From the NCBI GenBank assembly GCA_958295745.1, contig OY282370.1, positions 1,162,311-1,226,310 of the forward strand: a DNA stretch of 64,000 nt. The letters run 5' to 3'. A program made the translations under genes and the position numbers. Of the stretch, positions 1 to 64,000 are shown one piece after another. Origin of the DNA: an uncultured Acidimicrobiia bacterium (GTDB lineage: Bacteria; Actinomycetota; Acidimicrobiia; Spongiisociales; Spongiisociaceae). How positions within the stretch are numbered: the first letter of the stretch is position 1; the number at the start of each line of letters is the position of its first letter. The notes beneath the pieces were generated by a model. That model worked only from the letters and a program-made list of their open reading frames with translations, did no database searches and had not been told where the DNA came from.

Positions 1-529
1 CCGGCACCGCCCAGCTGGTCACCCCGATCACCACGATGATGGTCGGGAGGCCCCGCGACAGCACCGCGGCCAGGACGATGATGAGGGGCAGGGCGGGGAT
101 GGTGATGAACATGTCGGTCACCCCCATGGCGAGCTGGTCGAAGCGGCCTCCTATGTACCCGCTGGTTATCCCCGCGGCGCTGCCGATCAACACCGCGATG
201 GCGGTGGCCGCCAACCCCACCGCCAGGGATATCCCCGCCCCCACCGCCAGCTGCTGCCATACGGAGCGGCCCAGGTTGTCTGTCCCCAGTAACTCGTCCA
301 CCGAGGGCGAACGGAAGCGGTCCTCCACGGTGAAGCCGGCAGGCGGCGGGTTCTCGTAGGCGAAGAACCCCGCCGCCCCGTACACCAGGAAGAAGGCCAG
401 CAGTACCAGGCCGATCCGGCCCTTGCCGTTCCTCCACAGCTTCAGCATGACCCCGCTCTCCTCGCGGCCCGGCCGATCCGCCGCCTGCCCGGCGGGCGGG
501 GCGGGGTCGGGAAGGCTCACACCGCTCAT
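1..529 (-). CDS. Dpp/Opp-type ABC transporter permease (DppC/OppC-like), truncated at the left window edge
   Basis: Not in the ORF track because it has no stop in the window. Hand translation from the ATG at 529 (ATGA overlap with the upstream stop) gives MSGVSLPDP...LLGTDNLGRSVWQQLAVGAGISLAVG...YIGGRFDQ, containing the DppC LGTDxxGR motif. Confidence 0.85.
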   Translation of the reverse strand, partial: MSGVSLPDPAPPAGQAADRPGREESGVMLKLWRNGKGRIGLVLLAFFLVYGAAGFFAYENPPPAGFTVEDRFRSPSVDELLGTDNLGRSVWQQLAVGAGISLAVGLAATAIAVLIGSAAGITSGYIGGRFDQLAMGVTDMFITIPALPLIIVLAAVLSRGLPTIIVVIGVTSWAVP

Positions 530-1581
530 GACGATCTGATCCGAGGGTCGAGGCGGGAATAGAACAGGTCGGCGAGCAGGGTGGCCAGCACGACGATCGC
601 CGCGATGACGAAGAAGGACGCCTCCAGGACCGGCAGATCCCTGGTCTGGACCGCATCGTACATGAGCAACCCGAGGCCGGGCCAGGAGAACACCACCTCG
701 GTCTGGATGGTCCCCGCCATCAGCAGACCCAGGGTGAGGGCCATCAGCGTGAAGGTGGGCAGGAAGGCGTTCCGCACCCCGTAGCGCCACAGGATGGTGC
801 GGGGCCGCAGCCCTCTGGCCCGCGCCGCCAGCATGTAGTCCTCGTCGGCCACCTCGGCCAGCGAGTTCCGCATGATGAGGGCGATCGACCCCACGCTCAC
901 GATGGCGATGGTGGCGGCGGGAAGGATCAGATGCTGTATCACGTCCTGCGCCTCCGCGAACGGGGTCCGGTATATGGCCGCCACCGCCCGTATCCCCGCC
1001 ACGGGCAGCCATCCGAGCGTGATGCTGAACAAGAGCACCAGCATCAGGCCGACCCAGAAGGTCGGCAGGCTCCACAGCGTGAGGGCGGTCAGCGTGAGGG
1101 TGGTGTCGGTGCGGGTGCCCCGCCGCCAGCCGGCCGCGATGCCGAAGGCCAACCCGAACACGAAGATCAATACCAGGGCGGACCCGGTCAGGATCAGGGT
1201 GTTGTACAGGGCAGGCCGCAGCAGGTCTATCACCGGCAGGCGGGCCTTGAAGGAGATGCCCGTGTCGAACCGGTAGATCTTGGTCAGGTAGATCAGATAC
1301 TGCTCCCAGGCGGGTTCGTTGAGGCCGAACGACTCCCGCAGCTGCTCGTAGGCCTCGGGGCTCAACCGGCTCTCACGGGCGATCATCCGGGCCGGATCCC
1401 CCGGCAGGAGCCGGAACAGCCAGAAGTTGAAGGTGGCCACCACGTACAGGGTGATGACCGCCTGCGCGACGCGACGGGCCGGGTAGCTCCGCAGCCACCG
1501 CCACCGCCGCCTCCCGCCGGGCGCTCGGGCTGCGTCCCCGGGGGCGGATCCCGGCGGCGCTTGCTCAGCCGGCGCCGTCAT
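526..1581 (-). CDS. Dpp/Opp-type ABC transporter permease (DppB/OppB-like)
   Basis: PGDPA N-terminal motif, EAA loop (DYMLAARARGL), VFSWPGLG, RDLPVL, LDPRIR C-terminus. Confidence 0.92.
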   Translation of the reverse strand: MTAPAEQAPPGSAPGDAARAPGGRRRWRWLRSYPARRVAQAVITLYVVATFNFWLFRLLPGDPARMIARESRLSPEAYEQLRESFGLNEPAWEQYLIYLTKIYRFDTGISFKARLPVIDLLRPALYNTLILTGSALVLIFVFGLAFGIAAGWRRGTRTDTTLTLTALTLWSLPTFWVGLMLVLLFSITLGWLPVAGIRAVAAIYRTPFAEAQDVIQHLILPAATIAIVSVGSIALIMRNSLAEVADEDYMLAARARGLRPRTILWRYGVRNAFLPTFTLMALTLGLLMAGTIQTEVVFSWPGLGLLMYDAVQTRDLPVLEASFFVIAAIVVLATLLADLFYSRLDPRIRSS

Positions 1582-1639
1582 ATCCGCGCCCGACTATCCG
1601 GGCCGCCTTCCCTAACGGGTGCTATCTCCCGCCGCCCGA

Positions 1640-3337
1640 TCAAGCCTCGCTGAGGACCAGGTACTGCTCTGTCGACCAGTTGACCGTGACACCGTTGTTG
1701 ATGAATATCCAACCCGTGAGGTTGTCGGTCCGATGGGCCTGCAAACGGTTGGGATAGGCCATCACGCAGTAGGCGAAGGCGTCGTAGAATATCTGCTGGG
1801 CTTGGTGAACCATCCTCTCGCGTTCCGCCGGGTCCCCTTGCACCTGCTGAGCCTTGAACAGATCCTCGTATTCGGCGTCGCAATAGTAGGTGTCGGAGAG
1901 GTTCCCGAACTGGTCGCAGGACTGCACCGACAGCATGAAAGTCGGGTCCGGCGGGGTCTGCCACACCCATGTGTACATGTCCCAATCGGCGTCTACGAAC
2001 ACCCGCTGGATCAGCGTCGGGTCGTCCTCGGCGAACACACCCTGTATCTCCATGCCTATGTCCTCCAGCATCGGCTTGATGAGCTCCGCGTACTGGGGCA
2101 GCCGGTCGATCACCGAAGATGCGAACAGCCGGAAGCTGAGCCTTTGGCCGTCCGGACTCACCCGGATGCCGTCATCCCCGACCGCGTAGCCGGCTTCGTC
2201 CAGGATCTGGCGGGCCCGGTCCGGGTTGCCGTTGGCCTGCTGGGCTTCCGGTATCTCCAGGAAGGAGGCGCCCATACCGGGCGGCAGCACCACGGTTCCC
2301 TTCTGGCCCCTTCCTCCGAGGACGATATCCACCAGCCGCTGCCGGTCGATGGCCCACGACATGGCCTCCCGGATCCGCTGGTCCAGCAGCAGAGGGTTGC
2401 CGCCCGAGTCCGGATGGGGCTGGCCCGGGTTGTTCGGATCCTCGTAGACGTTGATCCCGAAATGGTCGAGCAGGAAGCCCGGGTATTCGACCGCCTCGAT
2501 GTCGGACTCGCCCACGAGACCGTCCCAGATATCCGACGCCAGCTCGCCGGTCACGTCGATCTCGTTGTTGCGCAGCGAGTTGGCAACGGTCTCCTCGTTG
2601 GCCAGCTGCACCTTGATGAGGGCCTCGATGGTGCCCTGCTTGGGGCCGTCGTTGGAGGACCAGCCCCACCAATCGCTGTTGCGGTCCAGCTCCAACCGCT
2701 CGGAGGGGGCGTAGTTGTTGAGCTTGAAAGGGCCGGACCCGATCATCTCGTCGTTGCCGAACTGGTCGATCTCCTCCGAGCTCATATCCTGCCAGATATG
2801 GCGGGGCAGGATCGGCGCCCCAACGCTCGGGTCGAGGGCGGGAGGACCCGAGAAGTGGAGCACCACCGTCGCGTCGTCCGGCGCCTCGACCGTCTCGAGC
2901 GGCTCGAAGAACCCCCCGAACAGGCCCTTCTTGGTATCCCGGTACAGCTCGAAGGAGAACTTGACATCGGCCGAGGTGAGGGCCTCGCCGTCATGGAACT
3001 CGACACCCTCGCGAATCGTGTAGGTAACGGTTCTGCCCCCGTTGGACAGAACCCGGTTGGTGGCCAGGGACAGAGCCGGCGACATGTTGGCGTCGAACTC
3101 CATGAGCCGGTCGTACACCAACCAGTGCATATCGGGGGAGGAGACCGTTACCACCGGGTTGGGGGTGTCGAAGATGTTGAGATGACCGAACCGCAGCACA
3201 CCCGAAGCGGTCTCACCTCCACACGCCGCGGTGACTATGGGGGTGGCCAGCATGGCCGCCATCCCGGCCTTCCCCGTATACGCCATGAACTGCCGTCTGC
3301 TGATCGGATCCGCCAGGATCCCTTCCTTGCCGGACAT
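1640..3337 (-). CDS. ABC substrate-binding lipoprotein, family 5 (downstream copy of a tandem pair), twin-arginine-like signal
   Basis: SRRQFM...TAAC signal/lipobox, IGSGPFKL, LLLDQRIREAMSWAIDR. Start reassigned to the ATG at 3337, which follows GGAGGAGG. Confidence 0.9.
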   Translation of the reverse strand: MSGKEGILADPISRRQFMAYTGKAGMAAMLATPIVTAACGGETASGVLRFGHLNIFDTPNPVVTVSSPDMHWLVYDRLMEFDANMSPALSLATNRVLSNGGRTVTYTIREGVEFHDGEALTSADVKFSFELYRDTKKGLFGGFFEPLETVEAPDDATVVLHFSGPPALDPSVGAPILPRHIWQDMSSEEIDQFGNDEMIGSGPFKLNNYAPSERLELDRNSDWWGWSSNDGPKQGTIEALIKVQLANEETVANSLRNNEIDVTGELASDIWDGLVGESDIEAVEYPGFLLDHFGINVYEDPNNPGQPHPDSGGNPLLLDQRIREAMSWAIDRQRLVDIVLGGRGQKGTVVLPPGMGASFLEIPEAQQANGNPDRARQILDEAGYAVGDDGIRVSPDGQRLSFRLFASSVIDRLPQYAELIKPMLEDIGMEIQGVFAEDDPTLIQRVFVDADWDMYTWVWQTPPDPTFMLSVQSCDQFGNLSDTYYCDAEYEDLFKAQQVQGDPAERERMVHQAQQIFYDAFAYCVMAYPNRLQAHRTDNLTGWIFINNGVTVNWSTEQYLVLSEA

Positions 3338-3447
3338 CGAAGCCTCCTCCACCCGGCCGCGCCGATACCGGACCGAGCTCTCGAATCTCAGGCTATCACA
3401 CCGGGCGGCGGCCTGCCCGGCGGCCGAAACGATGACCGGCCGCCCGA

Positions 3448-5166
3448 TCAAGCCTCGCCGAGGACCAGGTACTGCTCCGTTGACCAGTTGACCGTGACAC
3501 CGTTGTTGATGAAGATCCAACCCGTGAGGTTGTCGGTCCGATAGGCCTGCAACCTACTGGGATAGGCCATCACGCAGTAGGCAAAGGCGTCGTAGAATAT
3601 CTGCTGGGCTTGGTGAACCATCCTCTCGCGTTCCGCCGGGTCCCCTTGCACCTGCTGAGCCTTGAACAATGCCTCGTATTCGGCGTCGCAATAGTAGGTG
3701 TCGGAGAGGCTCCCGAACTGGTCGCAGGACTGGATCGACAGCATGAAGGTCGGGTCCGGCGGCGTATTCCACAACCAGGTGTACATGTCCCAGTCAGCGT
3801 CTACGAACACCCGCTGGATCAACGTCGGGTCGTCCTCGGCGAACACACCCTGTATCTCCATGCCGACGTCCTCGAGCATCGGCTTGATTAGCTCCGCGTA
3901 TCGGGGCAGCCGGTCGATCACCGAAGATGCGAACAGCTGGAAGCTGAGCTTCTGACCGTCCGGCGCCTCACGGATGCCGTCGCCGTCCCGATCGATGTAG
4001 CCGGCCTCGTCCAGGATCTGGCGGGCCCGGTCGGGGTTGCCGTTGGCCTGTCGGGTTTCCGGTATCTCCAGGAAGGAGGCGCCCATACCGGGCGGCAGCA
4101 CCACGGTTCCCTTCTGGCCCCTTCCTCCGAGGACGATATCCACCAGCCGCTGCCGGTCGATGGCCCACGACATGGCCTCCCGGATCCGCTGGTCCAGCAG
4201 CAGAGGGTTGCCGCCCGAGTCCGGATGGGGCTGGCCCGGGTTGTTCGGATCCTCGTAGACGTTGATCCCGAAATGGTCGAGCAGTAGACCCGGGTATTCG
4301 ACCGCCTCGATGCCGGGCTCACCCGCGAGGCCGTCCCAGATATCCGCCGTCAGCTCGCCGGTCACGTCGATCTCGTTGTTGCGCAGCGAGTTGGCCACCG
4401 CCTCCTCGTTGGCCAGCTGCATCTTGACGATCGACGCTAGGGCGCCCTGCTTGGGGCCGCCGTTGGAGGCCCAACCCCACCAATCGCTGTTGCGGTCCAG
4501 CTCCAACCGCTCGGAAGGGGCGTAGTTGTTGAGCTTGAAGGGACCCGACCCGATCATCTCGTCGTTGCCGAACCGATAGAGCTCCTCCGGGGTCATGTCT
4601 CCCCAGATGCGGCGGGGCAGGATCGGCGCCCACACGCTCGGGTCGAGGGCGGGAGGACCCGAAAAGTGGAGCACCACCGTCACGTCATCCGGCGCCTCGA
4701 CCGTCTCGAGCGGCTCGAAGAACCCCCCGAACAGGCCCTTGCCGGTATTCCGGTACAGCTCGAAGGACACCTTGACATCCGCCGAGGTGAGGGCCTCGCC
4801 GTCATGGAACTCGACACCCTCACGAAGGGTGTAGGTAACAGTGGTCCCCCCGTTGGACAGAACCCGGTCGGTGGCCAGGGACAGAACCGGCGACATGTCG
4901 GCGTCGAACTCCATCAGCCGGTCGTACACCAACCAATGCATATCGGGGGCCGAGATCGTTGTAGCTTCCCAGCCCGTCATAACCGGGTTGGGGGTGTCGA
5001 AGATGTTCAGATGACCGAACCGCAGCACACCCGAAGCGGTCTCACCTCCACACGCCGCGGTGACTATGGGGGTGGCCAGCATGGCCGCCATCCCGGCCTT
5101 CCCCGTATACGCCATGAACTGCCGTCTGCTGATCGGATCCGCCAGGATCCCTTCCTTATCGGACAT
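3448..5166 (-). CDS. ABC substrate-binding lipoprotein, family 5 (upstream copy of a tandem pair)
   Basis: Near-identical paralog of 1640-3337 with the same motifs; ATG at 5166 after the same RBS. Confidence 0.9.
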   Translation of the reverse strand: MSDKEGILADPISRRQFMAYTGKAGMAAMLATPIVTAACGGETASGVLRFGHLNIFDTPNPVMTGWEATTISAPDMHWLVYDRLMEFDADMSPVLSLATDRVLSNGGTTVTYTLREGVEFHDGEALTSADVKVSFELYRNTGKGLFGGFFEPLETVEAPDDVTVVLHFSGPPALDPSVWAPILPRRIWGDMTPEELYRFGNDEMIGSGPFKLNNYAPSERLELDRNSDWWGWASNGGPKQGALASIVKMQLANEEAVANSLRNNEIDVTGELTADIWDGLAGEPGIEAVEYPGLLLDHFGINVYEDPNNPGQPHPDSGGNPLLLDQRIREAMSWAIDRQRLVDIVLGGRGQKGTVVLPPGMGASFLEIPETRQANGNPDRARQILDEAGYIDRDGDGIREAPDGQKLSFQLFASSVIDRLPRYAELIKPMLEDVGMEIQGVFAEDDPTLIQRVFVDADWDMYTWLWNTPPDPTFMLSIQSCDQFGSLSDTYYCDAEYEALFKAQQVQGDPAERERMVHQAQQIFYDAFAYCVMAYPSRLQAYRTDNLTGWIFINNGVTVNWSTEQYLVLGEA

Positions 5167-5364
5167 CGAAGCCTCCTCCACCCGCCCCGCGCCGACACCA
5201 AACCGGTTATCGGAATCCCAGGCTAGGCGGGGTAGTTCCAAGAGATGGGGTTATATGTTCTGTACGACAACGGGACCGCCTGCCGGGGGCGGGGAGGACA
5301 GGCGACGCAAACGACGCGGACGGCAGCACCCCGCCGGACACCCTCTCGCCCCCGGCCACCGGGT

Positions 5365-5613
5365 TCAGCCGCCTCCCATGGCGGGCAGGAAATGAACCTC
5401 GGCGTCCGCAGGCACCGGCTCGTAGAGGGCGTCGGTCATGATCTCCCCGTCTATCGCCACCGCCACGCCGCCGGAAGCCAACCGCTCTCCCAAACCCGGG
5501 AAACGCCGATCCATCTCGGCGATCAACGAACGGACCGTGGCCGCCTCGACCTCGACCTCCTCCACCCCCCCGGTGACCCGGCGCAGGGCCGAGCCGAAGA
5601 AGACCCTGGCCAT
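5365..5613 (-). CDS. MoaD/ThiS-family sulfur carrier protein
   Basis: 82 aa, VAIDGE...EVHFLPAMGGG with C-terminal Gly-Gly; start overlaps the stop of the upstream gene. Confidence 0.88.
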   Translation of the reverse strand: MARVFFGSALRRVTGGVEEVEVEAATVRSLIAEMDRRFPGLGERLASGGVAVAIDGEIMTDALYEPVPADAEVHFLPAMGGG

Positions 5614-7901
5614 CAGTCTCCGTTGGCTTCGATCGCCGCCAGCACCTTGGGAGGCGACATCGGCAGCTCGCCCAGCCGGCAACCGGTGGCGTCGTAGACG
5701 GCGTTGGCGATGGCCGCCATGGGCGGCACTATGCCCACCTCGCCCACCCCCCGCACACCGTAGGGGTGCCCCGGATTGGGAACCTCCACTATCACCGTGT
5801 CGATCATCGGCAGGTCGGAAGCCACCGGCATCCGGTAGTCGAGGAACCCCGGATTCTCCATCACCCCGTCAGGGTCGAAGATGTATTCTTCGTTGAGGCC
5901 CCAGCCGATTCCCTGTACCACCCCGCCCTGCATCTGCCCCTCTACGTAGCTCGGATGGATGGCCCGGCCCGCATCCTGGGCGGTGGTGTAGCGAAGGATG
6001 GTCACCGCCCCGGTCTGGGGATCCACCTCCACGTCGCACATCTGGGTGGAGAAAGCCGCCCCGGCGCCCCGGGCGTTGAGCGAGGCGGAGGCGGTGATAG
6101 GACCGCCCGTCTTGGCAGAAGCGGAGGACAGCTCCTCGGTGGTGAGCGGGGCTCGGTCGCCGTCGACGTGCTGGGCCCGTCCGTCCACCCACTCCACCTG
6201 GTCCAGATCCACGTCCCACATCATGGCCGCCCGCGCCCTGAGGTCGGCGACCACCTTGCGGCAGGCCTCGATCACAGCCATCCCGGTGGCGTGGGTAACC
6301 CGGCTGCCCCCGGTCATGTCGGTGAACCCCACCGACTCGGTGTCGGCCACTATCGGGGTGATCCGGTAGACGTCGATGCCCAGCTCCTCGGCCGCCATCA
6401 GCGCCATGGACGCCCGGCTGCCTCCGATGTCCGGGCTTCCGGTCATCACCGAGGCGCCTCCGTCCTCGTTTATGTGCACGGTGGCGCTCGAGTTCGAGCC
6501 GAAGTTGAACCAGAACCCGCTGGCCACCCCCCGTCCCTGATTGGAGCCGAGCGGCGCCGAGTAGTGGGGGGTGCCCTGCAGCGCCTCGACGGTCTCGCGA
6601 AATCCGATCCGGCGGTAGCGCGGGCCGTAGACCGCCGTCATGCCCTCCTCCACCGCATTGATGAGCCGGATCTCCAGGGGATCGATCCCCAGCTCCTCGG
6701 CGATCTCGTCGAGGACGGTCTCCGAGGCGAAAGCCCCTATGGGCGCGCCCGGCGCCCGGTAGGCGGCCGTCTTCGGCATGTTGTTGACCACATCGAAACC
6801 CTCCAGGAAGAAATTGGGGATGTCGTAGGGAGCGAACATGCACATGACGCCCATCTGCACCGGAGATCCCTTGAAGGCGCCGGCCTGGTAGGCCAGCCAA
6901 GCCTCGGCGGCCACCAGCTTGCCGTCCCGGCGGGCGCCCAGCTTGACCCTCATCTTGGAACCCGAGGTGGGTCCGGTTCCCTTGAACACCTCGCCGCGGG
7001 TCATGACGATCTTGACCGGGCGTCCGGCCTTCCTCGACAGCAGCGCCGCCACCGGCTCGACGTACACGGTGGTCTTTCCTCCGAACCCGCCGCCGATCTC
7101 GGCCGGGATCACCTTTATCTGCGACGGCGACCACCCGAGCAGCTTGGCCGTGAAGGTGCGCACCATGAAATGCCCCTGGGAGGAGCACCAGATCACCGAA
7201 CGCCCGTCCTCTCCGGTGTCGGCCACCACCGCATGGGGCTCGATATAACCCTGATGGACCGGCCGGGTGGTGAACTCCCGCTCCACCACCACATCGGCCT
7301 CGGCGAAGCCCTTCTCGACATCACCCCGCTCGTACACGCAGCGGGAGGCTATGTTGGAGGGCGCCTCCGGCGCCGGATCCACCCCGGCGGTGAACATGTC
7401 CTCGTGGAGCACCGGCGCGTCGGGCGCCATGGCCTCCTCCACGTCCACCACATGGGGCAGCACCTCGTAGTCGACCTCGATGGCCTCCAGGGCCGCCAGG
7501 GCCGCCCGGCGCGTGACGGCGGCCACCGCCGCCAGGGCGTGACCCTCGTACAGCACCTTGTCGCGGGCCATGACGTTGCGGCACAGGTCGCGGAAGTCGA
7601 CCGCCTCCTCCCCGCCCGCGCCCTCCTCCGATTCCAGCATCGGGAAGTCGGCCCCGGTAACGACCGCCTTCACCTCTTCCATCGCCTCGGCGGCGGAGGT
7701 GTCGATCGACCGGATGCGGGCGTGGGCGTGGGGCGAGCGGAGCACTGCCCCGATGAGCATCCCCGGCAGGGAAAGGTCGGCCCCGAAGCGGGCCCGGCCC
7801 GTCACCTTGTCTAGGCCGTCGTGGCGGACCGGGCGTGTACCAACCCACTTGTAGCCAGGGTCGGGGTCAACTGTGATCTTAGCGCCGGCAGTGGTAGTCA
7901 C
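5613..7901 (-). CDS. Xanthine dehydrogenase/CoxL-family molybdopterin-binding large subunit
   Basis: DKVTGRARF, LRSPHAHARI, GGGFGGK, AYRAPG, GQMQGG, GVRGVGE. GTG start at 7901 overlaps the small-subunit stop. Confidence 0.93.
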   Translation of the reverse strand: MTTTAGAKITVDPDPGYKWVGTRPVRHDGLDKVTGRARFGADLSLPGMLIGAVLRSPHAHARIRSIDTSAAEAMEEVKAVVTGADFPMLESEEGAGGEEAVDFRDLCRNVMARDKVLYEGHALAAVAAVTRRAALAALEAIEVDYEVLPHVVDVEEAMAPDAPVLHEDMFTAGVDPAPEAPSNIASRCVYERGDVEKGFAEADVVVEREFTTRPVHQGYIEPHAVVADTGEDGRSVIWCSSQGHFMVRTFTAKLLGWSPSQIKVIPAEIGGGFGGKTTVYVEPVAALLSRKAGRPVKIVMTRGEVFKGTGPTSGSKMRVKLGARRDGKLVAAEAWLAYQAGAFKGSPVQMGVMCMFAPYDIPNFFLEGFDVVNNMPKTAAYRAPGAPIGAFASETVLDEIAEELGIDPLEIRLINAVEEGMTAVYGPRYRRIGFRETVEALQGTPHYSAPLGSNQGRGVASGFWFNFGSNSSATVHINEDGGASVMTGSPDIGGSRASMALMAAEELGIDVYRITPIVADTESVGFTDMTGGSRVTHATGMAVIEACRKVVADLRARAAMMWDVDLDQVEWVDGRAQHVDGDRAPLTTEELSSASAKTGGPITASASLNARGAGAAFSTQMCDVEVDPQTGAVTILRYTTAQDAGRAIHPSYVEGQMQGGVVQGIGWGLNEEYIFDPDGVMENPGFLDYRMPVASDLPMIDTVIVEVPNPGHPYGVRGVGEVGIVPPMAAIANAVYDATGCRLGELPMSPPKVLAAIEANGD

Positions 7902-8395
7902 ACCGTCTCCTTTGCCTCGGAAGCTTCCTTCATGTCCGCGGCGGCCGCCAGGATCGACCGCACGATCTTGTCGTAACCGGTGCAGCGGCACAGGTTCCCG
8001 GCAACGGCGTAGCGCACCTGCTCCTCGGTGGGATCGGGGTTGCGGTCCAGCAGAGCCTTCCCCGCCACCAGAAAACCGGGGGTGCAAATCCCGCACTGCA
8101 GGGCCGCTCCCTCCAGGAAGGCTTCCTGAAGGGGATGGAGTCCGTCGGGACCGCCCATGCCCTCGACGGTGAGGATGGCGGCCCCTTCCGCCTCGGGCGC
8201 CAGCACCAGGCACGAACAGGTGAGCCGCCCGTCGAGGATTACCGAACAGGCGCCGCAGTCACCGGTGGCGCAGCCCTCCTTGACCCCGATCAACCCCGCC
8301 GTGTCTCGGAGGGCGTCGAGCAGGGTCTGATCGCCCCGGCATAGGAACTCGACCTGATCGCCGTTGATGGTGCAGGTTACGTGGGTGCTACTCAT
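7898..8395 (-). CDS. Xanthine dehydrogenase/CoxS-family 2x[2Fe-2S] small subunit
   Basis: GVKEGCATGDCGAC, QCGICTPG and NLCRCTGY cysteine motifs. Confidence 0.95.
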   Translation of the reverse strand: MSSTHVTCTINGDQVEFLCRGDQTLLDALRDTAGLIGVKEGCATGDCGACSVILDGRLTCSCLVLAPEAEGAAILTVEGMGGPDGLHPLQEAFLEGAALQCGICTPGFLVAGKALLDRNPDPTEEQVRYAVAGNLCRCTGYDKIVRSILAAAADMKEASEAKETV

Positions 8396-8434
8396 GCGGG
8401 TTTCCTCGTGGTGTCCGGGTGTTCATTGCGGGGC

Positions 8435-9289
8435 CTATCTATCTGCGGCCCGGGCGGCGGCCAGCTTCAGGGCCCTCACGGTGAGCACTCCGGCCACCCG
8501 GCGGCGGTATTCCTTGGTGCCCCGCTTGTCGTCGATGGGGTTGCAGGCGGCCTCGGACGCCGCCGCCGCCTTTGCCAGCACTTCCTCGGTGAGCGCCCGC
8601 CCCGCCAGGGCTTCTTCTGCGTCCGGGACCCTGACCACGGTGGGCGCCACCGCCCCGAGGGCCACGGCGGCGGCGGTGCACCGCCCGGAGTCGTCCAGCG
8701 ACAGGCGCACCCCCGCCCCTACTACGGCGATGTCCATCTCGGTCCGGGGTATGAACCTCAGGTATGCGTCGGAGGTCCGGGCGGGCGGACGGTCGAACTC
8801 GAACTCGACCACGAACTCCCCTTCGGCCAGGGAGGTCTGTCCCGGTCCGGTGACCACCGAAGCCACCGGAACGGTCCTCATCCCGCCGGGGCCGGCGATC
8901 ACCGCCCGGCCTTCGTCGACCACCATGGCCGGAACGCTGTCGGCCGCAGGGGAGGCGTTGCACAGGTTTCCCCCCAGGCTGGCCCGGCTCTGGATCTGGT
9001 CCGACCCGATCAGGGCGGCGGACTCCACCAACCCGGGAAGCTCGGCGGCCAGCTGTTCTTCTTCGGTGAGGCGCACCGCCGGGACGGCCGCCCCGATCAC
9101 CCAGGTATCCCCTTCCAGGCGCAGGTCGACGAGCCGATCTATCCGCTTGAGATCGACCGCCTGTTCCGGCTTGGGACGGCCCATCTGCAGCTGCGGGAGG
9201 AAGTCCGTGGCGCCCGCGTAGGCCTGCGCCGCGCCGCCGGCCAGGATGGAGACGGCTTCTTCAACGGAGGCGGGGGCGATGTACTTCAT
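8435..9289 (-). CDS. Xanthine dehydrogenase/CoxM-family FAD-binding medium subunit
   Basis: AGATD, IQSRASLGGNLCNASPAAD, PIDDKRGTKEYR; start assigned to MKYIAP at 9289. Confidence 0.93.
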   Translation of the reverse strand: MKYIAPASVEEAVSILAGGAAQAYAGATDFLPQLQMGRPKPEQAVDLKRIDRLVDLRLEGDTWVIGAAVPAVRLTEEEQLAAELPGLVESAALIGSDQIQSRASLGGNLCNASPAADSVPAMVVDEGRAVIAGPGGMRTVPVASVVTGPGQTSLAEGEFVVEFEFDRPPARTSDAYLRFIPRTEMDIAVVGAGVRLSLDDSGRCTAAAVALGAVAPTVVRVPDAEEALAGRALTEEVLAKAAAASEAACNPIDDKRGTKEYRRRVAGVLTVRALKLAAARAADR

Positions 9290-9407
9290 GGGGCGACGTA
9301 CTTCATGGGGCAACCGGATTCATACCGTATATATACACGATGCTGCGGACCATGGTCGGCAAGTCTACACCTCGACGGCGGCCCAAGGGTTCAAGGAGCT
9401 GTCCGCT

Positions 9408-10955
9408 TTATGACGGCCCGCGGCCGCCTTCGATCAGGGCCGCGGCGTGCTCGGCCAGCGCAACGGTGGGAAGATGGGTGTTGGCCCTCGGCGCCTGCGA
9501 CATGATGGAGGCGTCCACCACCCGCAGCCCCTCGATCCCCAGAACCCGGCACTGCGGATCCACCACTGTCTCCGCCTGATCGGCAGGCCCCATCCGGCAG
9601 CTGCCGGAGGCGTGCTGAGCGTCGAGGCACGAGCGCATCAGCCAGTCGTCGAGGTCGGCGTCCTCGATCCCCGGATCGACGTCGAGCCGCTCGGGGCCGA
9701 GCCATACCGCCGAGGCGATCCCCCGGATCGGACCGGACCCGGCCAGCTCCATCAGACGCCTCGCCCCGGCCCGCAGGCGCGCCAGGTCATCAGGATGGGA
9801 CAGCATCCGGAAGTCCACCCGGGGTTGGGCGTCCGGATCGGGGCCGGTGATGGCGACCTCGCCCCGGGATGCGCTCTCGAACACGCACATCTCCAGCAGT
9901 CCGGTCTCGAAGCCCTCGCCGCCGTAACCGCTCAGGTTCATGGAAAGGAGCAGCATGTCGTTGGGCACATCCCCCGCCGCCCCCGAGCCGTACCGGACGC
10001 AGCAGTTGGTGTGGCGGTCGTCGGGCGACCGGGCCCTGGCGTGTTCCCGCAGGCCGAGCATCAACCAGACGGCCGGGTGCTCCTGCAGCCCCCGGCCCGC
10101 CGGCAGGTCGGCCGCCACCTCGATGCCGAGGGGCGACAGCAGCTCGGCGGGGCCGACGCCCGAGCGCTGCAGGATGGCGGGGCTGTGGATTGCCCCCGCG
10201 CACAGGATCACCTCCCCTCCCCCGATATCTCTGGCCTCCCCGTCCAACCGGACCGATACTCCTGCGGCCCGGCCGCCGGACAGCAGCACCCGGTCCACCC
10301 TGGCCCCTCCGCGAACGGTGAGGTTGGGGCGGCGGCGGGCCGGCTCGATATAGGCGTCGTTGGTGGTTACCCGGCGGCCGCCCCGGCTGTTGACGGCGTA
10401 GGGCGACACGCCGGTGGACCCCGGAGCGTTGTGGTCGTCGTGCCAGGGGTGGCCCGCCGCCAAGGCCGCGTCCCGAAGCGCCGAGTCGACCGCCCCCCAT
10501 TCCTCCTGGGGTGTTCGGTGCACCGGGATGGGGCCGGAGTCCCCGTGATAAGGGGCTTCCCCGAAGTCGAGGTCGGTCTCCATGCGGAGGACGGCGGGCC
10601 AGATGTCGGCGCTCGACCATCCCGGCGCCACCCAGCGGTCGTAGTCCTCCGGCATGGCCTGGATGGCTATCTGGCCGTTGATGGCGGAGCTGCCCCCCAC
10701 CCCCCGGCCCCTCCAGTAGAGGGACGGTTCCTGCACCTGGGTCCGCCGGACCAGCAAGCCGGGCCAGTGATAGTCCGGGTCGGAGATGATCCGAGAGGGG
10801 TTGGGGCTGCGGATATGCCAAGGCGTGTCGGCGGAGCGATAGTCGAGCCCCGCTTCTAGAAGCAGAACCCGGCGGGCCGGGTCCTCGCTCAGCCGGGCCG
10901 CTACCACGGCGCCCGCCGATCCGGCCCCCACCACGATCGTGTCGTATCCGCCCAT
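9408..10955 (-). CDS. GMC-family FAD oxidoreductase (choline/alcohol dehydrogenase-like)
   Basis: VGAGSAGAV, GRGVGGSSAIN, HASGSCRMG, LRVVDASIM, NTH. Confidence 0.93.
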   Translation of the reverse strand: MGGYDTIVVGAGSAGAVVAARLSEDPARRVLLLEAGLDYRSADTPWHIRSPNPSRIISDPDYHWPGLLVRRTQVQEPSLYWRGRGVGGSSAINGQIAIQAMPEDYDRWVAPGWSSADIWPAVLRMETDLDFGEAPYHGDSGPIPVHRTPQEEWGAVDSALRDAALAAGHPWHDDHNAPGSTGVSPYAVNSRGGRRVTTNDAYIEPARRRPNLTVRGGARVDRVLLSGGRAAGVSVRLDGEARDIGGGEVILCAGAIHSPAILQRSGVGPAELLSPLGIEVAADLPAGRGLQEHPAVWLMLGLREHARARSPDDRHTNCCVRYGSGAAGDVPNDMLLLSMNLSGYGGEGFETGLLEMCVFESASRGEVAITGPDPDAQPRVDFRMLSHPDDLARLRAGARRLMELAGSGPIRGIASAVWLGPERLDVDPGIEDADLDDWLMRSCLDAQHASGSCRMGPADQAETVVDPQCRVLGIEGLRVVDASIMSQAPRANTHLPTVALAEHAAALIEGGRGPS

Positions 10956-11188
10956 GCCCCCAAAACTCTATCGTCATTATCGATGGATATTCCGCCGCAC
11001 TGAGCCGTTCCGACCGAATTACATCGTTGTAGCTGTTGTTTTGTTCTTTAAAATCGGCCTGGCCTCAACAATTTCAATCCTCTCTTAGACGCAACTCCGG
11101 CTTGGACGGGGGGCGGTCGAGGCGGCACAGACGACTCCGCCACTCCAGACGGTTCACACAGACCCTCTGGCAAAGTAGAGGCTTCATC

Positions 11189-11211
11189 AAAATTAGTGAT
11201 ACCATAATTTT
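11189..11211. promoter_or_regulatory. Inverted repeat AAAATTA-N9-TAATTTT overlapping the -10 box (CATAAT, 11203-11208) of the leaderless fic gene
   Basis: Seen directly in the sequence; the ATG lies 7 nt after the hexamer with no SD. Confidence 0.55.
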
Positions 11212-11215
11212 GACT

Positions 11216-12235
11216 ATGAACGAACAAATAGACCCTTCACCGAGAACAGGACGCCCCGCCTACCGCGAGGTCTACCAGAGGCTCGCCGTCCAGATCAGGG
11301 AGCTCCAGGACCACTTGGGCGGCCTCCCCAGCCCGGAGGAGGCGGCCGACATCTGGAACGACATCTGTATCCAGGAGGCCCACCACTCCACGGCCATCGA
11401 GGGCAACACCCTGGTACTGCAGGAGGTGGAGCAGCTGCTCGAAAGGGGTCTGGCGGTGGGCAACCGGGAGCTGCGCGAATACCTGGAGGTCAAGGGGTAC
11501 GCCGATGCGGCGCGCTGGGTGTACGAACAATCGGCCGGCCCTTCGGAATGGTCGAACGCCGACCGCCTCCTGACCCTGGCCGACGTGCGCATGGTCCACC
11601 ACAAGGCGATGAGGCCGGTGTGGGAGGCGGCGCCCCACCCGTTCGCTGCGGAACGCGAGGCGCCGGGCGCCTTCCGCGAGCACGAGATACGACCATTCCA
11701 GGGCGGGATGACCCCCGTCACCTGGCCGCTCATCCCTGCGGAGACGGCGGCTTGGGTGACCGACGCCGACTCGCTCGACCCGGACAGCCCGAACTTCCTC
11801 GAACAGCTGGCCGCCCTGCATTGCCGCTTCGAGCAGATACACCCCTTCATCGATGGCAACGGGCGGGCCGGACGGCTGGTGCTCAACCTGATTCTCGTCC
11901 GGCTCGGCTACCCGCCCGCCGTCATCTACAAGCGGGACCGGGACCGGTACCTGCGGGCGCTCCGGCGGGCCGACGCCGGCGACCCGGGCATGCTGGGCGA
12001 TCTGCTGGCCCGAGCGGTACTGGACAACCTGCACCGCTACGTGATCCCGGCCGTAGCGGGCCCGGCCCGGATGGTCCCGCTCTCCGCCCTCGCCTCCCCG
12101 GACCTGAAGATCCCCGCCCTGCGGGCCGCCGCCGCCCGCGGCCGCCTGAAGGCGACCCGGGGCCCCGACGGGCAGTGGCGCAGCTCCCGGCAATGGGTCG
12201 AGGAGTACCGCACCGGCCGGTGGCGCCGCAGCTGA
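11216..12235 (+). CDS. Fic/DOC family protein with a C-terminal HTH-like tail
   Basis: HPFIDGNGRAGR catalytic motif; internal STAIEGN inhibitory-helix motif; C-terminal PLSALA...RGRLKA...GQWRSS resembles an excisionase/HTH_17 fold. Confidence 0.92.
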   Translation: MNEQIDPSPRTGRPAYREVYQRLAVQIRELQDHLGGLPSPEEAADIWNDICIQEAHHSTAIEGNTLVLQEVEQLLERGLAVGNRELREYLEVKGYADAARWVYEQSAGPSEWSNADRLLTLADVRMVHHKAMRPVWEAAPHPFAAEREAPGAFREHEIRPFQGGMTPVTWPLIPAETAAWVTDADSLDPDSPNFLEQLAALHCRFEQIHPFIDGNGRAGRLVLNLILVRLGYPPAVIYKRDRDRYLRALRRADAGDPGMLGDLLARAVLDNLHRYVIPAVAGPARMVPLSALASPDLKIPALRAAAARGRLKATRGPDGQWRSSRQWVEEYRTGRWRRS

Positions 12236-12357
12236 GCCCCGCCGACTGCTCCGGCGGCGATGATCCGCACCGACGACTAGGCTGCCCCTCCACCGGAGGC
12301 ACGCGGCCTTCAGACCATCAGCCGCCGGTACCGCGGCCCCCGGAGGGGCAGCGGGCG

Positions 12358-12576
12358 GAAAACTAAAGCAAAACCCCCCCACACCCCACAACTTTACTTT
12401 TACGAAGAAGAAAACTAAAGCAAAACCCCCCCACACCCCACAACTTTACTTTTACGAAGAAGAAAACTAAAGCAAAACCCCCCCACACCCCACAACTTTA
12501 CTTTTACGAAGAAGAAAACTAAAGCAAAACCCCCCCACACCCCACAACTTTACTTTTACGAACAGGAAAACTAAAG
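12358..12576. repeat. 52-bp direct tandem repeat, 4 copies plus an 11-bp partial copy; AT-rich and strongly strand-asymmetric
   Basis: Unit gaaaactaaagcaaaacccccccacaccccacaactttacttttacgaagaa starts at 12358, 12410, 12462 and 12514, with the partial at 12566. Confidence 0.97.
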
Positions 12577-12577
12577 T
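12549..12577 (+). promoter_or_regulatory. Putative sigma70/SigA promoter TTTACT-N17-TAAAGT for a leaderless transcript of 12585-14336
   Basis: -35 at 12549-12554, -10 at 12572-12577, ATG 7 nt downstream. Confidence 0.6.
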
Positions 12578-12584
12578 TTCTCTC

Positions 12585-14336
12585 ATGGAGGCACCCCCCT
12601 TCAAGTTTTTCGACCCGCCCTCTCCTGATGCCGAAGCAAGGCGCGTGATCACCGCCTTGGCTGCCGGAGATTACGACCCGGAGCTGCTCGAGTCGGCTTC
12701 CGTCGACCTCAAGGAGGAGGCCGGACGGCGCTCGAACGGCGTAGTCCTTCCCGGTTCACCCCAGAACAACCGCGTCGCCCGCCCACTCGCCGAGGCGGCG
12801 GCCTGCATGGCCAACACCGAAGGCGGCGGTGTTCTGATCGTGGGAGTCGACGGACGAACCGGCGCGATCATCGGCGCCGACACCGACACCGACTGGCTGC
12901 GGACCCGCATCTACCAGCTGACCGACCGGCGGCTCACGGTCAACATTCGCGTCGCCGAGGTCAGAGGCAAACGGTTGCTGGTCATCTCCGTCCCCCAAGC
13001 CGTGGAACCGGTGCCCTTCCACGGCAAATATCGGCGCCGGCAAGGAAAAAACTGTGTGGAGGTCACGAGCACGGAGCTCCTCCAAGGGATATTCGCCGGA
13101 ATGGCAGCCGATCCCTCCTATCAACGCTCGACGGCGACCGTCGGCGCTATCTCCCCGGGAACCGAGACGGCCCTCAGGGGTCGGCTCACCCCGATCGACC
13201 CCGGCAAGGCCGCCCTCCCCCTGAGGGACTTGATCCTGCGCCTCGGGCTTGTCTTCGAGGACACCGAATACCTCAACGAAGCAGGCCGGATTTTGCTCTC
13301 CGCCGACAGCGGGCCCTCCCTCGACTACACCTATCGTGAGGTGCCCGGCGGCCCGTCGAGCGTCCGTATATACGAGTCCGGCCTCTCCCTGCTAGAAGAG
13401 ATCGTCCTCGTCGATGCGACGGCCCTTCGCAACAATCCCTTAACAGAGATAACCAACGGCTTCGAGGTGCGGCGTGTGCACGCCATCCCGCAACGGTCGT
13501 TGCGTGAAGCCATCCTCAACGGGGTTTGCCACCGTGAGTGGACCGACCCGGCGCCGACCGTCGTGGAGCACATCGGCTATGAGCTCCGTGTCACGTCCCC
13601 CGGCGGCCTCATGCGGGGCATCACGACCGACAACATCATCACCCATCCCTCCGTTCCCAGGTATCGCACCCTCATGAACGCCGTTCGCCAACTGGGTCTG
13701 GTCGAGCAGCAAGGGGTGGGGGTGGACATGATGTTCGCCGACCTGATCAGGATAGGGAGCACACCTCCCCTCATCGAGGTCACCGATGATCCGTCCGTTC
13801 GGGTCATCCTCTCCGGGCGGCGGCCCGACGAGGACCGATACCACTTCTTTCTCGATCTGCGGCCGCGAGGGGCCTTCAACGACGTCGACGCCGCCCTCGT
13901 CGTATGGCGCGCCTCCAACCCTGATACGCCTTTTCTGACCGCAGACTCGTGCGCCCCTCTCCTGCAACGAAGCCCAGAGGACGCTGAAACGGCCCTCCGC
14001 CGCCTCGCCGAATACAAACTGGGCGGGGTTCATGGTCTGCTGACTCCCATGACCACGCCGGACGGCGCCCCGCCCGCATGGGTGCTGAGCCAGGCCGCTC
14101 GCGAAGCCCTCCGGATCAGGCCGTCCCGCGAATCGTCCATCCATGCCTTGGCCTGGCTGCGGGAACGCGGCAGGATCTCCTCGACGGAATACTGTGAGAT
14201 AACGGGCTTCTCCCATGCCACCGCCATCGCCCACCTCAAGGCCTTGGCCGAAGCCGGGCACATGGAACCCAGCTCGCCGAGCGGACGGGGGCGCGGTTTC
14301 CACTACCTCCTGCCCGACAACCTCCGGGACCCATGA
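12585..14336 (+). CDS. AlbA_2/Schlafen-like N-terminal domain + HATPase_c_4-like (RecG-C-type) domain + C-terminal winged HTH
   Basis: SVDLKE...ACMANTEGGGVLIVGVD (AlbA_2); LREAILNGVCHREW...VTSPGG...P.YRTLMNAVRQLGLVEQQGVGVDMM (HATPase_c_4-like); GRISSTEYCEITG...RGRGFHY (wHTH). Confidence 0.85.
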   Translation: MEAPPFKFFDPPSPDAEARRVITALAAGDYDPELLESASVDLKEEAGRRSNGVVLPGSPQNNRVARPLAEAAACMANTEGGGVLIVGVDGRTGAIIGADTDTDWLRTRIYQLTDRRLTVNIRVAEVRGKRLLVISVPQAVEPVPFHGKYRRRQGKNCVEVTSTELLQGIFAGMAADPSYQRSTATVGAISPGTETALRGRLTPIDPGKAALPLRDLILRLGLVFEDTEYLNEAGRILLSADSGPSLDYTYREVPGGPSSVRIYESGLSLLEEIVLVDATALRNNPLTEITNGFEVRRVHAIPQRSLREAILNGVCHREWTDPAPTVVEHIGYELRVTSPGGLMRGITTDNIITHPSVPRYRTLMNAVRQLGLVEQQGVGVDMMFADLIRIGSTPPLIEVTDDPSVRVILSGRRPDEDRYHFFLDLRPRGAFNDVDAALVVWRASNPDTPFLTADSCAPLLQRSPEDAETALRRLAEYKLGGVHGLLTPMTTPDGAPPAWVLSQAAREALRIRPSRESSIHALAWLRERGRISSTEYCEITGFSHATAIAHLKALAEAGHMEPSSPSGRGRGFHYLLPDNLRDP

Positions 14337-14384
14337 TGCGGGAGCATCCAGGCCCGCGGCGGCGTCGCTCCTGGCCGCAGGCCG

Positions 14385-16115
14385 TTATTCCGGCGGCCGG
14401 GCCCGGGCCGCATGAGCAAGGATGGAGTCGAGCACCAAGACGACGTCCTCGTGGACGTCCGAGGGTTCCAGGAAACGGACCAGCAGGTGGTAGTCCGCCT
14501 TCCGCATCAGCAGGGGCAACCCCACTTCGTCGAAGAAGGCGCCTAAGACCGGGCGGAGCAGCCGGTCGCTGATGTTGGTATCCAACCAATAGGGGTGTTC
14601 CAGGTCGCGCCGGGCTGCTCGCGGCGTGTGATCTTCGATGGTCTTGTCCATGGCCGCAAGCCAACGGTCCGCCTCCGGCTGCTCGAACAACGGGCCGGCC
14701 GCCGCCTTCCTCCCCTCCTGCCGGGCGTACTCACGCAGCGTCTTGGTGGGAAGCAGGTAGTTCTCGAGTCGGCGGCGCGGCCACATGTGCTCGACCAAGG
14801 CCCCGCCGGGTTCCGGCTCGGTTTCGAGACGGCCGAACAGCGCGTAGCCGACCAGGCCGGGATCAGCCTCCCTCAAGCCGTCGAAATGCCGGCGGGCCTC
14901 ACCGGGCCTGCCGCCCACATATTTGACGAACGGGCGCTCCAACACCTCACCCGCACCGTGGCCGAGCACCTCTGCGAAGGACCTCAACAAAGCCAGTTCC
15001 GCAGCACCCTCCAGGTACAGGACGAATCCGGTCAGTGCGGCCTGGTAGTAGTCCTCGAAACCGATGTACCGAAGGGCCTTCAACACCTCTGACGTGCGGT
15101 CTATCCGATGGGGAGACCCCACGAAGGCCACCACCGAACCCCGCCCGGCAGCCTCCCTGAGGATCACTTCGGAGTGGGAAGCGATGATCACCTGGGTTCC
15201 GTCGGCGGCGGCCGCCCGGCTCAACAGATCGTAAGTCTGGCGTTGCCGCAGAATCTCGAGGTGGGCCTCCGGTTCGTCGAGCAGCAGTACGCCGCCGGGG
15301 TGGAGGTGGATGAAAGCCAGCAACAGCAGCGTCTGCTGCATACCTCGACCGGCCGCCGTGATATCCAGGCGGGAACCTTCTCGATCGACATAGGTGAGCT
15401 CGATCTCGCCTCGCTCGGGGATCCGTCTGGGGCGGTCCGGCTTCGCGCCGAAGAGATCCGCCAGCTGGCTCGACAGCGTATCCCAGCGGCCTTCTCCGTC
15501 CGGCCTCTCGGCCGCGCGCAAACAGAGGTTGCGCAGCACCTCGGATGCGCGGCCCTCCCCCAGCCGAACGTTCACGGCGCCGGGTTCGATCCTCGTCTCG
15601 TTGGCGGCCAGACCGGATACGGGGCCGGTCAGCACTATTCGGGGGCGAAGCTCCTGCGGAAGCACCGGCATGCGCTCTTTTCCATCGGGATCCATCCGCA
15701 GCGGACGGCAGTAGAAGCTCTCCTCGTTGATATAGTCGAATTCCAGCCCGCACCTCCAAGACTCGTGTCCGGTCACCCCCTCCACGATCACGTCTATGCG
15801 GATGTTCTCGGTGCGTTGCCCGGCTTCATCGCGATAGGTCTTGCGAACCTGGAGGCCCCTCCACATCTGGCGTGCCGAAAGGCCGGGCACACCGGCCAGA
15901 TCCCTCCTGTTGATCACCACCCCGGGGCGATGCAGAGGCGCCTGGTCCCCCCGCTTCTCCGTCCAGCGCCGCAGCCCCAGGTCCCAGAGGGTGAGAGCCT
16001 GCAAAGCAGATGTCTTACCGGAGTCGTTAGGGCCGACCAACACCACCGGGTTGCCGAGCTCGATCTCTACCTCGGCCAGCCTCTTGAAGTTGCGGATGGT
16101 GAGCTTGGTGAACAT
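14385..16115 (-). CDS. OLD-family-like ABC/SMC-type ATPase with a degenerate TOPRIM-like C-terminus
   Basis: Walker A GPNDSGKTS, signature AAGRGMQQ, Walker B LLLDEPEAHL, H-loop IASHS; C-terminal LYLEGAAE...FGRLE. Confidence 0.8.
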   Translation of the reverse strand: MFTKLTIRNFKRLAEVEIELGNPVVLVGPNDSGKTSALQALTLWDLGLRRWTEKRGDQAPLHRPGVVINRRDLAGVPGLSARQMWRGLQVRKTYRDEAGQRTENIRIDVIVEGVTGHESWRCGLEFDYINEESFYCRPLRMDPDGKERMPVLPQELRPRIVLTGPVSGLAANETRIEPGAVNVRLGEGRASEVLRNLCLRAAERPDGEGRWDTLSSQLADLFGAKPDRPRRIPERGEIELTYVDREGSRLDITAAGRGMQQTLLLLAFIHLHPGGVLLLDEPEAHLEILRQRQTYDLLSRAAAADGTQVIIASHSEVILREAAGRGSVVAFVGSPHRIDRTSEVLKALRYIGFEDYYQAALTGFVLYLEGAAELALLRSFAEVLGHGAGEVLERPFVKYVGGRPGEARRHFDGLREADPGLVGYALFGRLETEPEPGGALVEHMWPRRRLENYLLPTKTLREYARQEGRKAAAGPLFEQPEADRWLAAMDKTIEDHTPRAARRDLEHPYWLDTNISDRLLRPVLGAFFDEVGLPLLMRKADYHLLVRFLEPSDVHEDVVLVLDSILAHAARARPPE

Positions 16116-16148
16116 TACCGCGACCCTACGCCTCAGGGGGCGGGTCCC

Positions 16149-18365
16149 TCAAGAGTCGTCCGACGGTAAATCTTCGAGCAGGGCGATCCGGCTGATGCCG
16201 CCGGTGGCGCCGGTGTAGAAATCGACCCGCACGCCGACCACCGGAGTCCTGGGCGGGTTTTCCTTTCCTGTATTGGCCAGGTCTTTCTCGAAGCCGATTA
16301 TCGTGACCGGCCCGTCCAGACCGGTCAGGTGGTCGTTGCCGTCATAGGCGATCAGCAGCACCTTATCCACTGAATCATCCGCATCCGCCGAGTCATCCGC
16401 CCCTTCGATCACCAACCGGTTGTTGATGATGTCCTTGTGCAGCAACTGTCCGGTAACCGGTATGTCGCCGTCGCCGGGCGCCTCCACCCAATAGTGGACC
16501 AACTCTTCCGCGGTCTTCCCGCCTCCGGTCGCCGTAATGGTTTCGACGCCGCTGTCCCCCGAGTCGCGGGCGTAGACCAGGTGAGCCTCCCCGCGGCGGT
16601 TGGTGGTGCGCGTCAACCGGGCGTCGCCTTCGTCATCGGCGCCGATCCCGTCCTGGTCGTCGGAAGTAAACGATATCTTCGTGCTGCGTATCGGGTTGCC
16701 GTACTGATCGGTGAGGACGGCGGTGATCCTGTTCACCGCGCCTTGACCGCTGTCCGTTGCTTCATGGTATGAAACCGCCTGGAACAGCTTCAATGTCGAA
16801 GGCGCACCGCCGCCGGTGTCCCGCCACACGACCGCCGGCTCGGTGTGGGATTCGGAAACACCCACCTGCCCCAAGGTGGTCATGTCCTCCAGATCCACCC
16901 CGGACGGTAGCGACGTAACCCTCAATATCACCTCGGCGGTGTCTCCCCAGTTGTCGCTGCCGGGGTTCGGGTCCGTATGCCGGAACGACAGCACTATCCG
17001 CCCCGCCGCGTCCGTCTCGTACGACTTCACCTCGTAATTGGTGAGATCTCTAGAAGACGCGGGGCTCGGCAGGACCGTATCCACGGTGGAGATCGTCACC
17101 TGTACGTCCTCCTCCGCCGCCGGCTCCCCGCGCGTGTCCACCAGCTGCAAAGTGAAGGTGACCCGGTCGCCGAACCGTGCAAACCTGGCGCCGGAGGCCA
17201 TGTCATCGGTCACCCGCAACCTCGCCGCCTCTCTCGAGACGGCGGCCCGCACGAATCCGGCCGATCCGTCGTCGGCGTCGTATTCGTCGCCTATGTCGCC
17301 TGACCAGGCCCATATCGTCCTGCTCTCCTCGGGGGAATAGGTTATCTGCACATCGCCGGACGAATCGGTCGTCACGTCGTTGCGGTCGATCACGCAAACC
17401 TCGGATCCTCCGTTTACCTGCTCCACCACGTCCCTCGCGCAGGCCCCGCCGGAGCGGAACGCAGACCTCGCCGTCCGGGCGGAGAAAACATCCACCGGCG
17501 CTCTCGGCACCGGAAGGTGCTCCCGGTCGCGCACCGACACCGACAGCTTCACCGAACCGCCCGCGACAACCGACGCTTTGGCGGCCTGGATGGTCACCCC
17601 CGCCGGGCGGGCCGCCGTATGCGCCAGCGCCCGGGTGATGAACGCCGCCATCTCCGCTCTGGTCACCATGCCCTCCGGGGAAAATCGGCTATCCGACCTC
17701 CCCTTGGTCACCCCCATCTCGAACATGCGGTAGATGGCCCTATATACGTCCCGCCTCACCCCATCCAAATCCGTAAACACCTGGTCGTCATCGTCGTCCA
17801 AATACACATCGGAAACATCGACGCCGCCGGGTCCCACCTGCGATTCCTCCAGGAACCCTTCCAAGATCAGCGCCATCTCCGCCCGTGACACCGGCCTATC
17901 GGGCTCGAACAACCCGCCGCCGGAGCCGAACATCACCCTCAGCTCCACCATCTGTCGGATGGCGTCCTGCGCCTCCTCGAACAGGCCGCCGATATCATCG
18001 AAACTCGCATCCGCCCTCCGCGGCAGCACGATCCCCGCCGGGCCGGCCGCCCGGGTCAGGAACACGGCCATCTCCCAGCGCCGTACCGAAGAATCCGGGT
18101 CATAAGCCGTAGCCGTCCGGCCCTTCGTGATCCCGTAATGGAACAGACAGTTCACCGCGTCCTCGGCGAACGACCTCCGTATATCCCTAAAACCCGCCGA
18201 CTCGATCGCCGGGCCGACGCACGCCGAATATACGGGCAACCACCCCGGTTCCCTGTCCGCCCCCCCGGCCGGCGCCGCCCCGACCGCCGACAACGAGCAC
18301 ACCAAACCCAGCGCAACCAGCCACCCCCGCCTTCTAACCCGTACCATCGACCACTCCCGATTCAC
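16149..18365 (-). CDS. Secreted S-layer homology (SLH) protein with Ig-like (Big-type) beta domains
   Basis: Signal peptide; three SLH-like repeats (GITKGR...RWEMAVFL; GLFEPDRPVSRAEMALIL; FSPEGMVTRAEMAAFI); Ig-like LTDQYGNPI motif. Start may be 18347. Confidence 0.85.
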   Translation of the reverse strand: MNREWSMVRVRRRGWLVALGLVCSLSAVGAAPAGGADREPGWLPVYSACVGPAIESAGFRDIRRSFAEDAVNCLFHYGITKGRTATAYDPDSSVRRWEMAVFLTRAAGPAGIVLPRRADASFDDIGGLFEEAQDAIRQMVELRVMFGSGGGLFEPDRPVSRAEMALILEGFLEESQVGPGGVDVSDVYLDDDDDQVFTDLDGVRRDVYRAIYRMFEMGVTKGRSDSRFSPEGMVTRAEMAAFITRALAHTAARPAGVTIQAAKASVVAGGSVKLSVSVRDREHLPVPRAPVDVFSARTARSAFRSGGACARDVVEQVNGGSEVCVIDRNDVTTDSSGDVQITYSPEESRTIWAWSGDIGDEYDADDGSAGFVRAAVSREAARLRVTDDMASGARFARFGDRVTFTLQLVDTRGEPAAEEDVQVTISTVDTVLPSPASSRDLTNYEVKSYETDAAGRIVLSFRHTDPNPGSDNWGDTAEVILRVTSLPSGVDLEDMTTLGQVGVSESHTEPAVVWRDTGGGAPSTLKLFQAVSYHEATDSGQGAVNRITAVLTDQYGNPIRSTKISFTSDDQDGIGADDEGDARLTRTTNRRGEAHLVYARDSGDSGVETITATGGGKTAEELVHYWVEAPGDGDIPVTGQLLHKDIINNRLVIEGADDSADADDSVDKVLLIAYDGNDHLTGLDGPVTIIGFEKDLANTGKENPPRTPVVGVRVDFYTGATGGISRIALLEDLPSDDS

Positions 18366-18571
18366 TCAACAAGATATGGGGAGGTCGCTGTGTAATCACC
18401 GGCGGCCTGCCGGTCGATGACGGAATGCCTAGGTCGGCGAAACGACGTAACCAAGAACAATCGTCATTACTCAGCACCCTCCTCGAAGGATGCCCTCCTC
18501 AACCCCAATCCTACCCCTCCTACCTGAGCATGGGCAATGGTCATTCCGCCCGCCGGTACACTGGCGCCGGT

Positions 18572-20233
18572 ATGGCGTCTGAAATCGTGTTTCTCGACCA
18601 AGTTGATCTGACCGAGGCATCCCGCCGGGAGCTGGAAGGCGCTGGGCAGGTGAGGGTGGCCCCGGTCGACCGGCAGGAGGACCTGGCCGAGGCGATCCGG
18701 GGCGCCGACGCCCTGCTGTACCAGATGTCGCCCCTCCTGCTCTCCGGGACCGTCCTGAAAGGATGCCACGGCCTCAAGGTCATCGGCCGGATCGGGATAG
18801 GCATGGACCAGGTCGATCTGAGCGCCGCCGCAGAGTGCGGCATCACGGTGGTCAACGCCGCCCGCGCCCAGGCCGCGGCGGTGGCCGACCACGCCATGAC
18901 CCTGATCCTGTGCCTCGCCCGCAACGTCATCGACGCCCACACCTCCGTGCTGACGGAGGGCCAGACCTCCCCTAGGCGCTTCATGGGCCGCGAGCTGAGC
19001 GGCAAAAACCTCGGTATAATCGGTTTCGGCGCCGCCGGACGCGCCGTAGCCCTCCGCGCCTTCGCCTTCGGAATGTCGGTCCATGCCCACGACCCGTACC
19101 TGTCGCCGCAGGAGATCGAGCAGGCCGGGGTGATCCCCAAGGACCTGGCCGGTCTGCTGGCCGACAGCGATTTCATCTCCATCCACGCCCCCCTCACCGA
19201 CGAGACCCGGCATCTCATAGGCGCCGCCGAGCTCCGAACCATGCGCACCGGGGCTTACCTGATAAACACCGCCAGGGGGCCGATCATCGACGAGGAGGCT
19301 CTGGCGGCGGCCCTGCGGGAAGGCATGATCGCCGGGGCCGGGCTCGACGTCTTCGAAGACGAACCCCTTCCCTCCGACAGCCCGCTCATCGGCCTCGACC
19401 AGGTGATCCTCACTCCGCACATCGCAGGATGGACCATCGAGGCGCAGGCCCGCACCCAGGAGACAGTGGCCCGCGACGTGGCGCGCGTCCTGCGCGGCGA
19501 GGCGCCCCACAGTCCGGTCCCGCTCCCCGAGAAGGCATCCGATTTCGGACGGCGCAGCCCCCCGGGAGCGAGGCCGGAGCCCCCGCCGCTGCAGCCGTAT
19601 GCAGAATGGGCGGAGAGCGGGCTTCCGCATCCGAGCGACACCCACCCGTTCGGGACGGTCCCCGGCCTGCGGAGCATCATCGAAGTCGAAGGCCCCCTCA
19701 CCACCGCCCGCGCCTACAAACTGTACGTGCGGGGCGCCGGGTCCACCCGGGTAACCAAGCTCGTACAGGAAGGTCTCGACATGGCCGTCAACCGTCTGCT
19801 GGAGCAAGACGAGATCCAGATCGACGATCTCGACAACCCCACGGAGGACAGCATCCAACGGGTGGTCCGCAGGCGCGGCGACCCCGCCGTCGTGGTCCGC
19901 CGGATAGGGAACCGCGGCCTCTACGAGGCGCCCCTCAACGAGATCGCCCATCTGATGAAGCAGCGGATGGACCGGCACCCCAACGCCACCCACGAGAGCC
20001 TGATGCGATACGTTCTCAACACATACGGCTGGAGACGACTCACCGACAAGGCCCGCACCTACCTGACCTCCGCCATCGACCTCATGTACCAGATTCCCGA
20101 CAACACCCCCCGAGAAGACAACCACCGAGAAGACAACCCCCGGCCGGGCGGCGGGAACACACCACCCCCTCCCCAAAACAGGGACGACCTCCCCGAATAC
20201 CACCCCTGGCTAGGCGATCAGTACCTGTTATGA
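18572..20233 (+). CDS. D-2-hydroxyacid (SerA-like) dehydrogenase fused to a C-terminal DUF3320-like winged-helix domain
   Basis: GIIGFGAAG, INTARG, LDVFEDEP, TPHIAG, then IIEVEGPL...YVRGAG...RGL...NEIA...YGWRRLT. Start assigned from TACACT 9 nt upstream. Confidence 0.8.
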   Translation: MASEIVFLDQVDLTEASRRELEGAGQVRVAPVDRQEDLAEAIRGADALLYQMSPLLLSGTVLKGCHGLKVIGRIGIGMDQVDLSAAAECGITVVNAARAQAAAVADHAMTLILCLARNVIDAHTSVLTEGQTSPRRFMGRELSGKNLGIIGFGAAGRAVALRAFAFGMSVHAHDPYLSPQEIEQAGVIPKDLAGLLADSDFISIHAPLTDETRHLIGAAELRTMRTGAYLINTARGPIIDEEALAAALREGMIAGAGLDVFEDEPLPSDSPLIGLDQVILTPHIAGWTIEAQARTQETVARDVARVLRGEAPHSPVPLPEKASDFGRRSPPGARPEPPPLQPYAEWAESGLPHPSDTHPFGTVPGLRSIIEVEGPLTTARAYKLYVRGAGSTRVTKLVQEGLDMAVNRLLEQDEIQIDDLDNPTEDSIQRVVRRRGDPAVVVRRIGNRGLYEAPLNEIAHLMKQRMDRHPNATHESLMRYVLNTYGWRRLTDKARTYLTSAIDLMYQIPDNTPREDNHREDNPRPGGGNTPPPPQNRDDLPEYHPWLGDQYLL

Positions 20234-20556
20234 CACATAGGGGAACCCGACGCAAGCCCCCGCCGCCCAGACAACCGCCGAGAACGCCGACAACACCCCC
20301 CGGAGACGGGATCGAGGTGAAACACAGATCGGACCGCGGTTGCTCAACTTGAATTTTTAGCCCCGAGGCCGCCCAGGGACGGCTAGCCTTGAGCAAAGTT
20401 CTACAACCGGCCTCATCCATCGTGCGACCGGCAACTGCGGACGCGACAGCCCGAGAGGCGCCGCCCGAAGCGGAGGTCATAGACGACATGCGAGGAAAGG
20501 CGAGGCAGGGCGGCCACCGGCCCGCCCCCCGGCAGGCAGACGAAGAGGAGAACAAC

Positions 20557-21972
20557 ATGGCAAGAAAACCAATCCGTATCTGTACGCTCTTTGCGGCGTT
20601 GGCGTTGATGGCGAGCGCCTGCGGCGGCGAAGAAACAACGGTCACCCCCCAAACCGTGGTCGTGACCTCTGTCGTGACCGTGACGGAAACCTCGATCATC
20701 ACGGAAACGGTGACCGAAACAGTGACCGAAACGGTCGAGGTCGAGGTCGAGAAGGAGAACCCGCTGGCAGGGAAGACAGTAACGGTGTTCGGGCCGGAGA
20801 GTTCCGACACCGAGGCCGGCGCCCACCAGGCGGCGCTCGACATCTTCGCAGCCCAGAACGACATGACCATCGTCTACACCGGGGAGAGAAGCTTCTCGGA
20901 CCTGATCAACGCCCAGGCCGCCGGAGGCAACCCGCCCGACATCGCGGTGTTCCCGCAGCCGGGCAAGATCGCCGACTTCGCCCGTGAAGGGTGGCTGCTG
21001 CCGATCCCGTCCGATGTCCAGGAAACCATGGACGACAACATCGGCGCCGCTTGGAATGCGTTCGGCAATGTCGACGGCGTCCAGTACGCCATCCCGACCA
21101 AGGCCGACCTGAAGTCGCTGGTGTGGTACCGCCCGGCCGACTTCACGGCCAATGGATATGCGGTGCCGACCACCTGGGCCGATCTGAAGTCCCTGTCCCA
21201 GCAGATGATCGATGACGGGAACACACCCTGGTGCATCGGCATCGAGTCGGGCGGCGCCACCGGATGGGCGTTCACCGACTGGGTCGAGGACCTGACCCTC
21301 CGTTACCAGGGGGCGGACTTCTACGACCAGTGGGTGGACCACTCGATCCCGTTCAACACCCCCGAGATGAACGGTATCTGGAACGAGATACTCGCCCTGT
21401 GGAACACCCCGGGCGCCGTCTACGCGGAGGGTGGAACGATCTCCTCGACCTTCTTCGGAGACAACGGTCGTCCGCTGGTCGAGGGCGACTGCATGATGCA
21501 CCGCCAGGCCTCGTTCTTCTCGGCGTTCTTCCCGGAGGACACCTCCTTCGGACCCGACGGGGTGGACGTGTTCTACTTCCCGTCGGTCGAGGGTGACCGC
21601 CCGGTGCTCGGCGCCGGGACCTTGGTGTCCGCCTTCCGCGACGCTCCCGAGGTGTGGGCCGTCATGGAGTACTACGCCACCCCCGAGTACGCCGACAACC
21701 GGCAGCGGTTCCAGAACCTGGCCCAGGGCGGCGGAGCGGTGCTGAGCGGCTTCCTGTCGCCCAACACGAACGCCGACCTGGATCTGTACCAGCCCTTGGA
21801 GCAGTCCTTCCTGGACATCCTGTTCACCGCCGAGGTGGTCCGTTTCGACGGGTCCGACCTGATGCCGGCCGCGGTCGGCGCCGGGTCGTTCTGGACCGAG
21901 GCGACCAGCGCGGTGAACGGCGACAAGACCGTGGAGGAGGCGACCCAGGCCATCGAAGACTCTTGGCCATGA
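20557..21972 (+). CDS. Carbohydrate ABC substrate-binding lipoprotein (alpha-glucoside AglE-like)
   Basis: GAGGAG RBS, lipobox MASAC, Thr/Val linker, GNPPDIAVFPQPG, WCIGIESGGATGW, RFDGSDLMP. Confidence 0.9.
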   Translation: MARKPIRICTLFAALALMASACGGEETTVTPQTVVVTSVVTVTETSIITETVTETVTETVEVEVEKENPLAGKTVTVFGPESSDTEAGAHQAALDIFAAQNDMTIVYTGERSFSDLINAQAAGGNPPDIAVFPQPGKIADFAREGWLLPIPSDVQETMDDNIGAAWNAFGNVDGVQYAIPTKADLKSLVWYRPADFTANGYAVPTTWADLKSLSQQMIDDGNTPWCIGIESGGATGWAFTDWVEDLTLRYQGADFYDQWVDHSIPFNTPEMNGIWNEILALWNTPGAVYAEGGTISSTFFGDNGRPLVEGDCMMHRQASFFSAFFPEDTSFGPDGVDVFYFPSVEGDRPVLGAGTLVSAFRDAPEVWAVMEYYATPEYADNRQRFQNLAQGGGAVLSGFLSPNTNADLDLYQPLEQSFLDILFTAEVVRFDGSDLMPAAVGAGSFWTEATSAVNGDKTVEEATQAIEDSWP

Positions 21973-22011
21973 GCCGGGTAGTTCGATAGAGATGATGGGC
22001 AGGCCGGCCGG

Positions 22012-22035
22012 GGGCGCCTCGACTGCGAGGCGCCC
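22012..22035 (+). terminator. GC-rich hairpin after the SBP gene (terminator or mRNA-stabilising stem)
   Basis: Perfect 10-bp stem gggcgcctcg/cgaggcgccc with a 4-nt loop. Confidence 0.65.
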
Positions 22036-22103
22036 TTGGTCGGTTGCGGCGGCAAGCAAGGAACGACAGGCCGAGGAACGACAGACCGGGTGAAGGTTCG
22101 CCA

Positions 22104-24203
22104 GTGGTAGGAATTCTCAACACGGTGATCAACCTGCTGACGGCGGCGGGCATCGGCGCCGGCGCCGCCTTCTTGATCTACCGCGGCGGGAGAAGGTCGG
22201 TCACCCGCCGGGCCGTTGCGGCGCTGAGCGGGGTCGTCCTGGGCGCCGCCTCGCTATGGGGCGTGATCGCGGTCGAGAAGCTGGAGACCACCGCCCGCGG
22301 GGTGGTGGTGTCGATCGCGGCGAGCGCGCTGATCTTCATCGCCGCCAACAAGCTCTTCGACCTGACCCCCGACAGGTGGTCGGTGTTCACCACCCTGATG
22401 GGAGGCGGGGGCGCCTTCCTGGTGTACGCCATGCTGTGGGGCAACCGGGCCATCGACGATCCGGTTCTTCGCACCGCGGCGGCCACCCTGATCGGAGCGG
22501 CGGCCGGGTATCTCCTGGGAACCGTGGACGGGAAGCGGGCGCGCCTCGCCATCGGGACAGGCGCGGGCGCCGCGTTGGGGGCGCTGGCCGCCTCCGGGAT
22601 GCGAAGGGTGATCCTGATATTCGAGAGGGAAGAAGGTCCGCTCGAGCTGTGGCCGGTGCTGCCCAACCTCGACTACGGGGTCCTGATCGGCCTGACCCTG
22701 GCCGGCGCCGCCCTCGGACTCTTGTCGCGGCTGGTCAGGCGGCGGCGAACCGCCCTGGTGCGCCCGGTGATACTCTGGGCCTCGGTCGGATTCTTCATCG
22801 GCGCGTGGTGTCTCCCGACCCTCGGCACCGGCACCAAGGCGGAAGCCCTGGCGGCGGCCATAGTGACAGGGGCCGGGTTCGGCGCCGTGCTGGGCCTCAA
22901 GCCCATCCCCGACGCGCAGCATCGAGGACGCATCGAAGTCGCCTCCCGCGCCTACATCTTCCTGCTCCCCGCCCTGGGCTTCATAGCCGCCACCCTGATC
23001 GTCCCCACCCTGCGCACCTTGTTCCTGTCCTTCCACGACACGCACGGACGGGAGTTCGTGGGAGGGATCAACTACCGCGACATCTTCACGAGCTCCAACA
23101 TCTTCGACGCGGCGGGCTGGCCGGGGATATTCACGAGCCGGCTGTTCATAGCCGGGGCCGCGCTGGTTCTCATCGGCCTGCTCGCCGCCGTCTTGGCGGG
23201 CCGCCGCAGCGGATACCTGATGAGCCTCTCGCCCGGCACCGCCGGGGCCGCCGGCCTCGGGGTGTTCCTGGTGGCCACCGCCGCCTTCGCCGCCCTGCGC
23301 GGCACCGTGTTCAACAACCTCTGGTGGGTGTTCACCGTCACGATCATCGCCACCGCGGCCGGACTGGCGATCGCGGTGCTGGCGGACCGGGCCAAGTGGG
23401 AGTCGCTCGCCAAGTCCCTGATCTTCATGCCGATGGCCATCTCCTTCGTGGGCGCCGGCGTGATCTGGCGTTTCATGTACCTGGCCCGCGACGTCTCGAA
23501 GCCCCAGACCGGGGTGCTCAACACGTTGTGGGTGGGTATCGGCAACCTGAGCCTGTCGCGCGGCCCCGGATTCTTCCTGACGGTCATCGTGATCCTGGCG
23601 GCGGCGGCCCTGCTGGTGAGGCTGGCGGTCCGGGCCTGGCGGGCGGACGAGCGGACCGTCGGGGTGGGGGCGGCCGTCTGCGCGCTGCCGCTGATCTGGT
23701 TCGCCTTCGCGCTCTGGCGCGGGATCGGCGGGTTCGAGGTGCGGGACAACGGTGACGTGGTGGCGTCCACCATCCAGTTCGTCCAGAGGTCCCCGTTCAA
23801 CAACGTCTGGCTGATGCTGGTCCTGATCTGGATCCAGACCGGCTTCACCATGGTCATCTTCTCGGCGGCCATCAAGGCGGTGCCCGCCGACCTGCTGGAG
23901 GCGGCCGAGGTGGACGGCGCCTCCGAATCGCAGACCTTCTGGCGGGTCGTGATTCCCCAGATAGCCCCGACCATCGGGGTGGTCGTGACCACGCTGATCG
24001 TGCTGGTCATGAAGGTGTTCGACATCGTGAAGGTCATGACCAACGGCAACTTCGACACCCAGGTCATCGCCAACGAGATGTGGCAGCGGGCCTTCACCGA
24101 GCTGAACTTCGGGCTCGGTTCGGCGTTGGCGGTGGTCCTCTTCGCCGCGGTGCTGCCGATCCTGTACCTCAACATCCGGCGTATGCAGAAGGCGGCCGCC
24201 TGA
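22104..24203 (+). CDS. Carbohydrate ABC permease (AglF-like) with a long extra N-terminal membrane domain
   Basis: YIFLLPALGF, KSLIFMPMAISFVGA, EAAEVDGA EAA loop; GTG start at 22104 is assumed. Confidence 0.88.
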   Translation: MVGILNTVINLLTAAGIGAGAAFLIYRGGRRSVTRRAVAALSGVVLGAASLWGVIAVEKLETTARGVVVSIAASALIFIAANKLFDLTPDRWSVFTTLMGGGGAFLVYAMLWGNRAIDDPVLRTAAATLIGAAAGYLLGTVDGKRARLAIGTGAGAALGALAASGMRRVILIFEREEGPLELWPVLPNLDYGVLIGLTLAGAALGLLSRLVRRRRTALVRPVILWASVGFFIGAWCLPTLGTGTKAEALAAAIVTGAGFGAVLGLKPIPDAQHRGRIEVASRAYIFLLPALGFIAATLIVPTLRTLFLSFHDTHGREFVGGINYRDIFTSSNIFDAAGWPGIFTSRLFIAGAALVLIGLLAAVLAGRRSGYLMSLSPGTAGAAGLGVFLVATAAFAALRGTVFNNLWWVFTVTIIATAAGLAIAVLADRAKWESLAKSLIFMPMAISFVGAGVIWRFMYLARDVSKPQTGVLNTLWVGIGNLSLSRGPGFFLTVIVILAAAALLVRLAVRAWRADERTVGVGAAVCALPLIWFAFALWRGIGGFEVRDNGDVVASTIQFVQRSPFNNVWLMLVLIWIQTGFTMVIFSAAIKAVPADLLEAAEVDGASESQTFWRVVIPQIAPTIGVVVTTLIVLVMKVFDIVKVMTNGNFDTQVIANEMWQRAFTELNFGLGSALAVVLFAAVLPILYLNIRRMQKAAA

Positions 24204-25153
24204 TGGCGCTGGTGAGCGGCGCGGGCGGCCCCGGAATCGGGAAGCGCACCTACGCCTTCCTCCGGTCCATCCCCACCTGGGCGCTGTGGCTGCTGGTGGT
24301 GCTCTGGACCATCCCCACCCTCGGCCTGCTCGTCAACTCCTTCCGCACCAGGGACGCCCAGCGGAGCAGCGGCTGGTGGCACTCCCCGTTCGAGAACTAC
24401 GCCGAGAACCTGACCCTCGCCAACTACACGGACATCCTCACCGCCGGCGCCCAGGGGGGATTGTGGCGGGCGCTCCTCAACTCGCTGGCGATAGCCCTCC
24501 CCGCCACCGTGATCCCGATCGCCTTCGCCGCCTTCGCCGCCTACGCCTTCGCCTGGATCGACTTCAAGGGCCGGGAGTGGTTGTTCATCGCCACCGTCTC
24601 CCTGCTCGCCATCCCCGCCCAGATGTCTCTGATCCCGCTGCTCCAGCTCTACAGCGGCGGCGGGCATCTCACCCTGCCCTTCATCGAGAAGACCCTGACC
24701 CTGTTCCCGGACCTCGATCTGACCGGCCGTGCCATATCGGTCTGGCTCACCCACACCGGCTTCGCGCTGCCCTTCGCCATATTCCTGCTCCACAACTACA
24801 TCAGCGGGCTGCCCAAGGACATCTTCGAATCGGCCTTCATCGACGGCGCCGACCATTTCAAGATCTTCTGGCGGCTGGTCGTCCCGCTGTCGGTGCCGGT
24901 GCTGGCGGCCTTCGCCATCTTCCAGTTCCTCTGGACCTACAACGACTACCTGATCGCCGTCACCATGCTGGGAGGGGCCGGGCACAACTTCCCGGCCACC
25001 GCCCGGATAGCCGCGCTCGCCGGCGAGTTCGGCCAGGCGGAGCACCTACTGACGGCGGGGGCCTTCCTCTCGACCCTGCTGCCGATCATCGTGTTCTTCG
25101 CCCTCCAGCGGTTCTTCGTCACCGGCATCCTGGCCGGCTCGGTGAAGGGCTGA
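24203..25153 (+). CDS. Carbohydrate ABC permease (AglG-like)
   Basis: WTIPTLGLLVNSFR, ESAFIDGA EAA loop, FVTGILAGSVKG; TGATG coupling with the upstream gene. Confidence 0.92.
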   Translation: MALVSGAGGPGIGKRTYAFLRSIPTWALWLLVVLWTIPTLGLLVNSFRTRDAQRSSGWWHSPFENYAENLTLANYTDILTAGAQGGLWRALLNSLAIALPATVIPIAFAAFAAYAFAWIDFKGREWLFIATVSLLAIPAQMSLIPLLQLYSGGGHLTLPFIEKTLTLFPDLDLTGRAISVWLTHTGFALPFAIFLLHNYISGLPKDIFESAFIDGADHFKIFWRLVVPLSVPVLAAFAIFQFLWTYNDYLIAVTMLGGAGHNFPATARIAALAGEFGQAEHLLTAGAFLSTLLPIIVFFALQRFFVTGILAGSVKG

Positions 25154-26245
25154 GCGGGCGGACAGCAGCGGCGGCCGGCCCAGGGCGGCGCCGGCCAATT
25201 CGATAGGGCGCCCCTCCGCTATGGAGCGCTGGGCGGCCACCCCCATAGCCACGGCCAACAGGCCGTCATCGGCGGTTACCAGGGCCGGGGTCCGGTTGCG
25301 TATCGCGGCCAGGAAGTCCAGGTGTTCGAGGTAGGAGGCGCCGTGATGCGACCCGGTGTAGGCGATCCGGTCATCGGTGACCTTCTCGATCTCGGGTGAG
25401 AACCAGGCCCCCCCTCTCACGCCGGTGACGACCACGCCGGAGGGAAGGCGCGCCTCCACCTTGCCGCGGTCCCCCACGGCCGCGATCTCCTCCTGGTTCT
25501 GGCCCGCTTCGGCGAACATGCACAGGTCGAGCATCGCCCGCCGCCCGCCCTCGTAGTCCACGATGACGTAGGCGTTGTCGAGGATGTCGGGCCGCCGCCC
25601 CCCGTAGCGCTCGTCGAGGTGGTTGACCGCCTGGCTGCCGGAGGCGTAGATCCGGATCGGGGAGGCGCCGATGATGAGGTTCATCAGATCGAAGTGATGG
25701 CAGCACTTCTCCACCAGGGTGCCGCCGGAGTTGGCGTTGAAGCGGTTCCAGTGCTTCACCTTCTCCAGGAAGGGAAACCGGTGCTCGCGGATCGCCAGCA
25801 TCCTGAGGTCGCCCACCGCGCCCCGCCGGACCTCGGCGATCAGCCGGGCGATGGCCGGCATGTAGCGGTACTCCATGCCCACCCACAGGACGGCCTTCCT
25901 TTCCCTCTGGGCTTCGACCACCCATCGGCAGTCCTCGACCCTGGTGCACAGCGGCTTCTCGACCAGTAGGTGCAGTTCGGTGTCCATGAGGTCCCGCAGC
26001 AGCTCGATATGGGTCATGTTGGGCGCCGCCACCACCACCGCATCGCAGAGCCCGGAATCGATGAGGCCGCGGTGGGTGTCGAAGACCGCGATCTCCTGGC
26101 CGCGCAAAGCCTCCCGGGCCGCCTGCCGCGACGGTCCATACGGGTCGGCCACCGCCGTCACCGCCGCGCCGTCCAGCGCCCGGATGTTCCCGATGTGCTC
26201 GATGCCCATCATGCCGGTGCCGACGACGCCGTATCGTATCGGCAC
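25046..26245 (-). CDS. Gfo/Idh/MocA-family oxidoreductase
   Basis: GVVGTGMMG, LLVEKPLC, EKCCHHFDL; the 3' end overlaps the convergent permease. Confidence 0.88.
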   Translation of the reverse strand: MPIRYGVVGTGMMGIEHIGNIRALDGAAVTAVADPYGPSRQAAREALRGQEIAVFDTHRGLIDSGLCDAVVVAAPNMTHIELLRDLMDTELHLLVEKPLCTRVEDCRWVVEAQRERKAVLWVGMEYRYMPAIARLIAEVRRGAVGDLRMLAIREHRFPFLEKVKHWNRFNANSGGTLVEKCCHHFDLMNLIIGASPIRIYASGSQAVNHLDERYGGRRPDILDNAYVIVDYEGGRRAMLDLCMFAEAGQNQEEIAAVGDRGKVEARLPSGVVVTGVRGGAWFSPEIEKVTDDRIAYTGSHHGASYLEHLDFLAAIRNRTPALVTADDGLLAVAMGVAAQRSIAEGRPIELAGAALGRPPLLSARSALHRAGQDAGDEEPLEGEEHDDRQQGREEGPRRQ

Positions 26246-26397
26246 GATCAGCCTCCCCGCCCGGCGGCGCCCGGCCCCGACGCGGACCCGGCAAGCACCC
26301 CGATCACCTTCGCACCTCCCTCGCCCGGCCCGTGGAGTCTACGAACCCGGCGGCGGAGCGGGCGCCCCTGTCCTGCCGTCGGGCCGGGGCGCCCGCG

Positions 26398-27729
26398 TCA
26401 CGGACCGTTCCGGGCGATCACATCCCGGTACCAGTAGGCCGAGGCTTTGGGGGTGCGGCGTTGGGTGGTGCGGTCGACATGGACGAGGCCGAAGCGGCGC
26501 GCGTATCCGAAGCTCCACTCGAAGTTGTCGAGCAGCGTCCAGACGAAATAACCCCGGAGGGGGACCCCTTCGCCGATCGCCTTACCGGCCTCGATGATGT
26601 GGCGCTCCAGGTAAGAGCAGCGATCCTCGTCATCGACGGCCCCGTCCTTCCAGGCGGTATCCGGGCAGGCGGCGCCGTTCTCGGTGATGTAGACCGCCTC
26701 CACCCCCGTCCCGCGGAGGAGTCGGAGCATCTCGCCGAGGCCGGAGGGGGTGACCGGCCAGCCCATCTCGGTCACCTCGGCCGGATCGTTCTGCAGGGGC
26801 GGCGGCCGGTCTTCGTCCCGCAGCCCCGGATCCCCCACGACTTCGGTGCGGTAGTAATTGAGGCCGACCGCGTCCAGAGGTTGGGCGATGGCGGCCAGGT
26901 CGCCGTCCTCGACCACCGAAGCCGGCCAACCGGTCCGGGCCAGGAGGTCGTCCGGATACCCGCGGCCGAAGAGGGGATCGAGGAACCAGCCGTTCATCAG
27001 GCCCTCCTCGAGGGCGGCCGCCGCAACGTCTCGCGGGTGGCCGGACCGCGGCCGCCGCGGCTCCAGGTTGAGGGCGATCCCCACTTCGCGGCCCGGGCGT
27101 CCGGCCCGGAGGGCCATGGAAGCCAGGCCATGCCCCAGCAGGAGGTGATGGGCTGCGTCCAGCTCGGCGCCCGAGTCGACCAGGCCGGGGGCGTGCTGCC
27201 CGGTCCGATGACCCAGGTGTGCCGTCACCCAGGGCTCGTTGAGGGTCATCCAGTGCCTGACCCGATCCCCGAGCCGGGCCTCCACCGCAGACGCGTATTC
27301 CGCAAAGGCGTAGGCGGTCTCACGAACCCTCCATCCGCCTGCTTCTTCGATCCATAGGGGGTGATCCCAGTGGTACAGGGTGACGAAGGGCTCGATCCCG
27401 GCCTCCAGCAGTCCGTCCACCAGCCGGTCGTAGAAGTCCAGGCCGGCCTGGTTGACGGGGCCGCCCCCCTCCGGCAGGACCCTGGGCCAGGCCACCGAGA
27501 ACCGATAGGCCGATAACCCCAGCTCCTCCATGAGCCTGATGTCTTCCTCCCAGCGCCGGTAGTGGTCGCACGCCGTATCGCCGGTGTCGCCGTTCAGCAC
27601 CTTCCCGGGGATCCGGCAGAACCGGTCCCAGACGCTCTCCGACCGCCCATCCTCCGCCGCCGCCCCCTCGATCTGGTAGGAGGAGGTGGCCGCCCCCCAT
27701 AGGAACCCGTCGGGAAACCGCCCGTTCAC
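26398..27729 (-). CDS. Glycoside hydrolase family 1 beta-glucosidase
   Basis: FLWGAATSSYQIEGA, TLNEP acid/base, YITENG nucleophile, DNFEW. Confidence 0.96.
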   Translation of the reverse strand: MNGRFPDGFLWGAATSSYQIEGAAAEDGRSESVWDRFCRIPGKVLNGDTGDTACDHYRRWEEDIRLMEELGLSAYRFSVAWPRVLPEGGGPVNQAGLDFYDRLVDGLLEAGIEPFVTLYHWDHPLWIEEAGGWRVRETAYAFAEYASAVEARLGDRVRHWMTLNEPWVTAHLGHRTGQHAPGLVDSGAELDAAHHLLLGHGLASMALRAGRPGREVGIALNLEPRRPRSGHPRDVAAAALEEGLMNGWFLDPLFGRGYPDDLLARTGWPASVVEDGDLAAIAQPLDAVGLNYYRTEVVGDPGLRDEDRPPPLQNDPAEVTEMGWPVTPSGLGEMLRLLRGTGVEAVYITENGAACPDTAWKDGAVDDEDRCSYLERHIIEAGKAIGEGVPLRGYFVWTLLDNFEWSFGYARRFGLVHVDRTTQRRTPKASAYWYRDVIARNGP

Positions 27730-29348
27730 GGACGCAGCACCGCCCCGTCCAGGCCGTCCAGGAGTAGAAAGCCGCCCACCGGCCCGGCCATATCCCGGCG
27801 GGTGGCGGCCAGCACCTCCCCGGCGGCCGGAACACGCACCGGTTCGCCGCCGAAGTTCAGGTACACGCAGACGGTCTCCCCGTCGGCGGCGCGGCGGCGG
27901 TAGGCGAACACCGTCTCCGGCAGGCCTTCCAAGGCCTGGTAGTCACCGATCCGAAGCGCTTCCGAACCCTTCCGCACCTCGAGCAGCCGGCGGGTGAGGT
28001 GGAGCATGGAATCGGGGTCGGCCAGCTGCGCCTCCACGTTCCGGTCGGCGTCGGGATCCACGGTCGCCAACCACGGCCGGACGGTGCTGAAACCGCCGTA
28101 CGGATCGGCCGTCCACTGCAAGGGGGTGCGGCAGCCGTCCCGGCCCAACCCCGGTTGACGGCGGCCCCAGGGGTCCTGCTGCTCCTCCGGCGGGATGTCG
28201 GCCTGGACCATGCCCAGCTCGTCGCCGTAGTACAGGGTGGGGGTTCCCCGCAGGGTGAGCAGCATCAGGGTGGCCATGCGGGCCCGCCGGTCACCGTAGC
28301 GGGTAGCGATACGCACCTCGTCGTGGTTGCCCAGCACGTAGTTGGGCCAGGCGCCCGGCGGGAGGACCGCTTCGAGAGACCCGACAGTCCGGCGCGCCCA
28401 GGCGGCGGTCCAGTCCCCGTGCAGCATCCCGAAGAAGTAGGGCATGTGGAGCTCGTCGTTGTCGCCGTAGTAGGCCGCCCACTCCTCGCCCTCCAGGTGG
28501 ATCTCCCCCACCGAGAACCTCGACCGCTCCGCCGAGTACTCGTCGAGCACCGCCCGCACCTCCCGGAACAGCATATGGATGTCCGGATGGCCCCGGTCGT
28601 GGAGATGCACGAACCGGTCGTAGTCGCCCATATCCTTGTAACCGGGCTCGGGATGCTCCAACACCGGGTTGGATCGGTAATCGGGATCCTTCATCGCGAA
28701 GTGGCAGGCGTCCAACCGGAATCCGTCGACTCCCAGTTCCAGCCAGAACCGGAGGGTGCCGAGCATGGCCTCCTTCACGGCGGGGTTCCGCCAGTTCAAG
28801 TCGGGCTGCTCGGCCAGGAAACTATGCAGGTAGTACTGACCGGTGCGGTCGTCGTAGGTCCATGCCGGGCCGCCGAACACCGACACCCAGTTGTTGGGCT
28901 CGCCGCCGCCGGGCGCCGGATCCTTCCACACGTACCAGTCGCGCCGGGGGTTGCGGCGGGAGGAGCGGGACTCCACGAACCAGGCATGCTTCGACGACGA
29001 GTGGTTGGGCACCCAGTCGATGACCACCTTCAGACCCAGCCCGTGGGCCCTTTCGACCAGGACGGAGAAGTCGGCGAGGGCGCCGAAGATGGGGTCCACG
29101 TCTACATAGTCGGCCACGTCGTAACCGAAGTCGGCCATGGGCGAGGTGTAGAAGGGGGAGATCCATAGGGCGTCCACGCCGAGGACGCCGGCCAGGTAGT
29201 CGAGCTTCGACGTTATGCCGGCCAGGTCACCGATCCCGTCCCCGTTCGAATCCATGAAGCTGCGGGGGTAGATCTGATAGATGACGGCTTCATGCCACCA
29301 TTCATATGGAAGAGGCAGCCCCGAGTGGTCAGGAGTTGTAGGACACAT
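27726..29348 (-). CDS. Glycoside hydrolase family 13 alpha-glucosidase/oligo-1,6-glucosidase-like
   Basis: YQIYPRSF, DWVPNHSS, GVDGFRLDA, VGEI, LGNHD. Confidence 0.95.
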   Translation of the reverse strand: MCPTTPDHSGLPLPYEWWHEAVIYQIYPRSFMDSNGDGIGDLAGITSKLDYLAGVLGVDALWISPFYTSPMADFGYDVADYVDVDPIFGALADFSVLVERAHGLGLKVVIDWVPNHSSSKHAWFVESRSSRRNPRRDWYVWKDPAPGGGEPNNWVSVFGGPAWTYDDRTGQYYLHSFLAEQPDLNWRNPAVKEAMLGTLRFWLELGVDGFRLDACHFAMKDPDYRSNPVLEHPEPGYKDMGDYDRFVHLHDRGHPDIHMLFREVRAVLDEYSAERSRFSVGEIHLEGEEWAAYYGDNDELHMPYFFGMLHGDWTAAWARRTVGSLEAVLPPGAWPNYVLGNHDEVRIATRYGDRRARMATLMLLTLRGTPTLYYGDELGMVQADIPPEEQQDPWGRRQPGLGRDGCRTPLQWTADPYGGFSTVRPWLATVDPDADRNVEAQLADPDSMLHLTRRLLEVRKGSEALRIGDYQALEGLPETVFAYRRRAADGETVCVYLNFGGEPVRVPAAGEVLAATRRDMAGPVGGFLLLDGLDGAVLRP

Positions 29349-30969
29349 ACGGTGACTCTACGCAGGCGACCGCCGCCTGGACGACCGCCGGGAGGCCCGA
29401 CGCCGCCGCCCTGGTCAGGGCATCCTGCAGGCCGGCCTCGTCGTCCACATATTCCCCGTAGCCGCCCATCGCCTTGGCCGCCCGCCACCACGCCCGGCGG
29501 GGCAGGTCGAGCTCGATCTCCGCGCCGTAGGCGCGGCGCTGCGGAAGGGCGATGGCCCCCCACTTCTCGTCGTCGAACACCACCACCACGATCGGCGCCC
29601 CGTACCGCAGCGCGGTTTCCAGCTCGAAGCCGTGGAAGGCGAAGCCCCCGTCGCCGACGATCACCGCCACCTGGTTTTCCGGGCGGGCCAGCTTGGCCGC
29701 CACCCCGAAGGGTATCTCGGCCCCCAGCGCCCCCGATTGGCCCGCCCGCAGGTAACGGCCCGGAGGGGTGATCCGCAGTATCGGGTCGGCCCAGAAGTCG
29801 ATGTTTCCGTGCGAAGTCACGAATACGGCGCCGGCCGGCATCGCCTCCTCCAGCAGGGCGGCCAGCCTGCCGGGATGGATACCCTCCCCTTCCGTCTGCC
29901 CGCCGGAGGCGGCTTCGCCCCTCCAGGCGCGCCAGGCCCGGGCGGCCTCATCGCACCAGCTCCGGTCGAACCCTTCGGGGCAGGCCCCCGCCAAGGCCTC
30001 CAATACCTGATCCGAACGGGCCGCCATGCCCAGGTCGGGTGCCCGGAACTTGCCCACCACCCCCGGATCCGGATGGGACTGGATCACCGCCGCCCGGTCG
30101 GAGATGAGCCGCCCGTATCCCAGGTCGGCCTCCAGCTCGTGCCCCACCACCAGCACCAAGTCGGCTTCTGCCATCCTCTGGCGCAGCGGCGGGTTGGAAC
30201 CCAGGTACCCCACCCCGGCACAGCACGGATGCCGCTCGTCGACCAGCCCCCGGCCCAGCCGGAGGGTCACGAACGGTATCTGCAGGCGGTCGACGGCCTC
30301 CGCCAGCGCCCGGTCGGCCTCCGACCACAGAACATCGTCCCCGGCGATCAACAAAGGACGGCGGGCCGATGAGACCAGCCGCCGCAGCTCCTCCGCCTGC
30401 TCGGCCGCCAACCCCGGACCCCGATGCGCCGCCCCGGACCGCCGCGGCGGGGGCGGCGGGGCCGAGGCGCCCAGCACGTCCACCGGGATCTCCAGGAAAG
30501 CCGGACCGGGGCGCCCGGAGGTCATGGCCCGCCAGGCCGCCTCGAAGTATTCCTCGATCCTCCCCGGATCCACGACCCGGGCCGCATATTTGGTAACCGG
30601 CCTCATCACCGGCAGGGGATCGAAGGACATGACCGCTTCCTTGTCGAGCACCCCCACCGGCGCCTGCCCGCCGAGGATCAGGAACGGCACCCCCGCCCGG
30701 AACGCCGTCAAAGCCGGGGTGACGGTGTTGGTAACACCCGGACCCAGGGTCACGGCGCAGGCCCCGGGACGTCTGGTAACCCGGGCGGTGCCTTCGGCCA
30801 TGAAAGCCGCCGCCGCTTCGTGGCGGGTGTGGACGATACGGACAGGCGCCCGCAGGGTTCCGCGGTAGATCGGGTTGAGAGGCCCGCCCGAAACCGAGAA
30901 CAGGTGGTCGATCTTCTTGTCGGCCAGGAGCTCTACTACTAGATCTCCGCCGGAGTGCTCGGCCGCCAT
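29329..30969 (-). CDS. ThDP-dependent enzyme, acetolactate synthase-like (ILVBL/2-hydroxyacyl-CoA lyase-like)
   Basis: RHEAAAAFMA, TLGPGVTN, GDGGFAF...VVVVFDDEKWG. Confidence 0.85.
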   Translation of the reverse strand: MAAEHSGGDLVVELLADKKIDHLFSVSGGPLNPIYRGTLRAPVRIVHTRHEAAAAFMAEGTARVTRRPGACAVTLGPGVTNTVTPALTAFRAGVPFLILGGQAPVGVLDKEAVMSFDPLPVMRPVTKYAARVVDPGRIEEYFEAAWRAMTSGRPGPAFLEIPVDVLGASAPPPPPRRSGAAHRGPGLAAEQAEELRRLVSSARRPLLIAGDDVLWSEADRALAEAVDRLQIPFVTLRLGRGLVDERHPCCAGVGYLGSNPPLRQRMAEADLVLVVGHELEADLGYGRLISDRAAVIQSHPDPGVVGKFRAPDLGMAARSDQVLEALAGACPEGFDRSWCDEAARAWRAWRGEAASGGQTEGEGIHPGRLAALLEEAMPAGAVFVTSHGNIDFWADPILRITPPGRYLRAGQSGALGAEIPFGVAAKLARPENQVAVIVGDGGFAFHGFELETALRYGAPIVVVVFDDEKWGAIALPQRRAYGAEIELDLPRRAWWRAAKAMGGYGEYVDDEAGLQDALTRAAASGLPAVVQAAVACVESPYVSYNS

Positions 30970-30978
30970 CGGCGCCGG

Positions 30979-31206
30979 TTACCGAATCTCGGCTACCACA
31001 GCCCCCACCTCGGCTGTGTCGTCCTCGGAGACAAACACCCTGGTCAGGACGCCCGAGGCCGGCGCCTCCAGCTCGACCTCCACCTTGTCGGTCTCGAACC
31101 GGGCCAGCGGCTCACCCTCGACGACCTGTGCGCCGACCTCCTTGAGCCAGCAGACCAGCACCGCATCCTGCATCGAAACCCCCCATTTGGGAAGGATCAC
31201 CCGCAC
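30979..31206 (-). CDS. Stand-alone lipoyl/biotinyl carrier domain
   Basis: LPKWGVSMQDA...FETDKVEVELEAPASG with the lipoyl-lysine ETDK motif; about 75 aa. Confidence 0.88.
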   Translation of the reverse strand: MRVILPKWGVSMQDAVLVCWLKEVGAQVVEGEPLARFETDKVEVELEAPASGVLTRVFVSEDDTAEVGAVVAEIR

Positions 31207-31225
31207 ATCGAACCCCCTTCTTCCA

Positions 31226-32251
31226 TCAGGCCGACCCCCTCGCCGCGCCCCTCGCCGCCGGGATACGGCGGCTCGACTCGTCCAGGACATCCCGGACGGC
31301 CTGCTTCACATCCTCGGCCCCGACATCCAGCTCCTTCTCCAAGGGCGGGCTGAAAGGAACCGGTACGTCGGGCCAGGTGAGCCGCCGGGGGCGGGCCAGC
31401 AACGAATCCCAGACCCGCTCGGAAACCCCGGCGATGATCTCTCCGGCGGCGCCGCACAGCCGGCGGGCCGGGTCGGCCACCACCAACCTTCCGGTCCTGC
31501 GCACCGAGGCGGCCACCATCTCCCAATCGAAGGGAACCAGGCTGCGGGGATCGATCACCTCCACCGATACGCCCTCTTCCTCCAGCTCGGCGGCCGCCTC
31601 GAGAACCGGCGGCACCAGCGAAGCCAACGCCACCACCGTCACGTCCTCGCCCACCCGTTTGATGTCCGCCGACCCGAGCGGTATCTCGTACGGCTCGGCG
31701 GGCACCGCCGCCCGAAGGCGGGAAAGCCGCAGGTCGGCCAGGTAGATGACCGGATTGGGGTCCCGGATGGCCGCCGTCATCAGGCCTTTGGCGTCGTAGG
31801 GCGTGCTGGGCATCACCACCTTGAGGCCCGCCGTGTGCATGAGGATCGAATGAGGGTTCTCCGAGTGCTGGGCGGCCGCCGAGCCGGACGGCCCGGTCCC
31901 GGCGAAGTAGACGATAGGAAGCTCCACCTGGCCGCCGGACATGTAGCGCAAGCGGGCCGCCTGGTTGGCGATCTGGTCCATGGCGACATAGAAGAAACTG
32001 GAGAACATCACATGGGCGAAGGGACGCAGACCGGCCGCCGCCGCCCCCACCGCACCGCCCACAAACGTGGCTTCGGATATGGGCGTCTTGCGGATGCGGT
32101 TGGGTCCGAAGCGGTCGATCAGGCCCCGCGTGACTCCGAAGACCCCCCGGTCCACGTCCTCGCCCAGCACGACCACCGTCTCGTCTTCCTCCATCGCAGC
32201 CGCCAGCGCCTGGTGCATGGCCTGCATGAAGTAGACGTTGGCCATTTTCAA
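31226..32251 (-). CDS. 2-oxoacid/acetoin dehydrogenase E1 beta subunit
   Basis: LGEDV, TPISEATF, AAQHSE, EVIDPRSL. Confidence 0.93.
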   Translation of the reverse strand: MKMANVYFMQAMHQALAAAMEEDETVVVLGEDVDRGVFGVTRGLIDRFGPNRIRKTPISEATFVGGAVGAAAAGLRPFAHVMFSSFFYVAMDQIANQAARLRYMSGGQVELPIVYFAGTGPSGSAAAQHSENPHSILMHTAGLKVVMPSTPYDAKGLMTAAIRDPNPVIYLADLRLSRLRAAVPAEPYEIPLGSADIKRVGEDVTVVALASLVPPVLEAAAELEEEGVSVEVIDPRSLVPFDWEMVAASVRRTGRLVVADPARRLCGAAGEIIAGVSERVWDSLLARPRRLTWPDVPVPFSPPLEKELDVGAEDVKQAVRDVLDESSRRIPAARGAARGSA

Positions 32252-33219
32252 GCCCCCGCCTCGGCGAACACATGCTCCAGCGCCTGGCCGGGCGGGGGAA
32301 ACGGGGCGGCCTCGGCGAATCGGACCGCCGCCTCCACCGATGCCTGCTCGGCGTCGTCGATGTCGTCGAGCTCCGAAGCCCTGTCCGGGAGCTCGGCCAG
32401 GAGCCTCTCCCGGAAGCAGGTAACCGGGTCGCGGGCCTTCCAGCTCTCCACCTCCTCCTCGGTGCGGTAGGCCGACACGAAGGCCTCCTCCCCTTCACTG
32501 TGGCCTGCGAAACGGTAGGTGACCGCCTCAATGAGGGTGGGGCCCTCCCCCCGCCTAGCCCGGTCCACCGCCTCCGCGGCCGCCCGCCGGACCTCCAGGA
32601 CGTCGTTGCCGTCCACCTCCACGCCTGGAATCCCGAAGGGTTCGGCCCGCCGGTAGATCCTCCCGGCGGTGAGGTCGGCGGTGGGGGTGAACTCCATGTA
32701 GTGGTTCGACTCGCAGAGGTAGACAACCGGAAGTTTCCAGATCGCCGACAGGTTCAGCGCCTCGAGCAGCACCCCCTGATTGGCGGCGCCGTCGCCGAAG
32801 AAGCAGACGGTAACCCCGTCCCGGCCCAGCACGGTGTCGGCCAGCCCCGCCCCGGCGGCCATCGGGATGCCGCCGCCCACGATGCCGTTGGCCCCCAGGA
32901 TGCCCAGACTGGTATCGATGATGTGCATCGAACCGCCCTTGCCCTTGCAGTACCCGTCCGCCTTGCCGAAGAGCTCGGCCATCATCGGGGCGACATCGGC
33001 GCCTTTGGCGATGCAGTGGCCGTGCCCGCGGTGGGTGCTGGTGATGTGATCGGTTCGGCGGAGCACGCTGCAGGCCCCCACCGCCACCGCCTCCTCGCCC
33101 AGATATACATGTACGAAGCCGGGCAACCGTCCGAGCTTGTGGAGCTCCTGGACCTTCTCCTCGAACACGCGGATGCGCATCATCAGCCGGTATAGGTGGA
33201 GGAGGGCATCGGAAAGCAC
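32248..33219 (-). CDS. 2-oxoacid/acetoin dehydrogenase E1 alpha subunit
   Basis: STHRGHGH, GKGGSMH, FFGDGAANQG...N ThDP motif, TYRFAGH. Confidence 0.94.
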   Translation of the reverse strand: MLSDALLHLYRLMMRIRVFEEKVQELHKLGRLPGFVHVYLGEEAVAVGACSVLRRTDHITSTHRGHGHCIAKGADVAPMMAELFGKADGYCKGKGGSMHIIDTSLGILGANGIVGGGIPMAAGAGLADTVLGRDGVTVCFFGDGAANQGVLLEALNLSAIWKLPVVYLCESNHYMEFTPTADLTAGRIYRRAEPFGIPGVEVDGNDVLEVRRAAAEAVDRARRGEGPTLIEAVTYRFAGHSEGEEAFVSAYRTEEEVESWKARDPVTCFRERLLAELPDRASELDDIDDAEQASVEAAVRFAEAAPFPPPGQALEHVFAEAGA

Positions 33220-33272
33220 TGCCGGGAATCCTACCCCTGATCGTTCATGGTCCGCGGTGAGAGCGGACAGGA

Positions 33273-33539
33273 ATGATGGCCGACAGTACGATGGTGCGAG
33301 TGATTAGGACCCGGATTTACATCACCGCTGAACAGGCGGAGCAGCTGCGCATCCTCGCTGCGGCCCGCAATGTTTCAAGGTCGTCTCTCGTGCGCCGAGC
33401 GTTGGAAGACTTGTTCGCCCGAGACGTCCTGTCACAGCGGCTTCGGAGGTCTCGGAGGCCGGTCGGCGCCTATCGGTCGGGGCATTCCACGACGGCAACC
33501 CGGCATGACGATGCGCTCGACGATATCTTCTCAGCATAA
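33273..33539 (+). CDS. Ribbon-helix-helix (CopG/VapB-like) protein
   Basis: RTRIYIT beta strand, RNVSRSSLVRRAL, C-terminal RHDDAL typical of VapB-type antitoxins; start uncertain (33273-33300). Confidence 0.7.
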   Translation: MMADSTMVRVIRTRIYITAEQAEQLRILAAARNVSRSSLVRRALEDLFARDVLSQRLRRSRRPVGAYRSGHSTTATRHDDALDDIFSA

Positions 33540-34073
33540 GAGGGTGCGCGGATAGGTGCTCACCTGGGAAAACACTGCTTGCGGCGGTTGATGATCCCAC
33601 AGCCGTAGCCAGAGGTTCCGAACTGGATCCCGACCGGCGTTACGAACAGGAACGGCCGCGGTCCGCCTATCCGCTGAGCCGAGGTTTTTCGCGTTCTCCC
33701 GCCGAAAAACCCGGCTTCGCCGGGCCCTGCCCCCGCCGCCACCACCAACCGTCTTCGGGCTGCGGGGGGCATGTTCACACCGCCCGTGCCCGATGCGTTT
33801 TCAGCCACAGCTACTTCGTACCGCTCCGCCCTTCGGTCCGTTGCCTGCCTGCGGGAGGCGGTCGGCCTGGGCGGTTCGATTCCTTTCTGATCGCAGTATC
33901 CGGATTCACTGCGATATCTGCTCGTACAACACTATACAACAGTAATGAGACAACGCCAATACCCTTCCGGCGCCAATCCAAAACTTTTTTGGCGATCTTC
34001 CCCCTTAAGCACACCATGAGCACGCCTTCCATATACTCGACATGATCGACCGACCAGCAACGAAGGAGGCGAG

Positions 34074-35225
34074 ATGACGATGGGGGACCGGGGGCCTAAC
34101 GAAGAAATGATCGGCCGGCCTGGTTCCCGCCATGAGCTGGGAACCCCGTCGCTGGTGGTGGACCTCGATGTCATGGACGCCAACATCGCCTCCCTGGCCG
34201 AGCACGCCGCCGCCCACGGCTACGAGGTGCGTCCGGTGGCCAAGATCCACAAGTCGATCGAGATCACCCGCCGCCAAGTGGAGGCGGGCGGACGCGGGCC
34301 CTGCTGCGCCACCCTGGCCGAGGCGGAGGTGATGGTCGACGCCGGGTTCAGCGACGTGATGCTGTTCACCTCGGTTGTAACCGCCCCCAAGCTGGATCGG
34401 CTGGCCGAGCTGAACGCCCGGGCCGACGGCTTCGTCATCTGCGCCGACCACGCCGCCAACGTCGTCCAGCTGGGCGAGGCCGCCCGCCGGTCGGGGCGCC
34501 CGATGAAGGTGCTGGTCGATCTGGAGACCGGCAGCCACCGCACCGGCATCGCCGACGATGACGAAGCGGTCGCCCTGGCCCGCCTGATCGCGGACACCGA
34601 AGGCCTCGAATACGCCGGGGTCCAGGGATACACGGGCCACCATATGAACATCACCGGCTTCGAGGCCCGCCGCCTGCGGGGGCTGGAGGTGCTGGAACCG
34701 GTGGTCCGGGTGGTGGAACGGCTGCGGGCGGAGGGCCTCGAACCGGAGATCGTCTCCGGCGGGGGGACCGGCAGCCACGACATCGACCACGAGCTGGGGG
34801 TCTTGACCGAGATCCAGGCCGGCACCTACCTGTTCATGGACGGCCACTACGACGGCGTGGAACAGCGGCGCGGCGAGCCCCGGCCCTTCGAACCCGCCCT
34901 GTTCGTGCGCACCACCGTCATCAGCAACGCCCAGCCGGGCTTCGTCATAACCGACGGCGGGCTCAAGGAAGTGGACAACGTGTTCGGGATCGACCATCCG
35001 GTGATCCTGCGGGGCGCGCCGCCCGGGGCGGTCTACTCGATCGCCGGGGACGACATGGGCAAGATCACCTTCGCCGACCCGGGCGACCGGCTCCAGATCG
35101 GAGACGCGGTGGAGATACAGCCCCCCCACTGCTTCCAGACCATGATCCTCTACCGGTATTTCCACGTGGTGAGCGGGGACGAGCTGGTGGACATCTGGCC
35201 GGTAGACGCCTTCGACAGCTGGTAG
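34074..35225 (+). CDS. Fold-type III PLP enzyme, DSD1/D-threonine aldolase family
   Basis: AAGGAGG RBS; TPSLVVD, RPVAKIHK (PLP Lys), SGGGTG, EIQAGTYLFMD, PHC metal ligands. Confidence 0.88.
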   Translation: MTMGDRGPNEEMIGRPGSRHELGTPSLVVDLDVMDANIASLAEHAAAHGYEVRPVAKIHKSIEITRRQVEAGGRGPCCATLAEAEVMVDAGFSDVMLFTSVVTAPKLDRLAELNARADGFVICADHAANVVQLGEAARRSGRPMKVLVDLETGSHRTGIADDDEAVALARLIADTEGLEYAGVQGYTGHHMNITGFEARRLRGLEVLEPVVRVVERLRAEGLEPEIVSGGGTGSHDIDHELGVLTEIQAGTYLFMDGHYDGVEQRRGEPRPFEPALFVRTTVISNAQPGFVITDGGLKEVDNVFGIDHPVILRGAPPGAVYSIAGDDMGKITFADPGDRLQIGDAVEIQPPHCFQTMILYRYFHVVSGDELVDIWPVDAFDSW

Positions 35226-35299
35226 AGAAGGCGCAACCGCGCCGCCATCACCTTCGCAATCGCCTCAGCGACTGACCGCCCCTTTGGGGCGATTTCGGC

Positions 35300-36304
35300 T
35301 CATCCGACAGAAACAGTGCAGTCGATCCCGAACCCCGCATCCGAAGATTTGATCTCCACAATGGATTTCCCGGAGAAATTATCATTGGCGATGATATCGC
35401 CGAATTCTCCGGAGAACCCAGACACTCGCTCCCAATAGCAGGAACTATCCGCACTCAGCCTATAAGTGCCCGGTTCGATATCGACTCCCACCTCATATAC
35501 CCCCATCCAAATTTCAGACGATTCCGGTGTCAGCCTTTCGCCGAGTATCGATTCAAGGCTCTCTACTACCAAAGGACTGCAGTCGATCCCGAACCCCGCA
35601 TCCGAAGATTTGATCTCCACGATGAAGTATCCAGCAGAATTATCATTGGCGATGATATCGTCGAATTCTCCGGAGAACCCAGATACTCGCTCCCAATAGC
35701 AACTCTGTTCTATCAGGAATCGGTAAACTCCCGGCTCAATATCCACACCCACTGCATATGCTCCCGCATCCAGCACTCCCAGGAGCCACGATGGAACCGT
35801 GGTTGTCGTAGTCGGCGCCCTCGTGGTTGTCGTAGTCGGCGCCCTCGTGGTTGTCGTAGTCGCCTCCGTCGTCGTGGCAATCGCCTCCGTCGTCGTGGCA
35901 ATCGCCTCCGTCGTCGTGGTCATGGTCGGCAGATACGCCGTGCCCAACTCATCTTCACAGGGTGCGCCGTCAACCCCACCGAACTCCATATCCCGGAACC
36001 CCCACCTGAAATCCGGACCGGCGTCAATCACCATCTGCCGCAACTCATCCACCGAGAACCCCTGGTCAAGCCACTTCCCACAACGCATCCCTTCGAACCG
36101 GTCGGGGTCCGGCGCACCAATAATCGGCGGAGCTGCCGTAGTGGTCGTCCTTTCGGCCGGGGCCGTCTCCACCGTCTCCCGAACCGTCGTCGGCTCTGGG
36201 TCGTCCGGCCGATAAGCCGTAGTAGAGGTCTCCACACCCCCACAGGCACCCCCGACCGCAACGGCCAAAACAGCCGCAACCAATACTCTCCGAATCATAA
36301 TCAT
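35300..36304 (-). CDS. Lipoprotein with a Thr-rich stalk and two copies of a Cys-containing beta domain
   Basis: Lipobox AVGGAC; duplicated Y(A/E)VGVDIEPG.YR...CYWERVSGFSGEF.DIIANDN domain. Confidence 0.8.
   Translation of the reverse strand: MIMIRRVLVAAVLAVAVGGACGGVETSTTAYRPDDPEPTTVRETVETAPAERTTTTAAPPIIGAPDPDRFEGMRCGKWLDQGFSVDELRQMVIDAGPDFRWGFRDMEFGGVDGAPCEDELGTAYLPTMTTTTEAIATTTEAIATTTEATTTTTRAPTTTTTRAPTTTTTVPSWLLGVLDAGAYAVGVDIEPGVYRFLIEQSCYWERVSGFSGEFDDIIANDNSAGYFIVEIKSSDAGFGIDCSPLVVESLESILGERLTPESSEIWMGVYEVGVDIEPGTYRLSADSSCYWERVSGFSGEFGDIIANDNFSGKSIVEIKSSDAGFGIDCTVSVG
35798..35918. repeat. In-frame coding tandem repeats (24-bp x about 2.7, then 21-bp x about 2.7)
   Basis: Units cgtggttgtcgtagtcggcgccct and gcctccgtcgtcgtggcaatc. 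Confidence 0.9.
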
Positions 36305-36591
36305 GATCCTTTCTGTTCCGCCGACCTGCCCTTCGGCGGGACCGACCACTCTCTTCTCCCCCTTTACATCACCAGGGACTCTTACCCGTCGTCCTCTCCC
36401 CAAACACCCAATCTGTAAGTCGTTGTACCAATTGATGCCGTTTCAAATCCTCCATATATGGGAGCATCCCAACCATATTCCGCCTCGGCCGCTGTGTCTT
36501 CGGCCAGCTCGTCAACAAGGGCCTCGGCCAGCTTAACCTCCGCCGCCTGATCCTTCCGTCGCAGATCCCTCACCAGCCACCAAATAGACCG

Positions 36592-37569
36592 TCAGTAGGG
36601 GCGGGATCCCTTGGGTCGGTCGTCCAGATAGCGTTGGGTGATCTTGCGGGCCTGCTCCACCGGGTGCACCCCCACCTGCTGGGCGAAGGCGTCGATCAGG
36701 CTATCCACCACCGGCCCCGGTCTGCCGTCTCCGATGGGGCGTCCGTCGATGCTGGTCACCGGCATCACGAAAAAGGGAGTAGAAGCCAAAAAGGCCTCGT
36801 CGGCGGTCATGGCGTCATAAGGCTCGATGTCGGCCTCCACGAACTCCAAGCCCAACCCGGGGGCCAGATCCCTCACGTCCTCCCTGGTAACCCCCCGCAA
36901 GATGTTCCGGCCCTGCGGCGAGATCACAGCCCCGTCCTTGACGATCAAGAAATTGGCCCCTCCCCCTTCCGTCAGGTAACCGTCGTCGTCCAAGAACACC
37001 GCCTCCGCCCTGGGATCCACCCGCTTGGCCTCCCTCATCCCCTTCCCGTAATGGATCCGGTTGCGGTTCTTCATCTTCGGATCCAGATAACGGGCAGGAA
37101 TGTTCCTGGTAGGAGGTATCACCACCGGGATGCCGTTCTCCAACCCGTCGAGCGCGTCCACCAGCGAAGCCCCCAGCGGAATGAAGACGATGAACACCGT
37201 CCGCTCATACGAATCGTACGGACCCGGATCGAAAGGCTTGGCGATGCCCCGGGATGCGTCGTTGTTCCACATCAGGTCGTCGTAAGGCTCGATGGCGGCC
37301 CGATTGCGCTCGATCAGCTCGAGGGTCGCCTCCTCCATCTCCTCGATCGACATTCCGCAGTCGATGTCGAGGGCCTTCATCGAGGCGTACAGGCGCACCA
37401 TGTGATCCCGGAGGCGGTGGGGCCGGTGCCCGTAGGTGCGGACCGTCTCGAACACGAACTCCCCGATCCGCACCCCCACGTCGAAGGGCGCCAACCGCAG
37501 CTCCGACTCCGGGATGAAATGGCCGTTGAAAAAAGCAGTGCGCTCGGTGGTCTCCGTCGTCTCGTTCAT
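36592..37569 (-). CDS. Class IV PLP aminotransferase (BCAT/D-amino-acid transaminase family)
   Basis: GEFVFETVRTY, KMKNRNR, LTEGGGAN, ILRGVTR, EAFLAST. Confidence 0.9.
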   Translation of the reverse strand: MNETTETTERTAFFNGHFIPESELRLAPFDVGVRIGEFVFETVRTYGHRPHRLRDHMVRLYASMKALDIDCGMSIEEMEEATLELIERNRAAIEPYDDLMWNNDASRGIAKPFDPGPYDSYERTVFIVFIPLGASLVDALDGLENGIPVVIPPTRNIPARYLDPKMKNRNRIHYGKGMREAKRVDPRAEAVFLDDDGYLTEGGGANFLIVKDGAVISPQGRNILRGVTREDVRDLAPGLGLEFVEADIEPYDAMTADEAFLASTPFFVMPVTSIDGRPIGDGRPGPVVDSLIDAFAQQVGVHPVEQARKITQRYLDDRPKGSRPY

Positions 37570-37654
37570 GCCGCCTCCTTCACCCAAAGTCATAGACGCC
37601 CGCCGCGGCGTTGTATGGAATCATGGCACACGCCATCGGAAACCGCCCCGCCAG

Positions 37655-38443
37655 TCACCATATGGACCAGCCGCCGTCTATCACCAGGTTGTGGCCGGTT
37701 ATGAACGATGAGGCGTCCGAGGCCAAGAAGATGGCGGCCCCTGCCAGGTCGTCGGGGCGGCCGAAGCGGGCCATCGGGGTTCGGCCGATTATGGCGGCCC
37801 GGCCCGCCTCGTCGATGATATCGGCGGTCTGATCGGTAACGAACATCCCGGGAGAGATGGAGTTGACCCGGACCCCCTGCCGCGCCCAGCCTGCCGCCAG
37901 CGAACGGGTGAGGGCCAACACCCCGCCCTTGCTGGCGCAATATGCAGGAGAGGACGGCCCGCCCTCGTTGAATGTGTAGAGACGGGAGTCGGGGCCGAGG
38001 AAACCGTAGACAGAGGCGACGTTGATGATCGACCCCTTCCCTTGGCGCACCATGACCGCCCCGAACGCCCGGGCGCAGAGGAACATGCCATGCAGGTTGA
38101 CATCCAGCACCTTCGACCACTCCTCGTAGTACAGGCGCTCCATCGGATTGCGCTCCCCGATCCCGGCGTTGTTGAGCAGCACCAGCGGGGCGCCGTCTTC
38201 GCACCGGGCCGCCGCCTCGGACACCTGACCGGGGTCGGTTACATCGCAGCCGAAGAACTCGACCGCGGCGCCCGCCTCTGCGGCTTCCTCCCGCGCCGCC
38301 TCGAAACGGTCCTCCAGGATGTCCAAAGCCCACACCTCGGCGCCGGCCTGGGCCATGCCGATGCCCATACCGAGCCCCAGCCCCCGCGCCCCGCCGGTAA
38401 CCACAACCCGGCGCCCCGACAGATCGAACCGCTCAACGGTCAT
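37655..38443 (-). CDS. SDR-family NAD(P)-dependent oxidoreductase
   Basis: TGGARGLG, NNAG, YCASK, VNSISPG. Confidence 0.92.
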   Translation of the reverse strand: MTVERFDLSGRRVVVTGGARGLGLGMGIGMAQAGAEVWALDILEDRFEAAREEAAEAGAAVEFFGCDVTDPGQVSEAAARCEDGAPLVLLNNAGIGERNPMERLYYEEWSKVLDVNLHGMFLCARAFGAVMVRQGKGSIINVASVYGFLGPDSRLYTFNEGGPSSPAYCASKGGVLALTRSLAAGWARQGVRVNSISPGMFVTDQTADIIDEAGRAAIIGRTPMARFGRPDDLAGAAIFLASDASSFITGHNLVIDGGWSIW

Positions 38444-38629
38444 CCACACCTCCATATTCGACCCGGCGGCCTCGGCCTGCCTGCGGGGGAGCAAACCCGA
38501 CTGCCCGAACCGTACAGCACGCACCGGGCGCCGCGCCGCCCCAGACGCCGCCGCCCTCCGCACGGGGATGACCGATTCGAGATAGAAGCCGACCCCCCCG
38601 GCCGGAGAGGCGGGCCGGTATGCTGTGGA

Positions 38630-39820
38630 ATGGATCTGGCCAACCTCGACCACGATCATCCTTCCTTCTATCTGGACCCCCATCGGGCCTTTACCCGCAT
38701 CCACGCCGAGCAGCCGGTTCTCCACACCAACGCCAAGGGCGGCTACTGGCTTCTCACCCGCTACGGGGACATCCGCGCCGCCCTCCTGGACTGGCAGAAC
38801 TTCTCGTCGGCGGGCCTCGAAGCCTCCTCCATCCATGCCCAGTGGCCTCCGGAGGCGGCCATAGTGGAGCTTCCGGTGGGCAGCGACCCGCCCCGGCACA
38901 CCAAATACCGCTCCTTGGTGGCCCCCTGGTTCGGACGCGGCCATGTAGCCCCGCTCGAACCGGCGCTGCGGGAGGACGCCCGCCGCCTGCTGGCAAAACT
39001 GGCCGACGCGGGAGGGGGCGACGCCGTCCAAGACTTCGCCCTCCCCTACATCTTGTCGGCCCTGGCGCGCTTCCTGGCGGTGCCGGTGAGGGATGCAAAG
39101 CGCTTCATGGAATACGCCGAAGGCACTTTCATCGGCCGAGCCGCCCACCGCCATGTGGCCGAGCAATCCCGGTACGGCCTGATCGAATACGTGCACGACC
39201 GGATGACCGGCGACCGGGGCGGGGCCGACAGCTACTTCTCCTTCCTGGCCGCCAGTCGGATAGACGGACGAAGGCTCGACGACGAAGAGATCCTGGGTTT
39301 CGGATCGCTCGCCTACCTGGCCGGGGTGGAGACGACCGTGAACGGAATCGCCAACAGCATGCACCACCTCGGTATGCATCCCGATGACCAGACCCTGCTC
39401 CGCGACCCGTCGGTGGACATGGAAGCAGCCGTCGAAGAGCTGCTCCGGATCCGGGCGCCGGTCACCCTGCTCGGCCGCCATACCACCGCCGACGTAGAAG
39501 TGGGGGGCTGCCCCATCCCGAAGGGCTCGTCGGTGGCCATGTGCTACGGCGGGGCCAACGTCGACGCCGCCGTCTACCCCGACCCGCTGCGTTTCCGGCT
39601 CGGGCGCAAGACCCGGCATCTGGCCTTCGGAACCGGCCGGCATCTGTGCCTCGGCGCCGCCCTCGCCCGGCTCGAGATACGGGTGGCGGTGGAGGAGGCC
39701 CTGGCCGCCCTCCCCCACTGGGAAGTCGATACTTCCGGCGAAGCCCGACCCATGATGTTGCCCAGAGGCGAGCTGCACGGCTTCTGGCGCCTCCCGATAC
39801 GTATCCAAACCGCAGCATGA
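38630..39820 (+). CDS. Cytochrome P450
   Basis: DPPRH, AGVETT I-helix, EELLR, FGTGRHLCLG heme motif. Confidence 0.95.
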   Translation: MDLANLDHDHPSFYLDPHRAFTRIHAEQPVLHTNAKGGYWLLTRYGDIRAALLDWQNFSSAGLEASSIHAQWPPEAAIVELPVGSDPPRHTKYRSLVAPWFGRGHVAPLEPALREDARRLLAKLADAGGGDAVQDFALPYILSALARFLAVPVRDAKRFMEYAEGTFIGRAAHRHVAEQSRYGLIEYVHDRMTGDRGGADSYFSFLAASRIDGRRLDDEEILGFGSLAYLAGVETTVNGIANSMHHLGMHPDDQTLLRDPSVDMEAAVEELLRIRAPVTLLGRHTTADVEVGGCPIPKGSSVAMCYGGANVDAAVYPDPLRFRLGRKTRHLAFGTGRHLCLGAALARLEIRVAVEEALAALPHWEVDTSGEARPMMLPRGELHGFWRLPIRIQTAA

Positions 39821-40905
39821 CCAAACAGACACCGGCGGCGGCGAGGACGGCCATCCAGACGGTGCTCGGACCGATCGCACCCGAAGAGGCCGGAATCACC
39901 CTCCCCCACGAGCACCTCATCGCCGACCTCACCCTCTACCTCGAGCCGCCCGCCAACCCCGAGGCGGAGGCGTGGGCGGAGCAGCCCTTCACTGTCGAGC
40001 ATCGCCGAAGGATCCTCGCCAACTGCAACACCAACCGGGACAACCTGCGGCTCGACGACCCAGCGCTCATGACGGCGGAGCTCCTCCCGTTCACCGAGGC
40101 CGGCGGGCGCACCCTGGTGGACCTGACCACCCAGGGCCTCGGTCCCCGGCCCGAGACGGCGGCGGAGATAGCCCGCCGGAGCGGAGTCAACGTGGTGCTC
40201 GGGGCCGGTTACTACATCGAGGAAGGCCATCCGCCCGGCATGGAGGACCGCTCCGAGGAAGACATCGCCGCCGAGATCGCCGCCCATATCACCGAAGGCT
40301 TCAGCGCAGAGGCAAACGAGGCGAACGGCGTCCGGGCGGGGATCATCGGCGAGATCGGCTTCCAGAACGGAACTCCCGCCGAGGAGAAATCCCTGCGCGG
40401 CGCCGCCCTGGCCCAGCGGACCACCGGGGCGGCGATGAACGTCCACGTCCCGTTCGGGCCGGGCCGGGAGGAACTCTGCCGCCGGGCGGCCGACCTCCTG
40501 GCCGACGCCGGCGCCGACCTGAGCCGGGTGATCCTCAGCCATCAGGATCTCAGCATCCGGGATCCCGAATACCAGGAAGCCATGCTGAGCCGCGGGGTAA
40601 CCCTCGAGATCGACTGTTTCGGTCTCGAGATGACCACCCGGGCCTACGGCGGGTGGAGCTTTCCGTCCGACCGGGAACGCATCGCCGGGGCGGCGAGCCT
40701 GGTCGAGCGAGGGTGGGCGGGTCAGGTGCTCGTTTCTACGGACATCTGTATGAAGTTCCAGCTGCGCGCCTACGGAGGGCGCGGCTTCGGGTATATCCTC
40801 GACACGGCGGCGCCGGGGATGCGCGAGGCCGGCGTCTCCGAGGCCGATCTCGACAAGATCCTGGCCGGGAATGCCAGACGGCTCCTCACGATGGAGGTGA
40901 AATGA
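39817..40905 (+). CDS. Phosphotriesterase-family (PTE/PHP/PTER-like) metallohydrolase, paralog 1
   Basis: TLPHEH, GAGYY, GEIG, NVH, LSHQD, STDIC; ATGA overlap with the P450 stop. Confidence 0.92.
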   Translation: MTKQTPAAARTAIQTVLGPIAPEEAGITLPHEHLIADLTLYLEPPANPEAEAWAEQPFTVEHRRRILANCNTNRDNLRLDDPALMTAELLPFTEAGGRTLVDLTTQGLGPRPETAAEIARRSGVNVVLGAGYYIEEGHPPGMEDRSEEDIAAEIAAHITEGFSAEANEANGVRAGIIGEIGFQNGTPAEEKSLRGAALAQRTTGAAMNVHVPFGPGREELCRRAADLLADAGADLSRVILSHQDLSIRDPEYQEAMLSRGVTLEIDCFGLEMTTRAYGGWSFPSDRERIAGAASLVERGWAGQVLVSTDICMKFQLRAYGGRGFGYILDTAAPGMREAGVSEADLDKILAGNARRLLTMEVK

Positions 40906-42167
40906 CCAGGTTCTGGCACGGATACGCCGATATGAGCCTGGTGCCGGGCAACGAGATCGTGGTGAACCGGGGCGAGGGGGTGTGGATCTACGACACGACC
41001 GGCCGCCGGTATCTCGACGCCACCGCCGCTCTCTGGTATTGCAACGTCGGGCATGGGCGGGCGGAGATCGCGGCGGCGGTGGCCGGTCAGATGGCCGATC
41101 TGGCCGCCTATTCCACGTTCGGGTTCACGGCCACCCCGCCCACCCTCGAGCTGGCCGAACGGCTGGCCGAAATGTCGCCCATCGAGGACGCGGTGGTGTT
41201 CCTGACCACCGGGGGCAGCGACGCCATCGAGACCGCCGCCAAGCTGATCCGGCGCTACTGGAACGCGGTGGACCGGCCCGAGAAACGGATCATCGTGACC
41301 CGCGAGCTGAGCTATCACGGAATGAACGCTTGGGGCACCGAGCTGGGGGGCCTTGCTTCCAACAGCGAAGGGTACGGCGGGCCGTTGGTTCCCCATGTGG
41401 TCCACGTCCCGACCCATGACACCGGGGCGGTGGCCGACCTGTTCGAGCGGGAAGCCTCGCATATCGCCGCCTTCGTCGGCGAGCCGGTGATCGGGTCGGG
41501 CGGAGTCGTTCCACCGGTCGAGGGCTACTGGCCGGAGATCGAGCGGCTGTGCCGCGCCCACGACGTGTTGCTGGTGGCCGATGAGGTGATAACCGGATTC
41601 GGACGGACGGGCCGGGACTTCGGCGCCCAGCGCTACGGTTTCACCCCGGATCTGATCGCGTTCGCGAAGGGGGTTACCTCCGGTTACGCCCCCCTCGGCG
41701 GAGTGCTGATCGCGCCCCGGATCCGCGAGCCGTTCTGGGCCGGGAAAGCCATGTTCCGCCACGGGTACACCTACTCGGGCCACGCGGCGTCCTGCGCGGC
41801 CGCCCTGGCCAACCTCGACATCCTCGAACGCGAGGGCTTGACGGCGCGGGCCGCCGAGCTCGAACCTATCCTGGCCGCCGTCGTGGCCGGCCTCGCAAAC
41901 CTTCCGGTGGTCGATGCCACCCGGGCCGCCGGGCTGCTGGCAGCGGCGGTGCTCTCCGAAGAAGCCCTGCAGGAGGATCCCGGCCTGCTCGACGCCGTCG
42001 TCCGCTCCGCCTGGGACAAGGGAATCATCACCATCGGCCTGCGGGGCGCCTACGGCGTCCTGCAGATATCCCCTCCGTTCGTCATCACCCCCTCCGAGAT
42101 CGATCACATGGTGGACGGACTGGCCGAAGCCGTCGCAGAGGTCTCGGCCGAGCGGGGATTCGGGTAG
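40902..42167 (+). CDS. Class III (omega) PLP aminotransferase
   Basis: YLDATAALWYCNVGHGR, SYHG, ADEVITGFGRTG, FAKGVTSGY, HGYTYSGH. Confidence 0.93.
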   Translation: MTRFWHGYADMSLVPGNEIVVNRGEGVWIYDTTGRRYLDATAALWYCNVGHGRAEIAAAVAGQMADLAAYSTFGFTATPPTLELAERLAEMSPIEDAVVFLTTGGSDAIETAAKLIRRYWNAVDRPEKRIIVTRELSYHGMNAWGTELGGLASNSEGYGGPLVPHVVHVPTHDTGAVADLFEREASHIAAFVGEPVIGSGGVVPPVEGYWPEIERLCRAHDVLLVADEVITGFGRTGRDFGAQRYGFTPDLIAFAKGVTSGYAPLGGVLIAPRIREPFWAGKAMFRHGYTYSGHAASCAAALANLDILEREGLTARAAELEPILAAVVAGLANLPVVDATRAAGLLAAAVLSEEALQEDPGLLDAVVRSAWDKGIITIGLRGAYGVLQISPPFVITPSEIDHMVDGLAEAVAEVSAERGFG

Positions 42168-42204
42168 GGCTTCCTGATCCGATGGGGAACGGGAACACCC
42201 AGGA

Positions 42205-43227
42205 TCAAGAGGCGAGTATCCGCCGGGTGTTGTCGACCATGAACATGTCGAGCAGCGCAGGATCGAGACCCAAAGCGTCGATCATCCCCGGAACCACCGA
42301 ACGCAGATACCCGTAGCCGAACCCCCCGTAGGCGGTCAGCTGGACGCGGGAACACACGTCATGGCTCACCAACAGCTGTCCGGCGTAACCCTCGTCTGCC
42401 AGCCTGCTGAGCGCCGTCAGCCGCTGCGGATCGGTCGGGAAATGGAGATACCAATCGTGCGGCCACCATGTAGACCCGAAAAAGTCGAACTCGACGTTGA
42501 CGCCGCGCCGCAAAACCCGGCGGTGCCAGTCCAGATCCCGAATGTCGAAGTCCATATGGCAGAACACCACCCGATCCCAGATCGGCTCTGTGCGGTCGAG
42601 CACCCCCAAGGCATGCTCGGCGATCGACACCTCCATCAGATGCACGAACAGCGGCGCCCCGGTCTCCCGATGCGCCAGCACCGCCGCTTCCAGGGTCTTG
42701 AGCTCACCGGGGTGGACGGGCGAGAAAAGACCGATCTCCCCGATCACACCCGCCCTGACCCCGGTCTCGCCGATCCCCTCCGTCAGGTCCCGGATCATCG
42801 GCTCGGCGATAGCCTCCGGCGGCGACTCGTCTATGAACCGGCGGGTCTCGGGCGGCTGCTGCAAGCGCAGGTAGTGACCGGTGCCGCAGATGATGTTGAC
42901 CCCGGTCCGCTCAGAGATGCGAGCCAAACCAGCCGGGTCGCGCCTCAGCTCCGGGGGAGTCAGGTCGACAACGGTCTGCACCCCGGCATCTCTGGCCTTG
43001 GCCAGCTCCCCTTCCGGATCAGAGGACCCGTCGAGAGTGATGACGTTCACGTTGCGCATCAAGTCGTTGCGGAGCACCCCGAGCTGATCCATCGTGATCG
43101 GTCCGGCGGCATCGTGGCCGGCAGGCGGGAAAGCATAAGCCATCGAGATCAACACATGCTCATGAGGCAACGTCACCCCGAGCTGCCCCTCCTCGACCGG
43201 ACCCCGCACCGTCATCACCCGCGCCAT
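42205..43227 (-). CDS. Phosphotriesterase-family metallohydrolase, paralog 2
   Basis: TLPHEH, CGTGHY, GEIG, FVH, FCHMD, SHDVC. Confidence 0.92.
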   Translation of the reverse strand: MARVMTVRGPVEEGQLGVTLPHEHVLISMAYAFPPAGHDAAGPITMDQLGVLRNDLMRNVNVITLDGSSDPEGELAKARDAGVQTVVDLTPPELRRDPAGLARISERTGVNIICGTGHYLRLQQPPETRRFIDESPPEAIAEPMIRDLTEGIGETGVRAGVIGEIGLFSPVHPGELKTLEAAVLAHRETGAPLFVHLMEVSIAEHALGVLDRTEPIWDRVVFCHMDFDIRDLDWHRRVLRRGVNVEFDFFGSTWWPHDWYLHFPTDPQRLTALSRLADEGYAGQLLVSHDVCSRVQLTAYGGFGYGYLRSVVPGMIDALGLDPALLDMFMVDNTRRILAS

Positions 43228-43338
43228 GGTCCCAAGCCTATAACCAAACCAAGGCGGCTACAGGAAGGATCAGGCGCCGCGGCCCGGGGCTGGTCGGCTA
43301 TGTTGATATGACCTCCTGTCGAAGAGAAGGACGCGGCG

Positions 43339-44085
43339 ATGCGCATCACCGACATGCTGGACCAGGTGTGCATCGACCCGCGCGCCGGGCCCGACACCCT
43401 GGACCGAATGGCCGACGAGTGCCTGGAAGTCGGCTTGGCCGCCTTCTGCGTCTACCCGTGGTGGGTGAAGCGGGTGGCCAAACGGATGGGCGATCGGGTG
43501 GCGACCTCCGGCATCGTCAGCATGCCGATCGGTCTCGAAGGAACCGCCGCCAAGGTTGCGAGCACCAAGGACTGCGTTGCCGCCGGGGCGGTCGAGATCG
43601 ACTTCCTGGCCGCTTGGTCGGCCATCCTCTACGGCGACCTCGACGCCGCCATCCGGGACGCGGCGGCGGTGGTCGAGGCGGCCAAATCCGAGAACCCGGC
43701 GGTGATCACCAAGGCGATCATCGAATCCCCGGAGATGGAAAGGCACAGCGGGAAGCTGGCCGCCGCCTGCCGGGTGGTGGTCGAATCGGGCGCCGACTTC
43801 GCCAAGACATCCACCGGCCTGTCGGTATATGGGGGCGGCACGGTGGAGCAGGTGCGGGCGATGCGGGCCGCCCTGCCCGGCCATGTACAGGTCAAGGCCG
43901 CCTCGCCTGACATCCTCACCCTGGCCGATGCCGCCGCCATGGTCGAGGCCGGCAGCACCCGGCTGGGCACCCCGTCGCCCATCCGGATCGCCCTCGAAGA
44001 GGCAGGCCGCCTAAACGACCCCGGCATGGAAGCGGGTACGGGAGGCTACGTCCGAGAGTTCGGCTGGACTGTCCCAACTACCTGA
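43339..44085 (+). CDS. deoC: Deoxyribose-phosphate aldolase (DERA)-like class I aldolase
   Basis: CVYP, GAVEID, KAIIES, GADFAKTSTG (Schiff-base Lys), VKAA, RLGT; phosphate-site residues are atypical. Confidence 0.75.
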   Translation: MRITDMLDQVCIDPRAGPDTLDRMADECLEVGLAAFCVYPWWVKRVAKRMGDRVATSGIVSMPIGLEGTAAKVASTKDCVAAGAVEIDFLAAWSAILYGDLDAAIRDAAAVVEAAKSENPAVITKAIIESPEMERHSGKLAAACRVVVESGADFAKTSTGLSVYGGGTVEQVRAMRAALPGHVQVKAASPDILTLADAAAMVEAGSTRLGTPSPIRIALEEAGRLNDPGMEAGTGGYVREFGWTVPTT

Positions 44086-44172
44086 CGGTTGCCGCCTATC
44101 CTGAACTCACCGCGCCGCCTACCACACCGCAGTGCCCGGCAACACCTGGACCCACCCGCCCAAGGACAAACA

Positions 44173-45654
44173 ATGACCACCTGCACGACATGGCGCCCCA
44201 TCGAGCCGCCCGACCCGGCAACGGCGGAAAGGCTCAGAGGCGATTTGGCCGCTGTCGATGCCCTGCACCGGTCGTGGAAGGAGTTCGCCGCCTCCCTGGA
44301 CGAGGCCGACCGCCATACCCTCCGCCGCCGCACCCTTCGCAAGCACGCCATAGAAACCGGCATCATCGAGCACCTATACGACATCGACCCGGGGGTTACC
44401 GAAATGCTGGTGGCCGAAGGGCTGACCAGGGAAGCCGTCGCCCGAGCGGGCGGGGAGCTGTCTCCGGGAGTCCTGCCCATGCTCGAAGCCCAGATGGAAG
44501 GGCTGGAGATGGTCACCGAATACGTGCGGGAAGGGTTTCCCTTGACCACCTCCTTCATAAAGGAGATCCACGCCCTGATCGCCCGGGCCCAGCCCTACTA
44601 CGAAGCCACCGATTCCTTGAGGCGGCCCATCAGGGCAAAACTGAACCACGGCAGCTTCAAGACCCTCCCCAACAACGTGAAACTATCCGACGGGTCTCTC
44701 TTGGAATTCGCCCCGCCCGAGCAGGTGGACGGGGAGATAGAACGCTTGGTGGATTGGTACAACCGGATGAGTGATGTCCATCCGGTGATCTCCGCCGCAT
44801 GGCTGCACCACCGGTTCGTGCAGATCCATCCCTTCCAGGACGGCAACGGGAGGGTGGCCAGGGCTCTGACCCTCCTCTCGTTCGGAAGGGCGAAATATCC
44901 GCCGCTGGTGGTAGACCGGGATAGCCGAGATCGGTACTTGCAGGCCTTGAACCAAGCCAACGGCGGCGATTTGACCCCCCTAGGCCGGCTCTTCGTCAAA
45001 TTGGCCATGCGGTCTATACGCCGTGAGCTGGAAGTTCCGGTCCCCGGCCCCCTGCCCCAGACCGCCCGGGAAGTCGCCCGATACCACGCGCGAAAGCTGA
45101 GGTTCCAGGACCAGGAAAGAACAGAGCAGAGAGAACGCGCCGTCCATATACGGGCCCGGCAGATCCACGGACAAATCGGCGACTGGTTCCAAAATGTCGG
45201 CACCGACCTGAAGAGTGTTTATGCCGAACAAGGCCGAACGGTCCAGCAATGGACCGATCAGATCGACCCCGATCACGAACGGGCCAAGTGGTGGCGCCGT
45301 CAGATCATCCGGTCGGCCAAGAAAGCCGAGCACTACGCCGACCTTTCCTCCGACACCTGGTGGACAGCCTTGAGTTTGACTATCAACGGACTTCAATTGC
45401 GGTTCGTTGCCTCCATCCATCATGTGGGAAGCCCCCGCACCGGTGTCATGGCCGTAACCACCTGCGGGGTAATCCGACATCTCACGCAAGAGGACGGGCC
45501 TCCCGAGACGACCGACGTGGATACTTCCTGGGACGCCTTCACTTTCTCCCACGACGAGGAGGTAGAGGATCGGGCCGGCGAACTGAACGATTGGCTGGAC
45601 CATTCGCTGGCGGCGGCCTTTCAAGAACTGAGCCGCCTTACGCTAAGAGCGTGA
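44173..45654 (+). CDS. Fic family protein with a long C-terminal domain
   Basis: AIETGIIE, QIHPFQDGNGRVAR. Confidence 0.92.
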   Translation: MTTCTTWRPIEPPDPATAERLRGDLAAVDALHRSWKEFAASLDEADRHTLRRRTLRKHAIETGIIEHLYDIDPGVTEMLVAEGLTREAVARAGGELSPGVLPMLEAQMEGLEMVTEYVREGFPLTTSFIKEIHALIARAQPYYEATDSLRRPIRAKLNHGSFKTLPNNVKLSDGSLLEFAPPEQVDGEIERLVDWYNRMSDVHPVISAAWLHHRFVQIHPFQDGNGRVARALTLLSFGRAKYPPLVVDRDSRDRYLQALNQANGGDLTPLGRLFVKLAMRSIRRELEVPVPGPLPQTAREVARYHARKLRFQDQERTEQRERAVHIRARQIHGQIGDWFQNVGTDLKSVYAEQGRTVQQWTDQIDPDHERAKWWRRQIIRSAKKAEHYADLSSDTWWTALSLTINGLQLRFVASIHHVGSPRTGVMAVTTCGVIRHLTQEDGPPETTDVDTSWDAFTFSHDEEVEDRAGELNDWLDHSLAAAFQELSRLTLRA

Positions 45655-45790
45655 GCGGATAGGTGTTAGTTGGTAGGGCTCCAGCGGTTTCGCCAGTTGA
45701 TGAGTTTGATGGTGATGATCAGGGTGATGGCTAGCCGGTGTTGGGGGCGGCGGTCGGTGTTGGGGGCGTAGTTGCCCGTAGTTCGACAGC
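45647..45790 (-). mobile_element. IS5-family remnant (transposase 3' end plus probable terminal repeat)
   Basis: Frameshifted translation LSNYGQLR.NTDRRPQHRLAITLIITIKLINWRNRWSPTN*, recalled as an actinobacterial IS5 C-terminus; probable end gagcgtgagcggatagg preceded by TAA. Confidence 0.6.
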
Positions 45791-46020
45791 CGGTGGACGA
45801 CCGATTCACTGAGTGGGCGGAAGCGGTGGGAGTACCGGTCGGTTCGGTTACCGATGAGGACACCAAGCAGGATCTCATCTGCGAGCTGGACGCCTGTGTG
45901 GCTCATCTCTACGACCTCGACGAGGACGACTTGGCTGTCATATACGAAACATTCCACGAAAGGACCGACTACTCTGAGCACCACGCGGCGGTGCTCGAAC
46001 ACTTTGGGAGAACTGAATGA
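45790..46020 (+). pseudogene. C-terminal fragment of an Eco57I-like/type IIG DNA methylase
   Basis: DDRFTEWAEAVGV...LICELDACVAHLYDL...IYETFH matches the recalled extreme C-terminus of large methylases partnered with PLD-SNF2 helicases; no N-terminus is present. Confidence 0.65.
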
Positions 46021-46319
46021 TCGAAAACCGAATACGTATTGGAGGCACTTCAGAGATAGAAAAACTATCTTGGAAACAGCGAGCAAAACATTATCTAGAT
46101 GGTTATCCTCAATATAAGGAGAAGTATAAGCTAGAAAAAATTAGTATAATTAAGAGATGGGTGAGCTATGCGCTTCGTAACGGACTAAACCCAGGATATC
46201 GCAACGAAAGGGCTATTGAGAATTTTCTGAGCTATAAATCGTATTCAGACAGCACTCTTAAAAGTTATCATCGCCATTTCTGTGAATGGTTCGATCATTG
46301 TGAGCGATCCGGCTGGTGA
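46017..46319 (+). CDS. Small low-GC hypothetical protein, possibly an integrase core-binding (SAM-like) domain
   Basis: ATGA-coupled to the upstream fragment; IENFLSYKSYSDSTLKSY...WFDH resembles the integrase N-terminal helical motif. Confidence 0.45.
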   Translation: MIENRIRIGGTSEIEKLSWKQRAKHYLDGYPQYKEKYKLEKISIIKRWVSYALRNGLNPGYRNERAIENFLSYKSYSDSTLKSYHRHFCEWFDHCERSGW

Positions 46320-46490
46320 GCCAGCTGTCTGAACTTTGTGTGTTATACCTCCTCGTATAGTGTCCGGTAAACTAGGCTGATGGAAAGGACAGCTTGAAGG
46401 ATGGGCGGAACTGCGGGCTTTCTGAGCGAGCGGGACCCCGGTATTTGGTACCCGCCGAAGGATTTTGCCCATTCACTGAGGCCTGCCCAG

Positions 46491-47876
46491 ATGTTTACCC
46501 AGGATGCCCCGAACGGCTTGGAGGTGGTCCTGGCCGAGGCCGACGGCCGGCCGTCCGATGCCGATATGCGCCGGTCATGGTCAGCGCGCCGGGCGGGGCG
46601 GGTCTCTCCGGTGCTGTTGGCGGTTTTCTTTTCCACCCTTGATGGAGTGCGGGTGTCTCTGTGCGGACCGACCGACCCTCAGCCCGCGTACCACGCCATC
46701 GAAGTATCACGGGTCGAACGGTTGGTCAGGGCGGCGTTGGATCAGCCCAGCCATCATGCGGCCACCCGATTCCTGCAAACGGCCCTCCCCGAACTGGGAA
46801 CCTCGGTACCTGGACTCCGCCACATCGGGCTGATGGCCGCCGGAATCCTCACAGATGAAGTTCCCAAGATGACCGAGTGGCCGGCGGCGGTCGGGCGGGC
46901 CGCGCCATTGCTGATGACGAGGGATCGCACACTCTTCGAGCGGTTGGGGTACTGCATAGAAGACCTGGGCGCCAACACCAGGATGCTCACCATCGAAGGC
47001 CGTAGACGGGCTGTGGCCGTGTTCTGCAACGAGGACGAGCTGTTCGACGCTCCGGCCGTGCGGTTCGGAGGCGCAACCCCGGCGTCATTTGCCTTGACGG
47101 TCGCCGACGCGCAAGAGGTCGATTGGGCGATCCTCACCCGCACTTCGGAAATCCGCCTCTGCGCTGCACGGAGCGGCGTCGGTATGGATCGCGAGCAACG
47201 GGGCAAGGCCTTCGTAGAATTGAACCTGGCCTTGCTGTCCCCTGAACAGGCCGGTTACCTGGACCTGCTGTTCTCGGCGGACGCCCTCACGGACCACGGA
47301 ACGCTGGAGAAGATACTGGACAGATCGAACAGGTTTGCCGCTGTACGGACTCAGGAGGGTCCCATGACCGAAAACCAAGGACAAATCGGGTGCATCGAGG
47401 GGGAGACCATCATGCTGGAGCGGCGATCCGATGGCATCGCGTTGGCCGTAGGCGAAGTAGAAGTCAGACTGTCTACAGGGGGTGTGGGCCGCCTGGTCGA
47501 CTGGCTGTCTTCCTACCTCGACCAGCCGGACGACTCCCCGGTGATTCCCTCCGATGACCCGCCACCGGAGAAAGAACCCGGGCACCGGAAGAAGCCCGAA
47601 AGACATCACTACAAGGTCCCCGACCTGATAGCGGCCGGCCTTTTGGATGTCGGAACGGTTCTCATCTTGACCTATAACGACAGAGAGCATTACGCCGCGG
47701 TCGCCGCGGATGGACAGATCGAAGTGGCCGGGCAGTCTTTCAGTGCGCCTTCCGGAGCCTGTAGACACGTGACCGGCTGGTCGACCTGTAATGGATGGAA
47801 GGCATGGAAGGATCCCGAGGGGCGTACTCTGGCGGAGCTCCGCAACCAGCTGAGAGAGATGCGGTCGGATGGGTGA
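46491..47876 (+). CDS. Chimeric ORF: N-terminal third of a type IIG methylase protein fused in frame to a RAMA-domain protein
   Basis: The N-part (VERLVRAALDQP..HAATRFL...YLDLLFSADAL...SNRFA) stops before any methylase motif. An internal AGGAGG + ATG lies at 47364. The C-terminal DLIAAGLL...APSGA...CNGWKAW...TLAELR is RAMA-like. Confidence 0.7.
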   Translation: MFTQDAPNGLEVVLAEADGRPSDADMRRSWSARRAGRVSPVLLAVFFSTLDGVRVSLCGPTDPQPAYHAIEVSRVERLVRAALDQPSHHAATRFLQTALPELGTSVPGLRHIGLMAAGILTDEVPKMTEWPAAVGRAAPLLMTRDRTLFERLGYCIEDLGANTRMLTIEGRRRAVAVFCNEDELFDAPAVRFGGATPASFALTVADAQEVDWAILTRTSEIRLCAARSGVGMDREQRGKAFVELNLALLSPEQAGYLDLLFSADALTDHGTLEKILDRSNRFAAVRTQEGPMTENQGQIGCIEGETIMLERRSDGIALAVGEVEVRLSTGGVGRLVDWLSSYLDQPDDSPVIPSDDPPPEKEPGHRKKPERHHYKVPDLIAAGLLDVGTVLILTYNDREHYAAVAADGQIEVAGQSFSAPSGACRHVTGWSTCNGWKAWKDPEGRTLAELRNQLREMRSDG

Positions 47877-48456
47877 ACCGCCTCCAAACCAGGCCGTCGA
47901 GCCGAAGCCAGAGCTGGCTGTCAACCGGGGCGGGCGGACGGTGGCCGACTCGCTCAACGGGTTCATCGCCCATGCGGCCGCCGATTTCGTCGGGGGCGCC
48001 CGTCTCGACATCGCCACCGCCTACTTCAACGTGGGCGGCTATTCGCTGCTGGCCGACTCGCTCGATCATGTCACCGGCGCCCGGATCCTGCTGGGTGCGG
48101 CGCCTGCCCCGCCCGAGAAACGCCGGCGTGCGCTGGGTTCGGAGTCGGTCGTTCCGGAGCGGGCGGCCCGGGAACGTATGCGCCGGGCGATGGAAAACCA
48201 CGAGCGCGATCTCACCGCCGACCGGGACCTGATCGGGTTCTCGGCGGAAGCGGACGAGAACGCCCGGCGGCTGGTCGGCTGGCTCCGATCGGGGAAGGTG
48301 GAGGTGCGCCGTCTGGAGGGGCGTTTCCTGCACGACTTTGACAAACTAGGGCAACGTGATATAATTTATTACCTGGGCTGTGAGTCGCTTTGGGTCACCG
48401 AGGTGCATCGGTCTAGCCCGGTCGGGGCTCGCTTTGGCGGGCCCCGACTTCTATAA
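47869..48456 (+). pseudogene. Truncated N-terminal PLD domain of a PLD-SNF2 helicase
   Basis: LDIATAYFNVGGY...RILLG...VEVRR...FLH, then homology and GC content break at about 48335 where HxK is expected; no helicase motifs. Confidence 0.72.
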
Positions 48457-48459
48457 GGA

Positions 48460-49248
48460 TTACCTTAGAGGCCAAGGTTGCCTCCAGGTTTTTAGTTGAC
48501 TAGCCACATAGTTGTGCATTAACTGTTTCACAACGGTGTCCCATTTATTATTACTAAGGTTCCTTTGAATTATTTGGTTGCGATTAATAATGTATGCAAC
48601 CAGATCAGCCAGTTGAATGCCCCTGTTTCGTTCCGACTTGTCAAAGTATATCCTATCAACAAAGTGATCAAGGGTGATGTTGATCCCGTATGTAGTTCCT
48701 ATAGGTCCACCCAGTTCCAGCATCTCATTCATCAGATCAATGGAATACTGCTCCTGTTCATGATTCTCATCCGCCACGAGAAGAATTCGCCTGCTTAGAC
48801 TATCCTCTTGGACATTAGGCTGTGTGATCCATTTTTCTAACTTTTCGATAAGAAACTGAAGTGCAAATAGATGAGGATTTGGATCGCTATAGTTCCTGTG
48901 AGCCAATGCTTCTTTGTAGATTGACGCGTAAGCAACGCCCGCCTCTACTTGGCTTAAAACAGATAAGGCTTTAGAGTACTCATCAATTCGTTGGCGAGGA
49001 CATACATTCTTCCATTCGCCCCGACCACCAAAAAGGTCGCTACCGCGGTACTCTGTCAAGGGGTTAGTCGTTGGTGCTTGGGAAGCGAGTTCATTGAGTC
49101 GTGAGTTCATCTCCCGTATTCGATCTTCTCTTACCATTACTGCAGCGATCAGATGAAAAGGCTGGTCAGGATCATCAAGCCGACGGCCGGTGTTTCCTGA
49201 TTCGTCAAGATAGCATATCAGAATTTGGTATCCTTTCCATATTGCCAT
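48460..49248 (-). CDS. DUF3800 domain protein (RNase H-like fold), low GC
   Basis: CYLDESGNTG N-terminal motif and GIQLADLVAY C-terminal motif. Confidence 0.8.
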   Translation of the reverse strand: MAIWKGYQILICYLDESGNTGRRLDDPDQPFHLIAAVMVREDRIREMNSRLNELASQAPTTNPLTEYRGSDLFGGRGEWKNVCPRQRIDEYSKALSVLSQVEAGVAYASIYKEALAHRNYSDPNPHLFALQFLIEKLEKWITQPNVQEDSLSRRILLVADENHEQEQYSIDLMNEMLELGGPIGTTYGINITLDHFVDRIYFDKSERNRGIQLADLVAYIINRNQIIQRNLSNNKWDTVVKQLMHNYVASQLKTWRQPWPLR

Positions 49249-49282
49249 TTCTGGCCAAGCAGGTATCTAGTAGCTACTTTAG

Positions 49283-50222
49283 CCTGAATCCACCGGTGTG
49301 GTGGCGGTTGGGGGTGGAAATGTTAGGAAGTGCCTTTCTGACCTGGGATGATAGCCGTAGTCTGGCGAGGTCCTAGGAGCCCGCCTGCGCGGGGGCTTCA
49401 CGGCGGGGGAACACCCATTTCGTTGCTGAGGCCGTTCGCCGGGCCCGCCAGGCCGGGGCCTGTGGTTCTGTTGTGGTGCGGGCCGATGCGGGTTCTGGTC
49501 CTACGGTTTGATCGAGGCGTTGGACCGTCTGGGGGCCGGCTGGTCGATAACCGTTCCGCTCCGCTCCCATGTCCGGGCTGCTGTCGAAGCGATCCCGGAG
49601 TCTCGGACTGTACCTCTATTGATTATCCCGAAGGCGGAGAAGCCCAGGTAGTCGAGACGGCCATCACCTCATCCGCCCGCCACGGCAACCCTCGGATACG
49701 CATAGTCGTACGCAGAACCCGACTGATTAGTAGCCAAGCCGAGCTATGGCCCAATTGGCGATTCCACCCCTTCGCCACCAACACCGCACAACCCCCTGCC
49801 GAAGCTGACCTCTACCACCGCCGCCACGCCAAAGTAGAGCTCGCCATCCGCGACCTCAAAGAAGCCTCCGGCCTCGCTCATCTCCCATCAGGGACTTCTT
49901 CGCCAACGCCGCCTGGCTGGCCTGCGCGGTGCTCGCCCACAACCTCTACCGGTGGATCAACCACAGCGGCCGCAACATTCTCCGCCTGCCCGCCCGATGG
50001 CCCTGGGCCACCCAATACCAAACCACCCTACGGAACCTCCGCCGCCTACCCCAGCTCAGCTGACCCCCCCTTCGACACGCGGTACCCCCCCGCCTGAACC
50101 CCACACGCCCAAACCACCCCTCGCCATCCAGCATCCACCACCCCGGCTCCACCAACCACTAAAACCACCACTAGGCCACCACCCCAAACCACCCCACCAC
50201 CAAACGAATCGGTGGATTCAGG
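49283..50222 (+). mobile_element. Internally deleted IS1380-family element (940 bp)
   Basis: Perfect 13-bp terminal inverted repeats cctgaatccaccg (49283-49295) / cggtggattcagg (50210-50222); flanks tttag/tttaa form an imperfect TSD. Confidence 0.8.
49373..49975 (+). pseudogene. Frameshifted 3' half of an IS1380-family DDE transposase
   Basis: Pieces VVVRADAG(F), HAKVELAIRDLK and NAAWLACAVLAHNLYRW lie in different frames. Confidence 0.8.
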
Positions 50223-50277
50223 TTTAAGCGGCTGACCCGCCGGCAGCCCCGACCGAAAGACACCGGCAGGGTGTCGG

Positions 50278-51300
50278 TCAGCGGCCTCGCAGGGTGTCTT
50301 CGAGGAGATGTTCCCATTCGCGGTCGAACCCTTCCTCGGTGTGCCGTCGGCAGGCCGCCCGGTGACCGCCGCCCTCCGGGATCAGATATTGGTGAGATTC
50401 GCATCCGGCCGCCGCGGCCGGGCAGCGGTTCCTGAACACGCAGCCCGCCTCGGGTCGGTCCGAGTCGTCGTCCATGAGGAAAGCGGCGGCGGCCGGGGCG
50501 AGCGGATTGGCCGGCACGGTGGGTATCAGCTCTTCGAGCAGGCGCATGTAAGGATGGCGGGAATTGCGAAAAACATCCTCGGTGGCGCCCAGCTCGACCA
50601 GCCTCCCCTTGTACATGACGGCGGTCCGGTCGGAGTGGGCCCGCACCAGCCGCAGGTCATGGGATATGAACAGGTAGCTCATCTCGTACACGTCCCGCAG
50701 CTCGGCCAGCAGGGCGATTATCTGGCCCTGGATGGAAGCGTCCAGCGCCGAAGTCGGCTCGTCGAGCACCAGCAGGTCGGGCCGGATGGCGATCGCCCTG
50801 GCTATGGCCACCCGCTGTTGCTGGCCGCCGCTCATCTCGTGGGGATACTTGGGCAGATCGGACGCTCCCAATCCCACCGCCCGCAGCGCCTCCAGCACCC
50901 GCCCCTCCAGCTCGGAACCGGTGAGGCCTTCGTGGTGTTTGATCGGCTGGGCCACGATCGAAGCCGCCCGCATCCGAGGATCGAGCGATCCCTGCGGGTC
51001 CTGGAAAACCATCTGGGCCTTGCGCCGGAAACCCTTCAGCTCGCCGCCCCGCAACGGCAGAATGTCGGTGCCTTCGAAGATGACCTTCCCCTCGGTGGGT
51101 TCGATGAGGCGGAGGACGCAGCGGCCGAGCGTGGTCTTTCCGCTCCCTGATTCGCCCACTACGGCCAGGGTCTCCCCTTTGCCCAAACGGACCGACACGT
51201 CCTCGACCGCGTAGGTGGGGGCCCTCCGGGACCAGAAGGTGCCCGCCCCGGCGAATATCTTGGTCAGGCCTTGGACTTCGAGGAGATCACTCATGATCAC
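50278..51300 (-). CDS. Dpp/Opp ABC ATPase (DppF/OppF-like)
   Basis: GESGSGKTT, MSGGQQQR, LDEPTSALD, ISHD, C-terminal FeS-like Cys motif. Confidence 0.94.
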   Translation of the reverse strand: MIMSDLLEVQGLTKIFAGAGTFWSRRAPTYAVEDVSVRLGKGETLAVVGESGSGKTTLGRCVLRLIEPTEGKVIFEGTDILPLRGGELKGFRRKAQMVFQDPQGSLDPRMRAASIVAQPIKHHEGLTGSELEGRVLEALRAVGLGASDLPKYPHEMSGGQQQRVAIARAIAIRPDLLVLDEPTSALDASIQGQIIALLAELRDVYEMSYLFISHDLRLVRAHSDRTAVMYKGRLVELGATEDVFRNSRHPYMRLLEELIPTVPANPLAPAAAAFLMDDDSDRPEAGCVFRNRCPAAAAGCESHQYLIPEGGGHRAACRRHTEEGFDREWEHLLEDTLRGR

Positions 51301-52250
51301 TCATACAGATGGCACCTCACCAGCCGGCCGCCGGTCGAAACGGCGAGGGGCGCAAGGTCGGCGCACGGCTCGAATACCTTCGGGCAACGGGGATGGAACG
51401 GACATCCCCCGGTAGGCGTGAACGGATCCGGAGGAGAGCCGGGGATATAGCTGGCCCGCCCGCCTTCATCCGCGAAATCGGCCGCTTTCAGCAACCCGGT
51501 CGAATAGGGATGGAGAGGCTGGCGGCCCACCTCGGCAACCCCTCCCCGCTCCACCACCTGCCCGCTGTACATGACCGCCACCGAATCGCACACCCCGCTC
51601 ACCAGGCTGATGTCGTGGGTGATGATCATCGCCGTCTTGCCGGTCTCTTTTATGACCCGGCCGATCTCGACGAACAATCGGGTCTGGGTGGCTGCGTCGA
51701 GGCCGGTGGCGGGCTCGTCGGCGATGAGCAGCTCCGGGTCGCAGGCCAAAGTCAGAGCCAGCAAGGCCCGCTGGGCCATCCCGCCGCTCAGCTGGTGGGG
51801 GTAGCTGGCCAGCACTCGGTCTATATCGCGCAAACCCAAGGATCGCAGCATGAGGCGCGCCTCTTCCCGAGCCCGGCGCTTGCCGTGACCCCTGACCTTC
51901 CGGTAAACGGTGCGGAGCTGGTTGCCCACCGTGAACACCGGGTTGAGGCTTTCCCGCGGGTTCTGGAACATGATGCCGATCCGGCGGCCGCGCACCTTTT
52001 CCATCTCCTCCTCGGTAAAAGTCAGCAGGTCCATTCCGTCGAAGAGTATCTGCCCCCTGCCGGCCGAAGCGGCGGAGGGGAGCAACCCCATAACCGCCCG
52101 GGCGGTCAGGCTCTTTCCCGATCCGGACTCGCCCACCAACCCCACGATCTCACCGGCTTCGATATCGAGGTCGAGGCCCCGCACCGCATAACCGAAGCGC
52201 TCCTGATGCCGGAGCTCTATGTCGAGATCGCGTATGGAAAGAAGGGCCAT
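51297..52250 (-). CDS. Dpp/Opp ABC ATPase (DppD/OppD-like)
   Basis: GESGSGKS, LSGGMAQR, ADEPATGLD, GCPFHPRC. Confidence 0.94.
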   Translation of the reverse strand: MALLSIRDLDIELRHQERFGYAVRGLDLDIEAGEIVGLVGESGSGKSLTARAVMGLLPSAASAGRGQILFDGMDLLTFTEEEMEKVRGRRIGIMFQNPRESLNPVFTVGNQLRTVYRKVRGHGKRRAREEARLMLRSLGLRDIDRVLASYPHQLSGGMAQRALLALTLACDPELLIADEPATGLDAATQTRLFVEIGRVIKETGKTAMIITHDISLVSGVCDSVAVMYSGQVVERGGVAEVGRQPLHPYSTGLLKAADFADEGGRASYIPGSPPDPFTPTGGCPFHPRCPKVFEPCADLAPLAVSTGGRLVRCHLYE

Positions 52251-52256
52251 GTCCGC

Positions 52257-53129
52257 CTATCCCCCTTGGCGCGGGTCCAGCATGTCCCGCAGACCGTCGC
52301 CGATCAGGTTGAGCGAGATCACCGTGATGATGATCGCCGAACCGGGAAAGAGCCACACCCACCACTCGCCGGTGACGGCCGACTCGAGGCCGATAGAGAT
52401 CATCGAACCCCATTCGGGGGTGGGCACCTGGGCGCCCAGACCCAGGAAACCGAGCAGCGAGATGAGCAGGATGGCGCCCCCCACGTTGATCATCAGCTGG
52501 ATGATCAGGGGGCGCACCCCGTTGGGGATGATATGGCGGAACACGATGGCGGGAGTGCGCAGCCCTATGGCGCGGGCACTCTCCACGTAAGCCCGCTCCC
52601 GGAGCGAGAAAGCCTGCGCCCGCATGGTCCGCACGTAGTAGGTGAGCTGGACGAGCGAGATGACCCCGGTGAGTACGACCACGGAATGGCCCAGCACCGA
52701 CACCACGGCCAAGGCGATGATGAAGGCGGGGAAGGCTTGGAGGGCTTCGATCACCCGGCTCACCAGCTCGTCGGTGCGTCCTCCTATATAGCCCGAGAAA
52801 CCCCCGATGATCACCCCGATGGTCATCCCGACCGCCGCCGCCGCCATCGCCACGAACAGGTCGTAACGGCCGGCCGCGAAGATGCGGGTCATTATGTCCA
52901 TGCCGTAGAGGTCGGTGCCGAAGAGGTGTTCGGAGTTGGGCGGCAGCAGCTGGCGGCCCGCCACCGTCTCGGTCGGGCCGTGGGGGCTCAAGAAAGGCAC
53001 GATGATCGACCCCAACAGGATCGGGGAGAACAGGATCAGGCCCACCACCAAAGACGGGTAGCGATTGAGCCGCCTCAACCGGACGGCCAGACCGGTCTTT
53101 TCCCGCGCCGACGGGCTGACCATCGTCAT
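52257..53129 (-). CDS. Dpp/Opp ABC permease (DppC-like)
   Basis: FGTDLYGMD, YVESARAIG, LGFLGLGAQVPTPEWG; start at the ATGA overlap (53129). Confidence 0.92.
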   Translation of the reverse strand: MTMVSPSAREKTGLAVRLRRLNRYPSLVVGLILFSPILLGSIIVPFLSPHGPTETVAGRQLLPPNSEHLFGTDLYGMDIMTRIFAAGRYDLFVAMAAAAVGMTIGVIIGGFSGYIGGRTDELVSRVIEALQAFPAFIIALAVVSVLGHSVVVLTGVISLVQLTYYVRTMRAQAFSLRERAYVESARAIGLRTPAIVFRHIIPNGVRPLIIQLMINVGGAILLISLLGFLGLGAQVPTPEWGSMISIGLESAVTGEWWVWLFPGSAIIITVISLNLIGDGLRDMLDPRQGG

Positions 53130-54145
53130 CGGTACTCGATCCTCGGATCGATGACCGCCTGCACGATATCCACGAAGAGGTTGAGGGCCGCGTAGAGCAC
53201 CACGGAGAAGAGCACGAAGCCCTGGACGGCGTTCAGGTCGGCTTTGCGGGCCGATTCGATGGCGTACCGGCCCACTCCCGGCCATGAGAATATGACTTCG
53301 GTGGCCACCAGCCCGCCGATGGCGAAAGCCACAACGATGCCGAACACCGGAACCACCACCAGCAGAGCGTGCTTCAGTGCGTATTTGTAGAAGATCAGCC
53401 GGTTGGGCAACCCGTGGCCCCGGGCCGCGAGCACCGCATCGGTGCTGAGGGATTCGATCATGGTCGCCCTGGTAAACCGCTGGAATCCGCCGGCGAGGAT
53501 GATTCCCAGACTTATGGCCGGCAATGCGATCATACGAAGCGATGAGACCAAGGCTTCGGTGTTGCCGGCCAGGATGCTGTCGACGATATACAGCCCGGTT
53601 ACGCCGTCGGGAGGGGTTATCCCGAACTCGATCCTTCCCAAAGGCGGGGGCGCCCAGTTCAGCACGAAGAAGAACATCCATATCGCGAATATCCCGAACA
53701 GGAACTCGGGCGTGGCGATGGCGCCCAAAGAGACCAACCGCAGCCCGAAGTCGGCGAAACGGTCCCGGTAGCGGGCCGCGATCACCCCGGTAGCGATTCC
53801 TAGAGGCACCGCAATGAGCAGCGCCAGCCCGGCCAGCTCCACCGAGGCCGGAACACGGGAAGCCAGGTCGGTGGTCACCGGCTGTCCGGTGTGCCAGGCC
53901 ACCCCGAGGTCGCCCCTCAGCACGTCCCCGATCCAGATCACGTACTGCTGGACCAGCGGCTTGTCCAACCCCAGCTGGCGGGTGATGAGCTCCACCCGCT
54001 CCGGGGTTCGGAAAGGCCCGGCGATCAGATCCACTGCGCTGCCCGGCATGGCCCGGAGGACGATGAAGGTGAAGACGCTGACGAGGAACAGCATGGGGAC
54101 GACTATCAGCAGCCGTTTCCCCACGAAAAAGGCCAGGTTCCTCAT
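53126..54145 (-). CDS. Dpp/Opp ABC permease (DppB-like)
   Basis: MPGSAV, AARGHGL, IFSWPGVG, DPRI. Confidence 0.93.
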   Translation of the reverse strand: MRNLAFFVGKRLLIVVPMLFLVSVFTFIVLRAMPGSAVDLIAGPFRTPERVELITRQLGLDKPLVQQYVIWIGDVLRGDLGVAWHTGQPVTTDLASRVPASVELAGLALLIAVPLGIATGVIAARYRDRFADFGLRLVSLGAIATPEFLFGIFAIWMFFFVLNWAPPPLGRIEFGITPPDGVTGLYIVDSILAGNTEALVSSLRMIALPAISLGIILAGGFQRFTRATMIESLSTDAVLAARGHGLPNRLIFYKYALKHALLVVVPVFGIVVAFAIGGLVATEVIFSWPGVGRYAIESARKADLNAVQGFVLFSVVLYAALNLFVDIVQAVIDPRIEYR

Positions 54146-54173
54146 CTTCTACAAGGCAACGGGTGGGAGGGGC

Positions 54174-54202
54174 CGGGTCCGGACGTCGAAGCCCCGGACC
54201 CG
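54174..54202 (-). terminator. Hairpin between the SBP and permease genes
   Basis: 9-bp stem cgggtccgg/ccggacccg. Confidence 0.55.
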
Positions 54203-54225
54203 ACCCGCTCTCGGGCGCCTACGCG

Positions 54226-55971
54226 CTACTTCTCGAGAAAGGCGAAGTAGACCGACTCGTCCTCGTTGGTGAGAAGGAAACCCTTGAGATCCGAGCTGAG
54301 TATCTGGATCTGGTTGGGCTGCGCGATCGGGATGAACCCGATGTCCTGCTCCCACAAGGCCTGCGCCTCCTGCGCCGGGACGATGGCATCCTCGGTGGTG
54401 GCCGCCACCTTCATATCCTCGACCAGCTGGTCCACCGCGGGGTTGTTGTACGTGATCGAACAGGTCGTCCCCGAATGGAGCAACAGGTTGGACGTGTACC
54501 ACACCTCGGGCAACCAGGGGGTGCACGGGACGATCGCCATGTCGAAGTCCTCCTGCCCGGGGCTGATCAACCCGAAGAACTCCGCTCCGGTAACGGTGCG
54601 GACCCCGAGGTCTATCCCGGCCTGGGCCAGATCGCTCTGGATCAGAACCGTGGACGCCTCGATCTCGGGGAGGTCGCCGTAGACCAGCATCTCCGCTTCG
54701 AACCCGTCGGGGTATCCGGCTTCGGCCAGCAGCTCCTTGGCCTTCTCGATGTCCTGGCTGTAAGGCCAGGAATCCACCCAACCCTCGTGCCCGGTCGGGA
54801 ACGGCCCCAGCAGGCGCTGGGAGCTGCCGAAATAGACCTCGGCGATGATCCGGTCGTAGTCGATCGCCCAGGCCAAGGCCTGCCGGACCCTGAGGTCGTT
54901 GTAGGGCTCCTTGGTCTGGTTGAGGCCCAGATACCTCTGGGCGAAGGTCGGGAAGTCCAACACCTGGACGTCGTCCCCGGCTCTCTGGGCGGTGCGGGCC
55001 GACATCGCATAAGCGAGGTCGATAGCACCCTGCTGCACCAGCAACAATCGCTGCGCCTCCTCCGGCACCACCTGGTAGATGATCCGGGACCGCCCGGCGG
55101 AACTCGGATCCCACCATCCGGGGTTGGGCTCGAACACCATCCTCGTGCCGACATCGCGTTCGACCAAGACGTAAGGGCCGTACCCGGCCGGATTGCTCCG
55201 GGCGTACTCGTCGGCCCAAGGATCCTCTTCGGTCGCCTGCGACTCGAGCAGCGCCGAGTCGACGGCCGACATGACCGACAGCGAGAACACCCGCAATATC
55301 CGGGGGTTCGGCCTCGGCAGGGTTACCTGCAGCGTGTAGTCGTCGAGGAGCTGCACCTGTGCCATGTCGGATATCTCGGCCACGCCGAGCTCGAAGTCGG
55401 TGATGCTGCCGGGGTGGGCCAAGCCCCGCTCCCATGAGTAATGGAAGTCTTTGGCGCTCAAAGGATTCCCGCTGGGGAAACTGAGACCCTCCCTGATCTT
55501 GAAGGTGTAGACCGTCCCGTCCTCCGAGATGTCTATCGACTCGGCCAGGTTCGGCTCGACCTCGACCCTGCTCCACTCGTAGTGGCCCGGGGCCATGGGC
55601 GAAGGTATCACGGCATGACGGGTCAACCCCGCATAGAGGTTGATGTACATGTCGAGGTCGCGCACCCCCGTTACACCGTTGGGGTCGAAGGTGGCGATGT
55701 CGGTCGGCACCGCGATGGTCACCGTGCCCATCTCGGGGGCGGGCGCCTCGGTGGCAGCCGTCGGTTCGGCTTCGGCCGCCGGTTCGGCTGCCTCCGCCGC
55801 CGCTGCTGCCGCCGTTGTGGCGGGAGCAGCCGTGGTAGTCGTCTCTTCATCCGCCTCGCCCCCGCCGCAGGCCGCCGCTGCGAGCGCAAGCGCCAGCAAC
55901 AGGGCCAAAGCGGAAAGCGGCCCAGATATTCGTCCCCCGGTTCGTTGCCTTCTTCGATTCTGGTCCGCCAT
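54226..55971 (-). CDS. ABC substrate-binding lipoprotein, family 5
   Basis: Lipobox AAAAC, Ala/Glu/Thr linker, GYGPY, PYNDLRVRQALAWAID; start could be at 55989. Confidence 0.92.
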   Translation of the reverse strand: MADQNRRRQRTGGRISGPLSALALLLALALAAAACGGGEADEETTTTAAPATTAAAAAAEAAEPAAEAEPTAATEAPAPEMGTVTIAVPTDIATFDPNGVTGVRDLDMYINLYAGLTRHAVIPSPMAPGHYEWSRVEVEPNLAESIDISEDGTVYTFKIREGLSFPSGNPLSAKDFHYSWERGLAHPGSITDFELGVAEISDMAQVQLLDDYTLQVTLPRPNPRILRVFSLSVMSAVDSALLESQATEEDPWADEYARSNPAGYGPYVLVERDVGTRMVFEPNPGWWDPSSAGRSRIIYQVVPEEAQRLLLVQQGAIDLAYAMSARTAQRAGDDVQVLDFPTFAQRYLGLNQTKEPYNDLRVRQALAWAIDYDRIIAEVYFGSSQRLLGPFPTGHEGWVDSWPYSQDIEKAKELLAEAGYPDGFEAEMLVYGDLPEIEASTVLIQSDLAQAGIDLGVRTVTGAEFFGLISPGQEDFDMAIVPCTPWLPEVWYTSNLLLHSGTTCSITYNNPAVDQLVEDMKVAATTEDAIVPAQEAQALWEQDIGFIPIAQPNQIQILSSDLKGFLLTNEDESVYFAFLEK

Positions 55972-56105
55972 AGTCTCCATCCTATTCACGCGGTCATCTC
56001 CGCGCCTTTGGGAACTTAGGTAAAACTTACACCCAGGAAACCCGGCGCGTCCTGAGAATCGAGAAATTGTCCAAAGCGGTGAGATCTCCGACGAGATCGA
56101 GGCGC

Positions 56106-57179
56106 CTACCCGGTCCTCGGAAGGCGGGTCAAAAGCCGGGCGGGGTTGTCTACCAGCATGGTTTCTATCGCCGCGGCGGGAACCCCGGCGTCCTCGAGGC
56201 GGGGAACCACCCCGGCGGGGACGAAGTCGTAGCCCACCCCGCCGTAGCGCCTATACATCTGCTTGGTGCACAGGTCTTGGGCGAGGACGATCTGGGGGGC
56301 GAAACCTTCCTCCACCAGACGGGACAGCGCCTCGACCCGTTGGGCGTCGGTGGCGCCGGTGAACCAGAACCGCTCCGCCCACCATCCGTCCAGGTGAAAT
56401 CCTTCGAACTCGATGGTGACGCCCAACCCCAACAGGGCGGCCAGATAGCCGGCGTCGATGAACCCATCCACATGGCCCACCACGATCCGCGAAGCCGGAA
56501 CGGACTGCTCCAGCAGCCATTCGGCGGACCGGTGGCCGGTGGGCGAGCCCGGCTCTATGTGAAGGCTGATCGCGACCCCGGTCTCCAGCGACGCCAGGGC
56601 GGCCGCCGCCAGCACTTTCAGCTCGTCGGGGTGCGGCGCCGCCGACAGTCCGATCTCGCCGATGATCCCTGCCCTGATCTCGGTGCCGGCGATGCCCTCC
56701 TCGAGATCGGCGATCATCTCTTCGGCCAGCGTTTCAGGGTTCGAGGCGGCTACGTGTTCTGGGTGGGAAAGATGAACGTAGTAACCGGTTCCGGCCACTA
56801 TGTGGACGCCGGACAGGGCCGAAACTTCCGCCACCCCCAGGATGTCGCGGCGGCGCTCCGGACCCGTACCGATCCCGTCCAGGGTGAGATCGACGATGGC
56901 GCCCCCGCCGGCGTTGCGGAAGTGCCCGAGCTCGGCGGCGGCCATCCTCACGTCGTCGAGCACCAGGTTGTCCAAGATCATCATCGTGGTGCGGCCCACG
57001 GGAGTGCCGAGAATCGTGTAGCGGCTTTCGTCGGCTACCCGCACCCTGGCCAGCTCACGGTCGGCGGGGTCTTCCGGTTCGCTCCAATAACAGGTCAGAT
57101 CCACCAGGACATGCTCGTGCATCAGTGTCGTCCCGAGCCGATCCGTCGGCACCGGACCCAGAACCGTCTGAACCGTCAT
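56106..57179 (-). CDS. Phosphotriesterase-family metallohydrolase, paralog 3
   Basis: MTVQTVLGP, TLMHEH, AGTGYY, GEIG, SLH, VGHVD, AQDLC. Confidence 0.92.
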   Translation of the reverse strand: MTVQTVLGPVPTDRLGTTLMHEHVLVDLTCYWSEPEDPADRELARVRVADESRYTILGTPVGRTTMMILDNLVLDDVRMAAAELGHFRNAGGGAIVDLTLDGIGTGPERRRDILGVAEVSALSGVHIVAGTGYYVHLSHPEHVAASNPETLAEEMIADLEEGIAGTEIRAGIIGEIGLSAAPHPDELKVLAAAALASLETGVAISLHIEPGSPTGHRSAEWLLEQSVPASRIVVGHVDGFIDAGYLAALLGLGVTIEFEGFHLDGWWAERFWFTGATDAQRVEALSRLVEEGFAPQIVLAQDLCTKQMYRRYGGVGYDFVPAGVVPRLEDAGVPAAAIETMLVDNPARLLTRLPRTG

Positions 57180-57223
57180 CCTCGAAGGATACCGGTCGGC
57201 CGCATCCGACCCGGGACCTTTTG

Positions 57224-57280
57224 CCTGGATCCACCGGTGGGGGGTTGGGGGTGGAAAGGTCGGGAGGTGCCCCTCTGACC
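57224..57280 (+). mobile_element. Isolated left-end remnant of an IS1380-family element
   Basis: cctggatccaccggtgg...gggggtggaaa...ggtgcc..ctgacc aligns with 49283-49345. Confidence 0.7.
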
Positions 57281-57295
57281 GCTCAAACAATTAAT

Positions 57296-57309
57296 TGAAC
57301 CGCCCCGGG
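57296..57309. mobile_element. IS3-family terminal inverted-repeat fragment
   Basis: tgaaccgccccgg is the IS6110/IS3-type terminus. Confidence 0.5.
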
Positions 57310-57313
57310 TTCA

Positions 57314-57530
57314 GAATGGGCCGTCACCCGCCAATACATGAGCGCTCACAGCCTCAACCAAGCCCACATACGCATCATCGACCCAGACCCACCCGCCCCG
57401 CTACCCAAAGAAACAGCCCAGGAGACGATCCAGATGACAGCAGTAAACTAAACCAGAACTAGACAACAAGAGGCAGACACACCATCACCCGTACACCATA
57501 TCACCGGACTTGGCCTCACCGGACTTGGCC
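57314..57530 (+). mobile_element. IS256-family 3' remnant with a duplicated terminal 15-mer
   Basis: Translation EWAVTRQYMSAHSL...AVN* (stop 57449-57451) resembles the IS256 C-terminus; tacacca...ggacttggcc end; tcaccggacttggcc occurs at 57501 and 57516. Confidence 0.6.
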
Positions 57531-57615
57531 CAACTCCACCAGAAAGCGACCCGTCCGACCCACTACCAGCCAAGGCGATCACTATGAGGACAAACACTCC
57601 CAGCCTTCTGTTCCC

Positions 57616-57690
57616 TCAGATAAGGAACCCTGTCGCCTTTTCCTCTTTCGTCTCGGTCTTGCGTTTCCGAATAAAGCATAATAGCCGCAT
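57616..57690 (-). CDS. Putative 24-aa basic small ORF (MRLLCFIRKRKTETKEEKATGFLI)
   Basis: SD-like AAAGGA upstream; lies downstream of a consensus promoter. Confidence 0.3.
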   Translation of the reverse strand: MRLLCFIRKRKTETKEEKATGFLI

Positions 57691-57739
57691 GAGATACTTT
57701 TCCTTTCTTATTGCTTCTATCTTTTCTTCCTACATGCTA

Positions 57740-57748
57740 ATTATAACA
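57740..57748 (-). promoter_or_regulatory. Consensus extended -10 promoter TGnTATAAT
   Basis: The minus strand reads ttgtta-N12-tgt-tataat within an AT-rich block. Confidence 0.5.
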
Positions 57749-58130
57749 CGGATTATCATTTAACAATTCGTCCCGCATATATATGACTTGCACCAGCCTT
57801 AAAGAGACCCGCCCCCAAGCTTAGCTTAGGACTCCTCTACCACGTGATGCACACGGCACGTATAAACGACTATCTGCTACTTACCGGGATTCGGACAAAG
57901 ACACATACATACATGGGGAACGTTGACGACTAACTCTTAGGCAAAAGGGTTTAAACAGACGAGATACTATTCCTGATCCGGAAAACCCATCAAAGATTCT
58001 CCTCTTTGACACGGACGGTTAGCGCTGGCTGAGCTCGTGGGTCGATTGGGCGTACCTCGTACCCAGTACCTCGTACCCCGCCCGGATCAGGAAGCACCCC
58101 CTCGGTTGCGGCCCCGGAATCGTGGGGTTG

Positions 58131-61100
58131 TCAGGACCGGACGTCCAAGGCGCGGGAGAGGAAGGAGGCCATCTGGGCACGGGTTACCGGGTCGTCGGGG
58201 CAGTAACTCAACGGGTCGAAGCCGCAGCCCAAGGTTATACGCGCCTGGTACAGGCCCTCTACAGCCCGCACCACGTCATCCGGCAGGCCGGACATATCGG
58301 CGAACAGGCCCTTCGATTCGTCCACCGCGTTCAGGCGGGAGAAGGCAGCCACCATCATCACTGCCATATCAGCCCTGGTCACCAACCCGTCCGGGTCGAA
58401 TACACCCTCAGGAGCGGCGAAGGCCCCTATGGACACCACCCAGTCCGCAGCCAGAGCCCACCCGGCCTCCGCCGGAACATCACTCAGCTCGACCCCGGAC
58501 GGCGCCGGCGCCGGAGAAGCGGACCGTTCCACCACCGCCCGATACAAGAAAGCCGCCATCTGACTACGGCTGACAGAACGCCCCGGGCAGAAATTGTTCT
58601 CATCATCACAACCGCGGGTGATCCCCTCCCGAGCGATCCGCTCGATGTCCAGCTGGTGAACGCTCTCATCATCGTCCCGGAAAGTACCCGTCCACGTCTC
58701 CTCCGGAGGAGGCGGCGGGGCGGAGTCCAAGGCGCGGGAGAAGAAGGAGGCCATCTGAGCCCGGGTTACCGGCTCGTCGGGGCAGTAACGCAACGGGTCT
58801 TCCCCGCAGCCCAAGGTGATACGCGCCTGGTAGAGACCCTCGACAGCCCGCACCACGGCATCCGGCCGGCCCGACACATCGGTGAACAGCCCTTCCGCTT
58901 CGGCCACCGCGCTCAGCTGGTCGAAGGCAGCCACCATCATCACCGCCATATCAGCCCTGGTCACCAACCCGTCCGGGTTGAACACACCCTCAGGAGCGTC
59001 AAAAGCTCCGATGGACACCACCCAGTCCGCCGCCTGAGCGTACCCGGCCTCCGCCGGAACATCACTCAGCTCGACCCCGGACGGCGCCGGCGCCGGGGAA
59101 CCGTACCGTTCGATCACCGCCCGATACAAGAAAGCCGCCATCTGACTACGGGTAATAGAATCCCCCGGGCAGAAATTGTTCTGATCATCGCAACCGCGGG
59201 TGATCCCCTCCCGGGCGATCCGCTCGATGTTCGACTCGTGAGCGCTTCCTTCATCGTCCCGGAAAGTACCCGTCCACGTCTCCCCCGGCGGAAGAGGCGG
59301 GAGAGGCGACGGGTCGGGTCCGGACGGACCGGCGCCGCCGCCACCACCACCACCGCCGCCTCCGCTGGGCGGGGGCGGGGGAGGAGGAGGCTCGTCTTCG
59401 TTGGTGATGGTGATGGTTCCGGTTCCGGCCACGTCCACCCCGGAATCAGACGGAACGCTCAGCTGGATGGAGAAGGACTCTGTCTCCTCGACGGCATTGT
59501 CGTCGATGAGGGTCACGGGGAAAGTCTGGGTTTCGCCGTCGGTACCGGCGAAGTTCAATTCCCGGTCGACGACGGCCTGGTAGTCGGAACCCGCTAGAGC
59601 AGAACCGTTGACGGTGGAGGCCGAGACGGTGAATCCGATGTTCGACTCTCCGGTCAACCGGACGGTGACCGTCACCGTGCCCGCATTCTCCGCCACACTC
59701 TCGTTGTCCACGCTCACTTCGGGCACCGGGGTGAAAACGATGCCGCCGCCGGGGTCGACTATGACTATCTGGGCGGGTTCGACGGTCGCCGCCGCCCCCG
59801 CCACCGTGGCCGAACCGGACACCGTGACCGTCTCCGGCGTCGCCGCCGGCTCCAGCACGAGGTCATCGATGGCGGTGAGGTCGAAGGTTGCGGTGCTGCG
59901 GACCGACCCGTCCGGGATGGTGATCGTGAACGAACTGCTGGAAACGGTGAAGTCACCAGTGGGCGCCGGTCCCAAAATGGCGGTGCCGCCCGCCACCGTT
60001 ACGGTCACATCAGTAGCCGCACCCAGATCGGAAGCGGAGGCGCTGTCGAACACGGCCTCGACCGTAATCGTATGGGCATCGGTCTGCTCCGGTACCTGCG
60101 ACGGCGAGGCCGACAGCTTCATGTGGGTGTCGCTGGCCGCAATGGTCAAAGTATCGGGCGTAACCGTCACCCCGGCGGCCGTCCCGGTGACCTCGAACGT
60201 CTCCGCCGCCTCCACCCGGCTGTCATCGGTAACCAACAGCCCCGCCAGATCCGTATACGAGCTGCTGGTGGAAGTGGAGCCGGTCGGGATGCTCACCGCC
60301 ACCGGCGCAGACGGAGCGGTGAAATCGGTCCCCCCGCCCACAGCCGACACCGTCGAAGCCTCGGAAGCGGTAACGTCCACCGACAACGCCGCCGCCAGAT
60401 CATTGGAAGTAGCCGAAGTGAACTCGGCCTTCACCCGCACCGCAACCGTATCGCCCTCGGCCAAACCCTTCTGATCCCCCGAAGCCCCGCTGTCCGTGTC
60501 AGCCACCAAAGTGACATCCTGGTCGCTGGCCGCGATCGACAGAGCAACTGCGCCCACCGTGAACCCGGTCACGGTCCCGCCCACCGTAATCGCCTCCGCA
60601 TCCTCCGCGATAGCGTCATCGGTGATACCCAAACCGGTCAAAGCCACCGCCGAACCAGAAGTAGCCCCCGCCGGAATGCTCACCGTTATCGCCGTACCCG
60701 GAGCGGTGAAATCGGCCGCCTCGGTACCGGAAGCAGCGGTGAAGGACAGCTCCACCTCCGTAGCCGACGTCAACGCCGAACCGGACGCCCCTGTAAACGA
60801 AGGCGTAACGGTCACGCCCCCCGCATTGCCCGCCGCACCCTCGGCCACCGACGACTCGCTCAGCGTCAAAGTGATGCCCAAATCGTCATCGTCTATATCC
60901 AGGGAAGCCTCAGTCGTCGGCAGCGTGCCCCCGCCGCTGACGGTCACATCGGAGCCCAGCACCTGAACGGTCTCCGCCGCGGGACCCTCCACCACCGCAT
61001 CGTTGTTCACCACCAACGTGAAGGTGGCCGTCCCCTCCGTAGCCCCGGCAGCGACAGGAATCCCCAGCGAATACCCGGCCGGGGTGCCGGTCGGCTGGGA

Positions 61101-64000
61101 CAAACCGGTAACCCGGAAATCCTCTCCCGCCCCGAACGGAGCCCCATCCGAATCCAAAACAGCGGTGCCGCCCACCACGTTCACCCCCACCACCGCACCT
61201 CCGGAGGGAGCGGTGAACCCTGAAGGCAGAACGGCTTTCACCGTCACCTGCGTGGACCCCGAACCCTCACCCAAGCTGGTCAACGCGCCGCCGCCGCTGT
61301 CCTCCAACGACAACGCAACCCCCTCGTCAGCGATCCTGATAGAAGCACCGTCCGCGGTCACCGACCCCCCGGCCACCGTGGCCGAACCGGACACCGTAAC
61401 CGTCTCCGGCGGCACCTCCACCGCAGTGTCATCGGCGGCGGTCAGGTCGAAACCTCCGGTGCTGCTGACCGACCCGGCCGGGATGGTGACCGTGAACGAA
61501 TTGCTGCTGACCCCGGCCCCGGAAACCGTGAAATCATCACCCGATCCCGATCCCAAAGTAGCGGTGCCGCCCGCCACCGTTACGGTCACATCAGTAGCCG
61601 CACCCAGATCGGAGGCGGAAGCGCCGGTAAAGGCGGCCGTAACCGTAACCCTATGGGCAGTCGCCTGCTCCACCACCGTCCCCGGCGAGGCCGACAAGGT
61701 GATGCCGGTGTCGCTGGCCGCGATGGTCAAGGTATCGGCGGTGACCGTCACCCCGGCGGCGGCCGTCCCGGTGACCTCGAACGTCTCCGCCGCCTCCACC
61801 CGGCTGTCATCGGTAACCAACAACCCGGCCAAAGAAACATAAGAACCGCTGGTGGAAGTGGAACCGGTAGGAATGGTCACCGTCACCGGCGCAGACGGAG
61901 CAGTGAAATCGGTCCCCCCGCCCGAAGCCGACACCGTCGAAGCCTCCGAAGCAGTAACGCTCACCGACAACGCCGCCGCCAGATCATTGGAAGTAGCCGA
62001 AGTGAACTCGGCCTTCACCCGCACCGCAACCGCCGACCCCTCGGCCAAACCCTTCTGATCCCCCGAAGCCCCGCTGTCCGTATCAGCCACCAAAGTGACA
62101 TCCCGGTCGCTGGCCGCGATCGACAGAGCAACAGCGTCCACCGTGAACCCGGTCACGGTCCCGCCCACCGTAATCGCCTCCGCATCCTCCGCGATAGCGT
62201 CATCGGTGATACCCAAACCGGTCAAAGCCACCGCCGAACCAGAAGTAGCCCCCGCCGGAATGCTCACCGTTATCGCCGTACCCGGAGCGGTGAAATCGGC
62301 CGCCTCGCCGCCGGCGCCGGCGGTGAACGACAGCTCCACCTCCGTAGCCGACGTCAACGTCGAATCGGACGCCCCCGTAAACGAAGGCGTAACGGTCACG
62401 CCCCCCGCATTGCCCGCACCCTCGGCCACCGACGACCCGCTGAGCGTCAAAGTGATACCCAAATCGTCATCGTCGATATCCAGGGAAGCCTCGGTCGTCA
62501 AGTACTCGGTGCCGCTGATGGTCACAGGAGAGCCCTCCGCCTGAAGGGTCTCCGCCGTGGGGCCCTCCACCACCGCATCGTTGTTCACCACCAACGTGAA
62601 GGTGGCCGTCCCCTCCGACGCCCCTTCGGGGATCGAAATACCCATCGAATACGTGGCCGGGGTGCCGGACGGCAGGGACAAACCGGTAACCCGGAAATCC
62701 TCCCCCGCCGCGAACGGAGCCCCATCCGAATCCAAATCGGCGCTGCCGCCCACCACGTTCACCCCCACCAACACACCTCCGGCGGGAGCGGTAATCCCCG
62801 GGGGCAGAACGGCTTTCACCGTCACCTGCGTGGACCCCGAACCCTCGCCCAAGCTGGTCAGCTCGTCCCCGCCGCTGTCCTCGAACGACAACGCCACCCC
62901 CCGGTCAGCGATCCTGACCGAAGCACTGACCGCGGTCACCGACGCCCCGGCCACCGTGGCCGAACCGGACACCGTAACCGTCTCCGGCGGCACCTCCACC
63001 ACGGCGTCGATGGGGGCGGTGAGGTCGAAGGTTCCGGTGTTGCTGACCGACCCGTCCGGGATGGAGATCGTAAACGCATTGTTGGTGACCCCGGTCCCGG
63101 AAACGGTGAAATCATCACTCGATCCCGATCCCAAAGTAGCGGTGCCGCCCGCCACCGTTACCGCCACCGCAGTAGCCGAACCCAGATCGGAAGCGGTGGC
63201 ATCCGTAAAGGCGGCCGTAACCGTAACCTCGTGGGCAGCCGCCTGCTCCACCACCGTCCCCGGCGAGGCCGACAGGGTGATGCCGGTGTCGCTGGCCGCA
63301 ATGGTCAAAGTATCGGGCGTAACCGTCGCCCCGGTGACCGACCCGCTGATAAGGAATGTCTCCGCCAGCTCCACCCGGCTGTCATCGGTAACCAACAGCC
63401 CGGTCAGATCCGTCAACGAACCCTCGATAGAAGTGGAACCGGTGGGGATAGTCACCGTCACCGGCGCAGACGGAGCAGTGAAATCGGTCCCCCCGCCCGA
63501 AGCCGACACCGGCGAAGCCTCCGAGGCGGTAACGCTCACCGACAAATCCGCCGCCAGATCATTGGAAGTAGCCGAAGTGAACTCGGCCTTGACCTTCACC
63601 GCAACCGTCTCGCCCTCGGCCAAACCCTTCTGATCCCCCGAAGCACTGTCCGTATCAGCCACCAGAGTGACATCCCGATCGTTGGCAGCGATGGACAGGG
63701 CGGCGTCGTTAACAGCCAGCCCGAGGGTGGTGGTGCCGCTCACCGTAATCACCTCCGCGTCCTCCGCGATCGCGTCATCGGTGATACCCAGATCGGTCAA
63801 AGCCACCGCCGAACTATCAGTGCCCCCCGCCGGAATGCTCACCGTGATCGCCGTACCCGGAGCGGTGAAATCGGCCGTCTCGGTGCCGGAAGCAGCGGCG
63901 AACCCCAAGGTAACGACGGCGGCCTCGGTGATCTCCGAGGTGACGGCGGTGGAGGCGAAAGCGGCGGTGATCATGGCGTCGCCGGCGTTGCCGTCCGCTT
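58131..64000 (-). CDS. Giant surface adhesin/S-layer protein: repeated Ig-like/Calx-beta domains, Pro/Gly linker and two C-terminal triple-SLH modules; 5' end lies beyond the window
   Basis: The frame stays open to 64000. Calx-beta (STVNGSALAGSDY...DDNAVEETESF); PPPPPPPSGGGGGG linker; duplicated FRDD...GITRGC...TRSQMAAFL...TRADMAVM...TRAQMASF modules. Confidence 0.9.
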   Translation of the reverse strand, partial: ADGNAGDAMITAAFASTAVTSEITEAAVVTLGFAAASGTETADFTAPGTAITVSIPAGGTDSSAVALTDLGITDDAIAEDAEVITVSGTTTLGLAVNDAALSIAANDRDVTLVADTDSASGDQKGLAEGETVAVKVKAEFTSATSNDLAADLSVSVTASEASPVSASGGGTDFTAPSAPVTVTIPTGSTSIEGSLTDLTGLLVTDDSRVELAETFLISGSVTGATVTPDTLTIAASDTGITLSASPGTVVEQAAAHEVTVTAAFTDATASDLGSATAVAVTVAGGTATLGSGSSDDFTVSGTGVTNNAFTISIPDGSVSNTGTFDLTAPIDAVVEVPPETVTVSGSATVAGASVTAVSASVRIADRGVALSFEDSGGDELTSLGEGSGSTQVTVKAVLPPGITAPAGGVLVGVNVVGGSADLDSDGAPFAAGEDFRVTGLSLPSGTPATYSMGISIPEGASEGTATFTLVVNNDAVVEGPTAETLQAEGSPVTISGTEYLTTEASLDIDDDDLGITLTLSGSSVAEGAGNAGGVTVTPSFTGASDSTLTSATEVELSFTAGAGGEAADFTAPGTAITVSIPAGATSGSAVALTGLGITDDAIAEDAEAITVGGTVTGFTVDAVALSIAASDRDVTLVADTDSGASGDQKGLAEGSAVAVRVKAEFTSATSNDLAAALSVSVTASEASTVSASGGGTDFTAPSAPVTVTIPTGSTSTSGSYVSLAGLLVTDDSRVEAAETFEVTGTAAAGVTVTADTLTIAASDTGITLSASPGTVVEQATAHRVTVTAAFTGASASDLGAATDVTVTVAGGTATLGSGSGDDFTVSGAGVSSNSFTVTIPAGSVSSTGGFDLTAADDTAVEVPPETVTVSGSATVAGGSVTADGASIRIADEGVALSLEDSGGGALTSLGEGSGSTQVTVKAVLPSGFTAPSGGAVVGVNVVGGTAVLDSDGAPFGAGEDFRVTGLSQPTGTPAGYSLGIPVAAGATEGTATFTLVVNNDAVVEGPAAETVQVLGSDVTVSGGGTLPTTEASLDIDDDDLGITLTLSESSVAEGAAGNAGGVTVTPSFTGASGSALTSATEVELSFTAASGTEAADFTAPGTAITVSIPAGATSGSAVALTGLGITDDAIAEDAEAITVGGTVTGFTVGAVALSIAASDQDVTLVADTDSGASGDQKGLAEGDTVAVRVKAEFTSATSNDLAAALSVDVTASEASTVSAVGGGTDFTAPSAPVAVSIPTGSTSTSSSYTDLAGLLVTDDSRVEAAETFEVTGTAAGVTVTPDTLTIAASDTHMKLSASPSQVPEQTDAHTITVEAVFDSASASDLGAATDVTVTVAGGTAILGPAPTGDFTVSSSSFTITIPDGSVRSTATFDLTAIDDLVLEPAATPETVTVSGSATVAGAAATVEPAQIVIVDPGGGIVFTPVPEVSVDNESVAENAGTVTVTVRLTGESNIGFTVSASTVNGSALAGSDYQAVVDRELNFAGTDGETQTFPVTLIDDNAVEETESFSIQLSVPSDSGVDVAGTGTITITNEDEPPPPPPPPSGGGGGGGGGGAGPSGPDPSPLPPLPPGETWTGTFRDDEGSAHESNIERIAREGITRGCDDQNNFCPGDSITRSQMAAFLYRAVIERYGSPAPAPSGVELSDVPAEAGYAQAADWVVSIGAFDAPEGVFNPDGLVTRADMAVMMVAAFDQLSAVAEAEGLFTDVSGRPDAVVRAVEGLYQARITLGCGEDPLRYCPDEPVTRAQMASFFSRALDSAPPPPPEETWTGTFRDDDESVHQLDIERIAREGITRGCDDENNFCPGRSVSRSQMAAFLYRAVVERSASPAPAPSGVELSDVPAEAGWALAADWVVSIGAFAAPEGVFDPDGLVTRADMAVMMVAAFSRLNAVDESKGLFADMSGLPDDVVRAVEGLYQARITLGCGFDPLSYCPDDPVTRAQMASFLSRALDVRS
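59770..64000. repeat. About 1.58-kb near-identical intragenic tandem repeats (about 2.7 copies visible)
   Basis: Marker caaacccttctgatcccccgaagc at 60462, 62046 and 63621 (periods 1584 and 1575 bp). Confidence 0.92.

Follow-up and report, generated by a model that had tools for sequence, protein, structure and literature searches.

The tandem array and the downstream gene

We analyzed a 64-kb stretch of DNA (the window) from a sponge-symbiont Acidimicrobiia genome, in which a tandem array lies directly upstream of a Schlafen-type gene (Table 1). Other genes in the neighborhood code for a GMC oxidoreductase, a Fic protein, an AAA_15 ATPase and an SLH protein, and their synteny is conserved on chromosomal contigs of 2–3 Mb. 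No ParA/ParB or replication genes were found nearby in this chromosomal context, which does not fit a partition site or iterons. In the protein, matches to SLFN_AlbA_2 (PF04326, 47.8 bits, cut-off 25.3) and HATPase_c_4 (40.4 bits, cut-off 26) place it in the HisKinase-HTH class of Schlafens, which combines PF04326 with a GHKL-type ATPase. The C-terminal winged helix-turn-helix (wHTH), DIP2311-like_C, scored 23.5 bits, below the Pfam gathering score of 27; homologs of the protein matched PF22168, PF12802 or PF13412, MarR_2 or HTH_24 among them. The structure of DIP2311 (PDB 3LMM) could be aligned over residues 24–561 only (E 4e-68). Alignment A2 shows no variation at two residues, E36 and D41, whose spacing (5 residues) equals that of the E15/D20 catalytic pair mutated in RorSlfn5, a likeness of spacing alone. 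PADLOC and NCBIfam gave no defense-family assignment for this protein.

Table 1. Positions of the array, its component elements and the adjacent gene in the window.
Feature	Position	Strand	Basis or remarks
Array of 4.2 tandem copies of a 52-bp unit, GAAAACTAAAGCAAAACCCCCCCACACCCCACAACTTTACTTTTACGAAGAA	12358–12576	+	Tandem Repeats Finder; copies exact or nearly so; identical in L001
Distal orphan half-site AAAACTAAAG, without upstream left-arm partner	12359–12368	+	
C/A-rich linker CAAAACCCCCCCACACCCCACAA	12369–12391	+	Again at +52, +104 and +156
Palindrome 1, CTTTACTTTT - 9 nt - AAAACTAAAG, 9/10 complementary	12392–12420	.	
Palindrome 2, same sequence as palindrome 1	12444–12472	.	52 bp downstream of palindrome 1
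Palindrome 3, same sequence as palindrome 1	12496–12524	.	Next 52-bp step downstream
Palindrome 4, promoter-proximal and longest, AACTTTACTTTT - 9 nt - AAAACTAAAGTT, 11/12 complementary	12546–12578	.	Repeat search
-10-like hexamer TAAAGT (TANNNT), in right arm of palindrome 4	12572–12577	+	Internal copies are TAAAGC
Schlafen-type gene, 583 aa, SLFN_AlbA_2 + HATPase_c_4 + DIP2311-like C-terminal wHTH	12585–14336	+	Pfam; PDB 3LMM

Tandem Repeats Finder assigned the array a period of 52 with 98% matches (score 424) and detected no other array of period >24 in the window; 8 nt separate its end from the ATG of the Schlafen-type gene. Units 1–3 are identical and unit 4 differs from them by two mismatches (GAAGAA to GAACAG), where chance would give 0 matches. 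GC content falls to 0.435 at 12400–12599, compared with 0.657 across the whole window, and the GC skew of the array (-0.67) is the most negative in the window. These values bear out an earlier note, made from the same sequence, which had described an AT-rich, C/A-skewed block with four copies of a 52-bp unit. Neither the unit nor its 10-nt half-site occurs elsewhere in the window, and within these 64 kb there is no sign of a dispersed repeat family of the MIRU-VNTR kind or of a regulon.

The note had also proposed counting repeat units in related genomes. L001, a second strain, is represented by a hifiasm contig built from long reads and shares 98.1% identity with the window over 9.75 kb. It carries an identical array of 4.2 copies, despite the overall divergence of 1.9%, whereas the 122 nt just upstream of it contain 4 substitutions and 1 indel. 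Two further long-read genomes, L005 (4.2 copies) and L011 (8.3 copies), have 52-bp arrays at the orthologous site. Short-read assemblies are interrupted within the array; L004 and L012 have N gaps there, and the contigs of L003 and L013 end in it. An assembly artifact was ruled out, since four long-read assemblies have arrays and it is the short-read scaffolds that break there.

Each repeat unit contains a palindrome

The earlier note had read the array as four stacked -35/-10 modules. We found that its TTTACT and TAAAG are instead the two arms of one inverted repeat, CTTTACTTTT-N9-AAAA(C/G)TAAAG, so that the array consists of four palindromes and one distal half-site. Nine half-sites, 5 on the plus and 4 on the minus strand, were detected in the window, all within the array (0.42 expected in 64 kb). 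The internal palindromes have a single C/C mismatch that is fixed in all copies. A 52-bp spacing of the centers is close to five helical turns, which would place all sites on one face of the DNA. The same "+ - + - +" layout of half-sites recurs in three related loci (L022, L057 and L073). The right arm of palindrome 4 holds the TAAAGT hexamer and ends 6 nt before the ATG; an inverted repeat thus overlaps the putative core promoter of the adjacent gene, as in autoregulated promoters with palindromic operators.

We also considered an RNA- or DNA-structure element, either a transcribed C/A-rich leader with AU hairpins or bottom-strand G-quadruplexes that modulate transcription. The Fic and Schlafen genes are co-directional, making read-through from Fic conceivable, but a GC hairpin of -45.5 kcal/mol lies between Fic and the array. 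Rfam 15 had nothing relevant at E values up to 1 across positions 11500–13500 of the window and nothing at the palindromes of 18 related loci. Single-strand hairpins are weak (-1.4 and -4.5 kcal/mol; z of -0.5 for internal units) and mismatches between the arms show no G-U bias (6/30), which together point to a site in duplex DNA rather than an RNA fold. With regard to G-quadruplexes, G4Hunter reached values down to -1.92 in each linker and the linkers are C-rich in all lineages with arrays; however, 13 regions of the window exceed the array in G4 potential, and a sister clade (see below) retains the boxes without C-tracts. On these two grounds a G-quadruplex or i-motif was rejected as the main feature, and we regard a structure element of either kind as highly improbable.

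Promoter element and start of the gene

The sequence TTTACT-N17-TAAAGY occurs exactly four times, three times with TAAAGC and, in the last unit, with TAAAGT. Seven nucleotides, TTCTCTC, separate this terminal hexamer from the ATG at 12585, which is the first start codon of the open reading frame and has no Shine-Dalgarno sequence. A TANNNT element located about 6–7 nt upstream of a start codon that lacks a Shine-Dalgarno sequence is the sequence pattern of leaderless actinobacterial mRNAs, and this combination suggests that the mRNA of the Schlafen-type gene is probably leaderless, with its start at or next to the ATG. TANNNT was also found 6–7 nt before the start codon in related loci (L011, L004, L005, L012, L006, L014, L010, L017, L018 and L020), with L016 as an exception. 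In the other four orthologous arrays, the internal hexamers are TACAGA, TAAAGA, TAAAGA and TAAACC, whereas the terminal ones are TATAGT, TATAGT, TAAAGT and TAAAGT. Thus, the earlier observation that only the terminal unit has TANNNT, 7 nt from the ATG, holds in the window and in each of these arrays. Since the upstream units lack the final T, they would represent extra binding sites rather than promoters.

These data bear on the idea of stacked promoters, in which a weak promoter in each unit would give nested transcripts 52 nt apart or a reservoir of RNA polymerase. Each unit does contain TTTACT-N17-TAAAGY, and the distal box of one relative (L010) also has TANNNT. Yet the final T is missing from the internal hexamers in all five arrays, TTTACT and TAAAG are symmetric palindrome arms, and a sigma-70 consensus scan detected no promoter in the array at a 9-of-12 threshold, the previously proposed modules reaching 8 of 12 at best. 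In addition, transcripts that began in upstream units would lack a Shine-Dalgarno sequence, and leaderless initiation would not be open to them. Stacked promoters are therefore very unlikely. In several relatives a TTGACT-like left arm is too far from the -10 element to form a sigma-70-type pair, and the promoter model accordingly uses the -10 element alone. The arrangement also differs from that of a phase-variable promoter: arrays grow on their upstream side by complete 52-bp units, and those of 4.2 and 8.3 units end in an unaltered terminal palindrome, -10 element and ATG.

Orthologous arrays and copy number

Arrays with a period of 52 were found at the same site in three sub-lineages, in which diverged units share 33–45 of 52 positions. 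Conservation is seen at the positions of both arms. The 9-nt spacer is variable, and so is the linker between lineages, although it is C-rich in every lineage with an array. Half-sites occupy the same positions in the window and in L005, from -226 to -18. A T:A pair in L005 corresponds to an A:T pair in L014, a change on both arms. In a sister clade without arrays, the module is present once, as two direct boxes 51–52 nt apart plus an inverted box.

The number of units differs between lineages (4.2 vs 8.3), and the array is identical in strains 1.9% apart; these counts have little bearing on the earlier suggestion of a copy-number-variable expression tuner. The only within-lineage difference, 3.3 vs 8.3 units at ~98.5% identity, involves a 3.3-unit array from a short-read scaffold that may have collapsed. 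A related possibility is that the sites are the same binding sites but their amplification has no function, so that extra copies are neutral and their number drifts. Ancestral direct repeats 51–52 bp apart would invite slippage or unequal crossing-over, three lineages have formed perfect arrays independently of each other, each with its own unit sequence, copy number varies as above between sub-lineages, and one or two sites suffice for most members of the family. On the other hand, at least 2–4 units of exactly 52 bp persist in each of the three sub-lineages of the array clade across ~20% protein divergence, and the window and L001 share an identical array, whereas without constraint one would expect a collapsed or decayed array in at least one lineage. 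We consider neutral amplification rather unlikely, though it deserves consideration.

Occurrence of the palindrome in the protein family

We surveyed 70 non-redundant loci whose proteins were 34–100% identical, comparing the best inverted repeat in the upstream 80 nt with 100 shuffles and using 210 random windows drawn from the same loci as controls. A palindrome reached by no more than 5 of 100 shuffles was found in 48/70 loci, which are not phylogenetically independent and in which start codons of distant loci were set heuristically, compared to 8/210 control windows; at no more than 1 of 100 shuffles, the numbers were 34/70 and 2/210. The arms of these palindromes are A-rich at their inner ends, the spacer is mostly 6–10 nt and the median end of the right arm is at -18. 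Spacing is a recurrent property as well. At least 12 loci without arrays have half-sites of the same orientation 50–52 bp apart. Of all distances from 25 to 116 bp, only that of exactly 51 bp yielded a second full palindrome, in 5/39 loci. Moreover, two homologs of 57% and 38% identity are directly preceded by 50-bp tandem arrays (L021, 2.8 copies; L092, 2.4 copies), each unit of which contains a palindrome. These two lineages have made tandem arrays independently.

The Schlafen-type gene is the only element common to the 48 palindrome-bearing loci, a Fic homolog being present in 4/48 and an AAA_15 gene in 2/48. The palindrome is thus conserved with the gene irrespective of its neighbors, and binding by the HTH of the neighboring Fic protein, also raised in the earlier note, is not supported because the palindrome travels with the Schlafen-type gene. 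In viral contigs, the unit core had 0 matches, and the palindrome pattern had 7, all in contigs of 24–29% GC without a Schlafen gene; we regard these as chance matches and rejected a phage origin.

Binding by another factor, such as a global regulator or an AT-preferring nucleoid protein (a silencer of the Lsr2 type), would agree with the half-sites being AT-rich islands in 66% GC DNA. It would also agree with our co-variation test, which linked half-sites to no feature of the C-terminal wHTH domain (partial correlation 0.016) and gave a weak signal with the N-terminal Slfn domain (0.18). However, the palindrome design follows the gene through very different organisms and neighborhoods, with 40 distinct half-site 8-mers among the 48 loci, and a shared global factor would fail to explain lineage-specific sequences in which symmetry is kept. 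The confinement of half-sites in the window to the array also argues against such a factor, which appears improbable.

A candidate autoregulatory operator array

Comparative data favor another reading in the earlier note, that of a multimeric array, with units of ~5 helical turns, to which the wHTH of the gene's own product would bind. On the basis of sequence comparisons, we think it fairly likely that the locus represents an amplified, helically phased operator array through which the gene is autoregulated by its product. The sub-cut-off score of the wHTH, the negative co-variation test and the C/C mismatch of the internal palindromes speak against this reading. Each 52-bp unit would provide one candidate operator, a palindrome (CTTTACTTTT-N9-AAAASTAAAG) with a C-rich linker. 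The right arm of palindrome 4 would supply the sole TANNNT -10 element for transcription predicted to start at or next to the ATG, and protein bound to this palindrome would be expected to occlude RNA polymerase. The likeliest binder is the gene's own product, acting via its C-terminal winged helix, and dimers might touch from site to site, resulting in cooperative autorepression. The array may have evolved from an older promoter with two to three sites at 51–52-bp spacing by unequal recombination or slippage between direct repeats, and may have been kept homogeneous within each genome since then.

A more speculative possibility, which we consider quite unlikely, is that the phased array, beyond acting as a repressor site, serves as a DNA scaffold for an inactive oligomer or filament of the Schlafen-GHKL-wHTH protein. 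If true, one dimer per palindrome would line up on one DNA face, storing a potentially toxic nuclease on its own promoter. A trigger (a phage cue or ATP turnover) would then free the protein, activating the effector and derepressing the gene in one step, and how much protein is stored would depend on the number of units (4 vs 8).

The candidate autoregulatory operator offers a testable handle, a promoter palindrome of the type TTATACTTT-N6-10-AAAGTATAA that is often repeated at 51–52 bp. In some lineages this module has been expanded to perfect 50–52-bp arrays of 2.4 to 8 units, which account for a class of "mystery" minisatellites at which short-read assemblies of genomes from sponge symbionts fall apart. 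The module is also a clean natural case of concerted evolution of a cis-regulatory element, with conserved spacing and drifting sequence.

Comparison with known systems

The HisKinase-HTH architecture is the second most common among prokaryotic Schlafens, accounting for 19.2% of them (PMC13056530). The gene in the window has the same domain order as these proteins, 3LMM and Photorhabdus TrlG (bioRxiv 10.1101/2020.06.02.129163). The Schlafen survey (PMC13056530) contains no word starting with "autoregulat" or "repress", and the available portion of the TrlG paper describes no such operator. As far as the accessible parts of these two accounts extend, they contain no demonstration of defense by this architecture and do not address the control of Schlafen-GHKL-HTH nucleases.

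Toxin-antitoxin and abortive-infection operons of the AbiEi/Rv2827c type are autoregulated via several inverted repeats in their promoters, with cooperative binding that is positive or negative (PMC7319586). Our locus is similar in that a wHTH product of a defense/toxin locus is predicted to bind more than one inverted repeat overlapping its own promoter elements. In AbiEi/Rv2827c systems, however, the binder is a separate small antitoxin with two repeats or two sets of them, whereas the candidate binder here is an effector-like protein of 583 aa, and 4–8 identical sites form a perfect tandem array whose phase is fixed at 52 bp.

Other repeats share part of this organization. The centromere-like sopC site of the F plasmid contains a 43-bp sequence as twelve direct repeats, and SopB binds an inverted repeat within each of them. 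Both sopC and our array have direct repeats of approximately 4–5 helical turns with one palindrome each for a dimeric HTH protein (a candidate in our case), but the array is chromosomal and syntenic, and its last unit would serve the gene next to it as promoter. Related repeats are known from the promoters of contingency loci and, in mycobacteria, as MIRU-VNTR minisatellites. The array resembles these in that it is a tandem repeat of ~50 bp between genes of an actinobacterium and that different lineages have different numbers of units. It differs in that its unit is undispersed in the part of the genome sampled, that the number of units leaves -35/-10 spacing unaltered and that its units contain a conserved palindrome, which array-free relatives have as a single copy. 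Judged from its sequence features, the array is fairly likely to be a variant, with perfect phased tandem sites, of the autoregulated palindromic-operator promoters already known.

Inverted repeats in the array

We identified one tandem array with a period above 24 in the whole window (Tandem Repeats Finder), located 5' of the Schlafen-type gene. What the earlier note had described of this block, an AT-rich 52-bp unit repeated four times, was accurate throughout according to Tandem Repeats Finder, pattern and GC data: GC content was 0.435 versus 0.657 for the window, the window's most negative GC skew lay at the array, and units 1-3 were identical while unit 4 had two base differences (GAAGAA to GAACAG). 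The pattern TTTACT-N17-TAAAGY occurred four times in the window, always within the array, three times as TAAAGC and finally as TAAAGT, which is followed by TTCTCTC and then by the earliest start codon of the 583-aa ORF. The four modules and their single TAAAGT thus stood, but not their reading as stacked -35/-10 promoters, as TTTACT and TAAAG belong to opposite arms of one inverted repeat (CTTTACTTTT and AAAACTAAAG with a 9-nt spacer), of which the terminal copy is the longest (AACTTTACTTTT/AAAACTAAAGTT, 11/12). The window contained nine matches to the half-site AAAASTAAAG (+ strand, five; - strand, four; 0.42 expected), all inside the array and strictly alternating in position; the array therefore comprises four palindromes at a centre-to-centre spacing of 52 bp, preceded distally by an orphan half-site.

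The hexamer at 7 nt from the ATG was the only one to match TANNNT, internal copies lacking the final T in all five arrays compared, and no Shine-Dalgarno sequence preceded the start codon in these orthologous arrays. Judged from sequence, this fits a leaderless mRNA; confinement of TANNNT to the terminal copy also follows naturally from the end point of the repeat.

Array evolution

An assembly artefact, a possibility raised in the earlier note, was dismissed: L001, a hifiasm contig from another sample with 98.1% identity to the window over 9.75 kb, had an identical array (with four substitutions and one indel in the 122 nt directly 5' of it), and period-52 arrays were also present in L005 and L011. 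Such arrays, built of diverged units, occupied the same position in orthologues with 78-80% protein identity, and the array-bearing lineages formed a single clade in the protein tree. Unit consensuses of different sub-lineages had only 33-45 of 52 positions in common but were nearly identical within each genome, the pattern of concerted evolution. In addition, the five + half-sites (12359-12576) had C in every right-arm box at a position that would have to be G for full symmetry (AAAACTAAAG vs left-arm AAAAGTAAAG); this asymmetry, fixed in all copies including the promoter-proximal one, is a mark of array-wide homogenisation. Amplification of the same binding sites without function is an unlikely alternative. 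In a ten-lineage alignment, both palindrome arms and the distal box formed the conserved blocks, and the linker and 9-nt spacer varied. Both arms had changed between L005 (CTTTAC/GTAAAG) and L014 (CTTAAC/GTTAAG), with symmetry kept.

Coordinates and repeat arrays in the window and at homologous loci (L numbers; copy numbers taken from short-read scaffolds are unreliable)
Sequence	Position	Strand	Feature
Window	10900-11300		Fic start region, low GC (0.53-0.57)
Window	11036-12235		Fic gene, start ambiguous: longest ORF from TTG 11036, 399 aa; L001 gene call, 339 aa
Window	12281-12352		GC-rich long hairpin, -45.5 kcal/mol, z -1.9; stem CTGCCCCTCC/GGAGGGGCAG plus inner pairs; no U-tract
Window	12358-12576		Tandem array, period 52, 4.2 copies, 98% matches, score 424
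Window	12572-12577	+	TAAAGT, final array unit (pattern search)
Window	12585	+	ATG, Schlafen-type gene
Window	14385-16115	-	AAA_15/AAA_21 ATPase gene
Window	35798-35928		Compound tandem repeat, both parts perfect: 24-bp unit x 2.7 next to 21-bp unit x 2.9
Window	46018-46320		Short ORF, ~36-40% GC (window's lowest, in a 66% GC genome); looks foreign in origin
Window	50000-50200		GC skew -0.65 (second most negative), normal GC content; C-rich tracts and ACCACCCCAA repeat, G4Hunter > 2
L005			Period 52, 4.2 copies; circular long-read contig
L011			Period 52, 8.3 copies; chromosome OZ241842.1
L002			Period 52, 3.3 copies; short-read scaffold
L004, L012			Array with internal N gaps; short-read scaffolds
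L003, L013			Short-read contigs terminating inside last unit
L021			50 bp x 2.8; homologue 57% identity
L092			50 bp x 2.4; homologue 38% identity; terminal palindrome again best
L010	2003-3754		AAA_15/AAA_21 ATPase gene
L006-L009	5945-6585		Small Fic gene, 127 aa
L016	5942-6325		Small Fic gene, 127 aa
L071	4311-4404		Minisatellite, 35 bp x 2.7, directly 3' of a distant homologue
L067	477-562		Degenerate minisatellite, 40 bp x 2.2, ~350 nt upstream of a distant homologue (locus related to next two)
L076	2030-2115		Same repeat
L080	616-701		Same repeat

Palindromes in the wider family

The sister clade (orthologues with 69-75% identity) had no array; it contained the module once: a pair of direct boxes (AAAAGTTAAG) at a spacing of 51-52 nt, the proximal one preceded at 9-10 nt by an inverted box. 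We further scanned metagenome contigs with a protein alignment as query and detected 80 additional loci (34-70% identity). Among 70 non-redundant upstream regions (80 nt before the start codon, which was assigned heuristically in distant homologues), whose loci are not phylogenetically independent, the best inverted repeat was matched by no more than 5 of 100 shuffles in 48 and by no more than 1 in 34. Because shuffles kept base composition only, random windows from the same loci were added as controls, and 8/210 and 2/210, respectively, reached these levels. The palindrome design was constant (A-rich inner ends, spacer mostly 6-10 nt, right-arm end at median -18), with TTATACTTT-N-AAAGTATAA as a frequent form, and the sequence was variable (40 distinct half-site 8-mers in 48 loci).

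At least 12 non-array loci had extra same-orientation half-sites 50-52 bp upstream, and several repeated the '+ - + - +' layout of the window. Of 39 loci, 5 had a second full palindrome, always at exactly 51 bp; over the range 25-116 bp no other spacing occurred. Two other lineages, L021 and L092, had their own tandem arrays directly 5' of the gene, with a palindrome in every unit.

Gene neighbourhood and candidate binder

The downstream protein contained SLFN_AlbA_2 (47.8 bits) and HATPase_c_4 (40.4 bits) domains and a weak match to a DIP2311-like C-terminal wHTH (23.5 bits), and was homologous to the uncharacterised structure 3LMM (E 4e-68). Prokaryotic Schlafens with this architecture form the 'HisKinase-HTH' class (PMC13056530). 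The Fic gene lies upstream and is co-directional; the ATPase gene lies downstream and is convergent, as elsewhere in the window clade, and at L010 it is upstream and divergent. These two arrangements hint at a two-gene system. The best PADLOC matches of the ATPase (NsnB, AriA, MADS3 and GajA) covered its N-terminal ATPase part only, and the gene was missing at most of the distant loci. In the sister clade, a small Fic gene replaced it, adjoined at some loci by a NikA-like small gene; the two may form a Fic toxin-antitoxin pair.

Fic homologues occurred at 4 and AAA_15 homologues at 2 of the 48 palindrome-bearing loci, and the sole common element was the Schlafen-type gene; therefore, its own product is the most economical candidate binder. 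The earlier proposal of a multimeric binding array for the wHTH of this protein or the Fic HTH is thus narrowed in favour of the former's gene product, Fic being so rarely present. Half-site distance showed no domain-specific signal with C-terminal-domain distance when other domains were controlled (partial correlation 0.016), and the weak co-variation signal followed the Slfn domain (0.18); hence the binder is one that we infer.

An RNA or DNA structure was also considered. No Rfam family matched the array in the window or the palindromes at related loci, single-strand hairpins were weak (internal units -1.4 kcal/mol, z -0.5; terminal -4.5), G-T accounted for just 6 of 30 arm mismatches in the 48 palindromes, a chance proportion, and 13 window regions exceeded the array linkers in G4Hunter score (-1.92). 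Together, these data favour predicted protein-binding sites in duplex DNA. The sister clade kept the boxes and had no C-tracts. The long hairpin that separates the array from the stop codon of Fic may be a Fic terminator or insulate the array against read-through; short GC hairpins also directly preceded the arrays of L002 and L004.

On these sequence comparisons, the array is probably an operator array for autorepression. Schlafen-GHKL-wHTH dimers would sit on palindromes five helical turns apart and touch one another along one DNA face; occupation of the proximal palindrome would cover the -10 element and the start of the leaderless gene, resulting in cooperative autorepression. An ancestral promoter with two to three sites of this spacing may have expanded by recombination or slippage between direct repeats to 4-8 units, which were then kept homogeneous. 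Extra units could provide sharper repression or a larger protein store, or be merely tolerated. Another binder, stacked promoters and an RNA or structural element jointly hold what little probability remains beside functionless amplification.

Comparison with known systems

sopC is a centromere-like array, and arrays of this type resemble that of the window in geometry; a partition or iteron array was rejected on gene context. A dispersed MIRU-type element was also rejected, within the 64-kb window, and a contingency-locus repeat was rejected because unit number leaves promoter spacing unchanged. The Schlafen survey (PMC13056530) contained no word starting with 'autoregulat' or 'repress', and the consulted passages of the Photorhabdus TrlG paper (bioRxiv 10.1101/2020.06.02.129163) described no operator of this kind. 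By analogy, the array putatively works like the autoregulated promoters of AbiEi and Rv2827c, which contain multiple inverted repeats (PMC7319586).

Follow-up and report, generated by a model that had tools for sequence, protein, structure and literature searches.

A PGDH-like dehydrogenase fused to a predicted DUF3320-type tandem winged-helix module in sponge-associated Acidimicrobiia

Introduction

Large SF1 helicase-nucleases of the MTES_1575 type are built from DUF4011, AAA_11/AAA_12, an MTES_1575 restriction endonuclease-type domain and DUF3320, and are represented by the models PDC-S37 and NF058533 ("anti-phage protein ProA"). Two winged helix-turn-helix (wHTH) domains overlapping DUF3320 have been assigned to the C-terminus of MTES_1575 proteins (Anantharaman et al. 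2013; PMC3710099). We searched the literature for PDC-S37 and ProA without finding a publication on either.

Several enzymes act as trigger enzymes by means of a fused DNA-binding domain, such as PutA (RHH and proline dehydrogenase), BirA (wHTH and biotin ligase), NadR, and MocR/GabR (wHTH and an aminotransferase fold). An NAD(H)-binding domain serves as regulatory input in Rex, which joins a winged helix to a Rossmann NADH sensor, and in CtBP, a eukaryotic NADH-sensing co-repressor of the 2-hydroxyacid dehydrogenase family. Members of this dehydrogenase family are obligate dimers.

Here we describe a protein in which a dehydrogenase of this family is continuous with a module homologous to the C-termini of the MTES_1575-type helicase-nucleases. 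Its gene lies in a 64,000-nt stretch of contig OY282370.1 from an uncultured Acidimicrobiia bacterium; the whole stretch is called the window below.

Results

Gene structure

The open reading frame spans 18425..20233 on the forward strand, and translation from the ATG at 18572 to the TGA at 20231-20233 yields 553 aa. This start is supported by the N-termini of homologues and by a conserved TAnAnT element located 9-13 nt upstream in 18/18 loci compared; on the same two observations a longer 602-aa ORF starting at the ATG at 18425 was rejected. The gene at 18572-20233 (+) is a single ORF of four parts (Table 1), namely a dehydrogenase, a disordered Pro-rich linker, a 170-aa module and a disordered tail, and GC3 is 0.82-0.88 in all of them, matching the neighbouring genes. 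As originally predicted, no stop intervenes between the dehydrogenase and the C-terminal part, and one frame runs through the Pro-rich linker (HSPVPLPEKASDFGRRSPPGARPEPPP). The predicted size of the C-terminal part, about 170 aa, is right for the module itself but omits a further 41-aa disordered tail. This tail is lineage-specific, being missing in most homologues, shorter at locus L006 and identical in P0156.

No Shine-Dalgarno sequence follows the TACACT hexamer, which suggests a predicted leaderless-type promoter at this element. The element was recognised by comparing loci and not by a sigma-70 consensus scan, which gave zero promoter matches. CCGG motifs lie on both sides of TACACT. An operator search found no convincing operator; its only product was a weak CCGG...CCGG repeat around the -10 element, in a GC-rich genome, and this repeat is not counted as evidence.

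Table 1. Features of the fusion gene, in window coordinates
Feature	Coordinates	Strand	Basis
TACACT, conserved -10-like hexamer (TAnAnT)	18557..18562	+	9 nt before the ATG; comparison of 18 loci
PGDH-like D-isomer 2-hydroxyacid dehydrogenase domain, residues 1-316	18572..19519	+	Pfam, PDB match, AlphaFold
Pro/Gly/Arg-rich flexible linker, residues 317-339	19520..19588	+	pLDDT <50 for residues 322-336
DUF3320-type tandem winged-helix module (predicted), residues 340-512	19589..20107	+	Profile search, PDC-S37, AlphaFold
First winged helix (predicted), three helices and beta-hairpin wing, residues 363-434	19658..19873	+	DSSP on models
Second, wing-less three-helix unit (predicted), residues 455-505	19934..20086	+	Models; corresponds to second wHTH of MTES_1575 (PMC3710099)
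Low-complexity acidic Pro-rich tail, residues 513-553, plus stop codon	20108..20233	+	pLDDT 33-45

The dehydrogenase domain

The window protein is a member of the D-isomer specific 2-hydroxyacid dehydrogenase family. It passes both Pfam thresholds, with 2-Hacid_dh_C (PF02826) at residues 109-285 (E = 9e-62, 208 bits against a cut-off of 25.1) and 2-Hacid_dh (PF00389) at residues 7-316 (E = 5e-23, 81.7 bits against 24.6), and carries all the motifs, that is, the Rossmann GFGAAG at 151-156, the NAD-specifying D174 and the catalytic R235/E264/H283. These motifs align with the corresponding NTSRG, EEP and TPH motifs of Pyrococcus horikoshii PGDH (1WWK, E = 1.5e-66), CtBP1 matches the same domain (E = 1e-48), and the AlphaFold pLDDT of the domain is above 90; its pI is 5.0. 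The dehydrogenase is therefore complete, with Rossmann motif and catalytic Arg/Glu/His, as had been predicted.

The original prediction called the enzyme SerA-like; identity with SerA is not established, as the SerA equivalog TIGR01327 matches with E = 9e-85 but with 285 bits, below its cut-off of 454 bits, over profile positions 22-316 of 525. Domain searches found no ACT or ASB match in the window protein. Replacement of the usual ACT domain by the module, as originally predicted, is not supported. The nearest free relatives are enzymes of 310-340 aa with neither ACT nor ASB, and the nearest structure is that of the 307-aa enzyme 1WWK; the module was added onto a short enzyme and not swapped in. 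With short (type III-like) D-3-phosphoglycerate dehydrogenases such as 1WWK, the fusion proteins share the complete two-lobed fold, GxGxxG, the NAD-specifying Asp and Arg/Glu/His, and they differ from them in the added C-terminal tandem winged-helix module and in the catalytically dead state of some members. In public annotation the fusion proteins appear just as "hydroxyacid dehydrogenase" or "D-3-phosphoglycerate dehydrogenase", and the second domain is invisible in the databases.

The C-terminal module

All five motifs noted at the outset (IIEVEGPL, YVRGAG, GNRGL, NEIA and YGWRRLT) were found in the C-terminal part. This part matches PADLOC PDC-S37 (E = 9e-8, profile positions 1400-1533 of 1550) and NCBIfam ProA (NF058533; E = 1e-3, positions 1784-1903 of 1903), with homology confined to the last 130-140 profile positions. 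An exhaustive profile search with the module gave 922 hits (representative clusters at 50% identity), and the best non-fusion matches (E = 1e-49 to 1e-38, profile positions 1-166 of 169) lie at the extreme C-terminus of AAA_11/AAA_12, MTES_1575 and DUF3320 proteins of 1,500-2,150 aa. A word-indexed protein search with the module reached the close fusion family only, and the helicases needed the exhaustive profile search. Pfam DUF3320 (PF11784) scores 13.3 bits in the window protein (E = 0.086), under the 25-bit cut-off, and 20-47 bits in its relatives. The profile and PDC-S37 matches bear out the resemblance to DUF3320-type C-termini of SF1 helicase/Vsr-like (MTES_1575) proteins on which the original prediction rested. 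The last 170 aa of the MTES_1575-type helicase-nucleases, at their extreme C-terminus, are homologous end to end with the module, and both share the invariant E-G-P, VRxxGxR and P..E motifs. Unlike them, the window protein (553 against 1,500-2,150 aa) lacks the helicase, the nuclease and the upstream 1,400+ residues, and has a metabolic-type dehydrogenase as its N-terminus; neither the SF1 helicase core (AAA_11/AAA_12) nor the MTES_1575 Vsr-like nuclease was found in it by Pfam, NCBIfam or PADLOC.

The module consists of a conserved extended segment (PYxxW..GLPHP), a predicted first winged helix (~363-434), a loop (VVVRRIGNRGLYEAPLNE) and the three-helix unit (455-505). Its AlphaFold model (pLDDT 95.5) has the order H-H-H-beta-beta followed by three helices. 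Foldseek searches with this model gave local winged-helix matches to PadR, LmrR and ORC1 (probability 0.8-0.95, E > 0.1), with rmsd values of 2.5-3.7 Å for the local matches to PadR, LmrR and BVU3908. A probable winged-helix topology, as in the original prediction, is in keeping with the model, with these matches, which are only local, and with the published wHTH assignment (PMC3710099). Searches of PDB and BFVD with the model returned zero matches with E < 1e-3 and no solved structure of the module, and the module sequence gave only chance-level subtilisin matches in PDB (E > 0.1). An alignment of 50 modules from fusion and non-fusion proteins, most of these modules being from helicases, has six invariant residues (E373, P375, R443, R448, P454 and E457). 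Most members have a basic module (pI 8.9-9.8), and that of the window protein has a pI of 7.5 and no net charge.

In the full-length AlphaFold model (pTM 0.60), pLDDT falls below 50 in the linker, which among homologues varies in length, has a mean identity of 26% and evolves with dN/dS of 0.5-0.8. Judged from the models, the dehydrogenase and the module look independent of each other, unlike an enzyme with a docked ACT regulatory domain.

Distribution and evolution of the fusion

We searched for the same two-domain architecture elsewhere, as the original prediction had proposed, and found the fusion in a single frame in ~57 protein clusters and in 14 species-level genomes, all of sponge-associated Acidimicrobiia. 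Moreover, independent contigs from other runs span the junction without an indel. These results contradict the possibility, raised together with the prediction, that the fusion is unique to this assembly and broken by a frameshift or stop. The dN/dS ratio is ~0.23 in the dehydrogenase and ~0.21 in the module, and the module's mean identity of 68% equals that of the enzyme. In neighbour-joining trees, which were built without support values, the modules of the fusions group in one clade that lies among those of helicases, and a historical capture of the module from a helicase gene does fit this topology. It had been suggested that the C-terminal part is a captured fragment of a decayed defence gene; the capture is consistent with the tree, but a non-functional fragment is not supported, since its dN/dS of about 0.2 is like that of the enzyme.

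Descent of the module from helicase C-termini would also be expected if the protein were a relic with no function, or an artefact of assembly or annotation, produced by chance read-through into a decayed helicase remnant, and the loss of the module in one lineage as well as frameshifts in the dehydrogenase part at two loci (L001 and L002, one 1-bp insertion each) could be read in the same way. We consider this highly improbable. The frame is intact in the clusters and genomes above, with indel-free junction contigs, the module is as constrained as the enzyme, and the family-wide invariant residues are retained in the fusion. In addition, the L001 insertion is an extra G in a G-run on a 14x contig and the near-identical L009 copy (96.6%) is intact, so that the L001 frameshift is likely an assembly error. 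The fusion is neither an assembly artefact nor a decaying relic. The names of the L001 and L002 contigs suggest long-read assembly.

The catalytic R/E/H are kept in 54/62 members. The whole triad is lost in P0008, P0212 and P0206-P0208, and one residue is lost in P0195 and P0161, all of which retain GxGxxG, D174 and the module. Because all these members retain both the NAD-binding motifs and the module, something besides catalysis is under selection, and the fact that some lineages lost catalytic residues while retaining the motifs for NAD tips the balance towards a role as sensor or regulator. P0213/P0214, which are nested inside the fusion clade at a syntenic locus, have lost the module and kept R/E/H, so the enzyme has a function of its own. 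Each half is thus separately losable in evolution. The conserved and selected fusion probably both catalyses and regulates.

Genomic context and other carriers of the module

The original prediction placed the gene near an island, and it does border a variable defence-type island: in many genomes the 5' flank contains Fic, AlbA_2, AAA_15/21 ATPase and RHH-antitoxin genes. The neighbourhood also includes metabolic genes (TRAP and ABC transporters and TPP-enzyme/E1/E2 clusters), and at locus L005 the fusion gene overlaps an Ldh_2 gene. Across the compared loci the flanks are only partly syntenic, with no conserved partner gene and none strictly co-inherited. Fusions of the module to TIR_2, GNAT, protein kinase and AAA_16 domains also occur, and it is further found on Aminotran_5, AAA_26, SnoaL and glyoxalase domains, some of these modules being acidic. 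That it recurs on TIR, GNATs, a kinase, an aminotransferase and further enzymes suggests that it has a general role in targeting or sensing.

The metabolic neighbours and the Ldh_2 overlap, together with the catalytic residues kept by most members including the window copy, and the occurrence of the module, sometimes acidic, on Aminotran_5, AAA_26, SnoaL and glyoxalase, are also what one would expect of an ordinary metabolic enzyme that carries an accessory domain. The module would then serve oligomerisation, allostery, binding of a small ligand (as ACT or ASB do) or anchoring to a partner, with no nucleic acid role. This explanation appears rather unlikely to us, although it deserves consideration: selection maintains the module in members that are catalytically dead, a docked regulatory domain does not fit the flexible linker and the low pTM, and the parent protein is a DNA helicase-nuclease whose C-terminal fold is predicted to be winged-helix.

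The other side of the neighbourhood raises the question of a conflict-system component, in which the module would sense or target foreign DNA or a phage factor and the dehydrogenase would act as effector or sensor linked to NAD(H); alternatively, the protein would regulate the adjacent defence island. PDC-S37 and ProA, which the parent proteins match, are candidate or named defence models, the domains TIR_2, GNAT, protein kinase and AAA_16 to which the module is fused are typical of conflict systems, and the variable 5' island points in the same direction. The large DUF4011 gene of Pseudomonas aeruginosa, which we take to be of the same helicase family as the parents of the module, is also relevant here. 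It serves as a core flank to a defence hotspot (PMC10250203, where the gene is named by domain only). Nevertheless, we hold a conflict-system function to be improbable, because the gene resembles a core gene in its vertical inheritance, its conserved predicted promoter and the metabolic synteny on the 3' side, 2-hydroxyacid dehydrogenases are not among the known defence effectors, dN/dS is uniformly low, in contrast to fast-evolving sensors, and no gene is strictly co-inherited. In a more general form, the DUF3320-type module could be a portable sensor or targeting domain of conflict systems (helicase-nucleases, TIR, GNAT, kinase and STAND-like proteins) that in sponge-symbiont Acidimicrobiia has been wired to an NAD(H)-binding dehydrogenase; the product would be a protein for immunity or island regulation that depends on metabolic state and forms the core flank of a defence hotspot. 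We give this proposal a small chance.

Discussion

We tentatively favour a two-function trigger enzyme, with an NAD(H)-binding dehydrogenase as input and a predicted nucleic-acid-binding output. The N-terminal half is a PGDH-like NAD-dependent D-2-hydroxyacid dehydrogenase, whose window copy has every catalytic and cofactor residue. The module was captured once, in an ancestor of these sponge-associated Acidimicrobiia; its source was the 3' end of a large SF1-helicase/MTES_1575-nuclease gene, and purifying selection has acted on it ever since. Since enzymes of this family are obligate dimers, a fusion dimer would present two winged-helix modules. The paired modules may bind nucleic acid, most likely DNA, and binding of NAD(H) or substrate would close the dehydrogenase domain and alter nucleic-acid binding. 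A redox or metabolite signal might thereby be coupled to the control of target genes or the targeting of DNA, comparable to PutA, BirA, NadR, Rex and CtBP. Counting against a trigger enzyme, the fusions of the module to TIR, GNAT and kinase domains would equally fit a conflict-system sensor or adaptor, the window copy has a module with no net charge (pI 7.5), and no conserved partner gene or convincing operator was found.

Such a protein would resemble PutA, BirA, NadR and MocR/GabR in that an enzyme or enzyme-fold domain is covalently tied to a small domain of DNA-binding type and the functions are separately losable. PutA and the others carry their DNA-binding domain at the N-terminus and draw it from other families, whereas the module of the window protein is C-terminal, has two units of the DUF3320 type and comes from a defence-type helicase. 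With CtBP and Rex it would share, as a proposal, the use of an NAD(H)-binding domain as regulatory input. However, CtBP itself carries no DNA-binding domain, and in Rex the winged helix is N-terminal and a catalytic dehydrogenase fold is missing; the module has no sequence kinship with either.

The module that ends the very large DUF4011/DUF3320 helicase-nucleases occurs widely, in 922 representative clusters at 50% identity, and a small, soluble and conserved fusion on a well-understood dehydrogenase offers a tractable handle on its ligand. If the trigger-enzyme reading is true, the fusion would be a lineage-specific tie of redox or carbon metabolism to regulation in sponge symbionts, adjoining a defence hotspot.

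The dehydrogenase half and its extension

The + strand ORF spans 18425..20233 and, from the ATG at 18572 to the TGA stop at 20231-20233, encodes a 553-aa product. As originally predicted, and at the coordinates proposed, a complete dehydrogenase continues into a C-terminal part: residue 316 is followed by a Pro/Gly/Arg-rich stretch, then by about 170 residues with the motifs quoted in that prediction, and then by 41 low-complexity residues. All folded parts, like the neighboring genes, have a third-position GC of 0.82-0.88. The top NCBIfam match is PGDH TIGR01327 (E 9e-85), with a score of 285 bits, far under the 454-bit equivalog cut-off, and only the catalytic two-thirds of its 525 positions are matched. 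The closest solved structure is P. horikoshii PGDH 1WWK (307 aa; E 1.5e-66), followed by M. tuberculosis and human PGDH, McyI, glyoxylate reductases and CtBP1/2 (E ~1e-48 for CtBP1/2). GFGAAG (151-156), D174, R235, E264 and H283 are all kept and align with the corresponding motifs. The module had been thought to replace an ACT domain; this is unsupported, because the closest free relatives, like the nested form of the enzyme that lacks the module, are short enzymes without regulatory domains. The 41-aa tail (window 20108-20230) is acidic, Pro-rich and disordered (…PREDNHREDNPRPGGGNTPPPPQNRDDLPEYHPWLGDQYLL) and is confined to the window lineage; the tail at locus L006 is shorter and ends in PAWWEI.

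Features of the fusion protein, its upstream neighbors in the window and other carriers of the module
Feature	Location	Remark
2-Hacid_dh_C	residues 109-285	Pfam, E 9e-62
2-Hacid_dh	residues 7-316	Pfam
Fic protein	window 11036-12235	
AlbA_2/HATPase_c_4 protein	window 12585-14336	
AAA_15/AAA_21 ATPase	window 14385-16115	- strand
SLH + Big_1 surface protein	window 16149-18365	- strand, 738 aa
TIR_2 + C-terminal module	P0154	
GNAT + C-terminal module	P0015, P0020, L021:5200-6648	
Ser/Thr kinase + C-terminal module	P0049	
AAA_26 + C-terminal module	P0032, P0059, P0061, P0068	
Aminotran_5 + C-terminal module	P0016	
SnoaL + C-terminal module	P0026	
Glyoxalase-fold protein + C-terminal module	P0132	
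AAA_16 then module	P0057	module internal, residues 591-743 of 937

Homology and predicted fold of the C-terminal module

Taken alone, the C-terminal part matches positions 1400-1533 of the 1550-position PADLOC profile PDC-S37 (E 9e-8) and positions 1784-1903 of the 1903-position NCBIfam profile 'anti-phage protein ProA' (E 1e-3); its match to Pfam DUF3320 is below threshold (13.3 bits). A profile of the window module and six close homologs (A1), searched exhaustively against 1.84 billion representative proteins, gave 922 matches at E <=1e-3 and 543 at E <=1e-10. The best matches outside the fusion family cover the whole profile (E 1e-49 to 1e-38) and form the very C-terminal end of 1,500-2,150-aa proteins. 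The Pfam-scanned large proteins bearing the module (full-length or fragments) carry an SF1 helicase (AAA_11/AAA_12) and an MTES_1575 Vsr-like nuclease, with DUF3320 in several. The proposed likeness to the C-termini of DUF3320-type helicase-nucleases is therefore real. The module is also promiscuous in its fusions, joining a range of small enzymes and other domains (see table); on their contigs, P0016 and P0059 are encoded by complete genes.

An alignment of 50 fusion and non-fusion modules, mostly helicase-borne, has E373, P375, R443, R448, P454 and E457 (window numbering) in every sequence. The AlphaFold2 model from this alignment (pLDDT 95.5, pTM 0.90) begins at the N-terminus with a segment that is extended but ordered, continues with a winged helix (three helices with a beta-hairpin) and, after a conserved loop, ends in a second three-helix unit. 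Foldseek found no match with E <1e-3 to the module model in the PDB and viral structures; local matches of the first unit were consistently to the winged helices of PadR, LmrR, BVU3908 and ORC1 (probability 0.8-0.95, rmsd 2.5-3.7 A), and whole-module matches to tandem winged-helix proteins were weak. The C-terminus of MTES_1575 has been described as two wHTH domains that 'overlap with DUF3320' (Anantharaman et al. 2013, PMC3710099). Topology and the literature give the predicted winged-helix assignment good support; structural comparison gave no match of statistical significance.

Occurrence of the fusion in other genomes

A search with the full-length protein found ~57 clusters (90% identity) whose members align over 84% or more of the query, including a 553-aa protein, 98% identical to that of the window, on a 2.2-Mb contig. 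Where the sources name the fusion proteins, they do so only as 'hydroxyacid dehydrogenase' or 'D-3-phosphoglycerate dehydrogenase'. Among GTDB species representatives, a scan gave 16 loci, every one in an Acidimicrobiia MAG, several of them named Candidatus Spongiisociaceae or Spongiisocius (family of Actinomycetota). The whole protein is in one unbroken frame at 13 of these loci (57-67% identity); one (L014) has lost the first 56 residues at a contig end, one aligns at 41%, and the last has the module alone, joined to a GNAT domain. The window sequence is also present on contigs from four other public runs: X1 (2,284 bp), X3 (1,102 bp) and X4 (874 bp) span the junction with substitutions only, and one contig of 2x depth has an extra base within the dehydrogenase part. 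Single 1-bp insertions break the dehydrogenase part in L001 (~9970-9990) and L002 (~10010-10020), two metagenome contigs that were, to judge by their names, assembled from long reads. The L001 insertion extends a G-run, and L009 has an intact copy at 96.6% identity. Both insertions are probably assembly errors and, less probably, mark recent pseudogenes. The architecture that the original prediction proposed to seek elsewhere is therefore found in ~57 clusters and in Acidimicrobiia species representatives; with 13 uninterrupted loci and junction-spanning contigs free of indels, it is neither unique to this assembly nor the outcome of a frameshift or stop, and a relic or artefact is very improbable.

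Selection and evolutionary history

Across 15 intact genes, median dN/dS (Nei-Gojobori) is 0.23 for the dehydrogenase and 0.21 for the module. Linker values, taken from the closest pairs rather than as a family-wide median, are 0.5-0.8, with one pair at 0.28; mean identity is 26% in the linker versus 68% in each domain. A neighbor-joining tree of modules (without support values) places every dehydrogenase fusion in one clade, surrounded by helicase-borne modules; this suggests a single capture. The module likely originated by capture from a helicase gene, as had been proposed, but 'decayed fragment' is rejected as a description of its present state, given the similar dN/dS of module and enzyme.

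Among the 62 family members, GxGxxG and D174 are kept in all, and R235/E264/H283 in 54. All three triad residues are gone in P0008, P0212 and the P0206-P0208 group, and single changes occur in P0195 (H to R), P0161 (R to Q) and P0190 (E to D, conservative). The module is kept in all members except P0213 and P0214, 319-aa enzymes with an intact triad. P0214 (L022 4001-4960) lies in a locus syntenic with L002, and the absence of its module is real because 37 bp separate its gene from the end of the next. A neighbor-joining tree built on the dehydrogenase domain nests both within the fusion clade, which argues for secondary loss of the module, a natural deletion. With the triad lost in some lineages and the module in another, each half is dispensable somewhere, a pattern expected of two separable functions.

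Putative promoter and genomic neighborhood

A TAnAnT hexamer lies 9-13 nt upstream of the ATG in 18/18 loci compared (TACACT at 18557-18562 in the window), and no Shine-Dalgarno sequence is present upstream of the ATG in these loci. Such a hexamer close to the start, without a Shine-Dalgarno sequence, is typical of leaderless actinobacterial genes. The upstream sequence suggests a promoter of this type, and from the conserved position of the hexamer the start was set at 18572. Within 200 nt upstream (L001-L022), a CCGG...CCGG inverted repeat often brackets TAnAnT; it may act as an operator or, in view of the high GC of the genome, have arisen by chance.

Metabolic genes occupy the 3' flank, where synteny is partial: TPP-enzyme/E1/E2 clusters or ABC transporters are found there, and the Ldh_2 gene of L005 overlaps the fusion stop codon. 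The 5' flank is variable, of defense or toxin-antitoxin type, and its cargo differs at the same place among related genomes; in the window, such an island (11036-18365) directly adjoins the fusion gene, which bears out the predicted proximity. The same AAA_15/AAA_21 ATPase is close upstream in L002, L006, L008 and L013. In L007, L010, L011, L012 and L017, a conserved small divergent gene (- strand), ~100-200 nt upstream and starting MAMTLRLTEDEHRALQERAAAEGISMQEAARRAV, looks like a ribbon-helix-helix (RHH) antitoxin in our reading of its translation. No strictly co-inherited gene was found among the fusion loci compared. Elsewhere in the window, several 1-kb intervals (35001-37000, 45001-49000 and 57001-58000) have a GC of 0.53-0.62 versus ~0.67 in the remainder; foreign DNA or RNA genes may account for them.

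The position of the fusion gene parallels that of a DUF4011 gene of Pseudomonas aeruginosa, which we take to be a member of the same helicase family as the module's parents. This large gene is a core gene flanking the defense hotspot cDHS1 (PMC10250203, where the domain only is named). The hotspot position, together with the occurrence of the module on TIR, GNAT and kinase proteins, suggests a role of the fusion protein in a conflict system, which we nevertheless consider improbable.

Possible function of the fusion

The mechanism with the best support, if a tentative one, is a trigger enzyme with putative binding, signal and targets: the dehydrogenase would take an NAD(H)- or substrate-bound state as input, and this state would be coupled to nucleic acid binding by the tandem winged-helix module as output. 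This reading draws on the separable loss of the two functions, the retention of NAD motifs in dead enzymes, the descent of the module from a DNA enzyme and its basic character in most members (pI ~9, versus 5.0 for the enzyme). The module of the window copy is neutral, unlike most. In the full-length AlphaFold2 model (90-sequence alignment), both domains have pLDDT >90, the overall pTM is 0.60, residues 322-336 and 513-553 fall below pLDDT 50, and the module is not predicted to dock on the enzyme; the two domains resemble beads on a flexible string. That the module is purely an allosteric, oligomerization or partner-binding accessory domain is unlikely, though less so than a conflict role.

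Both domain families are already known, and proteins combining an enzyme with a DNA-binding domain are a known kind (PutA, BirA, NadR, MocR, Rex); CtBP is an analog of the proposed regulatory use within the same dehydrogenase family. In the literature searched, where DUF3320 is named in a single paper, we found no description of the dehydrogenase plus DUF3320-type module architecture or of promiscuous fusion of the module to small enzymes. The fusion protein offers a practical small model of an uncharacterized, widespread module of giant defense-type helicases.

Follow-up and report, generated by a model that had tools for sequence, protein, structure and literature searches.

A probable collinear, eroded remnant of a methylase and HKD-SNF2 helicase defence operon in sponge-associated Actinomycetota

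In the window, the whole 64-kb stretch of an uncultured Acidimicrobiia contig that we analysed, positions 45791-48334 are very probably what erosion has left, still collinear, of a restriction-modification-like defence operon with several genes that occurs in sponge-associated Actinomycetota. The pieces that an earlier note had picked out are present, all on the plus strand, and match their families far above chance (PADLOC type IIG profile PDLC03620, Pfam RAMA, tblastn). Its description of a wrecked type IIG-like methylase/PLD-SNF2 helicase system without both cores is likewise supported: in tblastn searches with the proteins of intact relatives, the 64-kb window contained no further piece of the methylase or helicase catalytic cores, the type IIG N6-adenine methyltransferase catalytic domain included. 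The order of the pieces, which the note had regarded as scrambled, is that of the relatives.

Operon layout in the window and in its relatives

Five relatives were counted as intact (L001, L002, L003/L004, L005 and L006), Ca. Spongiisociaceae and Ca. Poriferisodalaceae genomes among them; gene order was taken from gene lists for L001, L002 and L003/L004 and from open reading frames (ORFs) for L005 and L006, and gene identities came from PADLOC and Pfam. All of them show, on one strand, a methylase followed by accessory genes and then a helicase. The first gene is a large N6-adenine methylase ORF combining an N-domain with an Eco57I-type methylase (Eco57I, 1.8e-13; PDLC03620, 3e-205), and behind it come a small ORF of 251-297 aa with the methylase C-terminal region, two small accessory proteins (a RAMA protein of 240 aa, then one of 155 aa), a protein of about 450-600 aa in which a duplicated methylase N-domain is joined to a RAMA domain, and lastly an HKD(PLD)-SNF2 helicase-nuclease with SNF2-rel_dom and Helicase_C domains. 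The window's pieces are collinear with these relatives and on the same strand by both blastn and tblastn, and their breakpoints, whose mapping against intact loci the earlier note had proposed, fall at 45791-45793, where homology begins, and at 48333-48334, where it stops.

At the 5′ end, the ORF for the methylase C-terminal region (small subunit) is reduced to its last 73 codons and stop (45793..46020, plus strand). The annotated 82-aa ORF (45772-46020), whose start at 45772 lies inside a repeated element, matches PDLC03620 positions 1300-1369 of 1378 (E 9.9e-15). This remnant shares 85-90% amino acid identity with the ends of the L002 251-aa, L003 130-aa and L001 123-aa ORFs and corresponds to the C-terminus of unsplit methylases of 1350-1360 aa; compared with L001, its dS is 0.84 and its omega 0.06. 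The methylase C-terminus of the earlier note is therefore real, but in the relatives it belongs to the separate small ORF behind the large methylase ORF.

At the 3′ end, the HKD(PLD)-SNF2 helicase-nuclease gene is reduced to codons 1-155 (47869..48333, plus strand), whose start overlaps the stop of a 491-aa accessory gene (47869-47876). This fragment shares 69-95% identity with the N-terminal 155 residues of HKD-SNF2 helicases of 1115-1118 aa (E 1e-52 to 1e-75), with tblastn identities of 94.8% to L001 and 69% to L002/L003. The cut falls just behind the HxK histidine, the window reading FLH|DFDK where relatives read FLHGKAFLVSD; of the HKD/PLD motif HxK(x)4D(x)6GSxN only this His is kept, whereas the intact relatives continue beyond the cut with FLHGKAFLVSDRSHGVVAGSSNF. 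The SNF2 ATPase and Helicase_C are missing, since the fragment stops at residue 155 of about 1117. DNA homology to the relatives ends at 48334 in all loci, and the helicase ORF runs on past the cut through foreign sequence to 48456.

Between the two ends, a 100-aa ORF (46017..46319, plus strand) starts by overlapping the upstream stop (ATGA at 46017), as in the relatives. It corresponds to the "tail" module seen in the operon's small accessory proteins, with 53-60% identity to the tail of the relatives' 155-aa ORF at the same operon position (53.5% to residues 63-155 of the L002/L003 ORF); its identity to the 240-aa RAMA protein's tail is 39%. In the alignment it has neither the RAMA domain nor the "IGCIDG...RLS" module, both of which occur in the relatives. 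Its GC content is 0.39, and that of the orthologous ORFs, at 0.42, is also low. Judged by these sequence comparisons, the low-GC ORF is native to the operon.

The accessory gene with a methylase-type N-domain and a RAMA domain

The earlier note had listed a methylase N-terminus and a RAMA gene as separate pieces. Both sequences are real, but they form one ORF of 491 aa (46401..47876, plus strand), which by its full-length homologues is an intact conserved gene and not a methylase fragment. The predicted protein consists of a methylase-type N-domain (residues 1-315; PDLC03620 positions 47-321, E 3.3e-33), a linker "IGCIEG...RLS" at about residues 325-372, and a RAMA domain at residues 390-487 (PF18755, 73.9 bits against a cut-off of 35.2). 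The closest homologue, P0001, is of equal length and 94% identical, and eight others (P0002-P0009), also with RAMA, show about 53% identity in alignments that take in 95-100% of the length; for P0001-P0009 together the coverage range is likewise 95-100%, and the gene's place in the operon is that seen in L001-L005. Three clusters at 50% identity span the full length of the 491-aa gene, and the window's protein keeps all family-invariant residues.

In the tree, the accessory N-domains form a single clade with 100/100 support, nested among the methylase N-domains, and they carry the signature residues SEIRLC where methylases have SEIRLY. On this phylogeny, the accessory N-domain has a single origin through duplication of the methylase N-terminus. 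Its predicted structure was poor with a 10-sequence input (pLDDT 59.5) and reached a pLDDT of 89.9 with a 39-sequence alignment; the latter model had no confident PDB neighbour, only weak matches to Hjc, RecU and splicing-endonuclease folds (probability ≤0.5). The N-domain is conserved, and the D...ExK motif of a PD-(D/E)xK endonuclease was not evident in its alignment. The C-terminal part of about 100 aa resembles the RAMA domain (PF18755; Iyer, Zhang & Aravind 2016, PMC4738411) in sequence and in predicted fold, with Foldseek matches to the MPND (7ydw/7ydt) and CcrM (6pbd) C-terminal structures. In contrast to RAMA in MPND and the CcrM C-terminal domain, it is fused here to a duplicated methylase N-domain rather than to a methylase or a recognised nuclease.

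An intact gene within a ruined operon raises the reading that the remnant is a working minimal module, in which the N-domain and RAMA protein would act with the 100-aa protein, for example as a reader of m6A-DNA that regulates or blocks. The gene is full length with every family-invariant residue, the signals for translational coupling are kept (ATGA at 46017, overlap at 47869-47876), and the gene's omega against L001 is 0.40, or 0.23 for the N-domain alone. However, its divergence from L001 is small (dS 0.08), and every relative carries the family gene only within the full operon. The dead helicase fragment has a similar omega in the L001 comparison (0.28), so the low omega of the 491-aa gene may predate the decay. 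We consider a working module improbable; the reader gene that survives is probably left over from the eroded operon and was orphaned recently.

Gene order, junctions and read support

The earlier note had taken the pieces to be in reversed or circularly permuted order and had proposed a circular intermediate, tandem integrations with deletions, or recombinational shuffling. A methylase C-terminal match (profile positions 1300-1369) does lie upstream of an N-terminal match (47-321) on the same strand, and local tandem duplications occur in relatives, such as one of about 980 bp in L001. The locus is also a mosaic: the dS values of the methylase fragment and the 491-aa gene against L001 are unequal, which indicates that recombination reshaped the locus, without reordering it. 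Against permutation, the succession of methylase C-terminus, N-domain and RAMA gene, and helicase recurs in the five intact loci, the N-domain copy is a separate family of single origin with its own signature, and joints that would point to an alternative arrangement were not seen at meaningful depth. The C-terminus appears to precede the N-terminus because a separate conserved gene carries an N-domain paralogous to the methylase N-terminus. A permuted origin is thus contradicted and very unlikely, and neither a circular intermediate nor tandem integrations are supported for a window collinear with its relatives. The helicase-to-methylase order that the note had given for the intact operon exists in other bacteria (PMC9881135, Table 3), but the relatives here have the opposite order. 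An idea of programmed inversion or silent cassettes, drawn from PMC9881135, was also discarded, as every repeat here is direct, with its copies on one strand.

The 5′ junction is formed by the truncated end of a repeated element, probably an IS (45644..45790, listed without a strand), which is shared by other contigs; in runs X1-X4 these contigs share 45644-45791 and diverge before 45644 and after 45791. Its outer end at 45644 faces a Fic-domain gene; internally the element breaks off at 45790/45791, where it abuts the methylase remnant. Assignment of 45644-45790 to IS5 was dropped, as the 44-aa minus-strand peptide of the element matched no Pfam family. The Fic-domain gene itself (521 aa; 44089..45654, plus strand; Pfam Fic 1.6e-20, PADLOC SoFic 1.1e-22) is the upstream neighbour and lies outside the operon. 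L006 has a different Fic gene directly upstream of its methylase (SoFic 2.6e-102), and Fic was rejected as a conserved partner of the system, the two proteins sharing 27% identity over the Fic core only.

At the 3′ junction lies a 113-bp element (48337..48449, plus strand) with a predicted sigma-70 promoter of perfect consensus, TTGACA-16-TG-TATAAT (48338-48365, scan score 12/12), and two stable predicted hairpins downstream of it. The element is 78% identical to L005 11970-12080, where it stands behind a truncated helicase start; both copies are predicted to form the same two hairpins, with RNA fold z-scores of -4.9 in the window and -4.2 in L005. It matched no Rfam family, and an exact 20-mer from it had 0 matches in JGI metagenome contigs. 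The helicase body is replaced by a foreign, intact, low-GC DUF3800 gene (262 aa; 48460..49248, minus strand; Pfam DUF3800 4.3e-21), whose GC content is 0.44 against about 0.65 in the flanks. It is adjoined by a fragment of an IS1380-family transposase (49348..50097, plus strand; NCBIfam transpos_IS1380 7.1e-09) spanning only profile positions 273-354 of 419. A related 67-bp end is found at 57218-57280.

Both joints are present in the reads. A unitig spans the 5′ junction (45676-45916) with zero differences, and another spans the 3′ junction (48294-48412) at depths of 21.7/13.1/20.8/14.7 in X1-X4, compared with flank depths of 19.8/13.5/18.9/13.5. Since both junctions are crossed at genome depth in four runs, the mis-assembly that the earlier note had named as an alternative is refuted, with the qualification that these runs are possibly the assembly's own source data and their support is then not fully independent. 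The same sample does contain a helicase 5′ region that is nearly identical and runs on into an intact HKD motif, and the sequence of the loose end at 48334 agrees fully with L001 12922-12951, but a chimera of this genome with that related locus is very improbable, because the unitigs are error-free and the depth ratio of the intact to the window branch at the 48334 fork differs between runs (0.70, 0.85, 1.28 and 1.47), indicating two separate populations. The intact locus in the sample probably belongs to another organism.

Known systems, course of decay and meaning

Pairs of a type IIG-like methylase and a PLD(HKD)-SNF2 helicase have been noted before, with both gene orders recorded (Milman et al. 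2023, PMC9881135, Table 3). The intact relatives resemble the PADLOC REase_MTase_IIG profile (PDLC03620) and the candidate "C3a139 HKD+Snf2" pair in having both genes adjacent on one strand, and the window retains the methylase 3′ end and the helicase 5′ end. They differ in that two ORFs, one large and one small, share the methylase of this clade and up to four RAMA or accessory genes stand between methylase and helicase; in the window, in addition, both catalytic genes have been wrecked. Class 1 DISARM (DrmA, DrmB, DrmC, DrmD, DrmMI) is similar in that the relatives' methylase matches DrmMI (5e-65), their helicase matches DrmD (9e-44) and a PLD nuclease domain is present. However, PLD is fused to the SNF2 helicase in the relatives instead of forming a separate DrmC, and the extra genes are RAMA genes; membership was rejected, as gene lists and ORFs of the window and the relative loci contained no DrmA or DrmB (DUF1998). 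Type-2 BREX-related (BR) systems, which are defined by a DUF499 ATPase and also have DUF3780 (Rakesh & Krishnan 2026, PMC12839542), share an effector with an HKD endonuclease N-terminal on a Swi2/Snf2 helicase and self-marking by an N6-methylase. Their methylase family is not the same, the relatives' gene lists are without DUF499 and DUF3780, and BR type 2 was excluded in view of the absence of DUF499 among the Pfam matches of the locus genes.

Comparison with the relatives shows three events. A deletion extended from inside the neighbouring repeated element into the methylase and left only its last 73 codons. The gene for the 240-aa RAMA protein and half of the 155-aa gene are absent, leaving the 100-aa in-frame ORF, although for these internal differences the direction, deletion here versus insertion in the relatives, is inferred from four or five loci. 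The helicase was cut past codon 155 inside the HKD motif and joined to the 113-bp element, the DUF3800 gene and the IS1380 fragment, and the 491-aa gene came through intact. From the domain content, the methylase of the intact system would mark self DNA with m6A, the RAMA proteins would read the methylation state, the shared N-domain would connect methylase or reader to the helicase-nuclease, and the latter would translocate on and cut unmarked DNA. With both cores missing from the 64-kb window, the system in this genome would no longer methylate or cut, unless a second, intact copy lies elsewhere in it.

A more ambitious combination of ideas seems to us unlikely as a whole. The relatives may represent an undescribed methylation-reading restriction system made up of a split methylase, several RAMA proteins, a reader with a duplicated N-domain and an HKD-SNF2 nuclease-motor, in which the duplicated N-domain may let the m6A reader compete with or replace the methylase on the helicase-nuclease. 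The 113-bp element, found at helicase 5′ breakpoints in two lineages, may encode a small RNA or serve as a recombination site that drives cassette exchange, and the window's surviving reader gene may still be in use.

As a collinear remnant, the locus reads as ordinary decay of a defence operon amid busy mobile DNA, for which a circular intermediate is unnecessary. Comparison of the loci delimits an operon family of sponge-symbiont Actinomycetota, a mildly novel variant when intact, in which a duplicate of the methylase N-domain is fused to an m6A-reader (RAMA) domain. For annotation, a methylase N-terminus match downstream of a methylase C-terminus may be a genuine separate gene. The operon family also offers a testable handle on communication among methylase, reader and HKD-SNF2 nuclease-motor.

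Gene order of the remnant and its relatives

The locus at window 45791-48334 is, as far as its sequence tells, a defence locus that has decayed in the ordinary way and keeps the native gene order. Its pieces were recovered by ORF listing and profile scans where the earlier note had placed them. An 82-aa methylase C-terminal piece (45772-46020, + strand) matches the last 70 of the 1378 positions of PDLC03620, PADLOC's type IIG restriction-methylase profile (E 9.9e-15). It is followed on the same strand by a low-GC 100-aa ORF (46017-46319) and a 491-aa ORF (46401-47876). The latter matches PDLC03620 positions 47-321 (E 3.3e-33), and its residues 390-487 form a RAMA domain (73.9 bits), so that the "methylase N-terminus" and "RAMA gene", previously counted as separate pieces, belong to one ORF. 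The ORF at 47869-48456 had no match in the profile scans.

Contexts were compared for three homologues (L001-L004) and two named genomes, Ca. Spongiisociaceae (L005) and Ca. Poriferisodalaceae (L006), both Actinomycetota. Gene order was alike in these loci, on one strand and with the methylase before the helicase: a large methylase ORF (1143-1255 aa; PDLC03620 positions ~50-1090), a small ORF (251-297 aa, only 130 aa in L003; positions ~1100-1371), a 240-aa RAMA protein, a 155-aa protein, an N-domain + RAMA gene, and an HKD-SNF2 helicase (1115-1159 aa) whose best PADLOC match is "C3a139 HKD+Snf2", with DrmD matched too. L006 has methylase, small ORF and helicase without the accessory genes, and in L001, the locus of a 94%-identical relative, the large methylase ORF is broken into 950-, 119- and 123-aa ORFs.

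The window pieces match this order and strand. Positions 45793-46011 correspond to the final 73 codons of the small methylase ORF (85-90% amino acid identity to relatives), 46020-46316 the tail of the 155-aa ORF (53.5%), 46401-47873 the N-domain + RAMA gene, and 47869-48333 helicase residues 1-155 (69-95%). The reversed or circularly permuted order proposed in the earlier note is therefore not supported. The helicase-then-methylase order it gave for the intact operon is one option only, since PLD-SNF helicase genes are on record on either side, upstream or downstream, of type II R-M genes (PMC9881135, Table 3); all relative loci compared here have the reverse. Its claim that both catalytic cores are missing held, as no further methylase or helicase piece was found within the 64-kb window.

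The small operon ORFs are modular, combining an "IGCIDG...RLS" module, RAMA and a tail, "RWV.YAL..G.NPG". The 100-aa ORF keeps the common start MIENRIRIG and the tail and is missing the middle; its low GC is native, orthologous ORFs in relatives being likewise low-GC. The relatives' 240-aa RAMA gene is not present in the window locus.

Several further features were observed in these loci. In divergent loci (L002 4397-8709; L005 4250-8780; L006 9944-14135) the methylase is split into overlapping large and small ORFs at PDLC03620 position ~1090-1130 of 1378; other family members are single, unsplit proteins of 1350-1360 aa, and the split could reflect a two-subunit form that is conserved or else a programmed frameshift. 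A ~980-bp tandem duplication in L001 (10905-12921), comprising the RAMA-coding end of the 491-aa gene and the first 140 helicase codons, yields extra 159-aa and 172-aa ORFs ahead of the intact helicase, and L005 contains, besides additional RAMA ORFs, a truncated helicase start. Immediately upstream of where the operon sits, both the window (44089-45654, from profile scans) and L006 (8660-9850) have a Fic-domain gene; the two proteins are distant (27% identity, Fic core).

Breakpoints and read support

Mapping the fragments on intact loci, as the earlier note had suggested, placed the breakpoints at 45791-45793 and 48333-48334, where homology to relatives starts and ends. On the 5′ side, 45644-45790 belongs to a repeated, probably IS-type, element, other copies of which differ before 45644 and after 45791 in sample unitigs; its 44-aa minus-strand peptide had no Pfam match. 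In the simplest history, the element would first have entered the interval between Fic gene and methylase, and a single deletion, with one end within the element and the other within the small methylase ORF, would have followed.

On the 3′ side, the window helicase reads ...RRLEGRFLH and then diverges, whereas relatives go on GKAFLVSDRSHGVVAGSSNF, which places the cut inside the HKD motif. A 113-bp element at this breakpoint (48337-48449) is 78% identical to L005 11970-12080, where the helicase 5′ fragment that precedes it is a different and shorter one. The element contains a perfect sigma-70 consensus promoter with extended -10 (TTGACA-16-TG-TATAAT) and two conserved stable hairpins (z-scores -4.9 in the window and -4.2 in L005), and matched no Rfam family; candidate roles are those of a small-RNA gene, a promoter cassette or a recombination site. 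Profile scans placed a low-GC DUF3800 gene (GC 0.44) and then an IS1380 fragment 3′ of it, downstream of the remnant.

Mis-assembly, which might have undone the observed order, was weighed against four sequencing runs of one sample, which contain 89-94% of the words of the stretch and are perhaps the assembly's own data, so that they do not give wholly independent support. Both junctions are crossed by error-free unitigs (45676-45916 and 48294-48412), the second of these at flank-level depth (21.7/13.1/20.8/14.7 vs 19.8/13.5/18.9/13.5), which argues against it. The read graph forks at 48334, and the other branch is identical in course to L001, with an intact HKD motif. Its depths (13.8/11.5/24.1/19.9) vary from 0.70 to 1.47 relative to the window branch, and the Fic flank has no extra depth; the intact locus is thus located elsewhere and most probably belongs to a different organism in the sample. 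The roughly two-fold depth shift between runs implies that this genome coexists with a related organism or replicon whose system works.

Origin of the surviving gene and mosaicism of the locus

The gene that survives as the 491-aa ORF is intact. In a search of 5.8 billion proteins, one protein was 94% identical and of equal length, and eight more, all with RAMA, shared ~53% identity across 95-100% of its length. The family alignment has a mean column identity of 61%, and the window copy retains all invariant residues. With exhaustive HMMER searching, three clusters at 50% identity matched the whole length, and more than 100 clusters, of methylases 1130-1400 aa long, matched the N-domain only (residues ~6-315). 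In a maximum-likelihood tree of N-domains, all N-domain + RAMA proteins form a single clade (100/100) nested among methylase N-domains from the same kind of locus, which makes this one old duplication rather than a fresh chimera; in agreement, the signature residues are SEIRLC in these proteins vs SEIRLY in the methylases. The confident N-domain model (pLDDT 89.9) had no convincing PDB neighbours, with weak resolvase- or endonuclease-like matches only, and the RAMA domain matches the DNA-binding domains of MPND and CcrM by fold.

Against L001, dS was 0.083 for the 491-aa gene (omega 0.40; N-domain 0.23), 0.11 for the helicase fragment (omega 0.28) and 0.84 for the methylase fragment (omega 0.06). 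This contrast implies that the upstream piece and the remainder differ in history, with segments exchanged between related loci by recombination and the order unchanged. The jump in L001 divergence between 45793-46011 (dS 0.84) and 46133-48334 (dS 0.08-0.11) indicates a recombination boundary near 46040-46130.

Function of the system and its remnant

The system is not class 1 DISARM, because DrmA and DrmB are both missing from the window and the relative loci, and not BREX-related, because DUF499 is missing from the Pfam hits of the locus genes. Its closest known counterpart is a type IIG-like methylase paired with an HKD-SNF2 helicase, to which the RAMA and N-domain accessory genes add an apparently undescribed elaboration. 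In the intact system, the methylase would mark self DNA, the RAMA domains, predicted m6A discriminators (PMC4738411), would read adenine methylation, and the HKD-SNF2 protein would translocate and cut. The occurrence of the N-domain in both methylase and reader suggests a common docking role. Judged from its predicted genes, the window locus can perform neither methylation nor cleavage; the 491-aa reader gene that survives has probably been orphaned recently, and may possibly have an independent function.
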